Source of the DNA: Anaerolineae bacterium | GTDB lineage: Bacteria; Chloroflexota; Anaerolineae; S140-20 | Length of the DNA: 64,000 nt | Direction: 5' to 3' | Assembly (NCBI GenBank): GCA_027021705.1 | Contig: JALUTT010000048.1 | Coordinates: 64,001-128,000, forward strand | Part shown: piece after piece, positions 1-64,000 of the stretch | Numbering within the stretch: position 1 is the first letter of the stretch | Layout of the letters: each line of letters starts with the position of its first letter | Program-made: the position numbers and the translations under genes | Notes under the pieces: model-generated | Told to the model about the DNA's origin: nothing | Database searches by the model: none | The model's input: the letters and a program-made list of their open reading frames with translations, nothing else

Positions 1-1698
1 GGGTCCCAGCGGATGCGCGTCTTTAAGCTCGCCTTTCTGGCCCACCGCTTCTACAATTCGACCAATCCCGATGAGCGAGTGGCAGCTATCGCCGATATGG
101 GAGAAGAGATTGCCCGCTTCGACACCTACCTGGTGGGCCTGCGGAACGGCGATCCCGATCTGGGGCTTCGACCGGCGACCAACGCGGCGGTGATAGATGC
201 CCTGGAGCGAAGTGCCGAGGCCTGGCAGCGATACCGGGAGACCCTGATGGACTATCTGGCGGTCCAGGACCCCGACAAGATGTTTGAGCTCCTGGGGCGG
301 ATAGACAATCAGGCCCGCCCGTTAGTGACCCAGGTAGACGCCGTTGTGCAGGCCCTGGAGGTCCAGGTTCAGGCCGATGCCCATCATAGCCAGGTCTTGC
401 TGGGGATTGCCCTGGCGTTGGGCTTGCTGGTGATGGTCGGCGCTTCTCTGACCATCCGGATGATCGGCCGTGACCTGACCCAGTTGACTATGGCCGCTGA
501 GCAGATGGCCGGCGGTGACCTGAACGTGCGGGCGGCAATAGTTCACCAAGACGAGATCGGCATCATCGGGCAGACGTTGAACCGAATAGTTGCGCGCCTG
601 AAACAGACGCTGGAAGGGCTGGAACAACGGGTGGCCGAGCGTACTCGGGAACTGGAGCGCCACTCTGCCTATCTGGAGACCTCGGCCGAGGTGGGCCGTG
701 CAGCCACTTCGATCCTGGATATGGAGAGGCTGATCCACCAGGTGGTTGAGATGATCCGCGATCGCTTTGGCCTTTACGCCGTGGACCTCTTCCTGGTGGA
801 CCCGACGGGAGAGTGGGTGGAGGTGCAGGCCAGCGCCAGTGGGCCGGGCCAGGAGGTGTCGGCTCAGGAGAGACGGCTGCGGGTTGGGGAGGATTCGACG
901 GTGGGCTGGAGCATCGCCAATGCTGCGATGCGGGTCACGCCGGTGGAACGACCCGGTGATGTCGCCGAGGCGGTCCTGCCCCTTCACTTTCGGGACCAGG
1001 TATTGGGCGCGTTGAGGGTTCGGAGCCTGCAACCTGACCTCTTTGATCAGGACTTCACCACCGTGTTGCAGACGATGGCCGATCAGATCGCCATCGCCAT
1101 TAGCAATGCCCGTCTCTTCCAACAAGCTCAAGCGGCCCTGGAGGCGGAGCGTCGGGCCTACGGGGAGATCAGCCGGGAGGCGTGGGCTCAGGTGCTCCAG
1201 GCCCGACCCGATTGGGGATACCTATGCACTGCCCACGGCCTCTACCCGACCGATGGCCCGTGGTCTCCAGAGATGGTCCAGGCCAGGCAGACGGGCCAGA
1301 TCGTCCAGAACGATGGGGAAGTCGTAGCCGTGCCGGTAAAGATTCGAGGGCAGGTGGTGGGCGCGGTGCGGTTCCGCAAGCCGAAGCAAGCGGGAGGGTG
1401 GACGACGGACGAACTGACGCTGGTGAAGACGCTGACGGAGCAGTTGGGGGTGGCCCTGGAGAGTGCCCGCCTGTACCAGGATTCCCAGCGTCGGGCCCTC
1501 CGAGAGCGGCTGACGGGTGAGGTCACAGCCCGCATCCGCGAGACATTGGACCTGGAGATGATGCTGAAGACGGCCGCGCAAGAGGTTCGCCAGGCCCTGG
1601 GGCTGCCGGAGGTAGTGATCCGGCTGACGGGCCAACCGGGCAACGGTGCCGGAACCGGGGACGTGGCTTCTGGGGCCACGGAGGAGGTGGAGCCGTGA
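1..1698 (+). CDS. Membrane sensor: NarX/PilJ-like extracellular domain, TM, HAMP, GAF, truncated GAF, half-GAF tail; no output domain (5' partial)
   Basis: Frame is open from base 1 and reads GSQRMRVFKL, resembling the NarX/PilJ P-box (AG-S-x-R-M). TM segment VLLGIALALGLLVMVG, HAMP (DEIGIIGQTLNRIV) and GAF end motif QTMADQIAIAISNARL follow. Confidence 0.8.
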   Translation, partial: GSQRMRVFKLAFLAHRFYNSTNPDERVAAIADMGEEIARFDTYLVGLRNGDPDLGLRPATNAAVIDALERSAEAWQRYRETLMDYLAVQDPDKMFELLGRIDNQARPLVTQVDAVVQALEVQVQADAHHSQVLLGIALALGLLVMVGASLTIRMIGRDLTQLTMAAEQMAGGDLNVRAAIVHQDEIGIIGQTLNRIVARLKQTLEGLEQRVAERTRELERHSAYLETSAEVGRAATSILDMERLIHQVVEMIRDRFGLYAVDLFLVDPTGEWVEVQASASGPGQEVSAQERRLRVGEDSTVGWSIANAAMRVTPVERPGDVAEAVLPLHFRDQVLGALRVRSLQPDLFDQDFTTVLQTMADQIAIAISNARLFQQAQAALEAERRAYGEISREAWAQVLQARPDWGYLCTAHGLYPTDGPWSPEMVQARQTGQIVQNDGEVVAVPVKIRGQVVGAVRFRKPKQAGGWTTDELTLVKTLTEQLGVALESARLYQDSQRRALRERLTGEVTARIRETLDLEMMLKTAAQEVRQALGLPEVVIRLTGQPGNGAGTGDVASGATEEVEP

Positions 1699-3422
1699 GG
1701 GACCTCAACAAGCTTCAAGCCATATCCACAGAGGTACAGGCTCCTGATGAGGGAGAGCAGGGAGGAGGGCTTGGGAAGATGCCGCTCTTTGAAGAGGTGA
1801 CATCCTTTCCTCCCTTCCTGCTCATTGTGGTCTTCATCGTCCTGGTCTCCGAGGCGATCGTGAGCCTTCTGTTCGCCAGCCTGCCCGTGCAGGGAGTGCT
1901 TGCCCGGCTCGTCCTTCACACCTTGGTGCTGATCGGACTGATCAGTCCCGTTCTCTACCTACCGGTGGTCCGCCCGCTCGTCCGGCGGATGGCCGAGTAC
2001 AGGCAGATGGTGGAGAGGATGCAGCGGTTCGTTAATGCCGTTGAGCAGGCAGCCGAAGCCATCGTTATCACCAACCGCGAGGGGGTGATCGAGTACGTCA
2101 ATCCCGCCTTTGAGCGGGTCACGGGCTATCGCGCAGAAGAGGCGGTGGGGAAGACGCCGCGCATCCTGAAATCGGGCCAGCACCCGCCGGGGTTCTACGA
2201 GAAGCTCTGGGAGACCATCACCGCCGGCGAGGTCTTCCAGGCCGTCTTCGTGAACAGGCGGAAGGATGGGGAGCTATACTACGAGGACCGGATGATCGCC
2301 CCGATGAGGGATGCAAAGGGACAGATCACCCACTTCATCGCGACGGGCCGGAACATCACCCGGCGCAGGGAGTTGGAGGAGCGGCTGAACGCGGTCTACC
2401 GGCTGGGCCAGGAGCTGACGTTGCTCCACGACGAGGCGGCCATCATCTATCGAGCGCTGGAGGCTGCTGTCCAGGTGCTCCGGTGCGAGATCGCCGGCTA
2501 CGCCTCGGTGGACGAGACGACGAAGACGCTGACCTATCATTACCGCTTGATCCAGGGTCAGGTCGAGGCGGTCAGCTTCTCCCTGCCCCTGACCGCCAGG
2601 GAGGAGATCGGGGTGATCGCCGCCCAGAGCGGTCAGATCGTCAGGACCTCTGACGTGAGCTCCGACACCTCCTTCGCGCTCGTTCCGGAGGCGCTCTCCC
2701 ATCGTGCTGGGTTGTGTGTGCCGATGAAGGTAGGAGGACAGGTGATCGGTGTGTTGGGTGTCGCCAGATTTGAACCGGAGCCCTTTACGGCAGCCGACGA
2801 ACGGTTGCTACAGACCTTGGCCGACCAAGCTGCCGTGGCTCTGGAGAATGCCCGGCTTGTTGCCGAAGCCCAGGAGGCCCTGGAGGCCCTGCGCCGTGCT
2901 TACGGCGAACTGAGTCGGGAGGCCTGGGCCGGCTTGCTCCGCGTCCGGCCCGACCTAGGCTTCCGAAGCACGGAGCAGGGGGTTACCAGCGCGGAGGATG
3001 TGTGGCGACCAGAGATGGAAGAGGCCATCCGGGAGGGGAAGACGGTTCAGGCCAACGGTACCGGTGGGGATACCCGGCTCCCCCTCGCCATCCCCATCAA
3101 GGTACGAGGGCAGGTCGTGGGGGTGTTGGACACCTACAAGCCCAATGACGCAGGCGTGTGGACTCCGGAGGAGGTCACGCTGCTGGAGACGATCGCCGAG
3201 CAGTTGGGTGTGGCCCTGGAAAGCGCCCGGCTGTTCGAAGAGACCCGGCGTCGGGCCTGGCGGGAGCAACTCATCAGTCAGATCACCGCCCGCATCCGGG
3301 AAGCCAGCGATGTCGAGGGGGTGTTGCGGACGGCGGCCGAGGAGCTGGGCAGGGCCTTGAACGCTGCCCGTTCCCACGTCGCCCTCCAGGTGCCCGAAGA
3401 CTCGGAGTCCGCAGGTTCGTGA
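1695..3422 (+). CDS. 2-TM, PAS, GAF, truncated GAF, half-GAF tail sensor; no output domain
   Basis: GTGA overlap with the upstream stop. PAS IEYVNPAFERVTGY..PRILKSGQH..NRRKDG; GAF LCVPMKVGGQVIGVL..LADQAAVALENARL. Confidence 0.85.
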   Translation: MRDLNKLQAISTEVQAPDEGEQGGGLGKMPLFEEVTSFPPFLLIVVFIVLVSEAIVSLLFASLPVQGVLARLVLHTLVLIGLISPVLYLPVVRPLVRRMAEYRQMVERMQRFVNAVEQAAEAIVITNREGVIEYVNPAFERVTGYRAEEAVGKTPRILKSGQHPPGFYEKLWETITAGEVFQAVFVNRRKDGELYYEDRMIAPMRDAKGQITHFIATGRNITRRRELEERLNAVYRLGQELTLLHDEAAIIYRALEAAVQVLRCEIAGYASVDETTKTLTYHYRLIQGQVEAVSFSLPLTAREEIGVIAAQSGQIVRTSDVSSDTSFALVPEALSHRAGLCVPMKVGGQVIGVLGVARFEPEPFTAADERLLQTLADQAAVALENARLVAEAQEALEALRRAYGELSREAWAGLLRVRPDLGFRSTEQGVTSAEDVWRPEMEEAIREGKTVQANGTGGDTRLPLAIPIKVRGQVVGVLDTYKPNDAGVWTPEEVTLLETIAEQLGVALESARLFEETRRRAWREQLISQITARIREASDVEGVLRTAAEELGRALNAARSHVALQVPEDSESAGS

Positions 3423-3509
3423 TGCGGTTCTCCTGGGCTTGCCAGCGTGGCGATCCGGCGGGTGGGGAGATCGCGGATTGACCCGGAGCACCGGAAGAAG
3501 GTACAGGGT

Positions 3510-5243
3510 ATGACGATGCAAGAAGAGATCCAGGAGCTGCAGGTAGAACTGGCCGCATGGCGCGAACGATTGGTTCGCGGTCTGTTGCGCGCCAGCCTGG
3601 TGGTGGGGGCTCTCGCCCTGGTCGCCGGCCTGATCAACGCCGTCACGGCTCGGGCCGTTCTGCTGGTCGTCATCTACGTGGCGGCCTACCTGGCGATGCT
3701 GGTCATCACCTTTGCCTCCCGTCTGCCCTACCTCCTGCGGGCCGGCGTCTTCCTGTTCCTCCTCTACGGGTTGGGGCTGGTGGGCCTGCTGGAAAGCGGG
3801 CTGAGCGGCGATGGACGGGTCTTCCTGCTCACCTTCCCCGTCGTGGCGACAGCCCTCCTGGGCCAGCGGGCCGGCATAGTCAGCCTGGGGCTGAGCCTGG
3901 TGACCCTGATAGGGGTGGGATGGGGGATGACCACAGGACTCCTGGACATCTCTGTGGAACAGATGGCCAACTCCACCGATCCCACCGCTTGGTTCAGCGG
4001 CAGTGTGGTCTTCTTGCTCCTGGCCCTGGCGATGCTTATCCCCACCGCTCACCTCTTGCGGGGGCAGGTCTTTGCCGCCCAGTTTGCCCGGCAGAACCGG
4101 GCCCTTCAGGAGGCCCAGGCCGCCCTTGCCGAAGTCCACCGCCAGCAGGAGGAGGCCAACGAGCGGTTGCGCCAGGCGCTGGAGGAGAGCGCACAGCGGG
4201 CTGGTCAGCTTCAGGTCATCACCGAATTGAGCCACGCCATCGCTCAGATCCGGGACCTGGATCGCCTGCTGTCGGAGGTCACCCACCTCATCGCCGATCA
4301 CCTGGGCTTCTACCACGTCGGCATCTTCCTGCTGGACGAGTCCGGTCGTTACGCGGTGCTCCAGGCAGCCAACAGTGAGGGTGGACAGCGTATGCTGGCC
4401 CGGGGGCACAAGCTGGAAGTTGGCGTTCAGGGCATCGTCGGGTACGTTACGGGGACGGGGAGACCCCGCATCGCCCTGGACGTGGGGGCCGATGCTGTCC
4501 ACTTCGATAACCCCGATCTGCCGGAGACCCGTTCGGAGGTGGCCCTGCCCCTTCGGATCGGGGAAGAGGTGATCGGGGCGTTGGATGTGCAGAGCAAAGA
4601 GACGGCGGCCTTTACCCAGATGGACGTCGTCGTCCTGCAGATGCTGGCCGATCACGTAGCCATCGCCATTGAGAATGCCCGGCTTCTCCGGCGGGTTCAG
4701 GAGGCGCTGCAGGAGGCCCGGGAGGCCCAGCGGCGCTACGTGGAGCGGGAGTGGTCGCTCTACCTCCGGCGTAGGCCCCGCCTCGAGGCCGCCTATGTGC
4801 CTATGGCCGCCCCGTCAGAGCCACCGCCGCGCACCGCTATTGAAGAAGCCCTGCGTAAAGGGGAGATGGTAGCCCTCTCGGGTGACGGTCGCCCCGCCTT
4901 CCTGGCCGTGCCCATCAAGCTGCGGGGGCAGGTCATCGGGGTCATAGACCTGCAGACAGCCGAGGAGGGCCGTCCCTGGACCGAGGATGAGATCGCGCTG
5001 GTCCGGGCCATCAGTGATCAGATGGCCTTGGCCCTGGAGAACGTGCAGCTCTTTGAGCAGACGGTGCGCCGGGCCGAGCGGGAGCATCTGGTCACCCAGA
5101 TCAGTGGGAAGATCCGCGCCTCGACCAATCTGGAGGCGATTGTGCAGACGGCTGCTCAGGAGCTGGCGCGCGCCCTGGGGACATCGCGGGTCCTGGTCCG
5201 CCTGGGGGTGGAGGAGGATGGGAAGCGGGGCATTGAGGGGTGA
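3510..5243 (+). CDS. Multi-TM membrane sensor with GAF, truncated GAF and half-GAF tail
   Basis: About 6 hydrophobic helices, then GAF GFYHVGIFLLD..TRSEVALPL..IGALDVQS. Start uncertain (GTG 3447, ATG 3510 or 3516). Confidence 0.8.
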   Translation: MTMQEEIQELQVELAAWRERLVRGLLRASLVVGALALVAGLINAVTARAVLLVVIYVAAYLAMLVITFASRLPYLLRAGVFLFLLYGLGLVGLLESGLSGDGRVFLLTFPVVATALLGQRAGIVSLGLSLVTLIGVGWGMTTGLLDISVEQMANSTDPTAWFSGSVVFLLLALAMLIPTAHLLRGQVFAAQFARQNRALQEAQAALAEVHRQQEEANERLRQALEESAQRAGQLQVITELSHAIAQIRDLDRLLSEVTHLIADHLGFYHVGIFLLDESGRYAVLQAANSEGGQRMLARGHKLEVGVQGIVGYVTGTGRPRIALDVGADAVHFDNPDLPETRSEVALPLRIGEEVIGALDVQSKETAAFTQMDVVVLQMLADHVAIAIENARLLRRVQEALQEAREAQRRYVEREWSLYLRRRPRLEAAYVPMAAPSEPPPRTAIEEALRKGEMVALSGDGRPAFLAVPIKLRGQVIGVIDLQTAEEGRPWTEDEIALVRAISDQMALALENVQLFEQTVRRAEREHLVTQISGKIRASTNLEAIVQTAAQELARALGTSRVLVRLGVEEDGKRGIEG

Positions 5244-5285
5244 GGTGACGAGGGCCGAGGGATGGGGTGAGGGGGAGCCACCGGT

Positions 5286-5358
5286 CGTCAACGAATGCGG
5301 GGAATGGGCCACCGCCGGCATCGGGCCTGTTCGTTTATTCGTTGGACATTCGTTGACG
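5286..5358. repeat. ~73-bp intergenic hairpin element (ACGAAT/ATTCGT family)
   Basis: cgtcaacgaatg (5286-5297) is the reverse complement of cattcgttgacg (5347-5358). A related element lies at 61175-61251. Confidence 0.7.
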
Positions 5359-5384
5359 GTGTACTATAGGAAGGGGAGACAACG

Positions 5385-6659
5385 ATGTTCCGAAGTGCCC
5401 GAACGATGAGGTTGCTGGTCGTTCTGTTCCTGCTCCTGCCTTTCGTCAGCGCTTGCCGTTCGGAACCACCGCCGCCGGCCGAGGTAACGATCGGGGTGAT
5501 CTACCCCTTCAGCGGGAGTCTGGAGGCCACAGGGGCTGACATCCGCCATGGCATCGAACTGGCCGTTGAGATCATCAACGGGGAGTTCAAGCTGGAGATG
5601 CCCCTGGCCTGGACGGCGGGCCTCCCCAACTTGCGGGGGGCGAAGGTGAAGGTCATTTACGCCGACCACGCAGGCGATCCCGACCAAGGAGTCGAGGCAG
5701 CCCGGCGGTTGATCGAGGAGGAGAAGGTGGTGGCTCTGGTGGGGTGCTACAACAGTAGCGTGACCGCTCCCGTCAGTCAGGTGGCCGAGGCGGCCAGTGT
5801 GCCCTTTTTGAACCCCGACTCCACGTCGCCCACCCTGACCCAACGGGGGTTCCGCTGGTTCTTCCGCACCACCGCCGATGATGCTATCTTCGTGCGCAAC
5901 TTTTTCGACTTCCTGGCCGATCTGCAGCAGGAGCGGGGCATAGCCCTCGGTTCGGTAGCCATCGTCTACGAGAACACCCTCTTTGGCACCGGCGTCGGGC
6001 AGTTGGAGCGCCGGTACGCCCAGGAGGCCGGACTCAAGGTCGTGGCCGATGTCCCCTACTCGGCCAACGCGACCAGCGTGGAGGCCGAGGTCCAGCGGAT
6101 CATCGCTTCCGGTGCCTCCCTGGTGATGCAGAGCTCCTACGCCCAGGATGCGATCCTGTATATGCAGACCTACAAGGCGATGGGCTACCGTCCCCAGGCG
6201 CTCCTGGCGATGGATGCCGGCTTCATCAGCCCGGTCTTCATCGAGACGCTGGGGGACGATGCCAATTACATCCTCAGCCGGGAGGTTTGGGCTCCAGACC
6301 TGGGGGAGACCCGGCCCCTGATCCGTCAGGTCAACACGCTCTTCCGGGGGCGCTACGGGACCAATATGACGGGCAACTCGGCCCGCGCCTTCACGGGCCT
6401 CATCGTCCTGGCCGATGCCATCAACCGGGCCGGCTCGACAGAACCCGAGGCTATCCGCCAGGCCCTTCTGGAGACCGACATCCCGGCCGAGCAGTTGATC
6501 ATGCCCTGGAAGGGCGTCCGTTTCGATTCCGAGACCGGTCAGAACACCCTGGCCCAGGGCATCATCGTCCAGATTCAGGACCGGGCTTACTACACCGTTT
6601 GGCCCTGGGACCTGGCAACGCGGGAGTTGATCTGGCCGATGCCCGATTGGGAGGAGTGA
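5385..6659 (+). CDS. LivJ/LivK-like amino-acid-binding lipoprotein (no permease adjacent)
   Basis: Lipobox VSAC; TIGVIYPFSG; VALVGCYNSSVT; FFRTTADD. SD-like aggaagggg upstream. Confidence 0.85.
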   Translation: MFRSARTMRLLVVLFLLLPFVSACRSEPPPPAEVTIGVIYPFSGSLEATGADIRHGIELAVEIINGEFKLEMPLAWTAGLPNLRGAKVKVIYADHAGDPDQGVEAARRLIEEEKVVALVGCYNSSVTAPVSQVAEAASVPFLNPDSTSPTLTQRGFRWFFRTTADDAIFVRNFFDFLADLQQERGIALGSVAIVYENTLFGTGVGQLERRYAQEAGLKVVADVPYSANATSVEAEVQRIIASGASLVMQSSYAQDAILYMQTYKAMGYRPQALLAMDAGFISPVFIETLGDDANYILSREVWAPDLGETRPLIRQVNTLFRGRYGTNMTGNSARAFTGLIVLADAINRAGSTEPEAIRQALLETDIPAEQLIMPWKGVRFDSETGQNTLAQGIIVQIQDRAYYTVWPWDLATRELIWPMPDWEE

Positions 6660-6662
6660 GCG

Positions 6663-8933
6663 ATGGCTGAGCGACCCGCACGATCCCGCCGCCGGCGCAG
6701 TCTGGCACGGCGACTCGCCCAGGCCCTTGTCCTGACCACGGTGCTCCCGCTGCTGGTCGTGGGCGTGATGCTGGTCCTGGTCAGCCGTAATGTCCAGATC
6801 CAACACGTGATCGCCCTCCACCAGGAGATCGCCGAGGAGGCGGCTCTCACCATCTCGTCCTACTTGGACAACGCCGAGAACGTGCTAAGCGCCTTCGCCC
6901 ACACCCACGATCTCACGGCTCTGGACCTGCCCTCTCAGCAGTCTGCCCTGGAGGAGCTTCTGTTCAGCCAGCCGGATGTGTTTGAGGACCTGGCCCTGCT
7001 GGACCGCTCCGGTCGGGAGGTAGTGCGGGTTTCGCACTTCCACACCTTCTTGCCCGATGAGTTGGAGGACCGGGCCGAGACCGAGGCCTTTCAGCAGGCC
7101 ATCAAGGGCGAGGTTTACACGGCTGGGGAAGCCTACATCTCGCCCTACAGCTCCCTGCCGGTGATGACGATGGCGGTTCCCGTCCTTTCCGAGGCAGGTG
7201 AGCCTGTTGGCGTCCTGATCGCCGAGGTCAGCCTCAAGACGATGTGGGACACCGTGGCTCGTGTCCAGGCGGGGCTGGCCGGCTATGCCTATATTGTGGA
7301 CCGGTCGGGACACATTGTGGGGCACACGCGGGTGAGCCGCTACTTCCGGCTTCAAGAACGGGACCTGACCTTCATCCCGCTGGTCCGGGATCTGGTGGAG
7401 GGTCGGGAGCCGGTATCTCACCTCTACAAGGGGCTGGAGGGCGAGCGGGTCATCGGGGTTCTGGCACCCATTGAGGGTACCAATTGGGCGGTCGTCGTCG
7501 AGGTCCCCACCCGTGAGGCTTTCGCCAGCCTGCGGCGTATGGTCTACCTGTTCATCGGCACCCTGGTGGTAGCAGCGTTGATGGCCGGTGGGTTGGGGCT
7601 TCTGCTGCCCCGGCGCATCATCCGCCCACTCCGCCTGCTGCAGGAGGGCGCTGCGGCCATTGGGGCCGGACGGCTGGAGCACGTCATCCAAGTGCGGACC
7701 AACGACGAGCTAGAGGACCTGGCCGAGGCCTTCAACACGATGGCGGCCCGGCTGCAGGAGAGTCGGGCCCAACTGGAGCGCTGGGGCCAGGAGTTGGAAC
7801 GGCAGGTAGAGGAGCGGACGGCCGAACTGGCCGAGGCCTCGGAGCGCCTCCACCGCCGCGCCGACCAGCTTCAGGCCATCGCCGAGGTCGGGCGTGCCAT
7901 CACCCTGGTCAGTGACCTGGACCAGATGCTCACCCAGATCACCCAACGCATCAGCGAGCGCTTTGGCTTCTACCACGTGGGAATTTTCCTGCTAGACGAG
8001 GTGGGAGAGTACGCCATCTTGCGGGCGGCGAATAGCGAGGGGGGGCAACGGATGCTGGCCCGGGGGCACCGGCTGAAGGTGGGCGAGAAGGGCATCGTGG
8101 GCTACGTTACCAGCACTGGCGAGCCTCGTATCGCCCTCGATGTCGGTGAGGATGCCGTCTGGTTCGACAACCCAGACCTGCCCCTCACCCGCTCCGAGTT
8201 GGCCCTGCCCCTAAGGGTGGGTGGCGAGATCATTGGGGCCTTGGACGTGCAGAGCACCGAGGAGGCCGCGTTCACCGAGGAAGATGTCGCCGTGCTCAGC
8301 ATGCTGGCCGACCAGGTGGCCGTCGCCATCCAGAATGCCCGCCTGCTCGCCCGCACTCAGCAGGCCCTGGCCGAGGTGGAGGAGACCCATCGCCAGTACC
8401 TGCAGCGGGAGTGGCGGGAGATCACAGCCCAGCGCGGACCGTTGGTCTACGAGTACACCCGCGCCGGGACGCCTCCTGTGAGGGAAACCCTCCTTCCCGA
8501 GATGAAGCGGGCGATGGAGGAGGGCGAGGTCGTTGCCGTGCCCATCTCCGATGGGGATGGTGGGGATGGGGCGACCGCGGGATCGGCCTTGGCCGTCCCC
8601 ATCAAACTGCGAGGGCAGGTCATCGGTGTGATAGACCTGCAGGAGATTGGAGATGGTCGGCAGTGGACGGAGGAGGAGATCGCCCTCGTGCAAGCCATTA
8701 GCGATCAGATGGCCCTGGCAGCGGAAAACGTCCGCCTGTTGGAGGAGACGGAACGCCGTGCTGTGTGGGAGCATCAGGTCCAGGCGATCACCTCCAAGAT
8801 CCGCCGTTCGCCCGATCTGGCGACCATTCTCCAGACGGCAGTGGAAGAGTTGGGGCGGGTCCTGAGAGCCGACCGAGCCCTCGTTCGTCTGAGAGTAGAG
8901 ACTCCAGAGACGGACCAAGAGCTGGAGGAGTGA
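6663..8933 (+). CDS. TM, dCache, TM, HAMP, GAF, truncated GAF, half-GAF tail sensor
   Basis: Cache-like motifs YISPYSSLPVMTMAVPV and GYAYIVDRSGHIVGH; HAMP DELEDLAEAFNTM; conserved GAF AANSEGGQRMLARGH. Confidence 0.85.
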   Translation: MAERPARSRRRRSLARRLAQALVLTTVLPLLVVGVMLVLVSRNVQIQHVIALHQEIAEEAALTISSYLDNAENVLSAFAHTHDLTALDLPSQQSALEELLFSQPDVFEDLALLDRSGREVVRVSHFHTFLPDELEDRAETEAFQQAIKGEVYTAGEAYISPYSSLPVMTMAVPVLSEAGEPVGVLIAEVSLKTMWDTVARVQAGLAGYAYIVDRSGHIVGHTRVSRYFRLQERDLTFIPLVRDLVEGREPVSHLYKGLEGERVIGVLAPIEGTNWAVVVEVPTREAFASLRRMVYLFIGTLVVAALMAGGLGLLLPRRIIRPLRLLQEGAAAIGAGRLEHVIQVRTNDELEDLAEAFNTMAARLQESRAQLERWGQELERQVEERTAELAEASERLHRRADQLQAIAEVGRAITLVSDLDQMLTQITQRISERFGFYHVGIFLLDEVGEYAILRAANSEGGQRMLARGHRLKVGEKGIVGYVTSTGEPRIALDVGEDAVWFDNPDLPLTRSELALPLRVGGEIIGALDVQSTEEAAFTEEDVAVLSMLADQVAVAIQNARLLARTQQALAEVEETHRQYLQREWREITAQRGPLVYEYTRAGTPPVRETLLPEMKRAMEEGEVVAVPISDGDGGDGATAGSALAVPIKLRGQVIGVIDLQEIGDGRQWTEEEIALVQAISDQMALAAENVRLLEETERRAVWEHQVQAITSKIRRSPDLATILQTAVEELGRVLRADRALVRLRVETPETDQELEE

Positions 8934-9890
8934 GTGGTGTCTTCCTCGCTTACCTGGGAAGCTTTTGCTCGGATGCCTTTGCCGGAAGTTGCGACGCTGG
9001 TCGGTCAGAGGCTGCGCAGCCTTCTGGTCGTCGCCGATGGCACGCAGCGCTGGTTCGTCTGCGAGAAGAAGTCGGGTAATGTCTTGTCCCAGACCTACTG
9101 GAGCGAGTACATGGAGGTGGTCAGCCGCCAGTATGCTGCCTTGCTGCACCTCCTTTTCACCCACGGCGTTCCTACCATCTTCGAGCCGCTGGTGATGCCC
9201 GTGGGGCGGAGCGAGGAGGAACTGAAGCGAGGGCTGGCCAACCTACCGCGCATTGTGGCCGACAAACCGTTCCGAGAGCTTTACGAGGAACTGGACATCC
9301 GGGTTCGCTTCTACGGCCCTTGGATGTCACTTCTGGAGGAGGTGGGACGACCGGACTTATGGGAGGTCTTGAACCGTCTGACCGAGGAAACGGCTCATCA
9401 CTGGCGTCACCGGCTCTTCTGGGGGATCTACATACCGGGGATCTCTCCCCAAGAAGAGATGGTCCGCTTCACGGTGGAGCGGGCTCGATCTGGGGCGGGG
9501 TCTGTGAGCCGAGAACAGTTGGTGGTTGCCTATTACGGTGAGCCTGTTGAACCTGTGGAAGTCGCGATCCTGTTGGCGGGACAGCCCCGGGCTGCCAGCT
9601 ATCTTCCCCCCTTTCTGGGGGATGATGCCGACTTTTACTTCACCGTCAACTCCCCGCTGGGGATGGACGCGCTGCAGTTGCGGGCCATCCTTTACGACAA
9701 GCTGTTCGCCCGTCGAGAGGCGGCCCGAGAGTACACGCGCCTCTCCCCCCAGGGGTTGGCGGAGATCCGTGAACTTTACGAACAGAATAGAGGGCACACG
9801 CTGGGCATAGGCCGCTGGTCGGAAACGGGTCAGTTCTGGTACCCGCTCCCTCAGGTGAACCTCCCTCCCACGCTCATGCCGGGGACGTAG
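8934..9890 (+). CDS. Rv3378c-like diterpenyl transferase/diterpene synthase (cis-prenyltransferase fold)
   Basis: Collinear motifs match Rv3378c as recalled: DGTQRWF (DGTRRWF), LFTHGVPTIF (LFEHGIETVI), VRFYG, HRLFWG, YYGEPV (YYGEYV), FYFTV (LYFTV), LRAILYD (LRRILYD). Confidence 0.85.
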   Translation: MVSSSLTWEAFARMPLPEVATLVGQRLRSLLVVADGTQRWFVCEKKSGNVLSQTYWSEYMEVVSRQYAALLHLLFTHGVPTIFEPLVMPVGRSEEELKRGLANLPRIVADKPFRELYEELDIRVRFYGPWMSLLEEVGRPDLWEVLNRLTEETAHHWRHRLFWGIYIPGISPQEEMVRFTVERARSGAGSVSREQLVVAYYGEPVEPVEVAILLAGQPRAASYLPPFLGDDADFYFTVNSPLGMDALQLRAILYDKLFARREAAREYTRLSPQGLAEIRELYEQNRGHTLGIGRWSETGQFWYPLPQVNLPPTLMPGT

Positions 9891-9960
9891 GAGGTAGGTG
9901 GCGGGGCGCAAGGGGCTAGTTGCAAGTTGCAAGGAGTAGGTGGCAAGTCGGGGGCGGGAG
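9891..9960 (+). repeat. Degenerate heptamer tandem repeat
   Basis: agttgca-agttgca-aggagta-ggtggca-agtcggg run between the two terpene genes. Confidence 0.45.
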
Positions 9961-10013
9961 CCCCATGAGTTGTCGTTTTGCCGGGAGTTGTACAACAAAA
10001 GGAGGCGCGGAAA

Positions 10014-11543
10014 ATGGCACGGATAGACCTCGTTGCGGAAGCGGAGGCGTTGCTCAAGGCGATGGACATGGGGGATATGGGACCCTCAATCTACGATGCG
10101 GCTTGGGTGGCCCGTCTGAAGGACCCGGGGAGTGGAGAACCGCTCTTCCCGGGGGTTCTGGAATGGATTCGCCAGTCCCAGCATCCCGATGGGAGCTGGG
10201 GGAGCGAAGTCGAGTACTACCCGGATCGGATTATCTCGACGCTGGCGGCCCTCGTAGCCTTGATGGAGCACAGCCCGCGCGCGGGGAATGGTCGGGCAAT
10301 TGGGCGAGGGCTGGCTTATCTGGAGAAGACGTGGCCGTTGGTTCAGGGGGTTCCCCATCTCACTGTGGGATTTGAGGTCATTGTCCCCACCTTGTTGGAG
10401 GAAGGGGGGCGGCTGGGATTACCTTTGAACGGCTGGATGACGGAGGCGCAGCGGATGCGTCTCGAGCGGTTGCGGCGGATACCGCCAACGATGATCTACT
10501 CGCCTAAAAGCACCATCTCCTTCTCGCTGGAGTTCTTGGGAGATTACCTGGATGTCGCTCGGGCGAGGGAAACTCTGTTGTTGCCCAATGGTTCCATTGC
10601 CAATGCGGTTGCCAGCACTGCTTACTTTGCCGCTCGAACTTACGAGGAGAAGACGCTGATTTATCTTGACCATCTGCTTTCTGCTCAGGGGGAGCACAAT
10701 GTTCCCTTTGTGCATCCCTTCGAAGTCTTCGAGCGGAACTGGGTGCTTTACAATCTTCATTTGGCTGGACTATTGGACCAGGTGGTCCATGCTGCTCGTC
10801 CCCACCTAATGTATCTTTACAAGGCTTGGGAGGAGGACGGCTTGAGTTTCTCTGCTGAGTGCCCGTTAAAGGATTTGGACGATACTGCGATAGGCTACTT
10901 GCTCCTGAAGTCTTATGGCTTCGATGTTGATGCTCAAGCGTTTGCTCTTTACGAGAGGGATGATTTCTTTGAATGTTATCCTTTTGAAATGCACACAAGC
11001 GTGGGCACCAATGCGCATACTCTCCACGCATTAACAGTTTTCCCTCGTAAGCAGCAAGAGGAGGTTAAGGCTAAAGTCTTCTCTTACCTTCAGTCTCAGA
11101 AGGTACAAGGAGCATATTGGTTTGACAAGTGGCATGTTTCACCTTACTATGCGACTGCTCAGGTGATCTTTGCGGTTGTCTTGCTCGAGAGGGAGTGGGT
11201 TGAGGATAGTATTCTCTGGATTGAAAGTACTCAGCGCTTGGATGGGGGATGGGGGTTCTATGGGGTATCTACGGTGGAAGAAACAGCACTGGCTTTGCAG
11301 GGGCTCTTGGCCTATGCTAATGCTGGTGGGAATGTGGCGTCGGAGGTGATCCATCGGGGTGCTTCTTTCCTTCACCGAGCTTTGGAAACCGATGCGAGAT
11401 TACCGGCGCTCTGGATTGGAAAAGGGTTGTATCGTCCTATTCATATCATTCGTTCTTCTATCCTTAGCGCTTTAGCAATGTATGAAGCTTGGTGTCCAAG
11501 GAGTCAGAAGCTGGTTGGAGGCTCAGCCTTTTCACAGGTGTGA
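10014..11543 (+). CDS. Class II diterpene cyclase (Rv3377c/copalyl-diphosphate-synthase-like)
   Basis: SIYDAAWVARL; QW-like repeats QHPDGSWG and QRLDGGWG; catalytic DxDD motif DLDDTA; WFDKWHVSPYYAT; EETALAL; LWIGKGLY. SD aaggagg before ATG 10014. Confidence 0.9.
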   Translation: MARIDLVAEAEALLKAMDMGDMGPSIYDAAWVARLKDPGSGEPLFPGVLEWIRQSQHPDGSWGSEVEYYPDRIISTLAALVALMEHSPRAGNGRAIGRGLAYLEKTWPLVQGVPHLTVGFEVIVPTLLEEGGRLGLPLNGWMTEAQRMRLERLRRIPPTMIYSPKSTISFSLEFLGDYLDVARARETLLLPNGSIANAVASTAYFAARTYEEKTLIYLDHLLSAQGEHNVPFVHPFEVFERNWVLYNLHLAGLLDQVVHAARPHLMYLYKAWEEDGLSFSAECPLKDLDDTAIGYLLLKSYGFDVDAQAFALYERDDFFECYPFEMHTSVGTNAHTLHALTVFPRKQQEEVKAKVFSYLQSQKVQGAYWFDKWHVSPYYATAQVIFAVVLLEREWVEDSILWIESTQRLDGGWGFYGVSTVEETALALQGLLAYANAGGNVASEVIHRGASFLHRALETDARLPALWIGKGLYRPIHIIRSSILSALAMYEAWCPRSQKLVGGSAFSQV

Positions 11544-11561
11544 GCATAGGAGAACCAGAAT

Positions 11562-14500
11562 ATGAGGGAGAGATTAGTAGAAGCGCTAACGGTCCAACCA
11601 GATGACCTGTTGCGGATCCGGCCATTGCTGGAAGTTATGCTTAAAGGGTTAATTGTGGCTACAGCGGCAGGTACGGTGGTTTTCGTTGGGGCTGCCGTGA
11701 TAGGTCAGCGTGGGTTCTGGGTGCTCAGCGGGCTTAACCTGCTTATGCTGATCGTGATGATTGGCATAGGGAGGCTGAACCAGCGAGGGCATACCAATGC
11801 GGCCATCCATACTCTGCTAGCAGTGATTACCCTTTACGTCACTGTAGCATCACCGCCGGGTTTCCTAGTGGCTGGACCGGAGCTAGCAGTCTATGCCGTA
11901 CCGATTACTGCTGCGGGGTTGCTGCTTACACCAGCGGCTGCGGGCTTCTGGGCGGTGATCACCACGATAGCCGCCTTGGCTCGCATGATAGTAGTCACCC
12001 TGTTCCTCGATGTGGTGGTCAGTCCCATAGCCCTCACCCTAGGGGTCATCGTGCTTTATTTGCTGGCCCTCTCCACCTGGCTCTTCGCCCGTTCCCTTCA
12101 GCAGGCCAACCGGAACCTGCGCCGGCGGATCGGGCAGATCCAGACGGGGGCCGAGATCAGCCGGGTGGTCACGGCAGCCCTCGAGCCCGGCCTGATCCAA
12201 TGGCCGGCCGTCCAGTTGATCCAGACCGGCTTCGGTTACTACCACGTCGGCTTCTACGTCCTCGACCCTGAAGGGCGTTGGGCCGTCCTCACGGAGGCGG
12301 CCGGCGAAGCTGCCGATCGTATGAAGCAGGAAGAGCATCGCCTGCCCTTGGACGGCTCTACCGTCGTCGCCGCCGCCTTCGCCCAACGGGCCCGCCAGAT
12401 GCTCGTCCTCGGCGAGGAAGGGCCATACAGCCCCAACGGACGCCCTCTTCAGCCCAACGATCGCTTCCTACCCCAGACCCGGGCGGAGTTGGCGCTGCCC
12501 CTCCAGGTGGGGGAGCGGCTCCTGGGCGTGCTGGATGTGCACAGCACCCAGCCTCTCCCCTTCCCCGACGAGGAGATCGAGGCCCTGGAGGGCATCGTGG
12601 GGCAGGTCGCCGTGGCCCTGGAGAATGCCCACCTCTTCGAGGACCTTCACCAACGCCACCAGGAGCTGCGGGAACTCCATCAGCAGACGGAGCGCCGGGC
12701 TCGCTACCTGGAGGCTACCGCCGAGTTGGCCCGGGCGGTCAGTTCGCTGCTCGATCTGCAAGCTCTGCTGGATCGGGCGGTTAACCTCATCAGCGAGCGG
12801 TTCGGCTTCTACCACGCCGGTATCTTCCTGGTGGACGAGGCCGGCGAGTGGGCCGTGCTCCAGGCGGCCAACAGCGAGGGCGGACAGCGTATGTTGGCCC
12901 GGGGGCACAAGCTGCGCGTGGGTGAGCAAGGCATCGTCGGCTGGGTCACCCACGCCGGAGAACCCCGCATTGCCCTGGACGTGGGTGAGGATGCCGTTCA
13001 CTTCGACAATCCCGACCTGCCCAACACCCGCTCGGAGATGGCTCTCCCCCTCAGGGTGGGAGACCGGGTGATCGGAGCCCTGGACATCCAGAGCACCCGA
13101 GAGGCCGCCTTCAGCGAGGAAGACGTGGCGGTCCTCCAGACTTTGGCCGACCAGATCGCCATCGCTATCGAGAATGCCCGCCTCTTCCAAGAGACCCAGA
13201 GGGCCCTGGAGGAGGTGCAGACCCTGCACCGCTACTACCTGGCCCAGGCGTGGGAGCAGTTCACCCGGCAGCGCAGAGACCTCAGCGCGGAATACCGCCG
13301 CCTGGGCGTGCCCCCTCTGGAGAGAGCGTGGTCTCCCGAAATGGAGATAGCCCTGGCTCAGGAGCGCCCTGTGGTCTTGACAGACCTGGAAGCGGAGCTA
13401 CTGGGCGGGGATGGACAGGAGGGGAATCGGGACGACGGAACCGATGGTCGCTCTGCGCTGCCGGCCCGTTCTGTCCTAGCCGTCCCCATCAAGCTGCGCG
13501 GCGAGGTAATCGGTGTCCTGGACTTGCAGGCGACAGAGGAGTCCCGCCGCTGGACCGACGAAGAGGTGGCGATGGTCGCCGCCGTGGCCGACCAGATGGC
13601 CCTGGCTCTGGAGAACGCCCGGCTTCTGGAGGCCGAGCGGGATCAGCGCCAAGTCTCCGAAGCGCTGCGGGAGGCCGCCGTGGCCCTGAGCAGCACCCTG
13701 GAGTTCGACGATCTGGTCCAACGCATCCTGGAGCAGATCAGCCGGGTCGTCCCCGGCGATGCCAGCAACCTGATGCTCATCGAGGGAGACGAGGTGCGGG
13801 TCGTGGGGCGCCGGGGTTACGAGCACTTCCAGTTTGTGGACCTCCTGCGTGAGCGCCGGGTTCCTCGGGATACCCTCAACACCCTGCGCAAGATGGCAGA
13901 GACAGGCCGTCCCGTCGTCATCCCGGACACGGCTTCCGATCCCGACTGGCGTCTCCTACCCGGTTCGGAGTGGATCCGCTCTTACGTGGGAGCGCCCATC
14001 CAGGTTCGGGGGGAGATCATCGGCCTCCTGAACGTGGATAGTGCGACACCGGGCTTTTTCACCCAGGAGCACGCTGACCGACTGGCGGCTTTCGCTGCCC
14101 AGGCAGGCATCGCCCTTCAGAACGCCCGGCTCTTCGAAGAGACCCGACGACACGCCCGTGAGGTCCGCCAGCTCTACCAGTTGGGTATGGCCCTTAGCGC
14201 CACCCTGGACCTGGAAGAAGCGCTCCAGACGGTGGCCGATGGGGCTCGGGAACTCCTCGAGGCGTCCAGCGCGGCGGTCTACTACTGGGATGAAGGGACG
14301 CAGCGTTACACCTACCGCTTTAGCCTGGGGGAGACTCACCTCGATGCCGAGGGCCTTTTCCAGGAACCCCGCCCCGGTGGGATGACCGAGACGATCCATC
14401 GTACGGGCGAGCCTGTCCTGGTCGAAGACGTCCGTCTGGATCCCCGGGTTGCCTCTCACGTCGTAGAGGCGGGGGTCCGCTCCTTCGTCGGCGTCCCCAT

Positions 14501-16373
14501 CCAGGTGGGCGGGCGTCGCATCGGTGTGGTCTTCGCCAATGGAGAGCAGCCCGGTCAGTTTGGCGAGCACGAGCAGAACCTGCTCACCTTCCTGGCCAGC
14601 CAGGCGGCCATCGCCTTGCAAAATGCCCGTCTCTTCGAGGAAGTCCAGACCCGCGCCCGCCACGAGCACGCCTTGCGCGAGATCACCGCGGTCATCAACA
14701 CCAGCGAGAGTTTGGTGGAGGAACTCCCCGTCATCGCCGGACACCTCCGGCAGTTGGTGCCCGTGGACACCCTCGCCCTGACCATCTACGTACCGGGGGA
14801 GTCCGAGTACACCCTCTTCGCCGTGGAGGTGAGCGGGGAAAGGACTCCCTTTGCCCAGAGGGGTGCCCGACTCCCGGTAGAGGGCACCGGCCCTGGGTGG
14901 GTCCTCACCCACGGCGAGCCGTGGATAGACGACGATCTCCGCCAGCAGCTTTCCTTTGTCGAGGATGAGCACGTCCTTGCCCAGGGATTGCGCTCCCGGG
15001 CGATCCTTCCCCTCCGGGTCGGCGAACGGGTCATCGGCACCCTCAACCTTGCCAGCACCCAGCCCGGGGTGTTTACCGAAACCGATCTTCCTCCCCTGCG
15101 GCTGATCGCCGGTCAGATGGCCCTGGCCCTGGAGCGGGTCCGCCTCTTCGAGGAGACTCAGCAGCGGGCCCGAGATCTGGACAAGCTCTACCAGGCGACG
15201 CGGGTCATCAGCACTGAACTGGACTTGGAGCCGCTGGCGGAGAAGCTGGCAGAAGAGGCTCGGAATCTGGTGGAGGCCCATTACAGCGGCATCCTGATCT
15301 TCCATCCCAATCCGGACCAGCCGGTCTATTTCAAGACGGCCGGCGTGGACCTCGATCGCTTCCAGTTGTCGGGTCGGCCCGAGGGCAAAGGGGTGTTGGC
15401 CGCCATCCTCGAGGGGGAGGCGGTCCGGCTGGACGACATCTCGAAGCACCCCCGTTCCGTCGGTCTGCCGCCGGAGCACTTCCCCCTCAAGCGGCTGTTG
15501 GGCTTGCCTATCGTCTACCACGGTCAGGTGCGGGGCATCTTGTTGGCAGGACGTGATGCCAATGGTGCTCCTTTCACCGAGGCGGACTTCTCCTTGCTCC
15601 AGGCTCTGGCAGCTTCGGCGGCCGTCGCCGTGGAGAATGCTCGGCTCTTCCTCAAGACCCAGGAGGCGTTGGCGGAGACGGAGGTTCTCTACCGGGCCAG
15701 CCGGGCCATCGCTGTGGCCCAGACGCCCGAGGACGTGTTGCGGGCCTTCACCGATCACATCGTCACACCGGAGATTGGCCGTTGCGTCCTGGCCCTGATA
15801 GATCCTGGCAGCCCGCCGGACCAACGGGAAGTAGAGATCGTCGCTGCGTGGGAGCCGGGGGTGGAACGACCGGCTGTGGTTGGAAACCGCTGGAACGCTT
15901 CTCAGATCCCCTTAATAGACCGGATCGGCCAGGATCCTCTGGTCATCTCCGACGTGGAGACCGCCTCAGAGATGGACGAGGTCTCCCGCCACATCTTCCT
16001 AGACATCCTGGGGATTAGGGCGTTCATCGCCATCCCCATGCTGGTCGGTGAGCGGCTGCTGGGCTGGCTGCTGGTCGAATCCCTGGAGGGGCCTTACGAG
16101 TTCAGCGAGCGGGAGAGGCGGCTCTACGAGGCCCTGGCCGGACAGGCTGCCGTCGCTCTGGAGCGCCAGCGTCTCTTCGAAGAGGCTCAGAGGCGGGCTC
16201 GCCGCGAGCGGCTGATCCGGGAGATCACCACCAAGGTGCGTGCCGCCACCGATGTGGACACGATCCTGCAGACCGCCCTTCAGGAGATCAGCCAGGCGTT
16301 AGGGACCACCCACGCGGCGATCCGCTTGGGAGTCCAAAGCCCAGAGTTTGGAAATGGAGGCTCGGAGAGGTAG
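11562..16373 (+). CDS. Large membrane sensor: ~6 TM plus 8 GAF units (one truncated) and half-GAF tail; no output domain
   Basis: Hydrophobic N-terminus, eight repeats ending in ENARLF-like motifs, C-terminus ITTKVRAATDVDTILQTALQEISQALGTTHAAIRL. Confidence 0.88.
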   Translation: MRERLVEALTVQPDDLLRIRPLLEVMLKGLIVATAAGTVVFVGAAVIGQRGFWVLSGLNLLMLIVMIGIGRLNQRGHTNAAIHTLLAVITLYVTVASPPGFLVAGPELAVYAVPITAAGLLLTPAAAGFWAVITTIAALARMIVVTLFLDVVVSPIALTLGVIVLYLLALSTWLFARSLQQANRNLRRRIGQIQTGAEISRVVTAALEPGLIQWPAVQLIQTGFGYYHVGFYVLDPEGRWAVLTEAAGEAADRMKQEEHRLPLDGSTVVAAAFAQRARQMLVLGEEGPYSPNGRPLQPNDRFLPQTRAELALPLQVGERLLGVLDVHSTQPLPFPDEEIEALEGIVGQVAVALENAHLFEDLHQRHQELRELHQQTERRARYLEATAELARAVSSLLDLQALLDRAVNLISERFGFYHAGIFLVDEAGEWAVLQAANSEGGQRMLARGHKLRVGEQGIVGWVTHAGEPRIALDVGEDAVHFDNPDLPNTRSEMALPLRVGDRVIGALDIQSTREAAFSEEDVAVLQTLADQIAIAIENARLFQETQRALEEVQTLHRYYLAQAWEQFTRQRRDLSAEYRRLGVPPLERAWSPEMEIALAQERPVVLTDLEAELLGGDGQEGNRDDGTDGRSALPARSVLAVPIKLRGEVIGVLDLQATEESRRWTDEEVAMVAAVADQMALALENARLLEAERDQRQVSEALREAAVALSSTLEFDDLVQRILEQISRVVPGDASNLMLIEGDEVRVVGRRGYEHFQFVDLLRERRVPRDTLNTLRKMAETGRPVVIPDTASDPDWRLLPGSEWIRSYVGAPIQVRGEIIGLLNVDSATPGFFTQEHADRLAAFAAQAGIALQNARLFEETRRHAREVRQLYQLGMALSATLDLEEALQTVADGARELLEASSAAVYYWDEGTQRYTYRFSLGETHLDAEGLFQEPRPGGMTETIHRTGEPVLVEDVRLDPRVASHVVEAGVRSFVGVPIQVGGRRIGVVFANGEQPGQFGEHEQNLLTFLASQAAIALQNARLFEEVQTRARHEHALREITAVINTSESLVEELPVIAGHLRQLVPVDTLALTIYVPGESEYTLFAVEVSGERTPFAQRGARLPVEGTGPGWVLTHGEPWIDDDLRQQLSFVEDEHVLAQGLRSRAILPLRVGERVIGTLNLASTQPGVFTETDLPPLRLIAGQMALALERVRLFEETQQRARDLDKLYQATRVISTELDLEPLAEKLAEEARNLVEAHYSGILIFHPNPDQPVYFKTAGVDLDRFQLSGRPEGKGVLAAILEGEAVRLDDISKHPRSVGLPPEHFPLKRLLGLPIVYHGQVRGILLAGRDANGAPFTEADFSLLQALAASAAVAVENARLFLKTQEALAETEVLYRASRAIAVAQTPEDVLRAFTDHIVTPEIGRCVLALIDPGSPPDQREVEIVAAWEPGVERPAVVGNRWNASQIPLIDRIGQDPLVISDVETASEMDEVSRHIFLDILGIRAFIAIPMLVGERLLGWLLVESLEGPYEFSERERRLYEALAGQAAVALERQRLFEEAQRRARRERLIREITTKVRAATDVDTILQTALQEISQALGTTHAAIRLGVQSPEFGNGGSER

Positions 16374-16454
16374 TCCCGGAGTCCTCGTCCTGGTGTGGTG
16401 AGCCGAGGACAAGAGTAGGAAGTTCAGAGTTCTGAGGTACAGGTGAGGGGAAAA

Positions 16455-19400
16455 ATGGCCGACTCAACCCACTCAGCCCACCCACAAGACCTCCTCGACC
16501 GGCTCCTGTCCATCGTCGCTGGGATAGACGAGGGGGAGCAGCGTGAGGCCCTGCAGCAGCCGTTGGAGGCGCTGCGGAAGGCGCTTGCCGTCTCCTCGGA
16601 TCGGAGCCGTCGCCTCTACGAGGCCAGTCGGGCGATCAGCCTGGCCGCCGATATGGCTGAGGTGGGACGGGCTCTGATGGACTTCATCGCGACCTGTGAC
16701 GTGGATGTGGGCCGGCTCTTTCTCTTCCGGGCGGATCCGTCTGGTGAGCCGGTTGAGATCGAGATGCGCGAGGGATGGAAGCGGAGCGGTGAGCCCTCTC
16801 AGGTTCCCTACGGCACCCGTTTCCCGCTGGCCGATTACCCTCTGCGTGAGGCTATGCAGCCTGACCAGGTCTTCATCTGCTCCGATGTGGGGACGGATCC
16901 CCGGTTGAATGAGACCATCCGGGCGATGATGCTCGCCTCCGAACTGCACTCCTTCATCATCGTCCCGATGACGGTGGAGAGGCGGTGGTTGGGTGCCATT
17001 CTCGTAGGACGGGAGGTCCCCTCCACGTATGATGAAGGGTTGGTCTACGCCCTCTGGACGCTGGCCGGACAGGCTGCGGCCACGCTGGAGAACCGCCAGC
17101 TCCTGGCCGACTTCCAAGGAACAGCCGAGCAGATGGTCCTGCTCAACCAAATCCTCCAGACGGCTACGACGACCCTAGACCTCCGGGAGGCCCTCGATTC
17201 CATTGCCCGACAGACGGCCCTGGCGCTGAACAGGATGTGCGGCATCTTTCTTCTCGAGGAAGATGGCGAGCACCTGCGGGTGGGCTGCTTGTGGGGACCC
17301 GATGGCCATACCCACACGTCTGAGGAGGCCCTCGTCTTCCCTCTCTCAGAGAATCCCGGTATGGAGGCAGCCGTTCGGGAGCAGAAGACCCAGGTCCTTG
17401 ACCAGGTTCAGACCCGTGCCCGGGGAACAGCCCGCCACCTGGCCCAACTCTCCCGGGCGGAGACGGCCGTCTACGCCCCCTTGCTGACCCGAGAGCGTGT
17501 GGTGGGGGTGCTGGAGGTCTCCGCCCCCGTCGGCCATCCCCCCTTCACGCCGGAGCAGATCGGCACGGTCTCCACCATTGCCCGCCAGATGGGTATCGTG
17601 GTGCAGAATGCTCGACTCTTCCAGGAAACCCAGGCCGCTCTGGAGGAGACAGACCTGCTCCTGGAGACCAGCCGGGCCCTGGCCCTCGCCCTGACCCCCC
17701 AGGAGGTGGCCGATCTCCTGGCAGAGCGCTTGATGGCCACAGGCGTTGACCGTTGTAGCGTGGTTCTCTGCGATACCTACGGAGAGGATGGGCTCCCTCA
17801 GTGGGCGGAGGTGATGGCCATCGGCGACGTGGACCCGGAGAGGCGAAAGCTGGGCCTGCACTACCGCTATCCCATCGAAACCTACCCTACGATACAGAAG
17901 TTCCTCCGTGCTCCAGAAGCCTTCGTGGTGACCGATGTGCGCACCGATCCCCGCCTCACCGAGGAGGAGCGAATCTATATGGAAAATATCGGGGGGGTGG
18001 CTTTCATCGCCGTCCCGATGGTGCGCCGGGGACAGGTCCTGGGCTACATCTTCGCCGAACACAGCCATCCCTATACCTTCAGTCAGCGGGAGCTTTCCCT
18101 GTACCAGGCGATGGCCGATCAGGCAGCCGTGACGCTGGCCAACATGCGTCTCTTCGAGCGGGTTCAGCAAGGGTGGCGCGAGACCGAGGTCCTCTATCAG
18201 GTTGGCCGCTCCTTGGTCGCTGCCTCTTCCTTGGAGGAACTGCTGGAGTGTGCGGCCCAACCGGCCATCGAGGCAGGGGCGTCGGCCGCCAGCCTCTACC
18301 TCTTCGACCCGAATGAGGCGGAGCAACCGGAGTGGGGCATCCTGGCCGCCCACTGGCAGCGCGAGGGTGATCCTCCCTTCCCCGTGGGTACTCGGCTCTA
18401 CTTGGCCGATTTCCCCTTCACCCAGCTCTTCCTGGCGGATCCCCAGACCCCTTACCTGATCGGGGATATGGAGGCGGCCGAGCAGGTGGATGAGACTACC
18501 CGGGATGTGGCCCTGCAACTGGGGGTGCGAGCGCTGGTTGTCATCCCCTTGGTGACCCGGGAGCGTCGGATTGGTATCCTGGCCATTCCCTGGGATGAGC
18601 CCCACCAATTCAGTGAGGAAGAGGAGCGGCTCTATCGGGCGCTGGGACCGTTGGCAGCGCCGGTCACGGAGAGCTTGCGCCTACTGGAGGACACACGGCG
18701 TCGGGCACTCCAGTTCCAGACCGTGACGGAGGTTGCCCAGGCGGCCAGTACCATCCTGAACCTGGATGAGTTGCTCTCCCAGTCGGTGGAGTTGATCAGG
18801 GAGCGCTTTGACCTCTACTATGCCGGTATCTTCCTGGTGGATGAATACGGGCAGTGGGCGGTGCTGCGGGCGGGCACCGGCGAGGCCGGCCGGGCGCAGA
18901 TCGAGGCCGGTCACCGGCTGGAGGTGGGGGGCAACTCGATGATCGGCTGGTGCACGGCCCACGGAAAGCCCCGGGTAGCCCTAGACGTGGGGAAGGAGGC
19001 CGTGCGCTTTGAGAACCCCTACCTGCCCGATACCCGCTCGGAGATGGCCCTGCCCCTCATCAGCCGGGGGCAGGTGATCGGTGCGATGACCATCCAGTCC
19101 ACCCAGGTCGCTGCCTTCACCGACGAGGATGTCACAATCCTCCAGGCTCTGGCCGACCAGTTGGCCGCGGCCATTCAGAATGCCCGTCTCTTCGAGCAGA
19201 CCCAGCAGGCCCTGCAGGAGGTCAGCCGGGTTCACCAGCGTTACATCCGTGAGGCCTGGGAGGAGTACACAGCCCATCGTCAGCGTCCGACAGGCTACTT
19301 CCTGGGCCCCGACGGCATCACGGCTGCCGACGTCTGGCGACCGGAGATGGCCTTGGCGGTGGAGCGGGAGGACCTGCTGATCCTCTCCGAGGCCGACGAC

Positions 19401-22400
19401 GAAGTAGTTGGCGGGAAGAACGGAGATGAACGCCCCAAGGCAGCCCTGGCTGTGCCCATTAAGCTGCGCGATCAGGTGATCGGGGCGCTGGACTTCTTCG
19501 AGCCCGATGAGGCCCGGGAATGGGATGAGGATGACATCGCCATCGTAGAGGCGGTGGTGGATCAGGTTGCCCAGGCTCTGGAGAGCGCCCGCCTCTTCGA
19601 GAAAACCCAGACCCAGGCCAGCCGGCTGGCCCTCCTGAACGAGATCACAGCCCGCCTGAGCACGGCCCTGGATCGGGATGAACTCTTCCGTATCTTGAGT
19701 CAGGAACTGGGCCGCATCCTTCCTTTCCACCAGCTCCACATCGCCCTCTACGACCCTCAGCGGGATTCCGAGCACTGCCGGCTGATCCCTCTAGGGAAGG
19801 AAGCCTTCCACGCGGTGCAGACCTTCCCCGTCGAGGATAGCCTGATGGGAGAGGTGTTGCAGAGCGGTCGTCCTCTGTTGTTGAAAGACCTCGCCCTCTC
19901 GTCGGAAGAGATGGGGTCGAACCACCAAGACCGCCGCTATCTCCTCCAGACGGGCGTTCGCTCGGCGATCTTCGTCCCCCTGGGAACCCATGGGCGCCAA
20001 CTAGGGGTGCTGAGCGTGGGCCATGCAGAGGCCGGCTTCTACACCCAGGATGACCTGGCCCTCTTCCAGCAGGTTGCTGCTCAGGTGGCCGTTGCCCACG
20101 AGAACGCCCGCCTCTTCCACGAGACGCGGCGTCGGGCCCGTCAGTTGCAGGACCTCTACGATGCCGGGCTTGCCCTCTCCTCCATCGCCTCGCTGGAGGA
20201 GGTGATGGAGCGGGTTGCTCAAGCGGCTCAGAAGCTGACCCAGGCCAGCCTGACCACGGTCTTCGTCTACGATGAGGACCTGGGTCGCTATCGTCGGGCC
20301 GCCGCGGCCGACGCGCCGGAGCGGCTGGCCTCCTCGCCGGTCATCTACCCCCGTCGGGGAGGCTTCACCGACAAGATCGCCCGCAGCGGTCGCCCCCTCG
20401 TCGTCCCCGATGTCGAGGCCGATCCCGACGTGAACCCGGGTGCTCTGGAGTCGGGGATGCACTCCCTGGTGGGAATTCCGATGCAGATGATGGGACAGGA
20501 GGCCATCGGGGTCATCTTCTGTGCCCATACCGAGAAGCATTACTTCACCGAGGAGCACGTGGAGACCCTCTCCTTCCTGGCCGTCCAGGCGGCGATCGCG
20601 CTGCAGAACGCCCGATCCTTCGCCCAAGTGGAACGCCGGCGGCTGCAACTGGAGACCGCGGCCGAGGTCGCCCGGGTGACCACCGCCGTTCTGGACCTGG
20701 ACGAGCTGCTGGAGCGGACGATCAGCCTGCTCCAAGAGCGGTTTGGCCTCTACTATGCGGGCATCTTCCTGCTGGACGAGACGGGGTCGTGGGCGGTGTT
20801 GCGGGCCGGAACCGGAGAGGCTGGTCGTCGGATGGTGGAGCGTGGACACCGGCTGCAGGTAGGCGGCAATTCGATGATCGGCTGGTGCACGGCCCATGGA
20901 GAGCCCCGCGTGGCCCTGGACGTGAGCAAGGAACGGGTGCGCTTCATCAACCCGCTGTTGCCCGACACCCGCTCGGAGATGGCCCTGCCCCTCATCAGCC
21001 GGGGGCGGGTGATCGGCGCGATGACCATCCAGTCCGATCAGACCGAGGCCTTCTCCCGGGCCGACGTCGCCACCATCCAACTGATGGCCGACCAGTTGGC
21101 CAACGCCATCGAGAACGTCCGGCTCTTCCAGGAGACCCAGACCAGCCTGGTGGAGACCGAGGCCCTCTATCGGGCCAGCCGGCGGGTGGGGGAGGCCCAG
21201 TCCATCGAAAGCGTCCTAGAAGGTGCGGCAGAGTTGGCCGAGGTTCTGATCCCGGAGGCCGGCAGCATCTCCATCAGCCTGATTACCCGCTGGGACGAGG
21301 CCGGAGAGCCGACGGCTGCCGACATTCACGTCCTCTCCCTGGGCACGGGCCAGCGGATCCCGCTGCCGACCCTCACCGATTTTCCCATCACCGATCGGGA
21401 GACGGCGAGGATGGTCCTGGGCGAGCCCGAAGCAGTCGTCATCTACGCCGATGCCGACGATCCCACCTGTTCTATGCCCGAGGAGGTGCGGGAGGTGATG
21501 CACAACAGCGGCACCCGGGGAATGGTCACGCTGGGCCTGCTCGCCCGAGGCCGCTCCTTGGGATTCCTCTCCTTCAGCAGTTCGGCGCCACTCACCGAGT
21601 TCCCGGAACGTCACGTCCGGCGTCTCCGCACCCTGGCCGACCAGATCGCGGTGACCCTGGACAACCTGCAGCTCTTCCGGCAGACTACGGAGGCGCTGGA
21701 AGAGACCCAGACCTACTATGACATCAGCCGGCAACTGCTGGAGGCCCAGACGGTGGAAGAGGTGCTGGCGGCTGCGCTGGCCTTTCTGCAGGAGCCGGAT
21801 GTGGACAGTGCCAGCATCTTCCTGGTGGGTGGACCGCCGGAGGCCCTATGGCTGGAGCGGGTTGCGGTCAAGGGCATTCGGGAGAGGACCGAAGCCCCGC
21901 TGGGCGATCGGATCCCGATGGACCTGTATGGACTAGATCGCCTGCTCGCTCCCGGTCGTACGGTTGTGGTCGAGGATGTGGCCCGCGATACCCGGATTAC
22001 GGAGCCGCTGCGGGAGATGTTGACAGAGTTGGGAAAGCGGGCCGTCGTCTTCGTGCCGATGCAGACGGGGCAGCAGCTGGTAGGGACTTTGCTGGTTGCC
22101 CAAAACTATCCCTACCGCTTCTCCAAACGTCAGATCCGGCTCTACGAGGTTGTGGCGGCCCAGACATCGGTAGCCTTGGAGAACCGGCGCCTGCTGGAGG
22201 AGACCCGACGGCGGGCCGTCCAGTTGGAGGCAGCGGCCAAGGTGGGGCGTTCGGCCACCTCCATCCTGGAGCGCGAGCAACTGCTGCCGGCCGTCGTCGA
22301 GTTGATCCGCGACCACTTCGGCTACTACCACGCTCAGATCTTCCTGATAGACGAGACGGGGCGGTGGGCGGAACTCCAGGCCAGCACCGGTGAGATCGGC

Positions 22401-24242
22401 AGGATATTGCTGGAGCGAGGACATGCTCTGGAGGTGGGCAGCGACTCGGTGATCGGCTGGGTGACCCGTTATGGGCAGCCCCGCGTCGCCCGCGTGGGCG
22501 AGGACCGGGTTCACTTCCGCAACGAACTCCTGCCTGATACCCGGGCCGAGTTGGCCATCCCTCTCATCCTGGGAGGCCGCGTCATCGGAGCCTTGGATGT
22601 GCAGAGCACCGACCCCGAAGCTTTCGGCGAGGACGAGGTCGCGGTGCTTCAACTCGTGGCGGACCAGATCACCATCGCCATCGAGAACGCTCGCCTCTAC
22701 GACGAGCAGAAGCGGGTGGCCGAGAAGCTGCGCGAGGTGGATCGGCTGAAGTCTCAGTTCCTGGCCAATATGTCCCACGAGTTGCGGACACCGCTGAACT
22801 CCATCATCGGCTTCTCGCGGGTGATCCTCAAGGGCATTGATGGTCCCCTCACCGACCTGCAGCGGCAAGACCTGGAAGCGATTCACAACAGTGGTCAACA
22901 CCTGCTAGGGTTGATCAACGACATCCTGGACCTCTCCAAGATCGAGGCAGGTCGGATGGAGCTGGTCTTCGAGGAGGTCAACCTCTACGACATCATCGAA
23001 GGCGTGATGGCGACGGCCAAGGCGCTGGTCAAGGACAAGTCCATCGAGCTGCGCAAGGAAGTTGCCGAGGACCTGCCGACCATTATCGCCGACGGCAAGC
23101 GGATCCGTCAGGTGATGCTCAACCTGCTCTCCAATGCGGCCAAGTTCACCGAAGAGGGATACATCTGCTTGCGAGCCCAGGCCGACGACCGCTACGTGAC
23201 CATCAGCATCGAGGACACCGGGATCGGTATCCCGCCGGAGAAGCACGAGGAGATCTTCCAGGAGTTTACCCAGGTGGATGCCTCTACGACACGCCGTTAC
23301 GCGGGAACGGGCCTGGGGCTGCCCATCAGCCGCCACTTCGTCGAGATGCACGGCGGGCGGATCTGGGTGGAGAGCGAACTGGGGAAGGGTTCGACCTTCT
23401 ACTTCACGCTGCCCATCCGTGGACCCAAGCAGGAGGAGGAGCCTTCTGAGGGCGAGGGTGTGGCCGTAGAGGTGGGGAAGAAGCTGATCCTGGTGGTAGA
23501 TGACGACGAGAGCGTCATCACCCTCTACAAGCGCTATCTGGACAAGCGTGATTACCAGGTCGTTGGCCTGACAGAGAGTCAACAGGCACTCCAGTGGGCG
23601 ATGAACCTGAAGCCCTATGCCATCATCCTGGACATCCTAATGCCGCGCAAGGATGGCTGGAGTGTAATCCAGGAATTGAAGTCCACGCCGGAGACCCGGG
23701 ACATTCCCGTGATCATCTGCAGCATCGTGGGTGATACCGGTCGGGGCTTCAGCTTGGGGGCTGCTGACTACTTGGTCAAGCCGATTATGGAAGACGAACT
23801 GCTCAATGCGCTGTCCCGGCTAGACGGACAAGCCCAAGAGAAAGTCCTGATCATTGACGACAACCCTGACGACATCCAGTTGCTGCGCCGCATCCTGGAG
23901 GAGGGGCAGGGGTGCATGGTGCTGGAGGCCAGCAACGGTGCTGACGGCATCGCCCTGATCCAGGCCGAGCGTCCTAATCTGGTCATCTTGGACTTGATGA
24001 TGCCGGAGGTGGATGGCTTCGCCGTGTTGGAGGCGGTTAAGGCCAATCCCTCTACTCGGGATATCCCTATCATCGTGGTGACGGCGAAGGACCTCTCCGA
24101 AGAGGATCGCCAACGGCTTGCAGGACGCACCATCTCTCTGTTGCAGAAAGGGATCTTTCAGCAGGAGGAGCTGCTCGAGGATGTGGCTGAGGCTTTGGCC
24201 CGGTTGACGGCTAACCAATCCCGGTCCCAAGAGCAGGCGTAG
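16455..24242 (+). CDS. Giant cytoplasmic hybrid histidine kinase: 12 GAF units, HisKA, HATPase, two REC
   Basis: H-box FLANMSHELRTPLNSIIG; N-box NLLSNAAKFT; G1 DTGIGI; G2 GTGLGL; REC motifs DILMP and DLMMP. No TM segment evident. Confidence 0.95.
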   Translation: MADSTHSAHPQDLLDRLLSIVAGIDEGEQREALQQPLEALRKALAVSSDRSRRLYEASRAISLAADMAEVGRALMDFIATCDVDVGRLFLFRADPSGEPVEIEMREGWKRSGEPSQVPYGTRFPLADYPLREAMQPDQVFICSDVGTDPRLNETIRAMMLASELHSFIIVPMTVERRWLGAILVGREVPSTYDEGLVYALWTLAGQAAATLENRQLLADFQGTAEQMVLLNQILQTATTTLDLREALDSIARQTALALNRMCGIFLLEEDGEHLRVGCLWGPDGHTHTSEEALVFPLSENPGMEAAVREQKTQVLDQVQTRARGTARHLAQLSRAETAVYAPLLTRERVVGVLEVSAPVGHPPFTPEQIGTVSTIARQMGIVVQNARLFQETQAALEETDLLLETSRALALALTPQEVADLLAERLMATGVDRCSVVLCDTYGEDGLPQWAEVMAIGDVDPERRKLGLHYRYPIETYPTIQKFLRAPEAFVVTDVRTDPRLTEEERIYMENIGGVAFIAVPMVRRGQVLGYIFAEHSHPYTFSQRELSLYQAMADQAAVTLANMRLFERVQQGWRETEVLYQVGRSLVAASSLEELLECAAQPAIEAGASAASLYLFDPNEAEQPEWGILAAHWQREGDPPFPVGTRLYLADFPFTQLFLADPQTPYLIGDMEAAEQVDETTRDVALQLGVRALVVIPLVTRERRIGILAIPWDEPHQFSEEEERLYRALGPLAAPVTESLRLLEDTRRRALQFQTVTEVAQAASTILNLDELLSQSVELIRERFDLYYAGIFLVDEYGQWAVLRAGTGEAGRAQIEAGHRLEVGGNSMIGWCTAHGKPRVALDVGKEAVRFENPYLPDTRSEMALPLISRGQVIGAMTIQSTQVAAFTDEDVTILQALADQLAAAIQNARLFEQTQQALQEVSRVHQRYIREAWEEYTAHRQRPTGYFLGPDGITAADVWRPEMALAVEREDLLILSEADDEVVGGKNGDERPKAALAVPIKLRDQVIGALDFFEPDEAREWDEDDIAIVEAVVDQVAQALESARLFEKTQTQASRLALLNEITARLSTALDRDELFRILSQELGRILPFHQLHIALYDPQRDSEHCRLIPLGKEAFHAVQTFPVEDSLMGEVLQSGRPLLLKDLALSSEEMGSNHQDRRYLLQTGVRSAIFVPLGTHGRQLGVLSVGHAEAGFYTQDDLALFQQVAAQVAVAHENARLFHETRRRARQLQDLYDAGLALSSIASLEEVMERVAQAAQKLTQASLTTVFVYDEDLGRYRRAAAADAPERLASSPVIYPRRGGFTDKIARSGRPLVVPDVEADPDVNPGALESGMHSLVGIPMQMMGQEAIGVIFCAHTEKHYFTEEHVETLSFLAVQAAIALQNARSFAQVERRRLQLETAAEVARVTTAVLDLDELLERTISLLQERFGLYYAGIFLLDETGSWAVLRAGTGEAGRRMVERGHRLQVGGNSMIGWCTAHGEPRVALDVSKERVRFINPLLPDTRSEMALPLISRGRVIGAMTIQSDQTEAFSRADVATIQLMADQLANAIENVRLFQETQTSLVETEALYRASRRVGEAQSIESVLEGAAELAEVLIPEAGSISISLITRWDEAGEPTAADIHVLSLGTGQRIPLPTLTDFPITDRETARMVLGEPEAVVIYADADDPTCSMPEEVREVMHNSGTRGMVTLGLLARGRSLGFLSFSSSAPLTEFPERHVRRLRTLADQIAVTLDNLQLFRQTTEALEETQTYYDISRQLLEAQTVEEVLAAALAFLQEPDVDSASIFLVGGPPEALWLERVAVKGIRERTEAPLGDRIPMDLYGLDRLLAPGRTVVVEDVARDTRITEPLREMLTELGKRAVVFVPMQTGQQLVGTLLVAQNYPYRFSKRQIRLYEVVAAQTSVALENRRLLEETRRRAVQLEAAAKVGRSATSILEREQLLPAVVELIRDHFGYYHAQIFLIDETGRWAELQASTGEIGRILLERGHALEVGSDSVIGWVTRYGQPRVARVGEDRVHFRNELLPDTRAELAIPLILGGRVIGALDVQSTDPEAFGEDEVAVLQLVADQITIAIENARLYDEQKRVAEKLREVDRLKSQFLANMSHELRTPLNSIIGFSRVILKGIDGPLTDLQRQDLEAIHNSGQHLLGLINDILDLSKIEAGRMELVFEEVNLYDIIEGVMATAKALVKDKSIELRKEVAEDLPTIIADGKRIRQVMLNLLSNAAKFTEEGYICLRAQADDRYVTISIEDTGIGIPPEKHEEIFQEFTQVDASTTRRYAGTGLGLPISRHFVEMHGGRIWVESELGKGSTFYFTLPIRGPKQEEEPSEGEGVAVEVGKKLILVVDDDESVITLYKRYLDKRDYQVVGLTESQQALQWAMNLKPYAIILDILMPRKDGWSVIQELKSTPETRDIPVIICSIVGDTGRGFSLGAADYLVKPIMEDELLNALSRLDGQAQEKVLIIDDNPDDIQLLRRILEEGQGCMVLEASNGADGIALIQAERPNLVILDLMMPEVDGFAVLEAVKANPSTRDIPIIVVTAKDLSEEDRQRLAGRTISLLQKGIFQQEELLEDVAEALARLTANQSRSQEQA

Positions 24243-24244
24243 GT

Positions 24245-24300
24245 CCCCGCCGAGGTGGGAAAGGATAGCATCGTTGTGCTTCCACCCCGCCGAGGTGGGA
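24245..24300 (+). repeat. 16-bp direct repeat x2 (ccccgccgaggtggga)
   Basis: Exact copies at 24245-24260 and 24285-24300 in the kinase/PLP-enzyme intergenic region. Confidence 0.8.
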
Positions 24301-24362
24301 TCTACCGGCAACTGGACCTTATCCCCCAAAAGTGCGCGCGGAAGGAAGGAGTCAAAGAAGCC

Positions 24363-26027
24363 ATGGGCAAGAATCACTTTTGGCTGAAGTGCCCGCAATG
24401 CGGCCATCGTTTCCTCTACAAAGGGCTCGTAACAGCCTGCCCTCGTTGCAGCCACGCCTGGCTGGACGTCGAGTACGATTACGACGCTCTGGCCCCCCGT
24501 CTGCGCCAACTGTTGGAGAGCCGCCCCTTTACCAGCATGTGGCGGTATCGGGAACTGCTCCCGGTGCTCCACGACGAGAACATCGTGACGATGGGGGAAG
24601 GCGGAACACCGCTGCTCCACAGCCAGCATCTGGGAATGATGCTAGGGCATCCCTACATCTACGTGAAGGACGAACGGCAGGGACCGACGGGCTCCTTTAA
24701 GGATCGTCAGGCTTCCCTGGCTATCTCCCTTATGAAGGAGAACGGGATCACAGAGGGTGTATTGGCTTCGACGGGCAATGTTGCCATCTCCTACTCCGCC
24801 TACTCAGCCCTGGCCGGCATCAAGCTCTGGGCCTTTGTCACCAGCACGGTGCCGGCCGACAAGATGCGCGAGGTTGCCCTCTATGGCACGGAGGTGATCA
24901 AGGTTACGGCGACCTACGATCAGACCAAGGAAGTGGCGGCCCGCTTTGCTCAGCACAAAGGGCTCTACCTGGATCGAGGCATCCGCGCTTTTGCCAGCCG
25001 ACAAAGTATGAAGACCATCGCCTACGAGATCGCTGAGCAGTTGGGCTGGCGGGCCCCCGACTGGTACATCCAGGCCGTCAGCGGGGGCCTCGGCCCTGTC
25101 GGCGTCTGGCAGGGCTTCGAGGAACTCTACCGGATGGGGCTGATCCCCAACCTGCCCAAGCTGGCCAGCATCCAGGTGACCGGCTGCGCCCCGATGGTCC
25201 ATTCCTTCCGCAAGGGGCTGGCCGAGGTGGAGCCCGTGCTCAACCCGCAGACCCTCATCGCTACGGTGGCGACGGGTAATCCAGGACCGGCCTATCCCTT
25301 CCTGCGGCGCGTCGTGCTGGAGCACGGAGGGGCCTTCGAAGAGGTCACCGACGAAGAAGCGTTCCGGGCGATGCGGGTGATGGCCCGAATGGAAGGGCTT
25401 TCTATGGAACCGGCTGCCGCTATGGCTTTCGCCGGTCTCTTCAAGCTGATCCAGAAGGGGATCATCCGTAAGGATGAGATCGTCGTCGTCAACTGCTCGG
25501 GTCACACCTTTCCCGTGGAGAAGCACCTGCTGGACGAGGAGTGGGTCCACAGCCTGGAACTGCCCTCGGAAATGGTCGCCGAGCCAGGGCCGGCTGTTCT
25601 AAAGGAAGAGGGGCTTCTGGCCTCGCTGGAACGGCTGGACGACCGGGTGCGGAGTGTGGCCATCATTGACGATGAGCCCGATGCCGTCCGCCTGCTGCGG
25701 CGGATCATCCAGGCCAAAGGCGGCTACCAGATCTACGAAGCCTATGATGGTCGCCAGGGCCTCCAGCTCATCCGCGAGAAGCGGCCTGACCTGGTGCTGC
25801 TGGACCTGATGATGCCGGGGATGGACGGCTTTGCCGTCCTGACGGCGATGAAGGAGGACCCTCAGATCGCGACCATCCCGGTGATCGTCATCACGGCCAA
25901 GGACCTGACCACTCAGGAACGGCGTTGGTTAAGCGGGAAGGTGGAGTCCCTGCTGCAGAAAGGATCCTACATGGACCTGGATGCCCTGGATGCGCTGGTT
26001 GGCGAGCTCTCGACGGCGGTAGGCTGA
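24363..26027 (+). CDS. Threonine-synthase-like fold-type II PLP enzyme fused to a C-terminal receiver domain
   Basis: CPQC..CPRC ribbon; GEGGTPL; PLP-lysine motif PTGSFKDR; ASTGN; EPAAA; then REC IIDDEPD..LLDLMMPGMDG..ITAKD. Confidence 0.88.
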   Translation: MGKNHFWLKCPQCGHRFLYKGLVTACPRCSHAWLDVEYDYDALAPRLRQLLESRPFTSMWRYRELLPVLHDENIVTMGEGGTPLLHSQHLGMMLGHPYIYVKDERQGPTGSFKDRQASLAISLMKENGITEGVLASTGNVAISYSAYSALAGIKLWAFVTSTVPADKMREVALYGTEVIKVTATYDQTKEVAARFAQHKGLYLDRGIRAFASRQSMKTIAYEIAEQLGWRAPDWYIQAVSGGLGPVGVWQGFEELYRMGLIPNLPKLASIQVTGCAPMVHSFRKGLAEVEPVLNPQTLIATVATGNPGPAYPFLRRVVLEHGGAFEEVTDEEAFRAMRVMARMEGLSMEPAAAMAFAGLFKLIQKGIIRKDEIVVVNCSGHTFPVEKHLLDEEWVHSLELPSEMVAEPGPAVLKEEGLLASLERLDDRVRSVAIIDDEPDAVRLLRRIIQAKGGYQIYEAYDGRQGLQLIREKRPDLVLLDLMMPGMDGFAVLTAMKEDPQIATIPVIVITAKDLTTQERRWLSGKVESLLQKGSYMDLDALDALVGELSTAVG

Positions 26028-26048
26028 GCCCGGAGAGACGGCACGGTA

Positions 26049-26135
26049 GAACGCGGGGTAGTGGCTCATCTCCATCGGACAGTCAGCGGGGTTGGTTCCC
26101 CCGGCCGATGGGATGGGCCGACTACCCCGTTGTTC
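26049..26135. repeat. Long imperfect stem-loop at the end of the signalling cluster
   Basis: gaacgcggggtagtggctcatctccatcgg pairs imperfectly with ccgatgggatgggccgactaccccgttgttc. Confidence 0.6.
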
Positions 26136-26140
26136 TTGCC

Positions 26141-26169
26141 TTGACACTCCTCGCTTCTTCCCTTACAAT
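26141..26169 (+). promoter_or_regulatory. Sigma70-type promoter for the R-M genes
   Basis: TTGACA (26141-26146), 17 bp, TACAAT (26164-26169). SD aggagg precedes GTG 26221. Confidence 0.75.
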
Positions 26170-26220
26170 TCCATCGGCTGCAGGGAGCCCTTCCAGGGCC
26201 GATGAAGCAGGAGGTTCCTA

Positions 26221-27573
26221 GTGTCTACCGTGATTCAACGGTTTGCGGAACAATCAGCTACCCAGGGTGCAACCCAAGCCCGTGAGGCGCTTGAGGCACG
26301 TTATCTCCCCTACTTTGAGGAACGGCTACGCTTGCGTCAGTTGGTTACCTATGTGCCCAATAAAACTGCGCCCATTCATCGGTGGTTCCAGTACAAAGAG
26401 GGTTTCTCTTTCCGGCTTGTCGAGCTCTTTCTACGCGAGTTCAAGGCGGACCCGGACCGCTATCGGGTCTTTGATCCCTTCGTCGGTTGCGGCACAACCC
26501 CTTTGGTTGCCAAGCAGATGGGCTTCGGAGCGTGGGGTATTGACATCCTGCCGGTAGCCGTTTTCGTCGCCCGGGTGAAGCTCCGTGGCTCAGAGATGTA
26601 CGATCTGTCCCGCTTGCGATCGGAGATCGAGCGGCTGTTGTCCACGCCTTTCCATCCCCCTGCTCTCTCTGCCCCCCAAGACATACAGATTATCCGGTTA
26701 GCCTACGACCCTGCGATCCTTGAAGAGATTCTCTTTTTCAAGGAGGAAATCCTGCGGGTTGAAGATGAGACGCTCCGGGAGTTCCTGCTGCTGGGGCTTA
26801 TGAGCATTCTTGAGAAGGTGAGTTACACCAGCAAAGATGGTCAGTATCTGCGACTACGGCGGGATAAGGAGATACCCGCCGTGCGGGATGTCCTGCGCTC
26901 TCAGTTGGAGATGATGTACGATGATCTGGCCGGCCGACCAGCGCAATTGGAATTCCCCGGCTTTAGGGTGGGAAGGGCTGACGGTCGTGGTGGTAAACGA
27001 TGTTACGTCGCTCAAGCGGATGCTCGCTCCTTTGCCGATGCATTTGACGACTATGCCGACATCATTATCACCTCTCCGCCCTACCTCAATCGCTACGATT
27101 ACAGCCGCATCTACAGCTTGGAGTTGTGCTTACAGTTTGTCAATGAGTTTGAGGAATTAAAGCGGGTGCGTCATAGCCTTTTGCGATCCCACATTGAGTC
27201 CCGCAAACCGCCGACCGACGATGTCCATCACCCGGCTTTGGTGGAGATACTGGACAACTTGGCAGGACAGGACCTGAACAACCCGCGTATCCCGGTGATG
27301 ATCAAAGGGTACTTTGAAGATATGAACCAGGTACTGGGGCAACTGGCTCAGGTATGCCGCTCGGGGGCACGGGTGGCGTTGGTCGTCGCCAATGCTCGGT
27401 TCCACGGCGAGCTCATCCCCGTTGACCTCTTGCTCTCTGATTTGGCGAGGGAGAACGGATTTGAGGTCGAGCGCGTCATCATCACACGCTACAAGGGCAA
27501 CTCCAGCCAGCAGATGGGACGTTTCGGTCGCGTGGCAGTGCGAGAGAGCATCCTCATTTGGAGGCGAGCTTAG
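26221..27573 (+). CDS. Amino-DNA methyltransferase (likely N4-cytosine), type II R-M
   Basis: Motif I FDPFVGCGTT precedes motif IV TSPPY; HRWFQYKEGFS near the N-terminus. Confidence 0.9.
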   Translation: MSTVIQRFAEQSATQGATQAREALEARYLPYFEERLRLRQLVTYVPNKTAPIHRWFQYKEGFSFRLVELFLREFKADPDRYRVFDPFVGCGTTPLVAKQMGFGAWGIDILPVAVFVARVKLRGSEMYDLSRLRSEIERLLSTPFHPPALSAPQDIQIIRLAYDPAILEEILFFKEEILRVEDETLREFLLLGLMSILEKVSYTSKDGQYLRLRRDKEIPAVRDVLRSQLEMMYDDLAGRPAQLEFPGFRVGRADGRGGKRCYVAQADARSFADAFDDYADIIITSPPYLNRYDYSRIYSLELCLQFVNEFEELKRVRHSLLRSHIESRKPPTDDVHHPALVEILDNLAGQDLNNPRIPVMIKGYFEDMNQVLGQLAQVCRSGARVALVVANARFHGELIPVDLLLSDLARENGFEVERVIITRYKGNSSQQMGRFGRVAVRESILIWRRA

Positions 27574-27576
27574 ACG

Positions 27577-28818
27577 ATGGCTCGACGTCGCCACAGGAAG
27601 CGGATTGCTGAGCAGCAAACCGGCTATCTGGCAGAGCAACCGCTGCCATCCTTTGCCAGTACCCCCGACGAGATCCAGCGTGCGGTAGAGCGCAACTCCA
27701 TCAAGCGTGGCCTTTTCTTCATCCAAAACCTGGTGAGCCTGAATTTCTCCGCCCTCATCCGGCGCGTTGAGCAGCTCGCCCGGGAGTACGATAAAGAGGA
27801 ATGGGCCGAGAAGGCGTCTTGGCTCTGGATTGAGACCGATGCCCTGAAGGCACTGGACGCCTGTCAGCCCCCTGTGCCCTACCCCTGCTACTTCTGCACG
27901 CCTGATATCCTGATCCAGCATCCAGAGCTCGTGATGTACTATCGCAACGTGGCGATGGTCTCGCGAAAGGTGATGAACGACATGGGGCTGAGCACTAGCA
28001 TGTATGAGGCTGGTCAGGTGCCACCCCCAGACGTCGCGCTCGATCTGGCCCGGCATTTCAACCGCATGATCAGTGCCCTGGTGGTCACCAACCCCGTGAC
28101 GCCTCGGCGTCACCTGGAGATGGCCTACGCCAATCTGGGCGCAAGCTTCGATGGTTCCTGGCGCAACGAGGTAGGCAGACTGGCCTATGTTGAGGTCATC
28201 ACGCCTCTGCTGCTCCACCTGCACAGTCTGGGCCATCTGCACAGCGTGGTCTACACCCTCAAGGGGCCGGTCTTCGCGTCCGGCGGTGAGACTCTCCATT
28301 CCCGTGCGTCTCAAGAGTTGATCGTGGACGAGCAGACCGATCTGGAGGTAGCGCTGAGGCATCTGGAGGAGCAGCGGGTGGTATACCGGGAGGTCCGGCT
28401 GCGGAACGGGAACCGCCTTCTCCTAAATCGCCAAATCACCTGGTACGGTGCCGATGGCGAAGCCTACCGGATCGGCCCCGATTTGCTCTCGTCGGGCGAC
28501 GGGGCAGACATCTTGTGGGGAGGCGAATTGAAGGGCGGAGCTGACCCCGCCGGCTCGGATGAGCACTGGAAGACCGCGACGCGAACTTTCGAGCGGATCC
28601 TGTTGGCCTGCGAACGCACAGGTCGTCCAAAGCCACCTCTTTCATTCATTGCGACCATTCTGGTCGAGCGGGTGGCACGCGAGGCTGCCGACTGGTTGAA
28701 AGAGGGTAAGTTGGTCTCGGTGTACAACCTCACACAAATCGCCGAGGATCCTGCCAAACAGCAGCAGTTCCTGAATGACCTCACCACGTTCCTTGGCTAT
28801 CCGGCCCCCGCCGGATAG
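27577..28818 (+). CDS. Type II restriction endonuclease, BsoBI/AvaI- or XcyI-like
   Basis: PD...ELK catalytic motif and GELKGGADPAGSDEHWKTA (BsoBI-like); starts 3 bp after the MTase stop. Confidence 0.75.
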   Translation: MARRRHRKRIAEQQTGYLAEQPLPSFASTPDEIQRAVERNSIKRGLFFIQNLVSLNFSALIRRVEQLAREYDKEEWAEKASWLWIETDALKALDACQPPVPYPCYFCTPDILIQHPELVMYYRNVAMVSRKVMNDMGLSTSMYEAGQVPPPDVALDLARHFNRMISALVVTNPVTPRRHLEMAYANLGASFDGSWRNEVGRLAYVEVITPLLLHLHSLGHLHSVVYTLKGPVFASGGETLHSRASQELIVDEQTDLEVALRHLEEQRVVYREVRLRNGNRLLLNRQITWYGADGEAYRIGPDLLSSGDGADILWGGELKGGADPAGSDEHWKTATRTFERILLACERTGRPKPPLSFIATILVERVAREAADWLKEGKLVSVYNLTQIAEDPAKQQQFLNDLTTFLGYPAPAG

Positions 28819-28859
28819 CCCTGTATCGGCTGACATCGTTTGCCAGGAGGTAACTGTTC

Positions 28860-28954
28860 ACCCTCCCGCAGGTTAGGCGCGTTTCCGACGCGAAACCGTG
28901 CTCAAATAGCCCATCGGGGCCGAAATCGCCCTCGACCGGTGACCTGCGGGAGGG
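28860..28954. mobile_element. MITE/REP-like element, subfamily A
   Basis: Terminal inverted repeats ccctcccgcaggt / acctgcgggaggg; near-identical inverted copy at 61367-61463. Confidence 0.7.
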
Positions 28955-28983
28955 CAGGCTGAATGGATACGCTAGGAGGTCCT

Positions 28984-30750
28984 ATGCACCGCATCCATCG
29001 CCACCTTTTTATCCTGCTGGTTGTCCCGTTTCTCCTCGCCGCCTGCGCCCGGCCCACCCCCGAGACCCGGGTGGAAGTCGTCAAAGAAACGGTGATCGTT
29101 ACCCGCGTGGTGCGGGAGACCGTTGAGGTAACCCGGCGGGTGGATGTCACCACGACGCCGCTCCCGGCCCCTTCTAAGGTCACCCTGGACCTGAACTTCG
29201 GGGCCGACGTGACCACGCTGGACCCCCAAACGGCCGAGGACCCCGATTCCATTGACGTGATCGAGAACCTCTTCGTGGGGCTGACCCGCTACAACCCAGA
29301 GACGGGCAGGGTGGAGCCGGCCCTGGCCGACAGTTGGGACATCTCCGACGACGGCCTTACCTGGACCTTCCGTCTGCGGGACGATGTGACCTGGGTGCGC
29401 TACAATCCGGTGGACGATGCCGTCGAGCAGATCCGCCCTGTGGTCGCCGCTGACTTCTTGAACGGCCTGCGTCGCCTCTGTCACCCGACCAATACCTCCT
29501 ACTACGCCGGCGTGGTTGCTCCCTTCATCAAGGGTTGTCAGTCGCTGCGCGATAAGGCCCCGGCGGAGTTCCGGGAGGAAGATTGGGACCTGCTGGGCGT
29601 GGAGGCCCCTGAGGACAACCTCCTGGTCATCGAACTGGAAGTCCCCTTCTCCCCCTTCCTCTCGGTGCTGACGATGTGGCCCCTGCGCCCCATCCCCCAG
29701 GAGGTGATAGACCGCTTTGGCGAGCGCTGGATTGAGCCGGGCGTCATCCTGACCAACGGCCCCTTCCTGCTCCGCCAGTGGGTGCACGGGACCCGGATGA
29801 CGCTGGAGCGCAACCCCTTCTGGCCGGCCGACTGGCCGGGCAACGTGGAGGTGGTTCAGATCTACTTCCACGATCCGGTCACGGCGGCTGCTTGGTGGCA
29901 GGAGGGCCGGCTGGACCTCCTGGCAACGGATCAGGTGGGAACGCCTGATCTGGTGGCGACGCCGACGGCTTTCTTCTTCGCCTTTGCCTACGACAAGGAA
30001 CCCTTCGACAACGTCGGAGTCCGGCGGGCCTTCTCGGCCGCGCTGGACCGGGAGGCGCTGGTCCGGGAGGCTCTGAAGGGAGCCGGTCTGCCCATGCGCC
30101 ACCTCACTCCCCCCGGGCTCTTCGGTGCTCCCCCCCGCGACGAGGTAGGCGTGGGCTTCGACCCCCAGTTGGCCCGCAAGGCGCTGGAGGAGGCCGGCTA
30201 CCCCGACTGCCAGGAATTCCCCCAGGTCACCCTCGCGGTGCTGAAGGACTCTCCCTCCTGGGCAGCGGCCGTGGAGTTCGCCATCGCCCGCTGGCAAGAG
30301 GTGCTGGGCTGCCCTGCCGACCGGTTCCAGGTCGTGTCCCAGGACTGGGACACCCTGTTGACCATGGTCTCACCCGACGCGGAGACCGAGGCCCGTCCCC
30401 ACCTGTGGACCTACGGCTGGGAGGCCGACTACCCCGACGCCAACAACTGGCTGGGCGACCTGCTCTGGTGCGAGGTGCCGGTCAACCAGCTCAAGCGGCC
30501 CTGTGAGGAGACGGACGACCTGATCGTCCAGGCGCGGGTGGAGCGAGACCCGGACAAGCGGCTGGAGCTCTATCGGCAGATCGAGGAGCAGTTCTTCGGA
30601 CCCGAGGGGGAGTTCCCCATCATCCCCCTCTGGGTGGGCGTCCAACCGGTGGCCCGGCAGTCCTGGCTGACCTACTCCCCGGCCGTCTTCGGTGGGGAGC
30701 GGTACGACCTCTACCGGCTGGACTGGAAGGCCAAGCTGGCGGGGCCTTAG
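28984..30750 (+). CDS. Peptide ABC transporter substrate-binding lipoprotein (OppA-like)
   Basis: Lipobox LLAAC; TLDPQ; LFVGLT; LADSWDISDDGLTWTFRLR; NGPF; WEADYPD. SD aggagg. Confidence 0.9.
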   Translation: MHRIHRHLFILLVVPFLLAACARPTPETRVEVVKETVIVTRVVRETVEVTRRVDVTTTPLPAPSKVTLDLNFGADVTTLDPQTAEDPDSIDVIENLFVGLTRYNPETGRVEPALADSWDISDDGLTWTFRLRDDVTWVRYNPVDDAVEQIRPVVAADFLNGLRRLCHPTNTSYYAGVVAPFIKGCQSLRDKAPAEFREEDWDLLGVEAPEDNLLVIELEVPFSPFLSVLTMWPLRPIPQEVIDRFGERWIEPGVILTNGPFLLRQWVHGTRMTLERNPFWPADWPGNVEVVQIYFHDPVTAAAWWQEGRLDLLATDQVGTPDLVATPTAFFFAFAYDKEPFDNVGVRRAFSAALDREALVREALKGAGLPMRHLTPPGLFGAPPRDEVGVGFDPQLARKALEEAGYPDCQEFPQVTLAVLKDSPSWAAAVEFAIARWQEVLGCPADRFQVVSQDWDTLLTMVSPDAETEARPHLWTYGWEADYPDANNWLGDLLWCEVPVNQLKRPCEETDDLIVQARVERDPDKRLELYRQIEEQFFGPEGEFPIIPLWVGVQPVARQSWLTYSPAVFGGERYDLYRLDWKAKLAGP

Positions 30751-30768
30751 TGCATAGGGAAGGAGGAT

Positions 30769-31380
30769 ATGGGCAGGCGTAGACGTCCTCCCATTCCGGT
30801 GACGCTGGTCTTACCAGCCGAGCCGCCGACCCAGGAGGAGATTGATGCCATCTTGATGGCCGCCGACGCCATCGTTGGCCAGGCAGGCCGGAGCGGACTG
30901 GTGCTCATCCTCAACGGGTCACGTAGCAAGAAGGTGCGGGAATGGGAGTGGGATAAGCTGCCGGACTACGGGGTGCTCAAACACCTGACGGCTGAGCAGA
31001 TCGCCCGCAAGGTGGATTGGTGCATCCACCACCGCTGGCTCCGGCTGGAACACAATCCCAACGGCATCCCCTTGCTCTACCACTCGGCGAAGGGGTGGGA
31101 ACAGGTCAAACGTCTCTGGGTGAAGCGACTGCTGGGGTGGTTTGGGGCCTGGCAGGAGGCCGGTCAGCCCAAAAAGGTCTGGCCTCGCCTAGAGACCATC
31201 CACCGGGAGATCAAGCTGATGCTCCTGGCCGCTATCCGGGATCAAGAACGGCACGATCTCGTTCCCGTCCTTCGGGCCTGGTTTCCCCACGAGGTGCGGG
31301 CGGTGCGCAAGGCGATCAACCGGACCCTGCAGGACTTGGGGTATCAGCCCCTTCTCCATCCCCGTTCGAAGCGGCGGTAA
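30769..31380 (+). CDS. Stand-alone RQC (winged-helix) domain protein
   Basis: ILMAADAIVGQAGRSGLVLILNGSRSKKV..YGVLKHLT..VDWCI pattern of RQC-minor proteins. Confidence 0.65.
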   Translation: MGRRRRPPIPVTLVLPAEPPTQEEIDAILMAADAIVGQAGRSGLVLILNGSRSKKVREWEWDKLPDYGVLKHLTAEQIARKVDWCIHHRWLRLEHNPNGIPLLYHSAKGWEQVKRLWVKRLLGWFGAWQEAGQPKKVWPRLETIHREIKLMLLAAIRDQERHDLVPVLRAWFPHEVRAVRKAINRTLQDLGYQPLLHPRSKRR

Positions 31381-32809
31381 CGGCGATGGCCTCGCGGTAG
31401 ACGGCGACGATCTCGGCGGTCTTGTGGGCCCAGGTCTGGTCGGCCACGGCGTCGGCGATGCGCCGGCGCTCGGCCATGGTGACCGGTCGGTGGAGCATCC
31501 GCAGGACCGCCTCGGCCAGTTCCCGACTGAAGGGCTCCTCGTCCTGGGGCAAGGGCTTCCCCCTCGCGTCCACGGCAATAGGGCGCACCAGCTCGGCCAG
31601 GCCGGCGGCCCGCAGCTCCGCCGGCACGAAGGTCGGCGGCCCGCCTCGGTCCGTGGCGATCACCCGCAGCCCTGAGGCCAGCGCTTCGATGAGCACCAGC
31701 CCGAAGGGCTCCTCCACCGAGGGCAGGACGAAGAGGTCGGCCACGTTCATCAGCCGGCTCACATCCTCGTAGCGGGCCTTGCCCGGCAGCAGCACCTCCC
31801 CTTCCAGCCCCAGCCTGTGCACCAGCGCCTCCAGCCGCGCCCGTGCCTCCGGCGGTCCCTCCCCCACGATCAGCGTCGCCACCGGTTCGGGGAAGGCCCG
31901 GTGGTAGTGGGCCGCCGCCCGGATGAGGTAGGGCAGCCCCTTGTAGTCGGCGAACTTGCTGACGCAGAGGACGATCCGGGCCTTGGGATTGGGCAGCCGG
32001 ATGCGGTAGTGGGCGAAGAGCGCAGCCCGGTCCACGGACTGCAGGCGGAAGAGGCGGTGGTTGTAACCGTTTCCGATGACCCGGACCCGGCTCGCCTCCA
32101 CGCCGAAAGCCTGGACCGCCTGCTCGCCCGTGCGCGGGGAGATGGGCATCACCCGCTCGACCGACTGGACGCCGGGGCGGACCAGGGGGCCGAAGCGGGG
32201 GGCGTCCAGGAGCAGCTTGTAGGCCGTGCCGTGGACCGTCGTCACAATGGGCAGCCAGGGGGCGGCCAGACGGGCGATGGGGTTGAGGAGCCAGAGGTGG
32301 TTGACGTGGATGAGGTCGGGCCGGAAGTCCAGCGCCAGCCGGCGAATCTTGCCGTAGAAGGCCCGCAAGTAGGTGTTGAGCTGGGCCTCGGTCAGGTCCC
32401 GGAAGGGGCGGGAGGGGTAGGGCATCTGGAGGGACATCCCCGAGATGGGGAAGGGAACGTCGCCCTGGGGGTTCGCCTCGTCCTCGCTGAAGAGGAGGGT
32501 GTGGACGTGGTCATCGGGGAGGCCGCCGACCTCGTCGCCCCGGATGGGGTGGTAGGCCCCCGCCAGGACGGTCACCTGGTGGCCGGCCCGTTGCAGTTCC
32601 CCGACCACCTCGCGCAGGTAAACGCCGCTGCCCGTCTGGCCGGGCCGTTGGGAGAGGAGCATCAACACCCGCAGGGGGGCCTCGGGTGTCAGCCGGGCGA
32701 CGCGGTCCTGCCAGAGGCGGGCTGCCCGGCGGACCACCGGATCGTCAGCAGCCCGCTGCCAAGCGGTGGTAAACGCTTTCAGGTCCTCGGTGGTGATGGA
32801 AGAGGCCAT
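31316..32809 (-). CDS. Glycosyltransferase family 4 (GT-B)
   Basis: GSGVY; PDLIHVNHLW; KGL; DLFVLPSVEEPFGLVLIEALASG. Confidence 0.9.
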   Translation of the reverse strand: MASSITTEDLKAFTTAWQRAADDPVVRRAARLWQDRVARLTPEAPLRVLMLLSQRPGQTGSGVYLREVVGELQRAGHQVTVLAGAYHPIRGDEVGGLPDDHVHTLLFSEDEANPQGDVPFPISGMSLQMPYPSRPFRDLTEAQLNTYLRAFYGKIRRLALDFRPDLIHVNHLWLLNPIARLAAPWLPIVTTVHGTAYKLLLDAPRFGPLVRPGVQSVERVMPISPRTGEQAVQAFGVEASRVRVIGNGYNHRLFRLQSVDRAALFAHYRIRLPNPKARIVLCVSKFADYKGLPYLIRAAAHYHRAFPEPVATLIVGEGPPEARARLEALVHRLGLEGEVLLPGKARYEDVSRLMNVADLFVLPSVEEPFGLVLIEALASGLRVIATDRGGPPTFVPAELRAAGLAELVRPIAVDARGKPLPQDEEPFSRELAEAVLRMLHRPVTMAERRRIADAVADQTWAHKTAEIVAVYREAIAVTAASNGDGEGADTPSPAGSG

Positions 32810-32823
32810 AGGGATGCCCACGA

Positions 32824-35800
32824 CTACCGCCGACGGCTGCGGCCCATCGAGCTCCGCCGCGATGATCCCCCGCTGCTGCTCCGACGGCGGGAAGCGCCAC
32901 CGCTGCTGCGCCGTCGGGAGGAGCCACCTCCCCACGAGGACCCGCCACCTCCGAAACCGGAGCCCCAGCCAAATCCTCCTGAGGACCGTCGCCTCTCCCT
33001 TCGCTGCTTCCGCTCCCGCTCCGCTTGGGTCCGCTCGATGCGCTGACGGGCCTGGCGCTCGGCGGCCAGAGCGTAGCGTTTCGCATCGTTGGCTTGGTCT
33101 CGTATCCGCGTCAGCATTTCGCGGGAGACGGGGGTCTTGGGCAAGACCGGCAGGATGGAGCGAGCCCGCCGCAGCGATCCGACACCCGCCCGACCGGCAT
33201 CGGGGTGGTTGACGACCCGCTCCGCGCTGCGGATCGCCCGCTGGGCTGAGCGGACGGCGGTCCTGGCCGCTTGAAGGAGCCGGTCGTAGGCTTTGCGATC
33301 CACGTTGAGGCGCTGCTCGGCCTGGGCTGCCTGCTTCTCAACCGTCTCGTAGGCGGCGACGGCGGCCTGCAGCGCCTCTGCCAGCGCTTGGTCCTCCAGC
33401 CCTGCCAAGGCGGCCCGGGCCTTTTGGGCTTGGGAGAGGCCACGCTGCACCTGCCGAACCAGCTTGTTGAGCTCCGGCGTCTGGACCACCGCCGGCAGCG
33501 CTTCCGCTTCGGCCAGGCAGTCCTTTGCCCGCTTCCCTACCTGTTTGACCTTCGCTTCCAGTTTCTCCTGGAGTTCGTTGATCGCCTGGACCTGTTCCAC
33601 GGCGGCAGCGTAGGCGGCCGTCGCCTGTTGTCGGGCTGCCATCTGGGCGTCCACCGCAGCGATGAACTCGCGGGCTTTCGCCAGCCGCCGCGCTTCCTCC
33701 AGCTGACGGCGGGCCTGGGCGATCTGTTGGTCCACCGCCGGCCCGATCTTGACGTCCTCCCGGTCCCGGAAGGCGATGGCCTTCTCCACCTCGGCCTCGG
33801 TGAGGCGAAGGGCCTCCTGGATGGTACGTTCGGCCGTCTGCACCTCCTCCAGACGCTGTACGAGGGCTTGGAGCTGCCGTTCCGTCCGCGCCAGGTCGGC
33901 CTTCGCCTGGGTCAGTTCCGCTTCGGCCTCGGTGAGCTTCTGCTCCTCCAGGCTGTTGAGGCGGGCGATCTGCCGGAGCCGGCCCTCGCGCAGCTCCTGG
34001 AGGGTCTGGGTGGCCTGTTCCAGCCCTGCGGCGACGTCGGCCCAGTTGCCTTCGGGATAGCTTTGGAGGGCCTGCCAGGCGGGGAGCACCGTCTCCTGGC
34101 GGTACTGCTCCAGACGGGCCACTTCTTTCTGGAGTTGGTCGAGGGCGGCCTGGTTCTGCTGGTGCAGCGCCTGCCAGGCTTGGGCATCGGCCAGGGCCTG
34201 CTGGCTGTCGGCCTCCAGTTCTTCGATCCAAGAGGCGGCGGCCTGGTAATTGCCCGCCTCGATCTCCCGGATGATGGCTTGCAGGTCCGCCTCGACCTCC
34301 TCGAGCATCTTGGCCAGGTTGGGGGGGCGGTATCCCTGGGTGGTGATGGCTTCGATCTGGGGCTGCCGGCGGTTGTGGGCTTCGACGGCTGCGACGAAGG
34401 CCCTGACCGTCTCCAGGTCTCGCCGGACGGCGTCGGCCTGCCGGATGGTGCGCAGGAAGCGCCCGGCCTGCAGGTCGGCCTTCGCCTGGGTCAGGCGTCG
34501 GTCAAGAGCCGCGAAGACCTTCCGCCGGCTCATCACGAAAGGGGAGGGCACCTCCTCTTCGGCGGCCTGGCGCTGGGCTTTGGCCTCGGCGAGCCGCTCC
34601 GGGGCCTCCTGCTGAGCGGCCTGGAGGCGGGCGATCTGGCCCTTGACGTAGTCAATGTAGCCCAGGATCCCCTCGGCGTCGGTCTTGGAGGGGTCCACCA
34701 CCATCAGTTCGACCTTGAGGGGGGTGCCGACCATCTCCCGCCGCAGGTCGTCCAACTGCTTGGCCAATTGCACGTCGTCCGGCTCCCGCTCCAGCACCAG
34801 CAGGGGGTCGAGGAGGGCGCGGAGTTCGTCGTCGGTGAGGTTGCGGATCTCCTCCCGGCTGCCGACGAGGGTGAGGTAGAGCATCTCCCAGTCTCGCACC
34901 TGCGTCTCCAGGGAGCGCCCCTCTTGCAAGGTCGGGTCAATCAGCTTCTGGCGCAGGTCGAAGGCGTCGCTCAGGGCTTCCTGGCTGCGCCGCAGGGCCT
35001 CCCGGACATCGGCGCGGAGCTCCTCTTCGTGCTCGCCCCCGTAGGCGCTGAAGAGCTGGTAGAGCATCGTCTCCTCGGGCCTCTCCCCTTGTAGCACCTG
35101 GTTGCAGGCGTTCAGCAGGTTCGAGGTGCGGGACCGCAGGACCTCCAGGTGGCGCCGGAGGGCTCGGCGGCGCTGGAACTGCTGCCAGGCGGGGCGGATG
35201 ACCCGGGGGGTGAGCAGGTAGCCGCCGGCACCCAGGACGCCGAGGCCCAGGAGGCCGAGGAGCAGCTTGCCCAGTGGAGTAGGGGATGGGGCGGGAGAGG
35301 GAACCGGCGACGGAACGGGGGAGGGGACGGGGGAGGGCTGAGCCACCGTTGCCGGCCGGTAGATCTCGAAGGCGGTGGTCAGTGCCTGGACGAAAGCGCC
35401 AGTGGGGTCACCGGCGGCGATGGCGTTGCGCATCTGCCCCTTGACGCGGGCCACGGCGGCATCGGTGTCCAGGGGGGAGCCGAAGAGCCGCTCGCCGAAG
35501 GTCACGCTGTAGGCCCAGCTCCGGTCGGCGGCGGTGCTGGCCTCGAAAGCGATGCCGTTCCGGTCGAAGCTGTCGGGCTGGTTCAGGTCGCGCAGGCCGG
35601 CCTCGGCCTCGGCCTGATCCAGGAAGGCGAACCAATCCTCCTCGCTCTCCGGGCGGTAGTCGGTCAGGAGGATGAAGACGCGGAAGCCTTCATCGGCCCA
35701 GGGACGGGCGGCCTGGCAGATCGCCTCGACGTCCACCGGCCGGTCCGTCTCCAGGCGGAGGTCGGCGTAGGGGCAGGTGGGCTGGGCCTGGACGCGGGCG

Positions 35801-35874
35801 GCCGCACCTGCCACGACGACGGCGACCAGCAGCAGGACCAGGGCCTTCCAGCCCCGTGGAGTTCGTTGGATCAC
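32824..35874 (-). CDS. Membrane-anchored protein: signal peptide, TPM-like domain, Pro/Ser linker, TM, long coiled coil, Gly/Ser/Arg tail
   Basis: N-terminal hydrophobic signal, PSPV repeats, TM LLLGLLGLGVLGAGGYLL, long Ala/Glu/Gln heptad region, GGGGSSWGGGSSRRRSS tail. GTG overlaps the upstream TGA. Confidence 0.65.
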   Translation of the reverse strand: MIQRTPRGWKALVLLLVAVVVAGAAARVQAQPTCPYADLRLETDRPVDVEAICQAARPWADEGFRVFILLTDYRPESEEDWFAFLDQAEAEAGLRDLNQPDSFDRNGIAFEASTAADRSWAYSVTFGERLFGSPLDTDAAVARVKGQMRNAIAAGDPTGAFVQALTTAFEIYRPATVAQPSPVPSPVPSPVPSPAPSPTPLGKLLLGLLGLGVLGAGGYLLTPRVIRPAWQQFQRRRALRRHLEVLRSRTSNLLNACNQVLQGERPEETMLYQLFSAYGGEHEEELRADVREALRRSQEALSDAFDLRQKLIDPTLQEGRSLETQVRDWEMLYLTLVGSREEIRNLTDDELRALLDPLLVLEREPDDVQLAKQLDDLRREMVGTPLKVELMVVDPSKTDAEGILGYIDYVKGQIARLQAAQQEAPERLAEAKAQRQAAEEEVPSPFVMSRRKVFAALDRRLTQAKADLQAGRFLRTIRQADAVRRDLETVRAFVAAVEAHNRRQPQIEAITTQGYRPPNLAKMLEEVEADLQAIIREIEAGNYQAAASWIEELEADSQQALADAQAWQALHQQNQAALDQLQKEVARLEQYRQETVLPAWQALQSYPEGNWADVAAGLEQATQTLQELREGRLRQIARLNSLEEQKLTEAEAELTQAKADLARTERQLQALVQRLEEVQTAERTIQEALRLTEAEVEKAIAFRDREDVKIGPAVDQQIAQARRQLEEARRLAKAREFIAAVDAQMAARQQATAAYAAAVEQVQAINELQEKLEAKVKQVGKRAKDCLAEAEALPAVVQTPELNKLVRQVQRGLSQAQKARAALAGLEDQALAEALQAAVAAYETVEKQAAQAEQRLNVDRKAYDRLLQAARTAVRSAQRAIRSAERVVNHPDAGRAGVGSLRRARSILPVLPKTPVSREMLTRIRDQANDAKRYALAAERQARQRIERTQAERERKQRRERRRSSGGFGWGSGFGGGGSSWGGGSSRRRSSGGASRRRSSSGGSSRRSSMGRSRRR

Positions 35875-36284
35875 GCTTTCCCCCTTTCTTGGTCCGGCAG
35901 CTTGCTCCACAACTTGTGTCGAATGAAGGTAAGGAATTCTCGGATGGCTTCTTCAGCGTTGTCACTTATATGGCTCTCCACAACGTTGTCTTCACGGCCG
36001 TCATGGAAGTGTTTGGGAAATGTTGCTATGTGGCGCCATCGGTGGTGGGGCGCGTTGTCATGGCGATAACAGTCGTTTGCCGGGGTCAAGCGACGCTCCC
36101 AGTGATAAGAATAGCGCCCTGTAACGGAGATAAAGATATCGAGGAAAGAGCCTTCCACTATCTCAAGACGCAACTTGACGGGATCGCCCGTAGGCAGTGT
36201 CATAATCTGAGCATTGACCACAATGTCTGCGAACTCACTCAGGGCGATGGCTCTCAGAGTTCTGTAGGTCTCGGAGATAGGCAT
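35871..36284 (-). CDS. DUF6516 (TumE-like) putative toxin
   Basis: YSYHW...RHDNAPHH...TFPKHFHDG signature. Confidence 0.7.
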   Translation of the reverse strand: MPISETYRTLRAIALSEFADIVVNAQIMTLPTGDPVKLRLEIVEGSFLDIFISVTGRYSYHWERRLTPANDCYRHDNAPHHRWRHIATFPKHFHDGREDNVVESHISDNAEEAIREFLTFIRHKLWSKLPDQERGKA

Positions 36285-36561
36285 CCAGCTCCTCCAAGCG
36301 GGCTGTCAGGTTCTCGACGACGATAAGGTCCTCCCAGGCGGGGTGCTCCGTCACCATCCCTTGGGCGATTTTGGCTTCCAAATCTGTAGCCGATTCTGCG
36401 CCATATCGAGCTAGGATGCCCAGACGTATCTGGAGGATCTGTCGCTTCTTTTCCCGCAGGAAGCTGATCAGTGCTTGGCGGAACAGATCGTCTTCGTCGA
36501 GCCCTAGCGATGTGGCGATTTTCGTGATCGTAGTAGGGGCAGAGGTAGATGCCATCGTCAC
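36235..36561 (-). CDS. Small putative antitoxin upstream of the DUF6516 gene
   Basis: 108-aa helical protein (ARYG..DLEAKI..EHPAWEDLI) overlapping the toxin-like gene start. Confidence 0.55.
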   Translation of the reverse strand: MTMASTSAPTTITKIATSLGLDEDDLFRQALISFLREKKRQILQIRLGILARYGAESATDLEAKIAQGMVTEHPAWEDLIVVENLTARLEELDAYLRDLQNSESHRPE

Positions 36562-36765
36562 TTCACCTCGACAAAGCTAGACCTTCACGGACTGCTGTCA
36601 ACGGATTAGGAGAGCGGATTGAACGGAGAGAAGTGATCCCATAGGAGACGGTCTGGCCGATAAGTACCGATGCTCTCTCAAACGGATTTTGACAGGCCAC
36701 CTACGGAGTCGTCGTCTTCCATCCGCTCAAGCGGATTCTATGGGAGACGACCCAACCCACTCTAG

Positions 36766-38244
<1,479 letters not shown>

Positions 38245-38314
38245 CGACCGCCGGTGGCCGGTGGCCGACCGCCGAACAGAGGGGGCACCGAGGGCTGAGG
38301 GTCGAGGGGCAGGG

Positions 38315-38430
38315 GACAAGGGCCAAGGGACCAAGGGACCACCCGACCACCTGACCAAGGACCAAGGAACCACGCGACCAAGGGACCACTCGACCACCTG
38401 ACCAAGCGACCACTCGACTACTTGACCACC
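38315..38430 (+). repeat. Degenerate 8-bp tandem repeat (GACCAnnn)
   Basis: gaccaagg/gaccacct/gaccactc units, about a dozen in tandem between eno and degV. Confidence 0.75.
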
Positions 38431-38446
38431 AGAGAGGGGGGGAATC

Positions 38447-39295
38447 GTGATCAAGATCGTGACCGATGCCGATGCCAGCCTCCCAGAAGCGGAGATGGAC
38501 CGCTACGACATCACGACCATTCCGCTCTGGGTGCACTTCGGTGAGGAGACCTACCGGGAGGGCATAGACCTCACGGCCGATGAGTTCTACGCCCGGCTCA
38601 CGGCGTCGAAGGCGCTGCCGACTACCTCCCAGCCCTCGGCGGGGCAGTTCGTCGAGATCTACCGGCCTCTTCTGGAAGCCGGCCACGAGATCGTCTCCAT
38701 CCACCTGTCCGGCGACCTCAGCGGCACCTGCCTCTCCGCTCATCAAGCCATCGAGATGCTGGGAGGCGATGTGCCCATCAGTGTCGTGGACTCACGCACC
38801 GTCTCCGTGGCCGAGGCGCTGCTGGTGCGGCAGGCGGCCCTCTGGGCCGAGGCCGGCCGGGATCGGAAGACCATCGCTGCCGATCTGGAGCGGGTCACGG
38901 ACCGGGTGACCGTCTTCTTCACCGTCGAGACCCTGGAGTACCTGGCCAAAGGGGGGCGCATTGGCAAAGCCGCCGCGCTGATGGGCACCGTCCTCCGGGT
39001 GCAGCCGATCCTGTCCATCCAGGGAGGAATCATCGTCCCGGTCGAGCGCCCCCGCACCCGCCGACGGGCGGTCGCCCGTCTCCGGGAGTTGGTCCTGGAG
39101 CGGACGGGGGAGAACCAGGAGGTCTGGATGGGGATCGCCCACGCCCGCTGTCTGGACGAAGCGGAAGCGCTGGCCCAGTTCTTCCGCGAGACCCTATCGC
39201 CGGCCTTTCTCTTCATCCACGAGCTAGGGCCGGGGATCGGCACCCACGGGGGGCCGGGGACGCTGGGGGTAGCTCTTTACCACCCGGCGGAGTGA
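38447..39295 (+). CDS. degV: DegV family fatty-acid-binding protein
   Basis: IVTDADA; PTTSQPS; HLSGDLSGT; LEYLAKGGRIG; THGGPG. Confidence 0.92.
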   Translation: MIKIVTDADASLPEAEMDRYDITTIPLWVHFGEETYREGIDLTADEFYARLTASKALPTTSQPSAGQFVEIYRPLLEAGHEIVSIHLSGDLSGTCLSAHQAIEMLGGDVPISVVDSRTVSVAEALLVRQAALWAEAGRDRKTIAADLERVTDRVTVFFTVETLEYLAKGGRIGKAAALMGTVLRVQPILSIQGGIIVPVERPRTRRRAVARLRELVLERTGENQEVWMGIAHARCLDEAEALAQFFRETLSPAFLFIHELGPGIGTHGGPGTLGVALYHPAE

Positions 39296-39323
39296 GCTGG
39301 ACGACCAGGGAGCATCGTCTCAA

Positions 39324-39351
39324 GAGGCCGTCCTGGCGCCAGGACGGCCTC
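39324..39351. terminator. Perfect 28-bp palindrome after degV (terminator or operator)
   Basis: gaggccgtcctggc|gccaggacggcctc. Confidence 0.55.
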
Positions 39352-39490
39352 CGCGTGTTTATGAAATTCTTATCTCTCCTCGACCGATGTTTATCCCTTT
39401 TTTGCCCGGAGGCGGTATGATAGAGGCAGGTCCTTTCTCCAGGCGCGCTTGTGAGCCGCCCCCTGGAATAGAGCAAAAGGAGGGAGAAGA

Positions 39491-40813
39491 ATGAAACGAG
39501 TCCGGCTTGCTCTCATCACGCTGGTCCTGGCGGCTTTGCTGGTCACTGCCTGCGGTGGTGGGGCTGCTGCGCCCACCAAGGCTCCGGAGCCGACCAAGCC
39601 TGCGGCCGAGCAGCCCACCAAGGCCCCTGCCGCCGAGACCAAGACCATCGTCCTGGGCTTCACCGCCTCCCAGACGGGCAAGTACACGAAGGAGTCTAAG
39701 GAGCAGGTTCAGGGCTTGCAGCTCTGGCTAGAGGAGGTGAATGCCGCCGGAGGCATCGAGCTGCCCGATGGGACGAAGGTCAAGATCGAGATCGTCTCCT
39801 ACGATGACGAGAGCACCAAGGAGCGCGTGCAGCAGCTTTACACCAAGCTCATCACCGAGGACAAGGCCGATCTCCTCATCAGCCCCTACTCCAGTGGCCT
39901 GACCGATGCTTCGGCCGTCATCGCGGAGCAGTACGAGAAGATCATGATCACCACGGGCGCTGCCTCCGACGCCACCTACGAGAAGGGGTATCAGCACATC
40001 TTCCAGGTCTACACACCGGCCAGCCGCTACCTGACCGGTGCGCTGGATGCCCTCAAGAAGTGGGACCCTAACGCCAAGAAGGTGGCCATTGTCTACGAGA
40101 AGACGAAGTTCGCCACCGCCGTGGCGACGGCGGCCAAGGAGTATGCGGAGGCCCAGGGCTTCGAGGTCGTTCTCTTCGAGGGCTACGAGAAGGACACGAC
40201 GGACTTCGGCCCTTTCATCAACAAGATTGAGGCGGCCAAGCCCGACGCCATCATCGGCGGTGGTCACTTCCAGGATGGCTCCACCTTCGCCAAGCAGCTC
40301 TATGAGAAGAAGACCGCCGTCAAGATGGTCGCGGTGCTGGTGGCTCCCGCCGTGCCAGAGTTCGCCGACCTGGGCGACGCGGCGGTGGGCATCGTCGGTC
40401 CCAGCCAGTGGGAGTCCCTGGCCAAGTACTCGCCGGAGGCGGCCAAGGCGGCCGGCCTGGAGTGGTATGGCCCCACCATTGACGACTTCGTCAGCGCCTA
40501 CAAGGGCAAGTACGGCTATGAGCCCGGCTACCACGCCGCTGGTGGCTACGCGGCCGGCCTGGTGCTCCAGAAGGCCATCGAGGACGCCGGCTCCCTCGAC
40601 ACGGCCGCCATCAAGAGCGCCCTGGAGAAGATGGACGTGATGATCTTCTTCGGCCGCATCAAGTTCGACACCGGGGATGCCCACGGCAAGCAGTTGGGCC
40701 ACGACATGGTCTACCTCCAGTGGCAGAAGGACGCTAGCGGCAACCTGGTGCGCCAGATCGTCTGGCCGGAGGCGGCCAAGACCGCTGAACCCATCTATCC
40801 GTTGGAGCGCTAA
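39491..40813 (+). CDS. Branched-chain amino acid ABC transporter substrate-binding lipoprotein
   Basis: Lipobox LVTAC; YDDES; LISPYSSG; heads a livHMGF-like operon. Confidence 0.9.
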   Translation: MKRVRLALITLVLAALLVTACGGGAAAPTKAPEPTKPAAEQPTKAPAAETKTIVLGFTASQTGKYTKESKEQVQGLQLWLEEVNAAGGIELPDGTKVKIEIVSYDDESTKERVQQLYTKLITEDKADLLISPYSSGLTDASAVIAEQYEKIMITTGAASDATYEKGYQHIFQVYTPASRYLTGALDALKKWDPNAKKVAIVYEKTKFATAVATAAKEYAEAQGFEVVLFEGYEKDTTDFGPFINKIEAAKPDAIIGGGHFQDGSTFAKQLYEKKTAVKMVAVLVAPAVPEFADLGDAAVGIVGPSQWESLAKYSPEAAKAAGLEWYGPTIDDFVSAYKGKYGYEPGYHAAGGYAAGLVLQKAIEDAGSLDTAAIKSALEKMDVMIFFGRIKFDTGDAHGKQLGHDMVYLQWQKDASGNLVRQIVWPEAAKTAEPIYPLER

Positions 40814-40824
40814 CCCAACCCCAA

Positions 40825-40858
40825 GGGCGGACCCCGACCGGTGTGCCGGGGTCCGCCC
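40825..40858 (+). other. Intercistronic stem-loop after the binding-protein gene
   Basis: gggcggacccc ... ggggtccgccc. Confidence 0.6.
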
Positions 40859-40946
40859 CTATCCCTTTGGTCTCTCGAAAAGACGGAGTCCCTGACCGCT
40901 TCCGTGAGTTCCCACAACGCTTTCCGCTCCCACTGAGGAGGTTCCT

Positions 40947-41810
40947 ATGCCCCCACCGGACGTGATCCTCGCCTCGGTTCTCGACGGTCTGCTGCTTGGC
41001 TTCGTCTACGGGCTGGCGGCGATGGGGCTCACCCTCATCTGGGGGGTGATGGAGGTGATCAACCTGGCCCACGGGCCGGTGATCACGCTGGGGATGTTTG
41101 GCCTCTTCTTCCTCTTCCAGGAGCTAGGGCTGCATCCTTACCTGGCCCTGCCGTTGGTCGTGGTGGGCGGCCTGTTGCTGGGGCTGCTCATCTACGGCGT
41201 CGCCGTTCATCGGGTCTTGGACGCCCCCCATCTCTCCACGCTGCTGGCTACCTTCTCCGTCAATATGATGATCATCGGGCTGGGTACGGCGGCCTTCACG
41301 ACGACGCCCCGCAACGTGGACTTCAGCCTGGGCGCAGTGGAGATCGGCCCCTTGCGGCTGCTGGGGACGCGGGTGGTGGCAGCTCTGGCTGCTGTTCTCT
41401 TCACCCTTGCCCTCTACGCCTTCCTCTACCGCACCCGGACTGGGAAGATGGTGCGGGCCGTGGCCAACAACCGGGCGGCGGCTGAGCTGATGGGCATTCC
41501 CTCTACCCGCATCCTTGCCCTGAGCTTCGGCATCGGCACGCTGCTGGCGACCGGAGCCGGGGGGCTCATCGCTACTCTCTTCCCTTTCAACATCTTCACC
41601 GGTGGCGTCTACGAACTGAAGAGCTTCGTCATCTGTGTCCTGGGCGGGCTGGGGAATCCCACCGGAGCCCTGTTGGGCGGCATCATCCTGGGCTTTATCG
41701 AGGGGTTCATCCCCCCCTTCCTGCCCGTCGGCTGGACGCCGGTGATCGAATTCGTCCTCTTCGTCGTCATCCTGCTGATCCGTCCCAGTGGCCTTCTAGG
41801 AGCACGCTGA
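40947..41810 (+). CDS. livH: Branched-chain amino acid ABC permease
   Basis: AMGLTLIWGVMEVINLAHG; RAVANNRAAAELMGI; VLGGLG. Confidence 0.88.
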   Translation: MPPPDVILASVLDGLLLGFVYGLAAMGLTLIWGVMEVINLAHGPVITLGMFGLFFLFQELGLHPYLALPLVVVGGLLLGLLIYGVAVHRVLDAPHLSTLLATFSVNMMIIGLGTAAFTTTPRNVDFSLGAVEIGPLRLLGTRVVAALAAVLFTLALYAFLYRTRTGKMVRAVANNRAAAELMGIPSTRILALSFGIGTLLATGAGGLIATLFPFNIFTGGVYELKSFVICVLGGLGNPTGALLGGIILGFIEGFIPPFLPVGWTPVIEFVLFVVILLIRPSGLLGAR

Positions 41811-41811
41811 G

Positions 41812-42780
41812 ATGAAGCGATTGAAGGCACCTGCCCTCTGGATTATTCTGGCTGCCGTCGCCGTGGCGGGCATCTGGCCGCTCCTCAACCGCTCGGCGAC
41901 GCTGCGCGAGGACATGTTCCTCATCCTGATGTTCGTCACCCTGGCCTCCAGCCTCAACATCCTGCTGGGCTACACCGGCTACGTCAACTTCGGCCACATC
42001 GTCTTCTTCGGACTGGGGGGCTACATCGGTTTCTACCTCATCTCCCAGCAAGGGTGGCACCTGATCCCAGCGGCGTTGGCCGCGGCTCTGGTCACGACGT
42101 TGCTGGCCGCGCTGGTGGGCGGGGCGGTGTTACGGCTGCGGGGTGCCTACTTCGCACTAGCCACCCTTGGAATCAACGAAGCCACCCGTGCTTTCGTCAC
42201 CAACTTCAAGCCCTTTGGCGAGGCCACCGGTCTTTCGCTCCACTTCTCCCGCTACCAGGAGTACGGGGGGCCGGCCAGTGCTCTCTGGTTCACCTACGCC
42301 CTGCTGGTCATCGTCACCCTCGTCACCCTGCTGGTCAGCTATCTGGTGAAAACCTCAAAGTTTGGCCTGGGGCTGATGGCCATCCGGGAGGACGAGGATG
42401 CGGCGATGGTCCTGGGCATCCACGCTCCTAGGGCGAAGACCATCGCCTTCGCGCTCTCGGCCTTCTTCCCCGCCATCGTCGGGACTCTCTTCTTCTTCAA
42501 GAACGGCAACATCGAGCCGGGCGACGCCTTCCGGTTGCACATGTCCATCGAGGGGATCGTGATGATTATGCTAGGCGGCTTCGGCACGGTGACCGGCCCG
42601 GTGATCGGCTCGGCCGTCTACGAACGGCTACGGGGCTACTTGCTGACCACCCCCCTCTTCAAGGACCTGCAACTCTTCTTCGCCGGGATGCTGCTTCTGA
42701 TCATCATCCTCTTCGTCCCCAGCGGGTTCATCGGGTGGCTGCGGGAGCGCTCCGCCCGCCTGCGGGAGGTGCTGCAATGA
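41812..42780 (+). CDS. livM: Branched-chain amino acid ABC permease
   Basis: GYTGYVNFGH; LRLRGAYFALATL; AIREDEDAA. Confidence 0.88.
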   Translation: MKRLKAPALWIILAAVAVAGIWPLLNRSATLREDMFLILMFVTLASSLNILLGYTGYVNFGHIVFFGLGGYIGFYLISQQGWHLIPAALAAALVTTLLAALVGGAVLRLRGAYFALATLGINEATRAFVTNFKPFGEATGLSLHFSRYQEYGGPASALWFTYALLVIVTLVTLLVSYLVKTSKFGLGLMAIREDEDAAMVLGIHAPRAKTIAFALSAFFPAIVGTLFFFKNGNIEPGDAFRLHMSIEGIVMIMLGGFGTVTGPVIGSAVYERLRGYLLTTPLFKDLQLFFAGMLLLIIILFVPSGFIGWLRERSARLREVLQ

Positions 42781-43571
42781 CCGACCAAGTGATCCTGCAG
42801 ATCGAAGAGGTGACCAAGCGCTTCGGCGGGCTGGTGGCCGTCAACCAGGTCTCTTTCGAGATCCGGCAAGGAGAGATTCTGGGACTGATCGGCCCCAACG
42901 GGGCTGGGAAGACAACCCTCTTCAACGTTATCAACGGCGTCTATGCGCCTGACGAGGGGCGGGTCATCTTCCGAGGTGAGGTGATCAGCGGCCTGCCCTC
43001 CTACGAGGTGGCGCGGAAGGGGATCGCCCGGGCCCACCAGGTAGTGCGTCCCCTCAACGAGCTGACGGTCCTGGAGAACGTGGTGGTCGGAGCGGCCTAC
43101 GGACGGCGCAACCTCCCGCTGGGTGAGGCGGCCCGGGTGGCCGACGAGGTGCTGGAATTCGTGGGGCTGGCCCCTAAGCGCCATCTGTTGGCCGGCAAGC
43201 TGAACGTAGCAGAGAAGAAGCGGTTGGAGATGGCCCGGGCCCTGGCCGCCCAGCCTTACCTGATCTTGCTGGACGAGGTGCTGGCCGGCCTGAACCCTGG
43301 GGAGGTCGCCGCAATGCTCGACGTCGTGCGCCAGATCCGCGAACGGGGGATCACCATCCTGATGATCGAGCACCTGATGCACGCGGTGATGAATGTCTCC
43401 GACCGCATCGTCGTCCTCGACTACGGGAGCAAGATCGCTATGGGCACGCCTCAAGAGGTAGCCAACGATCCCAAGGTCATCGAAGCTTACCTGGGCGATC
43501 CCAAGATGGCTCAGCACCTGCTAGAGGAGCAGGGAGAAAACGAGGAGGGAGGCGCTGATGGTCATTCTTGA
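42777..43571 (+). CDS. livG: ABC ATP-binding subunit
   Basis: GLIGPNGAGKTT; LLDEVLAGL; IEH; VIEAYLG. Confidence 0.9.
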   Translation: MTDQVILQIEEVTKRFGGLVAVNQVSFEIRQGEILGLIGPNGAGKTTLFNVINGVYAPDEGRVIFRGEVISGLPSYEVARKGIARAHQVVRPLNELTVLENVVVGAAYGRRNLPLGEAARVADEVLEFVGLAPKRHLLAGKLNVAEKKRLEMARALAAQPYLILLDEVLAGLNPGEVAAMLDVVRQIRERGITILMIEHLMHAVMNVSDRIVVLDYGSKIAMGTPQEVANDPKVIEAYLGDPKMAQHLLEEQGENEEGGADGHS

Positions 43572-44268
43572 GGTCGAGAACCTGGCTTCCGGCTATGGGG
43601 AAGTGCAGATCCTGTGGGGGGTCTCCCTGCAGCTGCAGCCGGGACAGCTCACCACGCTGGTAGGCTCCAACGGTGCGGGGAAGACGACGCTGCTGCGGAC
43701 GGTGATGCGCCTGATCAGGCCCTGGGGGGGGCGGGTCCTCTTCGACGGGCGAGATGTCACCAACCTGCCTCCCCACGCTAAGGCGGAGATGGGGCTGGTC
43801 CTGATCCCGGAGGGCCGGCAGCTCTTCACCGAGATGACGGTGGAAGAGAACTTGGAGATGGGGGCGATCCCCTCGCGGGCCCGGATTCACTTTCAGCGTA
43901 ACCTGGAGTGGGTCTACGAACTCTTCCCTCGCCTCAAGGAGCGGCGGACCCAGAAGGCCGGTACCCTCTCCGGCGGTGAGCAGCAGATGCTGGCCATCGC
44001 CCGAGGACTTATGGCCGACCCGGTGGTGCTGATGCTCGACGAACCCTCCTTGGGATTGGCCCCTCTCCTGGTGATCAACCTCTTTGACGTGATCCGTCGC
44101 CTTAAGGAGGAAGGGCTGACGATGCTCCTGGTAGAGCAGAACGTCCACCTGGCGCTGGCGATAAGCGACTATGCCTACGTTCTCAGCGAGGGCCGGATCG
44201 AGATCGAGGGGGAGGCAGCCACGGTGCGCCAGATGGACCAGGTACGCCGGGCCTACCTGGGTCTGTGA
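43558..44268 (+). CDS. livF: ABC ATP-binding subunit
   Basis: GSNGAGKTT; LSGGEQQMLAIAR; LDEPSLGLAP; VEQN. Confidence 0.92.
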   Translation: MVILEVENLASGYGEVQILWGVSLQLQPGQLTTLVGSNGAGKTTLLRTVMRLIRPWGGRVLFDGRDVTNLPPHAKAEMGLVLIPEGRQLFTEMTVEENLEMGAIPSRARIHFQRNLEWVYELFPRLKERRTQKAGTLSGGEQQMLAIARGLMADPVVLMLDEPSLGLAPLLVINLFDVIRRLKEEGLTMLLVEQNVHLALAISDYAYVLSEGRIEIEGEAATVRQMDQVRRAYLGL

Positions 44269-44316
44269 GGCTCTACCTGAGGGCAGGGCTTTTCAGCGCT
44301 CTAACCCTTTGGGGGA

Positions 44317-44412
44317 ACCCTCCCGCAGGTCCTCCCCACGGTCTGAAGTGCGTCATGGGCCGCCTCTGGCAAGCTATGGCGATGCCGGGCACCGCGGGAC
44401 CTGCGGGAGGGT
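44317..44412. mobile_element. MITE/REP-like element, subfamily B
   Basis: TIRs accctcccgcaggt / acctgcgggagggt; direct copy at 45224-45317. Confidence 0.7.
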
Positions 44413-44492
44413 AACGTTTGACATTGAAAAGCCCTAACCTGAGGGATAGGAGGGTTGCAGATCAGCGTGGGCGACCGCTCGGTCGTCCACGT

Positions 44493-45179
44493 TTATGCTT
44501 CAAACTGGTAGCCGATCCCCTGCTCTGTCCAGATGTGGCGGTGGGACTCGTCTTCCTCCAGCTTGCGACGCAGCCGGCCGATGTAGACCCGCAAGTACTC
44601 AATCGCATCTTCGTACTCCGGCCCCCATACCTCCCGCAGCAGCCAGCGGTGGGGCAGCACCCGGCCCGGATGGCGCACCAGGGCCAGCAGCAGGTTGAAC
44701 TCCGTTGGCGTCAGGTCCAGCCGCTCCCCCCGGTGGAAGGCCAGGTGCTGCTCTGGGTCTACCTCCACGTCACCCACCCGAATGGTCCCCATCCCCGGCG
44801 GGCTCTCCACCCACCGCGTCCGTCGCAGGACGGCGCGCACCCGGGCGATCAGTTCCCCCACGCTGAAAGGCTTGGTCAGGTAGTCATCGGCCCCCTGTTC
44901 CAAGACCGTGATCTTGTCCCCTTCTTCATCCAGTGCCGTGAGCACGATGATGGGGATGGTGGAGCGGCGGCGCACACGCCGTAGTACCTCGAAACCATCC
45001 ATCCGGGGCATCAGCAGGTCCAGGACGATGAGATCGAGGGGCTCCGTCTCGAAGAGCCGGAGAGCCTCCAGACCATCGGCGGCCTCCAGGACCCGATAGC
45101 CCCGGGCGACCAGGTTGCGGCGCATAAAGTGGCGCAGCGTCTGCTCATCGTCCACGACCAGCACCGTCGCTTGTTGCAT
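44493..45179 (-). CDS. OmpR-family (KdpE-like) response regulator, no adjacent kinase
   Basis: LVVDDE; LDLLMP; GADDYLTKPF; LTPTEF; EVWG; LRVYIGRLRRKLE. Confidence 0.9.
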   Translation of the reverse strand: MQQATVLVVDDEQTLRHFMRRNLVARGYRVLEAADGLEALRLFETEPLDLIVLDLLMPRMDGFEVLRRVRRRSTIPIIVLTALDEEGDKITVLEQGADDYLTKPFSVGELIARVRAVLRRTRWVESPPGMGTIRVGDVEVDPEQHLAFHRGERLDLTPTEFNLLLALVRHPGRVLPHRWLLREVWGPEYEDAIEYLRVYIGRLRRKLEEDESHRHIWTEQGIGYQFEA

Positions 45180-45223
45180 CGCCTTTTGTCCTCCCGGTAG
45201 AGCTATGCTATAATCCAGGGGCT

Positions 45224-45317
45224 CTCCCGCAGGTCCTCCCCACGGCCTGAAGCGCGTCATAGGCAGCCTCTGATAAGCTATGGCCGTCGCCGGGCACCGC
45301 GGGACCTGCGGGAGGGT
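45224..45317. mobile_element. MITE/REP-like element, subfamily B
   Basis: ctcccgcaggt...acctgcgggagggt with an interior similar to 44317-44412. Confidence 0.7.
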
Positions 45318-45490
45318 TGGGGCCTATAGGATACCCCATTCATCCCGTCTTGTCCAGTTCGCCCTTGGCCGCTGGGTCACGGGTCCGGCGGGGAGGGGTC
45401 TCGCTGGTGGGGGGCGAGCCTGGGACCCGCCTGGCCTATGAGGCCGGTTCGCCCCCGGTTGCCAGGACAGCATATCACGGAGGGGAGACG

Positions 45491-46837
45491 ATGCTTATCA
45501 CCCACGGCAGGCTGATCACCTTTGGGGAGACGAACGAGATCATCGAGGACGGCGCTCTCTACATCGAGGGAGACCGGATCGCCGACATTGGCCCTACGCG
45601 GGCGTTGAAAGCCCGCTATCCCGAGGCCGAGGAGCTGAACGCCGACGGTCAGTTGGTGATGCCCGGCCTTATCTGTGCCCACACCCATTTCTACGGGGCC
45701 TTCGCCCGGGGGATGGCCCTTGTTGGCGAGCCTCCTCGCACCTTCCCGGAGATCCTGGGCCGGCTCTGGTGGCCTCTGGACCGCTCGTTGCGGGACCTGG
45801 ATGTCCGCTACAGCACCCTCGTCTGCTTGGCCGACGCCATTCGCCACGGCACGACGACGTTGATAGACCACCACGCCAGCCCCTACGCCGTCCACGGGGC
45901 GTTGGATCAGATCGCCGACGCCGTGGAGGAGGCCGGGGTGCGGGCTTGCCTCTGCTACGAGGTGAGCGACCGGGATGGGCCGGATCGGGCCCAGGAGGGC
46001 ATTGACGAGAACGTCCGCTTCATCCGGCGGGTGCAGCAGGGGGAGGCGTCGCCGCTGCTGGCGGCCACCTTTGGGCTGCACGCTTCCCTCACCCTCTCCG
46101 ACGAGACGCTGGCCGAGTGCGCAGCGGCCGGCGCCGAGTTGGGCGTCGGCTTCCACATCCACGTGGCCGAGGACCTAGCCGACCAGGAGGACAGCCTGCG
46201 CAAGAGCGGCAAACGGGTTGTCGAGCGCCTCCAGGCGGCGGGCATCCTGGGGCCTCAGACCGTCGCCGCCCACGCCGTCCACGTGGACGCATGGGAGATG
46301 GCGATCCTGCGGGAGACGGGCACCTGGGTCAGCCACCAGCCCCGCTCCAATATGAACAACGGGGTGGGGGTGGCCGACGTGCCCACGATGCTGCGCGGTG
46401 GGGTTCGCGTCGTGCTGGGCAACGATGGCTTCTCCAACAATATGTTCACGGAGATGAAGACGGCCTACCTGGTGCACAAGCTGCACCGGCGTGACCCCCG
46501 GGTGATGCCGGCCGATCAGGTGCTGGAGGTGGCGGTGGCGAACAACGCCCGGTTGGCCCGGCTCTTCTGGCCGGCTGCCCCTCTGGGAGAGCTCTCCGTT
46601 GGGGCCTACGCCGACGTCATCTTCGTGGACTACCATCCTTACACGCCCCTGACGCCGGGAAACCTTCCCTGGCACATCATCTTCGGCGTGGATGGCTCCC
46701 ACGTGACGACGACCATCGTCGGAGGACAGGTGTTGATGCGGGATCGGGAGCTGTTGACCCTGGACGAGGCGGCCATCGCTGCCCGGGCGCGGGAACTGGC
46801 CCCGGCAGTCTGGGAGCGGTATCGGCAGCAGTTCTGA
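45491..46837 (+). CDS. ssnA: SsnA-like amidohydrolase
   Basis: MPGLICAHTHFY; GTTTLIDHHAS; CYEVSDRDG; FGLHAS; HIHVAED; PRSNMNNGVG. Confidence 0.85.
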   Translation: MLITHGRLITFGETNEIIEDGALYIEGDRIADIGPTRALKARYPEAEELNADGQLVMPGLICAHTHFYGAFARGMALVGEPPRTFPEILGRLWWPLDRSLRDLDVRYSTLVCLADAIRHGTTTLIDHHASPYAVHGALDQIADAVEEAGVRACLCYEVSDRDGPDRAQEGIDENVRFIRRVQQGEASPLLAATFGLHASLTLSDETLAECAAAGAELGVGFHIHVAEDLADQEDSLRKSGKRVVERLQAAGILGPQTVAAHAVHVDAWEMAILRETGTWVSHQPRSNMNNGVGVADVPTMLRGGVRVVLGNDGFSNNMFTEMKTAYLVHKLHRRDPRVMPADQVLEVAVANNARLARLFWPAAPLGELSVGAYADVIFVDYHPYTPLTPGNLPWHIIFGVDGSHVTTTIVGGQVLMRDRELLTLDEAAIAARARELAPAVWERYRQQF

Positions 46838-46872
46838 CGGCTAGGTGGGCCGGCCTAGGAGGATTGGCCCGT

Positions 46873-46901
46873 TTGTCCCAGGCTCCCTTGTGAGGTATAA
46901 T
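46873..46901 (+). promoter_or_regulatory. Sigma70-type promoter
   Basis: TTGTCC (46873), 17 bp, TATAAT (46896-46901). Confidence 0.6.
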
Positions 46902-46971
46902 CCGGGAACGGAAAGGTCGCCGCTCTGAGAAAGGGGGCGGCAACGCTCGTAGCGCGATTGAGGAGTTACCA

Positions 46972-48288
46972 ATGCCTCTGGAAACCATCCCTCTACCGCC
47001 TTCGTTGAAGGAGCGTCTAGGGGAAGAGGTCGCTCAGGAGTTGGCTCAATGGCTGACCGCGATGTGGGAGGCGCAGAGTGAGCGGCGGTGGCGCTCCTTG
47101 GAGGAAGGCCAGGATCAGTTGAAAGCTGCCTTGGTCGCTCTCGCAGAGGCTCAGCGCCGGACCGAAGCCGGATTACAGCGATTAGAGGTGGCTGTTGAGC
47201 AGCTGGCGGAGGCGCAGCACCGGACGGAAGGGCGGCTGGACCGGCTGGGGCAGGTTGTTGCTGAGCTGGCGGAGGCCCAACGCCGGACCGAGGCGCGGCT
47301 GGAGGAGCTGGCCAAAGCCCAGCAGCGGACGGAAGCGCGGCTGGACCGGCTGGAGCAGGTAGTCGCTGAGCTGGCCGAGGCCCAACGCCGGACGGAAGGG
47401 CGGCTGGACCGGCTGGAGCAGGTAGTCGCTGAGTTGGCAGAGGCCCAGCGCCGGACCGAGGCGCGGTTGGAGGAGCTGGCCAAAGCCCAGCAGCGGACGG
47501 AAGGGCGGCTGGACCGGCTGGAGCAGGTAGTCGCTGAGCTGGCCGAGGCCCAACGCCGGACGGAAGGGCGGCTGGACCGGCTGGAGCAGGTAGTTGCTGA
47601 GTTGGCAGAGGCCCAGCGCCGGACCGAGGCGCGGCTGGAGGAGCTGGCCAAAGCCCAGCAGCGGACGGAAGCGCGGCTGGACCGGCTGGAGGACGCTCTT
47701 GAGCGGCTGGCGGAGGCTCAGCAGCGGACGGAAGAGGAGATCCAGAAGCTGGCCGGAGTCCAGAGCGATATGCAGGCCACCATAGCAGCGATCAAAGGGA
47801 GCTTGCTGGAAATGGTCTACCGCGAGCGGGCGGGAACCTATCTTGGCCCCTTCCTCCGGCGTGTCCAGGTCTTCGCTCCATACAAGCTCGAGGACGAGGT
47901 AGGGCCGCATCTCACCTGGGAGGAGTTCCGCGAGTTCCTGCGGCTCGACTGGGTGGTGAAGGGACGACCCCGGTGGGTGAAAGAAGCCCCCTGGGTCTGG
48001 TTGGCGATGGAAGTCTCCGCCGTGGTGGACCGCCACGATGTGGAGCGGGCGTTGAAGCGGGTCGCCCTCCTGCGGAAAGCCGGGCTGCTGGCGATGCCGG
48101 CCGTCGCCGGAGAGGAGGCGACGAAAGGGGCCGTGGACATGGCCGAGGACGAAGGGGTGGTCGTGGTTGTGGACGGCTGGGCTCGCTTCTGGGAAAAGGC
48201 CTGGGAGCAGGCTCAAAAGGAAGCGTCGAAGTCCGCGAAGGAGCGGGCCGACGGAGGGGATGTCGGGCCGGAAGGCGCAGACGGTTGA
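46972..48288 (+). CDS. Tandem-repeat coiled-coil protein with C-terminal restriction-endonuclease-like domain
   Basis: AQRRTE..L repeats, then LDWVVKG..LAMEVS..DVERA..AVAG, a DUF3782/DUF1626-like architecture. Confidence 0.65.
   Translation: MPLETIPLPPSLKERLGEEVAQELAQWLTAMWEAQSERRWRSLEEGQDQLKAALVALAEAQRRTEAGLQRLEVAVEQLAEAQHRTEGRLDRLGQVVAELAEAQRRTEARLEELAKAQQRTEARLDRLEQVVAELAEAQRRTEGRLDRLEQVVAELAEAQRRTEARLEELAKAQQRTEGRLDRLEQVVAELAEAQRRTEGRLDRLEQVVAELAEAQRRTEARLEELAKAQQRTEARLDRLEDALERLAEAQQRTEEEIQKLAGVQSDMQATIAAIKGSLLEMVYRERAGTYLGPFLRRVQVFAPYKLEDEVGPHLTWEEFREFLRLDWVVKGRPRWVKEAPWVWLAMEVSAVVDRHDVERALKRVALLRKAGLLAMPAVAGEEATKGAVDMAEDEGVVVVVDGWARFWEKAWEQAQKEASKSAKERADGGDVGPEGADG
47149..47730 (+). 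repeat. Coding tandem repeat of 63-bp and 42-bp units
   Basis: 21-aa and 14-aa units arranged as (21,21,14)x3 plus one 21. Confidence 0.9.
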
Positions 48289-48412
48289 GCGTCCTGGCGT
48301 GGCCGATCCCGCTTCTGGGGGATAAGAGGCTGCCCCCGGCGGTGCAAGGGCTGTCGGCACCACCGGGGGCGTTTGCTCCAGCTATTTCTCCAACGTCAAC
48401 CAGGGAGGAACC

Positions 48413-49129
48413 GTGACACCGAACCGAAGCCATCCACTACAGCACTCCGACGGACGTCGTTACACCATCGCCGTCCTGGGGGGGACGGGCAAGGAAGGGC
48501 CGGGGCTGGCCCTGCGTTGGGCAAAGGCCGGCTACCCTGTCATCGTCGGCTCCCGCCAGCAGGCGAAGGCGGAACGGGTGGCCGCTGCGCTGAACGAGCG
48601 GCTGGACACCGGCTCCCCTTCCAATGGACAGCCGGTGCGGGGGATGGTGAACGCCGAGGCCGCCCGCCAGGCCGACGTCGTGGTCCTGACGGTGCCCTAC
48701 GCGGCTCACCGCCCCCTGCTGGAGAGCCTGCGCGGTCTCCTGCAGGGCAAGGTCGTCGTGGACGTCACCGTTCCCCTCCGCCCCCCTCAGGTGGACCGTG
48801 TGCACCTGCCCGAGGGGGGCAGCGCCACCGCCGAGGCTCAAGCTATCCTGGGCGACGGCGTGCGGGTGGTGGCTGCTTTCCAGAACATCAGTGCGGCTCA
48901 TCTGAAGGACCCAGACCATCCCATTGACTGTGACGTGCTGGTCTGCGGGGATGACGACGAGGCCCGGCAGATCGCCATCGCCCTGGCCGAGGCCGCAGGG
49001 ATGCGCGGCCTCGACGCCGGCCCCCTCGCCAATGCCGTAGCCATCGAGAGCTTGACACCGGTGCTCATCTACATCAACAAACGGTACAAGGTCCGAGGGG
49101 CAGGCATCCGCATCACAGGAATCGGGTGA
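48413..49129 (+). CDS. npdG: NADPH-dependent F420 reductase
   Basis: GGTGKEGPGLALRW; GSR; LTVPY; VVAAFQNISA; ESLTPVLIYINKRY. Confidence 0.9.
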   Translation: MTPNRSHPLQHSDGRRYTIAVLGGTGKEGPGLALRWAKAGYPVIVGSRQQAKAERVAAALNERLDTGSPSNGQPVRGMVNAEAARQADVVVLTVPYAAHRPLLESLRGLLQGKVVVDVTVPLRPPQVDRVHLPEGGSATAEAQAILGDGVRVVAAFQNISAAHLKDPDHPIDCDVLVCGDDDEARQIAIALAEAAGMRGLDAGPLANAVAIESLTPVLIYINKRYKVRGAGIRITGIG

Positions 49130-49144
49130 CAGGGCAGCCGGGCT

Positions 49145-49951
49145 ATGGGGCGGAAGAGGGAGAGCAAGGGCTGGGAAGGGGATGGGGGGAGGTCGGTGAC
49201 GCTGACTGCTGTCCCCGGTATCCCCCTCATCCGACCGGGCGATGACCTGGCCGCCATCATCCTGGAGCGGATGGCGGCGGCCGGCCTAGCCTTCCAGCCG
49301 GGCGACATCCTCGTCGTCTGCCAGAAGGTGATCTCCAAGGCGGAGGGCCGGTTGGTCCGCCTGGCCGAGGTCATCCCCTCGCCAGAGGCGCTGGCCCTGG
49401 CGGCCAGAGCCCGCAAGGACCCCCGCCTGGTGGAACTGATCCTACAGGAGTCGCGGGCTGTGCTGCGAGTGCGGCCCGGGCTGATCATCGTTGAGCACCG
49501 GCTGGGCTGGGTCTGTGCCAACGCCGGGATTGACCGCTCCAACGTAGCGGAACCGGAGGACGACGGCTGGGTCCTGCTGCTGCCGGAGGACCCAGACCGG
49601 TCCGCCCAGACGCTGCGCCGGCGTCTCCACGAGGCGACGGGCATCCCGGTGGCGGTCATCGTCAACGACACCCACGGCCGCCCCTTCCGCCTGGGGGCCG
49701 TGGGGGTGGCCATCGGGGTGGCCGGCCTGGCCCCCGTGGCCGACCTGCGGGGGCAGCCGGACCTCTTTGGGCGGGCCTTGCAGACGACGACGGTGGGGCT
49801 GGCCGACGAGGTGGCCTCGGCTGCCTCGATGGTGATGGGGCAGGCGGACGAGGGCCGTCCCGTCGTCCTGGTGCGGGGGCTGACCTACCCGCCGGGCGAG
49901 GGGGCTGCCCGGGACCTTCAGCGCTCCTCGGAGAAGGACCTGTTCCGATAG
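49145..49951 (+). CDS. cofE: Coenzyme F420-0:L-glutamate ligase
   Basis: PGDDL; QKVISKAEGR; CANAGIDRSN; LLPEDPD; DTHGRPFRLG; MGQADEG. Confidence 0.92.
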   Translation: MGRKRESKGWEGDGGRSVTLTAVPGIPLIRPGDDLAAIILERMAAAGLAFQPGDILVVCQKVISKAEGRLVRLAEVIPSPEALALAARARKDPRLVELILQESRAVLRVRPGLIIVEHRLGWVCANAGIDRSNVAEPEDDGWVLLLPEDPDRSAQTLRRRLHEATGIPVAVIVNDTHGRPFRLGAVGVAIGVAGLAPVADLRGQPDLFGRALQTTTVGLADEVASAASMVMGQADEGRPVVLVRGLTYPPGEGAARDLQRSSEKDLFR

Positions 49952-49966
49952 GAGGCCGGACGGACG

Positions 49967-50833
49967 GTGCGGCATCGGGATGACTGGCAGGCGGTGGTGG
50001 TCGGCCTGGCACCGGCGGGCCTCATCGGGTTAACCTTCATCGTCCTTCCCGTCGCCTTTTCCCTCTACCTGACCCTCTGGGATTGGCCTCTCATCGGGCC
50101 GGGACGGCGCTTCATCGGACTGGCCAACTTCGTCCGCCTGCTCCGCGATCCCCACTTCTGGCAGGCGTTCCGGGTGACGGTCCTCTACGTCCTGGGCAGC
50201 GTTCCTATGGAGACGGCCCTGGCCCTCCTGCTGGCCCTCCTGCTCCGCCGCCCGTCGCCCCGGCGAGCCCTCTATCGGATGGCGCTCTTCCTGCCCGTTG
50301 TCCTCTCCTCGGTCGTCGTGGCCCTCTTCTGGAAGTGGGCCTATCAGCCTCAGATCGGGCCGATCAACCGGCTCCTGCGCCTGCTGGGGTTGCCCGGGCC
50401 GGGCTGGTTGGCCGATCCCCACTGGGCCTTGCCGGCCCTCGTCCTGATCCACCTTTGGCGTTTCGCCGGCTACCACGCTGTGCTCTTCATCGCCGGCCTG
50501 CGGACCATCCCCTCGGTCTACTATGAGGTGGCCCTGCTGGACGGCGCAGGACGCTGGGCCTGTTTCCGCCACGTCACTTGGCCCCTCCTCTGGCCCACGA
50601 CGGCCTTGGTGCTCATCACCGGCACCATCTTCGCCTTTCAGCTTTTCGGCCCCGTCTACGTCCTCACCGGTGGCGGGCCGGTGCGCAGCACGACGACGCT
50701 GGCCTTCTACCTCTACGAGCGGGCCTTTGGCTTTCGGGAGATGGGCTACGGGGCGGCCATCGGCTGGGCCCTCTTCCTGGTCCTCTTCCCCTTGGTTGCC
50801 CTGCAGTTTCGCGTGAGGCGTGAGCCAGTGTAG
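49967..50833 (+). CDS. Carbohydrate ABC transporter permease
   Basis: FIGLANF; EAA-like loop YYEVALLDGAG; TGGGP. Confidence 0.88.
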   Translation: MRHRDDWQAVVVGLAPAGLIGLTFIVLPVAFSLYLTLWDWPLIGPGRRFIGLANFVRLLRDPHFWQAFRVTVLYVLGSVPMETALALLLALLLRRPSPRRALYRMALFLPVVLSSVVVALFWKWAYQPQIGPINRLLRLLGLPGPGWLADPHWALPALVLIHLWRFAGYHAVLFIAGLRTIPSVYYEVALLDGAGRWACFRHVTWPLLWPTTALVLITGTIFAFQLFGPVYVLTGGGPVRSTTTLAFYLYERAFGFREMGYGAAIGWALFLVLFPLVALQFRVRREPV

Positions 50834-50842
50834 GGGGTAGGT

Positions 50843-51679
50843 GTGATGGAACAACCTCCGAACTCCAACCGTCTGCCCTCAGGACCTGACCGCCGGGGCC
50901 TCACAGGCTACGGCGTCGGTTTTGGGGAGTTGGTGCTGGTCGTTGCAGCAGGGATCGCGCTGGCTCCGCTGGGGTGGGCTTTGGCGTTGGCCGTCAGCGC
51001 TGGCCCTTCTCCCTGGAGCGCTTTCTTCCGGGCCCTGGCCGCCGCGCCGCTGGCCCGCTACCTGCTCAACAGCCTGCTGGTATCCGGCGTCACGGCGCTG
51101 GGGCAGGTGGCGGTGGCGACGCCGGCCGCCTACGTCTTCGCCCGGCTCCGCTTTCCTGGCCGCGATGGGCTCTTTGCCCTCTACCTGGGCACGCTCATCA
51201 TCCCCCATCACGTGACGCTGCTGCCCGCCTTCCTGTTGATGCGCTGGCTGGGCTGGCTGGACCACTACCAAGCCCTCGTCGTGCCGGCCCTGGCTCACCC
51301 TTTCGCCCTCTTCGTCCTGCGACAGTTCTTCCTCAGCGTGCCCCCAGAGCTGGAGGATGCGGCGCGGATGGATGGCTGCTCCCGCTGGATGGTCCTCCTC
51401 CGGGTGCTCTTGCCCCTCTCCCGGCCGGCTCTGGTCACGGTGGGGCTTTTCAGTTTCCTCTGGTCCTGGAACAGCTTTCTCTGGCCCCTCGTTGTGCTGC
51501 AGACACCGACCCGCTACACCTTGCCTGTCGGGCTGGCGATGCTCCAGAGCGAGGTGGGCACCGACTGGCCGGTGCTGATGGCCGCAGCCCTCATCGCCGC
51601 CACGCCGGTCTTGCTCCTCTTCCTGTTCGCCCAGCGTTCCCTGGTGCACAGCATCACCTTCGCCGAAGGGTCTACGTAG
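50843..51679 (+). CDS. Carbohydrate ABC transporter permease
   Basis: LLNSL; AYVFARLRFPGR; ELEDAARMDG; WNSFLWP. Confidence 0.88.
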   Translation: MMEQPPNSNRLPSGPDRRGLTGYGVGFGELVLVVAAGIALAPLGWALALAVSAGPSPWSAFFRALAAAPLARYLLNSLLVSGVTALGQVAVATPAAYVFARLRFPGRDGLFALYLGTLIIPHHVTLLPAFLLMRWLGWLDHYQALVVPALAHPFALFVLRQFFLSVPPELEDAARMDGCSRWMVLLRVLLPLSRPALVTVGLFSFLWSWNSFLWPLVVLQTPTRYTLPVGLAMLQSEVGTDWPVLMAAALIAATPVLLLFLFAQRSLVHSITFAEGST

Positions 51680-51785
51680 CGCGGAGACGACCGGCATAGG
51701 TGGTCAGGTTTCTGGGAGAGCGGTATAATGGGCTCTGGCTTAAGCGCTTTACTTCACAAGAATATGCGATTAGGAGGGTGCGAAA

Positions 51786-53948
51786 GTGGGCGTTGAAAAG
51801 AGTGCACTTCACCCCTTTCAAGCGGCTTCAGCACGCCTGGTGGAGTGGCTAAACCGTCATCCGCTCCCGGAACCCGCGATAATCATCCTGACGTCCGTCG
51901 TTGTCGGCGTGGGTGCTGGCTTCGGGGCCGTGGTCTTCCGCTGGCTCATTGCCACCATCAAGCGGCTGGCCTTTGAGGGTGTTGGGGAGATGGTCGGTTT
52001 TCCTGCCCCTCCGGCCCTGATCCTCATCCCGGCAGCCGGCGGGTTGCTCTTCGGTCCCCTCATCTACTTCTTCGCCCGCGAGGCCAAAGGGCACGGCGTC
52101 CCAGAGGTGATGGAAGCGGTGGCCCTGCGGGGTGGGCGGATTCGCCCCCGCGTGGCTGTGGTCAAGTCCCTGGCCTCATCGCTCTGCATCGGCACCGGGG
52201 GCTCTGTGGGACGCGAGGGACCCATCGTCCAGATCGGGTCCGCCCTGGGCTCGACGGTAGGGCAACTTCTGGACCTCTCCGACGATCGGATCCGCAGCTT
52301 GGTCGCCTGTGGTGCGGCTGGGGGCATCGCCGCTACCTTCAACGCCCCCATCGCCGGCGCCCTCTTCGCCCTAGAGATCATTTTGGGACAGTTTCAGGCT
52401 ACCTACTTCGGCGCAGTCGTCATCTCGGCCGTGACCTCCGACGTGATCGCCCAACTCTTCCTGGGCGAGGAGCGCGCCTTTCTGGTGCCTCCCTACTCCT
52501 TGGTCAGCCCTTGGGAGTTGCTCCTGTACGCCCTGTTGGGGGTTCTGGCAGCTTTCGTTGCCGTGGGCTTCTCTCGGCTCCTCTACGTAGCCGAGGACCT
52601 TTTCGACGCCTGGCACTTCCCTGAGTACTTGAAGCCGGTGATCGGTGGAGCGCTCCTGGGGCTCTTGGGCCTTTTGGCCCCCCGCCTCGGCGGAGGCTTT
52701 CCCCGCATCTTCGGTGTCGGCTACGACTCCATCAGTGATGCCCTCTTCGGTCGGTTGGCTATGACGACAGCCCTCTTGCTGCTGGTGCTGAAGCTCCTGG
52801 CCACCTCTCTGACCTTGGGCTCTGGAGGTTCCGGCGGTGTCTTCGCCCCTTCGCTCTTCATGGGGGCTATGCTGGGTCAGACCTTTGGCACGGTGGTCCA
52901 TCGCCTGTTCCCCCAGGTCACAGCACCGCCGGGGGGGTACGCACTGGTGGGGATGGCTTCCGTCTTCGCCGGGGCAGCCCACGCGCCGATCACTGCCATC
53001 ATCATCCTCTTCGAGATGACGGGGGACTACAACATCATCCTCCCCTTGATGTTCGGCACGGTCGTGAGCACCTTGATCAGCCGCGGCCTCAGCTACGAGT
53101 CCATCTACACGCTGAAGTTGGTCCGGCGGGGAGTGCACCTGCGCCAGGGACAGGATATTGACGTGATGCAGGCGGTGACGGTGGGCGAGGCGATGAGCAC
53201 CCAGGTGGACACGGTGCCGCCCGACATGAGCCTCCAAGAGTTGGCCCGGGCTTTCACCGAGACCCATCACCACGGCTTCCCGGTGACCGATGAGGAGGGG
53301 AATCTGCTGGGGATCGTCAGCATCCGGGACCTGGAGGAGGCTATGGCTCGGGGGCCGATAGACGGGCTGACGGTGGCCGACATCGCCACGATGGACAACC
53401 TGGTCGTGGCCTACCCCCACGAGCCGATGTGGGTGGCGCTGCGCCGCCTGGGAAGCCGGGACCTGAGCCGCCTGCCGGTGCTGGAGGCGGAAGGATCGCG
53501 CAAGCTGGTGGGGGTCGTCCGCCGCAGCGACATCATCCGGGCCTACAACGCCGCCATCCTGGCGCGAGCGCAGCAGCAACATCGGGTGGAGCAGTTGCGC
53601 TTGGGCCGGCTGGATGGGGTCCGCTTTATGGAATTCGACGTGGCGCCGGGAGCGCCGGTGGCGGGCAAGGCGCTGCGCGACCTGAAGCTGCCGGAGAACT
53701 GCCTGGTCGTCTCGGTGCGCCGGGGGCGCAAGCTCTACGTCGCCCAGGCCCATACGGTGCTGCTGCCGGGGGACCACGTGACGATCTTCGCGCCCGACGA
53801 GTGTTCCCCGGAGTTGGCCCGCCTCTTGACCGGCCGGCCTGGCCTCTCCCTCTCGGAGTCGGAGGAGGAAAAGGAGGCGGTGTTGGAGGAGGCCCCTGAA
53901 GGGGAGCGGGAATCGGCAAGAGAACCCTCGGGCGAGGTGGGAACGTAG
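51786..53948 (+). CDS. ClC chloride channel/antiporter with CBS pair and TrkA-C domain
   Basis: GHGVPEV; GGSVGREGP; GGVFAP; CBS HHGFPV; terminal VSVRRG..LLPGD. Confidence 0.92.
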   Translation: MGVEKSALHPFQAASARLVEWLNRHPLPEPAIIILTSVVVGVGAGFGAVVFRWLIATIKRLAFEGVGEMVGFPAPPALILIPAAGGLLFGPLIYFFAREAKGHGVPEVMEAVALRGGRIRPRVAVVKSLASSLCIGTGGSVGREGPIVQIGSALGSTVGQLLDLSDDRIRSLVACGAAGGIAATFNAPIAGALFALEIILGQFQATYFGAVVISAVTSDVIAQLFLGEERAFLVPPYSLVSPWELLLYALLGVLAAFVAVGFSRLLYVAEDLFDAWHFPEYLKPVIGGALLGLLGLLAPRLGGGFPRIFGVGYDSISDALFGRLAMTTALLLLVLKLLATSLTLGSGGSGGVFAPSLFMGAMLGQTFGTVVHRLFPQVTAPPGGYALVGMASVFAGAAHAPITAIIILFEMTGDYNIILPLMFGTVVSTLISRGLSYESIYTLKLVRRGVHLRQGQDIDVMQAVTVGEAMSTQVDTVPPDMSLQELARAFTETHHHGFPVTDEEGNLLGIVSIRDLEEAMARGPIDGLTVADIATMDNLVVAYPHEPMWVALRRLGSRDLSRLPVLEAEGSRKLVGVVRRSDIIRAYNAAILARAQQQHRVEQLRLGRLDGVRFMEFDVAPGAPVAGKALRDLKLPENCLVVSVRRGRKLYVAQAHTVLLPGDHVTIFAPDECSPELARLLTGRPGLSLSESEEEKEAVLEEAPEGERESAREPSGEVGT

Positions 53949-54248
53949 GAGGCCCTTGCAGGGCCGAATGTAGCCGAACGGAGGAGGCCCTTGGAGGGCC
54001 GAACTGGGCCGACCCGGGGTGGGGTGGGGGCGTAGGAGGCCCTTGAAGGGCCGGCTCGGGGTGGGGTGGGGACGTAGGAGGCCCTTGCAGGGCCGACGTA
54101 GCCGAACGGAGGAGGCCCTTGGAAGGCCGGCTCGGGGTGGGGTGGGGACGTAGGAGGCCCTTGCCGGGCCGAACGTAGCCGAACGTAGGAGGCCCTTGGA
54201 AGGCCGGCTCGGGGTGGGATGGGGACGTAGGTGGCCCTTGCAGGGCCG
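53944..54248 (+). repeat. Array of 8 GTAG/GGAG-type REP-like hairpins
   Basis: Core cg(t/g)aggaggcccttg(c/g/a)agggccg, each with GGCCCT/AGGGCC arms, separated by two recurring spacer types. Confidence 0.85.
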
Positions 54249-54400
54249 ACCTTGCCGAGCCGAGTGTAAAAGGGATCGGGTGGCGGGGGTGGGGACGGGC
54301 ATTGAGAGGGGGGAAAACCCATCCCCACTGCCCGCCGCGTGGGAAAGACGGCCCTGGCCGCCGAGCCATCCTCTGGTCGGTTGGCCGGGGCCGCGCTTTG

Positions 54401-55990
54401 CTAGCCTGAGCCGGAGGCACTGCTCCCCGCCGTGACCTGGAAGATGACGGCGTCGTCGTCGCGGTAGACCTCGACCAAATTGGGGTCCTCAGCCGCCTTC
54501 TCTAGGAAGGCTTTGTGGGCCAGGTCGGTGAAGACGTAGTGGGCCCCGAAGCGCTCGCTGATGACCTGGGAGGGGCGCTCCACTCGGCCCTGGGTGATCT
54601 CCACCCAGAGATCGTAGAGCTCCGCATCGTAGCGCTGCATGTAGGTCGGATCCAGGCCCACGATGTAGGTGTTGTGGGTGTTGTAGAAGAAGAGGCGGGG
54701 GAAATCATCCCAGTCGGTCTGGAAGACGCGGCTGCCGGCCGGTGTGTGGGCCTGAAGCCAGGCGGCGGCCTCAGCATAGCGCTCGTAGGGTTTGGAGCGT
54801 TGCAAGCTCTCCCGAGAGGCTTGCAGGTTGGAGGGCAGCGTTAGCAGCAGGATCGCCCCCATCAAGCCGATGGAGATTCGGTGGCGCCAGCGGTGGCCCT
54901 GTGCCTCCCACCGTCGGATGAGAGGGCTCCAGGCGAGGGCAGCAAAGGCCAGGGCAAAAGCGGGGAAGTACTCCACGAAGCGCCGGGATTTGAAGAGCAT
55001 AAAGCCAAAGAGCAGGGTGAGCAGCAGGCCCGTCGCCGTTGGGGCGTCCATACGCCGGTCGTGGAGGCCCAGGGCGAGGATGCCGGACAGAAAGGCGATC
55101 AGGGCCAGCCCGGAGTTCTCCAACAACTGGGTGGTCTTGTAGGGATACCACTCGCTGCCCACACCGGGGGCTGTCGGGTTGAGCACCTTGGGGCCGAGAT
55201 GATGGTAGATGAAGAGGAGGTTGTTGGGGAAGTAGGGATGGATGAGCAGGCCCAGCGCCACTCCCAGGCCGACGTAGGCCAGGGGCCGCCATTCCAGTTG
55301 TCCGTCGGACAGCCAGCGGGCGACCCCATAGGCCCCTGCCACCAGCAGGATCATAGGAAAGCCGTTGTAGAGCCACACGTAGAAGAAGGCCAAGGGGACC
55401 AACCGGCGGTGTCGGCCCGTGAGAAGCCAGTGCCACGCCACTATCAGCGCGGCCAGGGAGAGGGACTGCGCCCGGGGCATGCTCATCCGGTAGATGAACG
55501 CCTCGGAGACCACCAGCAGGCCGGCCGTCCACAGGGCGGCGTAGGGGACGCGCTGCCTTCGCAGCAGCCACCAGAAGCTCAGGAAAGCCACGGCGGGGAA
55601 GAGGACGCTGGCCATCTTAGCCCCCAACCGCAGGTCGCCGAAGGTGAAGGGGATGAGAAGGACGTGGAAGAGGAAGTGGTGATCCACAAAGCGGTCGGCG
55701 TTCAGCACGGTGAGCGCGAGCCAGTCAAAAGGTAGTCGCCACCCCTCTGTGCGCATCAGGTAGGCCATCTTGATGTGGTAGTAACCATCGTTGCCCACCA
55801 AGTTGGGCGTGGCGAATTGGACAGCAGTTAGAAAGAGGACCAAGGCGCTGAAAAGGGCTGTCCCTGTCAGCAGAGGGTATTGGTCAGGGTGTGACACACG
55901 CAGCCCAAGGGTCGTTGACGGTGCTCGTTGGCCTCCCTCGGCGAAGACCGTCGGCCTCGGTGTGGAGGCAGCGTACTTCCTGCTTCTCAT
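54401..55990 (-). CDS. Polytopic membrane protein, probable GT-C glycosyltransferase
   Basis: First-loop DGYYH motif, about 10 TM helices and a soluble C-terminal domain. Start uncertain. Confidence 0.55.
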   Translation of the reverse strand: MRSRKYAASTPRPTVFAEGGQRAPSTTLGLRVSHPDQYPLLTGTALFSALVLFLTAVQFATPNLVGNDGYYHIKMAYLMRTEGWRLPFDWLALTVLNADRFVDHHFLFHVLLIPFTFGDLRLGAKMASVLFPAVAFLSFWWLLRRQRVPYAALWTAGLLVVSEAFIYRMSMPRAQSLSLAALIVAWHWLLTGRHRRLVPLAFFYVWLYNGFPMILLVAGAYGVARWLSDGQLEWRPLAYVGLGVALGLLIHPYFPNNLLFIYHHLGPKVLNPTAPGVGSEWYPYKTTQLLENSGLALIAFLSGILALGLHDRRMDAPTATGLLLTLLFGFMLFKSRRFVEYFPAFALAFAALAWSPLIRRWEAQGHRWRHRISIGLMGAILLLTLPSNLQASRESLQRSKPYERYAEAAAWLQAHTPAGSRVFQTDWDDFPRLFFYNTHNTYIVGLDPTYMQRYDAELYDLWVEITQGRVERPSQVISERFGAHYVFTDLAHKAFLEKAAEDPNLVEVYRDDDAVIFQVTAGSSASGSG

Positions 55991-56089
55991 CTCCTTCCCT
56001 TCCGAGCCCGTGGAGCGGCTGGGTTGGCTGACCGTGTGGCCCCTACCCGGCGGTGGGGGGAAGGTCTAGACTCTTCCTGGACGGCGGCC

Positions 56090-57583
56090 CTATGGGACAC
56101 TGTTCTCATTCTCGTTGTCGTTCTCGTTCCCGTTGCCATTCTCGTTTCCGTTCTCGTTGTCGTTGTCATCGGAGGGCGTCGGGGTAGGCGTGTAGGTGTA
56201 GGTTGGGGTGGGTGTCGGCGTTGGCGTCGGCGTGTAGGTGTAGGTTGGAGAGGGCGTCGGCGTCGGTTCTGGGCTCGCCGTGTAGGTTGGTGTCGGGGTG
56301 TAGGTGGGCGTTGGCGTGGGCGTCGGCGTGTGGACGGACTCCGACGTCTCCGTGGGCTCCGGTGTCTCCGACGGTTCCGGCGTCTCCGTCTCCCCGGGCC
56401 TGGGCGTATGGGTGGGTTCCGGAGTTTCCGTGGTCTCGGGGGTCTCCGACGGTTCTGGCGTCTCCGTCTCCTCGGGCCTAGGTGTATGGGTGGGTTCCGG
56501 AGTTTCCGTGGTCTCTGTGGGCTCCGGCGTCTCCGTCGGCTTCCCTTCCGGCGTCTGTTCCATCTCCGGGGTCTCCGTAGGCTCCCCCTCGGCCAGGGTC
56601 TCAGGCGTGGGCGTCGCCGTCAGGGTGAGCGTGGGTTGCCCCGTGGGCGAGGGCGTCGGCGTCACCGAAGGGGTGGCCGTCGGCGTCCCCGTCGGCGAGG
56701 GGGTGGCCGGTGAAGGGGATGGGGTCTCGGCGGCCGGCGGAAGGGTCTCCGGCGGCGAGGTCGTTGGCATCACCGTCTGCGTCGGTGTGGGCGAGCCCGT
56801 CGGCTTCGATGGTGTGGCTTCCTCGCCGGGCGTGGCCGTCGGTGTCTCGGTGGGCGGGATCGGAGGTGGCTCGACCTGCAACTGAAGGGCCAGCAGCCGG
56901 CCTGGCCCCTCGATCCGGGCACGGACCTTCACCCGTGCGCCCACGACGGGCTCCCCCTCCACCTCTGTCTCCGCGCCCACCTGGACCGACAGCCCGCTGA
57001 CCGTCCAGGTGCTCGCCCCGAGCGCTTCGATCTCCCCTTCAAACCGGACGACGACAGGCCGTCCGGTGGGGAGCAGCGCTTCCACCTCCTTCCGCCGTTC
57101 CTGGGCGAAGCGGGCCAAGAGCTGGGCGCGGGCGGCCGGGCTGAAGGCCAGGAAGAGCTGCACTTCCTCGCTGGCCCGCTTGACCGGGTAGAGGGGGTCG
57201 CCGGGTAGGCTCTCGGAGGCCAGGACGACGCTCAGGCTGCTGCCGATCACGACAACGACCAAAAGCATCGCCACGGCGGTCCGCCAGGCCGGCGCCGGGG
57301 AGAGGAGCCCCCCCAGGAGCCGACCGATGCGCTCCAGCAGGGTGGGGGGTGGAGCCGCTTGCTTCTTCGCCGCCAGCGCGGCCAGCATCCGCTCCCGTCC
57401 GGCTTGGACCGCTTCCGGTCGGGCCTGGGGACGGGGCAGGGCGCGGATCTCGGCCATCAAGGTGAGATACGGGCGGAGGGCGTCGGCCTGCTCGGGGTAG
57501 CGGGCCAGACATTCCTCGACACTCGCCCCGGCGCGAAGCTGGAGGAGGCATTCTTCCAAGAGGGTTTCGATGTCACGGCTCAT
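56090..57583 (-). CDS. Putative anti-sigma factor: TM, DUF5667, DUF5666, Pro/Thr/Glu-rich stalk, Asn/Glu tail
   Basis: LEECL..VEECLARYP; SLPGDPLYPVKRASE; WTVSG; PT/ETPE repeats. Overlaps the sigma gene stop. Confidence 0.75.
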   Translation of the reverse strand: MSRDIETLLEECLLQLRAGASVEECLARYPEQADALRPYLTLMAEIRALPRPQARPEAVQAGRERMLAALAAKKQAAPPPTLLERIGRLLGGLLSPAPAWRTAVAMLLVVVVIGSSLSVVLASESLPGDPLYPVKRASEEVQLFLAFSPAARAQLLARFAQERRKEVEALLPTGRPVVVRFEGEIEALGASTWTVSGLSVQVGAETEVEGEPVVGARVKVRARIEGPGRLLALQLQVEPPPIPPTETPTATPGEEATPSKPTGSPTPTQTVMPTTSPPETLPPAAETPSPSPATPSPTGTPTATPSVTPTPSPTGQPTLTLTATPTPETLAEGEPTETPEMEQTPEGKPTETPEPTETTETPEPTHTPRPEETETPEPSETPETTETPEPTHTPRPGETETPEPSETPEPTETSESVHTPTPTPTPTYTPTPTYTASPEPTPTPSPTYTYTPTPTPTPTPTYTYTPTPTPSDDNDNENGNENGNGNENDNENENSVP

Positions 57584-58133
57584 AGCACTTCTCTTTGTTC
57601 AGGGCGCGGCGGAGGGCGGCCAATGCTCGGTGTTGCAGCGCTTTGACAGCGCCTTCGGTCTTGGCCAGGATGGCGGCGACCTCGGCGTTGCTTCGGTCCT
57701 CGACGAACTTCAGCAGGATCACTTGACGCTGATCCTCGGTCAGGTGACGCAGGGCCTTCGCCAGACATTCCCGGGTGAGCGTCCGCTCGGCCACCTGGGC
57801 CGGCTGGCTCTCGTCGTCTTCGGCGACCAGGCGCTCCTCCAGCGGCAGTGACGGAGCCCGCTCCAGACGGCGGTGGCGGTCTATGATCAGGTTCCGGGCG
57901 ATGGTGTAGAGCCAGGAGAGGAGAGGCCGATCCTGGACCTGGAAGGTGTGGATCTTCTCCACCAGACGCACGAAGACGTCGGCCGTCAGGTCCTCGGCGG
58001 CTTCAGCATCTCCTACCCGGTAGAAGATGTAGGTATAGATGGTGGGCTGGTAGCGCTCATAGAGCTCGGCGAAGGCCTCTGGGTCCCCTTGCTGAGCCCG
58101 CCGCACCAACCGGGCTTCGCGTTCCGAGATCAC
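57573..58133 (-). CDS. ECF sigma-70 factor
   Basis: AQQGDPEAFAELYERY; AEDLTADVF; WLYTIARN; GAVKALQHRA. Confidence 0.92.
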   Translation of the reverse strand: MISEREARLVRRAQQGDPEAFAELYERYQPTIYTYIFYRVGDAEAAEDLTADVFVRLVEKIHTFQVQDRPLLSWLYTIARNLIIDRHRRLERAPSLPLEERLVAEDDESQPAQVAERTLTRECLAKALRHLTEDQRQVILLKFVEDRSNAEVAAILAKTEGAVKALQHRALAALRRALNKEKCYEP

Positions 58134-58263
58134 CGCTCGTCCCCCCTCACCCTGTCTAACGTCGAAGGGGTGTGGAAGATACGGGGAACCTGTGGTACAA
58201 TCCGGCAACGATCAGGGATTTTCAACGCTTTCCTTTCCAGGATTGAAGCGGTTGAGGCGTTCT

Positions 58264-58797
58264 ATGGATTGGCAGGTCTTGGGCAATGCGTTGCTCATCT
58301 TCGTGCTGAGGGTTACCGATGTCTCGATAGCGACCGTTCGGACGATCCTCATCATCCGGGGGAAGCGAGGCGCTTCGGCAGCCCTGGGCTTCGTCCAGGC
58401 GACCATCTTCGTCCTGGCGGTCGGACGGGCGGTCCAGGACATCGGCAATCTGTGGAATGTGCTGGGATACGCCGGCGGGTTCGCCGTGGGCACGCTGGTT
58501 GGGATGTGGATTGAAGAGAAGCTGGCCCTGGGCTACGTCCACGTGCGGGTCTTCGCCCGAAAGCGGGGCCGGGAACTGGCCTCCTTGCTGCGGGACGCCG
58601 GCTACGGCGTCACCGAAACCCTCTCCGAAGGGCTGGAGGGGTACGTGGACACCATAGACATCCTGGTCCAGCGCAAGGTGCTGCCCCAGCTCTTGGCCCA
58701 GATCCGGGAGCACAACCCGGCGGCGATGGTCACGGTCGAGGAGACGCGCTCTGTCTACCGGGGGTACATGCCCCGCCTCGGGCGCAACGGGGGGTAG
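58264..58797 (+). CDS. DUF5698/DUF2179 (UPF0316-like) membrane protein
   Basis: LRVTDVSIATVRT; GYAGGFAVGT; EEKLALG; GYGVT. Confidence 0.8.
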   Translation: MDWQVLGNALLIFVLRVTDVSIATVRTILIIRGKRGASAALGFVQATIFVLAVGRAVQDIGNLWNVLGYAGGFAVGTLVGMWIEEKLALGYVHVRVFARKRGRELASLLRDAGYGVTETLSEGLEGYVDTIDILVQRKVLPQLLAQIREHNPAAMVTVEETRSVYRGYMPRLGRNGG

Positions 58798-58809
58798 CCC
58801 CGCGACCCC

Positions 58810-59592
58810 TCACCCCTTCAACCAGGCCGTCAGCGCTGCCAGGTCCTCCAGCACCAGGTCGGGCCGAACGGGGCTGGTCTCCAGGTCCTCGCGGCGGGCG
58901 ACGCCGGAGAGCAGCAGGATGGTGAAGAGGCCCATTCGCTGCCCGCCCAGGATGTCCGTCTCCAGCCGGTCGCCCACCATCGCCGTCTCCTCCGGCGAAG
59001 CGCCCAGCCGGGCCAGCGCCTCCTCGAAGAGGGGGGTCTCCGGCTTGCCGATGATGATGGGCCGGGTGTCCGTCGCCGTCTCCAGGGCGGCCAGGATCGC
59101 CCCGTTGCCGGGCAGGAGCCCCCGCTCGCCGGGCCAGGTGCGGTCGGGGTTGGTGCCGATGAAGGCGGCCCCGGCCCGGATGAGGAGGGTCGCCTGGGCC
59201 AGCTTCTCGAAGGTCAGCCCCCGGTCCCAGCCGACGACGACGTAGCGGGCGCCGTCGGCGCTCAGGACGAAGCCGGCCTCCGTCAGCGCCCGGCGCAGCC
59301 CCTCCTCGCCGATGATGTAGACGGGGGTGCCGGGAGGGGCCTGACGTCGCAGAAAGCTGGCCGTCGCCTGGGCCGAGGTGAGCACCGTTTCAGGAGGCAC
59401 GTGGACGCCGAAGCGGGCCAGTTGGTCTACGTACTGCTCCGGGGTCTTGCTGGCGTTGTTGGTTGCCATGATGTAGCGGATGCCCCGCTCGTGCAGCAGG
59501 GCGAAGAAGTCCACCAGCCCTGGGGCCGGCTCCTCGCCTCGCCAGAGCACACCGTCCATATCCAGGATCAACGCTCGTATCCGATTCTTCAC
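58810..59592 (-). CDS. HAD-IIA family hydrolase (NagD-like)
   Basis: LDMDGVLW; TNN; TNPD; IGKP; MVGDRLETDI. Confidence 0.9.
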   Translation of the reverse strand: MKNRIRALILDMDGVLWRGEEPAPGLVDFFALLHERGIRYIMATNNASKTPEQYVDQLARFGVHVPPETVLTSAQATASFLRRQAPPGTPVYIIGEEGLRRALTEAGFVLSADGARYVVVGWDRGLTFEKLAQATLLIRAGAAFIGTNPDRTWPGERGLLPGNGAILAALETATDTRPIIIGKPETPLFEEALARLGASPEETAMVGDRLETDILGGQRMGLFTILLLSGVARREDLETSPVRPDLVLEDLAALTAWLKG

Positions 59593-60230
59593 GGCTGGCT
59601 CCTCGTGGTCGGTTGTGGGGGGTGCATTGCCTGTTGCCACGCGGCCCACTCCTCCGGCGTGTCGAAGTCGGCCAGCAGGAGGGGCGAGTCCACCTCGACC
59701 AGGGCGACCTGGTCGGCATAGCGCTGGAGAAGCCCCCGTCCTCCCCGGTCGCCCTGGACCCGACCCAGTTCGTCGAAGAGGGGGCGGGCGAAGAGGACAG
59801 GGGTGCCACGCCGGCCCCGGTAGGCCGGAGCGACGATGAGAGCATCACCCTGCCGGAAGCGGGCGATCAGCCGGTCCAGCAGCGCGGCGGTGAGGCCGGG
59901 CTGGTCGGCCTGGAGGAAGAGGGCGGCGTCGGCCTCCGGGGGCAGGGCGGCGAGGCCGGCGCGGACGGAGGTGCTGAGCCCCTGGGGCCAGTGGGGGTTG
60001 TGGACGATCTGGAGGGGGCGGTCGCCGAGGGCCTCGCGCATCGCCGGGAGGCGGCTGCCCAGCACGACGATGACGGGGCGGGCCTGGGAGGCCAGGGTCA
60101 CGTCGGCGATGTGGGCCAGCAGGGGCTTGCCCTGCCAGGCCAGCAGTTGTTTGGGCCGGCCGAAGCGGCGGGAAGCGCCGGCGGCCAGGATGACGGCGGC
60201 GACCTGGGGGAGGTCGTTTCGCGTAGTCAC
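59589..60230 (-). CDS. mocA: Molybdenum cofactor cytidylyltransferase-like protein (MocA/YgfJ)
   Basis: VILAAGASRRFGRPKQL; GLSTS; ADQP; GDRGGR; DFDTPEE. True start is likely GTG 60230, not the ORF-track start. Confidence 0.82.
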   Translation of the reverse strand: MTTRNDLPQVAAVILAAGASRRFGRPKQLLAWQGKPLLAHIADVTLASQARPVIVVLGSRLPAMREALGDRPLQIVHNPHWPQGLSTSVRAGLAALPPEADAALFLQADQPGLTAALLDRLIARFRQGDALIVAPAYRGRRGTPVLFARPLFDELGRVQGDRGGRGLLQRYADQVALVEVDSPLLLADFDTPEEWAAWQQAMHPPQPTTRSQP

Positions 60231-61060
60231 AATCCTCGCCTCCACACTTGAAGGACCGGGTGCTCCCGCCCCAGGGCGACCCGAACCACCCGCTCGATGG
60301 GGCCGCTCTCCAGAAGCGCTTGGGCGATGGTGCCCGCCGCCTCCTCGACAGGGAGAGGACCGCCGTCGCCCCCGGCCTGCTCCTGGGTGAGCAGCACCGC
60401 GACCCGCTGGTGCTCCCGGACCCCCTTCAGCCCCCCGGCCGGATGGGCCAACAGCCGGGCCACCCGTTCCGGCGTCATCGGCACGCCCACCGGTTCCCCC
60501 AGCAGCGATGCCGCCACCTCGGCCCGGTGGACCCATTGGGCCTCCAGGGGCCGGCCCACCACCTCCAGCGAGGCGACCAGGACGACCCGCCCGGCGCTGG
60601 CGGGGATGACCGGCTCGTGGGGGGCCGGGGCTTTCAGCCCCTTCCGGCGGGCCCCATCGGCCTCGACCAGCAGCGTCACGCCGGGCAGCGCCTGGGCCAG
60701 CCGGTCCACCAGGGCAGGGGGGAAGCCCGTCAGCTTGATGGGGCGCACCGGCACCCTTTCCTCGTCGTGCAGCAGGCCGGGCGGGAGGGGTTCCGCTCGG
60801 CGGCGGTGGGCGGCGACCACCCGGCGGGCCTGGGCCAGCAGGCCGGGGAGCCGTTCCAGGGGATCGCCCCGCTCTCCCGTCAGCAGGAGGGCCAGGCCGG
60901 GCTCCAACCGGGGCTCCAGGATTTGCGTCGTCGTCGTGAAGAGGACGGGGGCCAGGCCGCTCAGTTCGGCCATCAGTCGCCAGGCGGCCGTCGTCTTGCC
61001 GCCGGCCCCGACGAAGGCGACCCGGTCCCCCGGGTGAACCTGCAAGGCTTCTGCCAGCAT
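60227..61060 (-). CDS. yqeC: YqeC selenium-dependent molybdenum hydroxylase accessory protein
   Basis: VGAGGKTT; TTTT; LVEADGAR..KAPAPHEPVIP; HP.GGLK. Confidence 0.85.
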   Translation of the reverse strand: MLAEALQVHPGDRVAFVGAGGKTTAAWRLMAELSGLAPVLFTTTTQILEPRLEPGLALLLTGERGDPLERLPGLLAQARRVVAAHRRRAEPLPPGLLHDEERVPVRPIKLTGFPPALVDRLAQALPGVTLLVEADGARRKGLKAPAPHEPVIPASAGRVVLVASLEVVGRPLEAQWVHRAEVAASLLGEPVGVPMTPERVARLLAHPAGGLKGVREHQRVAVLLTQEQAGGDGGPLPVEEAAGTIAQALLESGPIERVVRVALGREHPVLQVWRRGL

Positions 61061-61174
61061 CGTCGGCCCTTTCTCGGTATCTCGCCTCCCGATTATAGCA
61101 CACGACCAGGGGAGAGACCAGGCTTTCTTGACTGGTGATTACCCACGAGTGAGCGAGAGAGTGGTCCGTAGCGG

Positions 61175-61251
61175 GCCGTCCACGAATTTCTCACAAATGC
61201 ACGAATGAGGCGGTCCTTAATTCGTGTATTCGTGCCCCATTCGTGGACGGC
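61175..61251. repeat. Hairpin element (CACGAAT/ATTCGTG family)
   Basis: gccgtccacgaat (61175-61187) / attcgtggacggc (61239-61251), with internal cacgaat/attcgtg subrepeats. Confidence 0.75.
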
Positions 61252-61292
61252 TGGTCTCCCTATCTCCAAAGATATGGGTAATCACCGCTTTC

Positions 61293-61320
61293 TTGACACC
61301 CTTTTGCCCTGCGGTACAAT
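61293..61320 (+). promoter_or_regulatory. Sigma70-type promoter
   Basis: TTGACA (61293-61298), 16 bp, TACAAT (61315-61320). Confidence 0.65.
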
Positions 61321-61366
61321 AGGGGCGGCCGGCGACCAGGCCCGTCAGCACGGGAGAGAGCACGTA

Positions 61367-61463
61367 ACCCTCCCGCAGGTCACCGGTCGAGGGCGCTTTC
61401 AGCCCCGATGGGCTACTTGAAGCACGATTTCGCGTCGGAAACGCGCCTAACCTGCGGGAGGGT
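61367..61463. mobile_element. MITE/REP-like element, subfamily A (inverted relative to the 28860 copy)
   Basis: accctcccgcaggt...acctgcgggagggt; interior is the near reverse complement of 28861-28954. Confidence 0.7.
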
Positions 61464-61493
61464 GAACCGTTACGATAGCACAAGGATTCCCCA

Positions 61494-62675
61494 ATGCTTA
61501 AGCGAATCGAGCTGAAGAACTGGCGTAGCGTTCGGGAGCAGGGGCTGAAGTTGGGTCCGGTCAACCTCCTGATCGGCCCCAACGCTGCCGGGAAGTCCAA
61601 CGTTGTGGACGCCTTGCGTCTGTTGGCCGAGGCCATCCGGTCTGATCTGGAGACGGCGGTCACCCGTCGGGGAGGGCTGGAGAGCGTTCGATTTCGGGGC
61701 GCGTCGGAGGGCGAGGAGGTCACGATCTCCATTGACTACTTCGTGCCCGATCCCAGCGCTCCCCACAGCCGGTCGGACATGCGTTACAGCCTCACCATTG
61801 CCCAGGAACCGGAGAGCGGACGTCCTGCTGTGGCCCGAGAGGAACTGCGCGTCAAGGTGCGCCGGAACGAACCCGGTACACAGCGGTTGTGGTTTCGCTC
61901 CCAATGGGGGAAAGGGCGTGCCCTGCGGGATGTGAAGACGGATCAGCGCGAAGCCTTTGACACCGGCGACCCCGGCATCCTTGCCCTCAAAGCCCTGGGG
62001 TTCTTGGCGACGTTTCCCCGCATTCGTGCCCTGCGGGAGTTCATCGAAGGGTGGCAGTTCCTGAGCGTGGACCTGGGGGCGATCCGTCAGCCCCGGCGGG
62101 ATGAGCGGGCTACGCGCTTGGATGGCAAGGCGGCCAATCTGGCCAACGTCCTACGCACGATGCGTAGCTTCAACGCCTCCGGTCTGGAACGCATTCTGGA
62201 CAACTTACGTTACCTTTTGACCCACGTTTCCGATGTGGTCACCGACGTAGAGCACGGTCGGGTGCTCCTCTACCTCGTTGAGCAGCCCTTTGGCTCTTCC
62301 TTCGATGTGCAAGTCATCTCCGATGGCACCCTCCGTCTCCTGGCCCTCTTGACGGCCCTGGAGACGATGCCTGAGCACGGCCTGCTCTGCGTGGAGGAGC
62401 CGGAGCATGGCCTGCACCCGCTGGTCTTTGGCCCCCTGCTGGACATCGTGCGGGAGTACTGTCCTACCGACGGCAGCCGACAGGTCCTGCTGACCACCCA
62501 CAGCCCCGATCTGGTGGATGCTGCCCGGCCGGAGGAGGTCATCGTGGTGGAGCGGAACGAGGAGGGGGCCTCGGAGTTCGAACACCTCTCGGCCCGGCGG
62601 CTCCGCAGGTGGCTCCAGGACTTCCGCCTGGGTGAGCTCTGGCGGATGCGGCAGATCGGGGGGGTGCCCCGATGA
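61494..62675 (+). CDS. ABC-type AAA ATPase (AAA_21-like)
   Basis: Walker A GPNAAGKS; signature SDGTLR; Walker B VEEPEHGLHP; TTHSP. Confidence 0.88.
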   Translation: MLKRIELKNWRSVREQGLKLGPVNLLIGPNAAGKSNVVDALRLLAEAIRSDLETAVTRRGGLESVRFRGASEGEEVTISIDYFVPDPSAPHSRSDMRYSLTIAQEPESGRPAVAREELRVKVRRNEPGTQRLWFRSQWGKGRALRDVKTDQREAFDTGDPGILALKALGFLATFPRIRALREFIEGWQFLSVDLGAIRQPRRDERATRLDGKAANLANVLRTMRSFNASGLERILDNLRYLLTHVSDVVTDVEHGRVLLYLVEQPFGSSFDVQVISDGTLRLLALLTALETMPEHGLLCVEEPEHGLHPLVFGPLLDIVREYCPTDGSRQVLLTTHSPDLVDAARPEEVIVVERNEEGASEFEHLSARRLRRWLQDFRLGELWRMRQIGGVPR

Positions 62676-63250
62676 GCAGGCCATCCCCGTGGACGGTGGT
62701 GCTGATCGTAGAGGACGACTCCGATGGCCATACGTTGAAGGCTTTGGTCGAACGGCTGGGCCTCGCCATCCGCCTGGATTGGCTCCCGGCTAACGGCATC
62801 GGGAACATCAAGCGACGGGGAGGTCTTTTGATCGCGCTGGCCCGGGACCGCATACGCGATGGGCGTGGATGTGTGGCCGTTCTCCTGGACCGGGATGGTA
62901 AGGATGTGACCCGGTCGGAGCCCCATCGTACCATTCGCAGGCTTTGCAGGCAGGAAAAGGTTCCCCTGCTCCTGGCTGTTGAGGCCCTGGAAGCTTGGCT
63001 GCTGGCCGATGCTGGCTGTGCAGGGTGGTTGGGCATAACCTCGCCATCTAACGCCGATAGCGTGGCCCATCCCAAGAAGCAAGTTGAGCGGGCCTATCGC
63101 CGACGAACGGGCCGTTCCTATAACCGCCGGGCTCGGCGCATCTTGGCTGAGAAGGCCGATGGTTCAGCACCTGAGCGCAGTCCATCGTTACGACAGGCAT
63201 TGGCGCACCTAAGCGATTCCCCTTGTGGTGAGATCAGCCTGGCGCGATAG
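62672..63250 (+). CDS. DUF4276-like TOPRIM-fold protein
   Basis: LIVEDDSD; LLDRD; EALEAWLLAD; HPK; SPS. ATGA overlap with the ATPase stop. Confidence 0.7.
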   Translation: MSRPSPWTVVLIVEDDSDGHTLKALVERLGLAIRLDWLPANGIGNIKRRGGLLIALARDRIRDGRGCVAVLLDRDGKDVTRSEPHRTIRRLCRQEKVPLLLAVEALEAWLLADAGCAGWLGITSPSNADSVAHPKKQVERAYRRRTGRSYNRRARRILAEKADGSAPERSPSLRQALAHLSDSPCGEISLAR

Positions 63251-63265
63251 TCAAGGAGGTAGCCG

Positions 63266-64000
63266 ATGGAGCCTGACCGTACCCACGTTGAATCCCCGCC
63301 CCCGGCCCTGCTTATCCGCCGGGGCACGCTGGTGACCGCCGAGGGGCTTCTCCAGGCCGATCTGCTGATCCAGGGGGAGCGCATCGCCGCCGTCGGCACG
63401 GACCTGAGCGCCCCACCCGGCGCCCGCGTCGTGGATGCCGAAGGCCACTACCTGCTCCCCGGCATCATTGACGCCCATACCCACATCCAACTGGACACCG
63501 GCATCTACCAGACCCCCGATGACTGGCTCATCGGCACCCGGGCCGCCGCCTGCGGTGGCGTCACGACGGTGATAGACTTCGCCACCCAGTTCCGAGGCCA
63601 GACGCTGCGCCAGGCCGTGGAAGCGCGGCTGGCGGAGATCGGCCGGCGGGCGGTGGTGGACTACGCCCTCCACGTGATGGTGACCGACCTGCCGCCGGGC
63701 CGGGTCGAAGAACTGGGCGACCTGGTGGAGATGGGCACGCCCAGCATCAAGCTCTACACCACCTACCGGCCCAACTACTACGCCGATGACGCAACCCTCC
63801 TCTATCTCCTCCGGGCCGCCGCCGAGCGGGGCATCCTCACCCTCGTCCACTGCGAGAACGACGCCCTGGTGACGGCGGCCACCCAAGCCCTCGTCGAGAC
63901 GGGACGGACGGGATGGGCCTACCACGGACGGTCCCGCCCCGCCCTGGCCGAGCAGGAGGCGACGGCCCGGGTGCTCTTCCTGGCCGAGGCGGCCGGCGCC
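63266..64000 (+). CDS. Dihydropyrimidinase/hydantoinase-family amidohydrolase (3' partial; absent from the ORF track)
   Basis: Read from DNA: SD aaggaggt; LLIRRGTLVT; LLPGIIDAHTH; AAACGGVTTVIDF; SIKLY; VHCEN. Confidence 0.88.
   Translation, partial: MEPDRTHVESPPPALLIRRGTLVTAEGLLQADLLIQGERIAAVGTDLSAPPGARVVDAEGHYLLPGIIDAHTHIQLDTGIYQTPDDWLIGTRAAACGGVTTVIDFATQFRGQTLRQAVEARLAEIGRRAVVDYALHVMVTDLPPGRVEELGDLVEMGTPSIKLYTTYRPNYYADDATLLYLLRAAAERGILTLVHCENDALVTAATQALVETGRTGWAYHGRSRPALAEQEATARVLFLAEAAGA

Follow-up and report, generated by a model that had tools for sequence, protein, structure and literature searches.

Why should a gene for a threonine-synthase (ThrC)-like enzyme with a receiver domain (REC) at its C-terminus lie directly behind the gene of a giant sensor kinase? 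We addressed this question in a 64,000-nucleotide stretch of DNA from an Anaerolineae bacterium (the window). Our sequence comparisons suggest, with a probability of roughly 0.7, that the enzyme is the response regulator of the upstream giant GAF kinase and that its output is a PLP enzyme of the threonine-synthase superfamily, not DNA binding. The features concerned are as follows.

13..8933 (+): co-directional sensor array of HAMP-GAF, PAS-GAF, MASE11-GAF, Peripla_BP_6 binding protein and dCache-HAMP-GAF (Pfam)
13-1698, 1695-3422, 3447-5243, 5385-6659 and 6663-8933 (+): the ORFs of this array (Pfam)
11562..16373 (+): membrane protein of 1603 aa with 8 GAF domains, without kinase or other output domain (Pfam)
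16443..24242 (+): hybrid histidine kinase of 2599 aa with about 12 GAF domains, HisKA, HATPase_c, REC1 and REC2 (Pfam)
23487..23813 (+): kinase REC1, residues 2349-2457, of a different REC lineage (Pfam; own clade)
23838..24194 (+): kinase REC2, residues 2466-2584, paralogue of the enzyme REC (BLASTP, tree, alpha-1 helix)
24245..24299 (+): two exact copies of CCCCGCCGAGGTGGG, 40 bp apart, in the kinase-enzyme spacer (pattern count)
24363..26027 (+): gene for the ThrC-like PLP enzyme with C-terminal receiver, 554 aa (ORF, translation, RBS, PALP and Response_reg)
24384..24455 (+): N-terminal zinc ribbon, C10/C13/C26/C29 (CPQC...CPRC in the translation)
24585..25496 (+): PALP catalytic domain, residues 75-378, with K113 as Schiff-base lysine (PF00291, E 4e-64)
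25497..25532 (+): family-specific motif SGHTFPVEKHLL, residues 379-390, replacing the TGHGLKDP tail of ThrC (alignment of 56)
25650..26006 (+): receiver domain, residues 430-548, with predicted phospho-acceptor D481 (PF00072; own REC profile, 188.9 bits)

The open frame around the enzyme gene spans 24255..26027 (+). Its ATG at 24363 is preceded by GGAGG about 10 nt upstream, and this start gives a protein of 554 aa, which matches the length of the closest homologue (P0004, 97% identity). Pfam assigns residues 75-378 to PALP (E 4e-64) and residues 432-534 to Response_reg (E 4.2e-22). Thus both elements on which the earlier note had built its proposal, an intact PLP motif GSFKDR and a C-terminal REC, are present in the translation; the REC motifs that it quoted were also recovered, with DLMMPGMDGFAVL, IPVIVITAKDLT and SLLQKG in the enzyme and DLMMPEVDGFAVL, IPIIVVTAKDLS and SLLQKG in the kinase. 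Among 56 aligned members of the fusion family, C29 of the zinc ribbon is invariant and C10, C13 and C26 are kept in at least 90%. G380, H381, T382, P384, E386 and L390 of the SGHTFPVEKHLL segment are invariant (56/56). The linker is poorly modelled in the predicted structure, where residues 381-392 (pLDDT < 50) and 400-419 have low confidence.

As read from the alignment, the PLP site of the enzyme is intact. K113, S136-T137-G138-N139 and S240-G-G-x-G-P are invariant in 56/56 members, and with the conserved glycine-rich loop 240-245 and S379 the fold and PLP elements of ThrC are in place. Class I threonine synthases are the closest solved relatives (2zsj best, E 1.5e-49) and occupy ranks 1-12 of a Foldseek search with the enzyme model. 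These proteins (2ZSJ from Aquifex, 1UIM/1V7C from Thermus, 2D1F from M. tuberculosis, 6CGQ/6NMX from B. subtilis) have the same fold and PLP chemistry, with 30-33% identity and TM by target of 0.81-0.84, and their SFKDR Schiff-base lysine, ASTGN carboxylate loop and EPA motif are kept in the enzyme. However, the enzyme has SGGxGP for GNAGN and SGHTFPVEKHLL for TGHGLKDP, and is extended by a zinc ribbon and a C-terminal REC.

The question is then whether the enzyme could be a genuine threonine synthase controlled by the two-component system, for instance to tune threonine supply or export. The best sequence and fold matches and the intact PLP-binding and carboxylate-binding residues favour this alternative, but the enzyme stays under every curated ThrC cut-off. 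It scores 163.6 against 167.1 for TIGR00260 and far under the cut-offs of four other ThrC NCBIfam models; its best NCBIfam model, PRK08197/NF006050, covers both the zinc ribbon and the PALP domain, and its cut-off is likewise not reached (262.3 against 303). A true member of NF006050/PRK08197 is encoded in the same genome, on contig C20 (618 bits). The cysteate synthase model TIGR03844 gives 119.8 bits against a cut-off of 324.9.

Residues at the substrate site differ as well. According to the correspondence obtained from phmmer, MAFFT and hhalign, V140, R205, G206, A212 and G241 of the enzyme stand at the positions of T88, N154, S155, R160 and N188 of ThrC (Thermus numbering), reportedly the ligands of the substrate phosphate (Omi et al. 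2003). The five ThrC residues are invariant in seven canonical-type sequences, a partly circular result as six of the seven were chosen by motif. The replacements are kept within the fusion family (V140 in 55/56, R205 in 43/56, G206 in 56/56, A212 in 52/56 and G241 in 56/56), and the ThrC motifs NSxNPxRxEGQKT, VGNAGN and TGHGLKDP were found in none of the 56 members. An Arg or Lys at position 213, beside A212, could stand in for R160 of ThrC.

A search for a separate housekeeping thrC, which the earlier note had proposed as a check, found one on another contig of the same genome (C145, 302.1 bits, TIGR00260 cut-off 167.1). Four of the five other fusion-bearing genomes tested also have a canonical thrC (297-331 bits); the genome G070, 97% complete, carries the fusion and has no TIGR00260 match above the cut-off, which speaks for the threonine-synthase alternative. 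Since the enzyme falls under curated cut-offs, has five site residues replaced and is accompanied by a canonical thrC elsewhere, it is, by sequence criteria, a separate paralogue and not the housekeeping ThrC. With the ThrC and cysteate-synthase models under cut-off and the substrate-site residues replaced, the earlier suggestion of a possibly non-canonical product gains support from sequence.

Unfused relatives bear on the same alternative. Together with a small number of unfused relatives (43-51% identity), the fusion family makes up its own subclade, which has QxVSGGxGP and DxG and lacks the GLKD tail; GLKD is present at the SGHTFPVEKHLL position in canonical ThrC and in the majority of the other relatives. 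Zinc-ribbon ThrC-like relatives carry other C-terminal domains at the place of the REC, namely LeuA-allosteric, PadR and DinB_2. The LeuA allosteric domain, found in 3 of the 20 relatives scanned, would fit feedback-controlled amino-acid synthesis and so a true threonine synthase, but one unfused relative of the same subclade sits in a NeuB/DegT/glycosyltransferase operon, not in a threonine pathway. Ten clusters of unfused relatives were annotated as 'threonine synthase' or were nameless, with nothing else among them, and a search of the ESM Atlas returned only the fusion family's own PALP+REC clusters. Taking both sides together, we regard a true threonine synthase under such control as unlikely, though it is the likeliest of the alternatives.

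Returning to the enzyme as response regulator of the upstream kinase, the receiver itself points to that kinase. The likeness between enzyme REC and the second REC of the kinase, which had been noticed from their motifs, amounts to 47% identity over 139 aa (BLASTP, E 5e-33), against 30% over 80 aa for REC1 (BLASTP). Genome-wide, among 71 tblastn REC matches with self included, REC2 is the best non-self match (114 bits; the next has 89.7). This likeness is far beyond chance. In the tree, ThrC RECs and kinase REC2s form one group of 32 rows (support 81/88), with nine other RECs of the genome outside it, and kinase REC1 rows form a separate clade (support 91/88). The alpha-1 helices agree: PDAVRLLRRII in the enzyme REC and PDDIQLLRRIL in REC2 have LLRRI in common, versus ESVITLYKRYL in REC1. 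The kinship is, on the evidence of the alignments and the tree, old and common to relatives. A recent intragenomic duplication was considered as the origin of the likeness and rejected, because the split in the tree predates the divergence of the sampled genera.

The pairing of the two genes is also widespread. PALP and REC occur together in 120/120 of the best homologues listed. The fusion is present in 81 of 301 genomes sampled from the class Anaerolineae (45 of 176 genera), and in 40 of 401 sampled from the phylum, 8 of these 40 being outside the class. Among listed sequencing data sets, 8 entries from 6 studies contain the DNA whole or in part, one of them possibly its source, and no RNA run is among them. 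A pattern search of contigs contributed little: one of 80 kept loci contained a full-length relative (L006, 47% identity), and the patterns responded to MMPGMDGF, a motif general to RECs. Of the 20 regions examined, 18 have a kinase core immediately upstream of the fusion gene in the same orientation, and one has it downstream; the remaining region, L121, has none within 9 kb. The taxonomic family of L121 has the fusion in 10/10 sampled genomes, of which L121 alone was searched for the kinase. Among 29 further loci, 26 have a kinase core within 1.5 kb upstream, mostly with 58-75% identity to the kinase of the window. Thus the description of the enzyme as an apparent kinase output agrees with a GAF-HisKA-HATPase kinase upstream at most loci, and the gene pair is, as judged from sequence and gene order, orthologous and conserved over many genera.

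Domain contents of the kinases vary. The 17 kinases scanned comprise nine with REC1 and REC2, four with REC1 only and four with no REC; at the loci of the REC-less kinases, either the enzyme itself has a second REC (L125, L135) or it is followed by a REC encoded separately (L127, L143). Such shuffling, in the sequences compared, ties kinase and enzyme together as partners.

A second alternative gives the REC the role of a phosphate sink for the kinase, or of its modulator; the PLP domain would then be a metabolite sensor that alters gain or loss of phosphate by the REC, and the true output of the kinase would lie elsewhere. A paralogous REC2 on the kinase would already make several RECs compete for one phosphodonor, REC-only sinks are known from other systems, and no DNA-binding regulator was found in the 64-kb window. 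However, invariance extends to every catalytic PLP residue, more than ligand binding alone would require; the EamA transporter discussed below is the sole conserved neighbour of the pair, so that no second output protein is kept beside the kinase; and the fusion is also found with kinases that lack a REC altogether. We consider this alternative improbable.

The earlier prediction of a phosphorylation-gated enzyme is consistent with the residues of the receiver. The enzyme REC scores 78.9 bits with PF00072 (cut-off 30.2), with acidic pocket, Asp, T/S and Lys all there; across the family D437, D481 and K533 are invariant (56/56), and position 511 is T in at least 85% of 121 sequences. By alignment, therefore, the receiver keeps every residue required for phosphorylation. 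That it is a structural or dimerisation appendage which is never phosphorylated, on a constitutive enzyme whose adjacency to the kinase reflects co-expression only, fits its C-terminal position and poorly modelled linker but is very improbable, since pseudo-receivers usually lose these conserved residues, and kinase pairing and REC2 kinship have been kept over many genera.

How phosphate would reach the enzyme is a further question. A hybrid kinase with RECs and a separate output REC classically implies a His-Asp-His-Asp relay. No HPt (PF01627) was found in the window, as had been noted before, and the only PF01627 match in the whole genome is on another contig, inside another REC-kinase-HPt operon. 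PF01627 was absent from four of five genomes with a REC-less kinase and from two of five hybrid-kinase genomes, one of the two being single-contig and rated 99% complete; this makes 6 of 10 related module-bearing genomes without a match, a count that may include divergent phosphotransferases missed by Pfam. Because some module genomes show no HPt match and some kinases have no REC, direct His-to-Asp transfer from kinase to enzyme REC seems the likeliest route. Against direct transfer, the kinase of the window has two RECs with no HPt nearby, and one HPt gene exists in the genome.

According to our model, the phospho-histidine of the kinase would hand its phosphate directly to D481, and REC2, as an ancient paralogue that shares the recognition helix, would compete for or buffer that phosphate. 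Phosphorylation may then alter how the C-terminal REC pairs or where it lies, and this change may be relayed through the conserved SGHTFPVEKHLL/linker segment, so as to activate or silence the PLP domain. The reaction would probably be a beta- or gamma-elimination or replacement on an amino acid with an anionic leaving group, and would not be the standard conversion of O-phosphohomoserine to threonine. Since a PLP enzyme is joined to a phosphorylation switch and follows directly after a sensor kinase, the target of an environmental signal is probably an amino-acid reaction itself, not a gene.

The EamA transporter may be a further part of the system. Orthologous EamA genes (38-78% identity) adjoin the fusion gene in 8 of 20 regions, and the 301 genomes divide into 70 with fusion and EamA, 11 with fusion only, 15 with EamA only and 205 with neither, counts that overstate the support because genomes related by descent are not independent. 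In the present genome the EamA orthologue is on another contig, unlinked to the fusion gene. With NCBIfam, the EamA neighbours matched the generic TIGR00950 alone, far under its cut-off, which gave no clue to substrate; the transporter would probably move product or substrate of the enzyme. A tentative extension is that sensor array, kinase, enzyme and EamA constitute a signal-gated factory that produces a non-proteinogenic amino acid for export, or takes one up and converts it, with phosphorylation of the enzyme as on/off switch; its product could be an intercellular signal or an antimetabolite of filamentous Anaerolineae.

Response regulators with enzymatic output are known, such as the methylesterase CheB, the diguanylate cyclases PleD and WspR, and RpfG. 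They likewise join a phosphorylatable REC and an enzyme in one polypeptide and have a paired kinase gene, and control of the present enzyme would, as in theirs, be post-translational and not transcriptional. The output in the fusion family, by contrast, is a PLP-dependent amino-acid enzyme, and REC, N-terminal in CheB and PleD, is C-terminal in 56/56 aligned members (430-548 of 554), an order that differs from most response regulators. Regulatory domains appended to a PALP core are found in plant threonine synthase (2C2B, Foldseek rank 5 for the enzyme model), which is activated by S-adenosylmethionine, and, at the C-terminus, in IlvA and cystathionine beta-synthase. These enzymes answer a bound metabolite, whereas the fusion enzyme would answer phosphorylation by a sensor kinase. 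Cysteate synthase (TIGR03844; CapA2, PDB 9K3C; 22% identity, Foldseek rank 13) is likewise ThrC-derived with a zinc-ribbon N-terminus and converts a phospho-amino acid to a different product, which indicates that the ThrC fold can change its reaction.

Two-component systems are textbook gene switches, and where their output is known to be an enzyme, it belongs for the most part to chemotaxis or second-messenger signalling. A conserved family in which a REC is joined to a PLP enzyme that forms amino acids would be a case of signalling with direct control over primary or specialised metabolism. With the fusion family, the ThrC superfamily would probably gain a new reaction; if the signal-gated factory proves true, such a reaction would come together with a two-component output of a new class, in which PLP chemistry is controlled directly. 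We found no paper describing a ThrC/PALP-receiver fusion, and the kinase-enzyme arrangement appears unstudied. Anaerolineae are abundant in sediments, digesters and vents, and the family would offer a handle on their unexplored sensory biology; its large size makes sequence variation usable for the design of experiments.

Two minor observations concern the surroundings of the pair. The C-terminal tail of the 1603-aa GAF protein is common to four other output-less GAF proteins in the window. The spacer between kinase and enzyme genes is 120 bp long, and no terminator-like site was found in 24000-26400, this spacer included. CCCCGCCGAGGTGGG has two exact matches in the window, and five matches with at most two mismatches versus a mean of 1.29 in shuffles.

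The genes concerned lie in this order on one strand of the window:
11562-16373, +, membrane protein of 1603 aa with eight GAF domains that lacks an output domain (Pfam), preceding the kinase
16443-24242, +, kinase of 2599 aa with about 12 GAF domains, HisKA, HATPase_c and two receivers (Pfam)
24363-26027, +, fusion gene, an intact ORF with GGAGG ahead of its ATG

We read the fusion protein, with a probability of about 70%, as a response regulator with a specialised ThrC-like PLP output; in this reading the adjacent multi-GAF kinase would transfer phosphate straight to its receiver, and an EamA transporter would handle its metabolite. A literature search turned up no account of a ThrC-like/receiver fusion, though a mention may exist in, for example, response-regulator censuses published in subscription journals.

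The best solved relatives of the enzyme are class I threonine synthases (2zsj, E 1.5e-49; 30–33% identity), which also match its AlphaFold model (mean pLDDT 82.9, pTM 0.71) with TM scores by target of 0.81–0.84; the cysteate synthase CapA2 ranks 13th among the structural matches. The enzyme scores under the cut-off of every curated NCBIfam model, including PRK08197 (262 against 303), TIGR00260 (163.6 against 167.1) and the cysteate synthase model (120 against 325). A separate housekeeping thrC, which the earlier note had proposed to look for, is present: the three other superfamily members in the window's genome are a canonical thrC (contig C145, 302 bits), a PRK08197 member (contig C20, 618 bits) and an intermediate member (contig C107). 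Of five further fusion-bearing genomes, four also have a canonical thrC (297–331 bits), and in the fifth, G070, none reaches the cut-off. Residues were mapped from ThrC by the agreement of phmmer with two solved ThrCs, MAFFT and profile–profile comparison (probability 100, 376 columns). In the fusion family, Thermus T88 becomes V140 (55/56 sequences), N154 becomes R205 (43/56), S155 becomes G206 (56/56), R160 becomes A212 (52/56) and N188 becomes G241 (56/56); position 213, next to A212, is Arg or Lys. These five ThrC residues are reported to bind the phosphate group of the substrate (Omi et al., J Biol Chem 2003). Moreover, where ThrC has the tail TGHGLKDP, the fusion family has invariant SGHTFPVEKHLL instead, a segment left disordered in the AlphaFold model. 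Weighing the likeness in fold and sequence against these replacements and the separate thrC, we consider a true, regulated threonine synthase unlikely.

Pfam places a PALP domain (E 4e-64) and then a receiver domain (E 4.2e-22) in the enzyme, behind an N-terminal four-cysteine ribbon (C10, C13, C26, C29) kept across the family, and the closest homologue in the protein database search, P0004, is 97% identical and likewise has 554 aa. All motifs that the earlier note had quoted were recovered in the translations of enzyme and kinase. In an alignment of 56 fusion-family sequences (50–73% identical to the query), D437, D481 and K533 of the receiver and K113, S136-T137-G138-N139, S240-G-G-x-G-P, C275 and H381...E386 of the enzyme are invariant; T511 of the receiver is T in at least 85% of a 121-sequence set. 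Judged from sequence, the invariance of receiver and catalytic residues indicates that the PALP half and the REC half are both under selection for function. Set beside this, it is quite improbable that the fusion protein is a sink or sensor, and an inert receiver is most improbable.

PALP and REC occur together in all of the best 120 database matches (62–97% identity), some of which are named from Anaerolineae or Chloroflexi bacteria. Of 301 genomes sampled across the class, 81 have the fusion (65/217 high-quality genomes; 45/176 genera); a sample of 401 from the phylum yielded 40, of which 8 lie outside the class. In 18 of 20 related regions of about 20 kb each, the kinase catalytic core lies directly upstream of the fusion gene on the same strand; at locus L134 it lies downstream, and at L121 no core was found within 9 kb of the fusion gene. 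Among 29 further loci with 1.5-kb flanks, 26 have the core upstream, mostly with 58–75% identity to the window's kinase; two of the three exceptions show only RECs upstream, so their kinases may sit past the flank. Receivers were distributed variably in 17 neighbouring kinases scanned (REC1 and REC2 in nine, REC1 only in four, no REC in four). At L125 the kinase has no REC and the enzyme has two, as at L135, where the REC-less kinase was detected by tblastn only; at L127 and L143 a stand-alone REC gene lies 3′ of the enzyme gene beside a REC-less kinase, and at L128 and L132 the REC-less kinase has neither arrangement. That RECs have moved between adjacent genes in this way indicates that kinase, enzyme and REC proteins are functionally tied. 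L125 and L143, paralogous-clade loci with a non-hybrid kinase, also have a second, unfused PALP gene just 3′ of the fusion gene (L125:6755-8374, L143:9402-10580); that of L125, whose genome is the G070 without canonical thrC above the cut-off, is of PRK08197-like type.

The receiver of the enzyme had been described earlier as closely resembling the kinase's second receiver, and this proved correct: identity with REC2 is 47% over 139 aa (E 5e-33) and only 30% with REC1, and among 71 whole-genome REC matches, self included, REC2 is the top non-self match (114 bits vs 89.7 for the next). In a tree of 57 RECs from the window, the 20 related regions and nine other RECs of the window's genome, kinase REC1 domains form one clade (support 91/88), while enzyme RECs and kinase REC2 domains form a 32-member group (81/88) with other RECs outside; REC2 of L133, on a long branch, is placed narrowly outside that group. 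The grouping thus makes the likeness an ancient paralogy that many genera have retained, and the tree rules out a recent copy as its source. Receivers recognise their partners chiefly through the alpha-1 helix, whose sequence is PDAVRLLRRII in the enzyme's REC, PDDIQLLRRIL in REC2 and ESVITLYKRYL in REC1.

The window has no HPt gene, as the earlier note had remarked; the genome's sole one (106 aa) belongs to another operon, on contig C34 (L138:6837-11413), in the order stand-alone REC, three-GAF histidine kinase and HPt. A PF01627 search of ten related genomes with the module, five with a REC-less and five with a hybrid kinase, gave no match in four of the former (94–97% complete) and two of the latter, including a single-contig genome rated 99% complete. 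A kinase without receiver in a genome without HPt can pass phosphate only directly, and we infer the same route for the window's kinase, whose REC1 and REC2 would be internal competitors or buffers for phosphate. A relay via a divergent phosphotransferase could still take the place of direct transfer.

An EamA-family gene adjoins the fusion gene in 8 of the 20 regions, co-directionally in 7, and these EamA proteins are orthologous (38–78% identity). The window's genome has one orthologue, outside the window on contig C97, with 64% identity to that of L116. Fusion and EamA are both present in 70 of the same 301 class genomes, fusion only in 11, EamA only in 15 and neither in 205, and in 42 of the 70 they lie within 1.5 kb on one contig by our reading of coordinates; because related genomes are not independent, these counts are an association and not proof. 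NCBIfam indicates no substrate for the transporter.

Kinase and fusion gene are separated by 120 bp, in which no terminator-like site was found; CCCCGCCGAGGTGGG occurs there in two exact copies (24245-24259 and 24285-24299), 40 bp apart. A strong promoter-like site (11 of 12) at 26141-26169 lies 3′ of the fusion gene, before a restriction-modification pair, which hence looks like a separate unit. This pair (26141-28818), made up of a protein of 450 aa that weakly matches N6_N4 methylase and a BsoBI-like endonuclease of 413 aa, occupies the slot 3′ of the enzyme gene where many relatives carry the EamA transporter, in a stretch of lower G+C (0.573 in 26001-28000), and may be an insertion that broke synteny.

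Farther upstream, the same strand carries HAMP-GAF, PAS-GAF, MASE11-GAF, Peripla_BP_6 binding protein and dCache-HAMP-GAF genes, together with a protein without domain assignment and a prenyl-cyclase-like protein. Inside this sensor array, a 521-aa protein (9978-11543) has a squalene-hopene-cyclase C-terminal-like repeat, and its gene falls within the lowest-G+C stretch of the window (0.541 in 10001-12000). All five output-less GAF sensor proteins (13-1698, 1695-3422, 3447-5243, 6663-8933 and 11562-16373) end in a common tail of about 45 aa (RRAxRExL..I..IR...D...IL.TA..E...ALG....RL), absent from the kinase C-terminus; the tail resembles the opening helices and strand of one more GAF domain in truncated form.

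In an exhaustive search with the enzyme's catalytic half, top scores among the best 150 matches belong to fused representatives (552–715 aa), followed by a handful of unfused proteins (374–435 aa; 43–51% identity), which have QxVSGGxGP and DxG as in the fusion family and no GLKD tail, and lowest by a broad zinc-ribbon ThrC-like set (about 35% identity). Domain scans of 20 proteins found REC in two, a LeuA allosteric domain in three, PadR in three, DinB_2 in one, an N-terminal inositol monophosphatase domain in one and PALP alone in ten; C-terminal regulatory add-ons thus recur in the ThrC-like clade. The zinc-ribbon ThrC-like fusions at about 35% identity (P0165, P0172, P0174, P0223, P0231, P0245, P0257 and P0268), whose partners are LeuA allosteric domain, PadR, DinB_2 or inositol monophosphatase, would be little-noticed regulated or bifunctional ThrC-like enzymes. 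P0148, an unfused protein of the same subclade as the fusion enzyme, is encoded on a metagenome contig in a tight operon (L139:34-5624) in the order glycosyltransferase, NeuB, unassigned 406-aa protein, ThrC-like gene and DegT aminotransferase; this operon, although a lone example, suggests that the protein helps to modify a sugar of nonulosonic-acid type rather than to make threonine.
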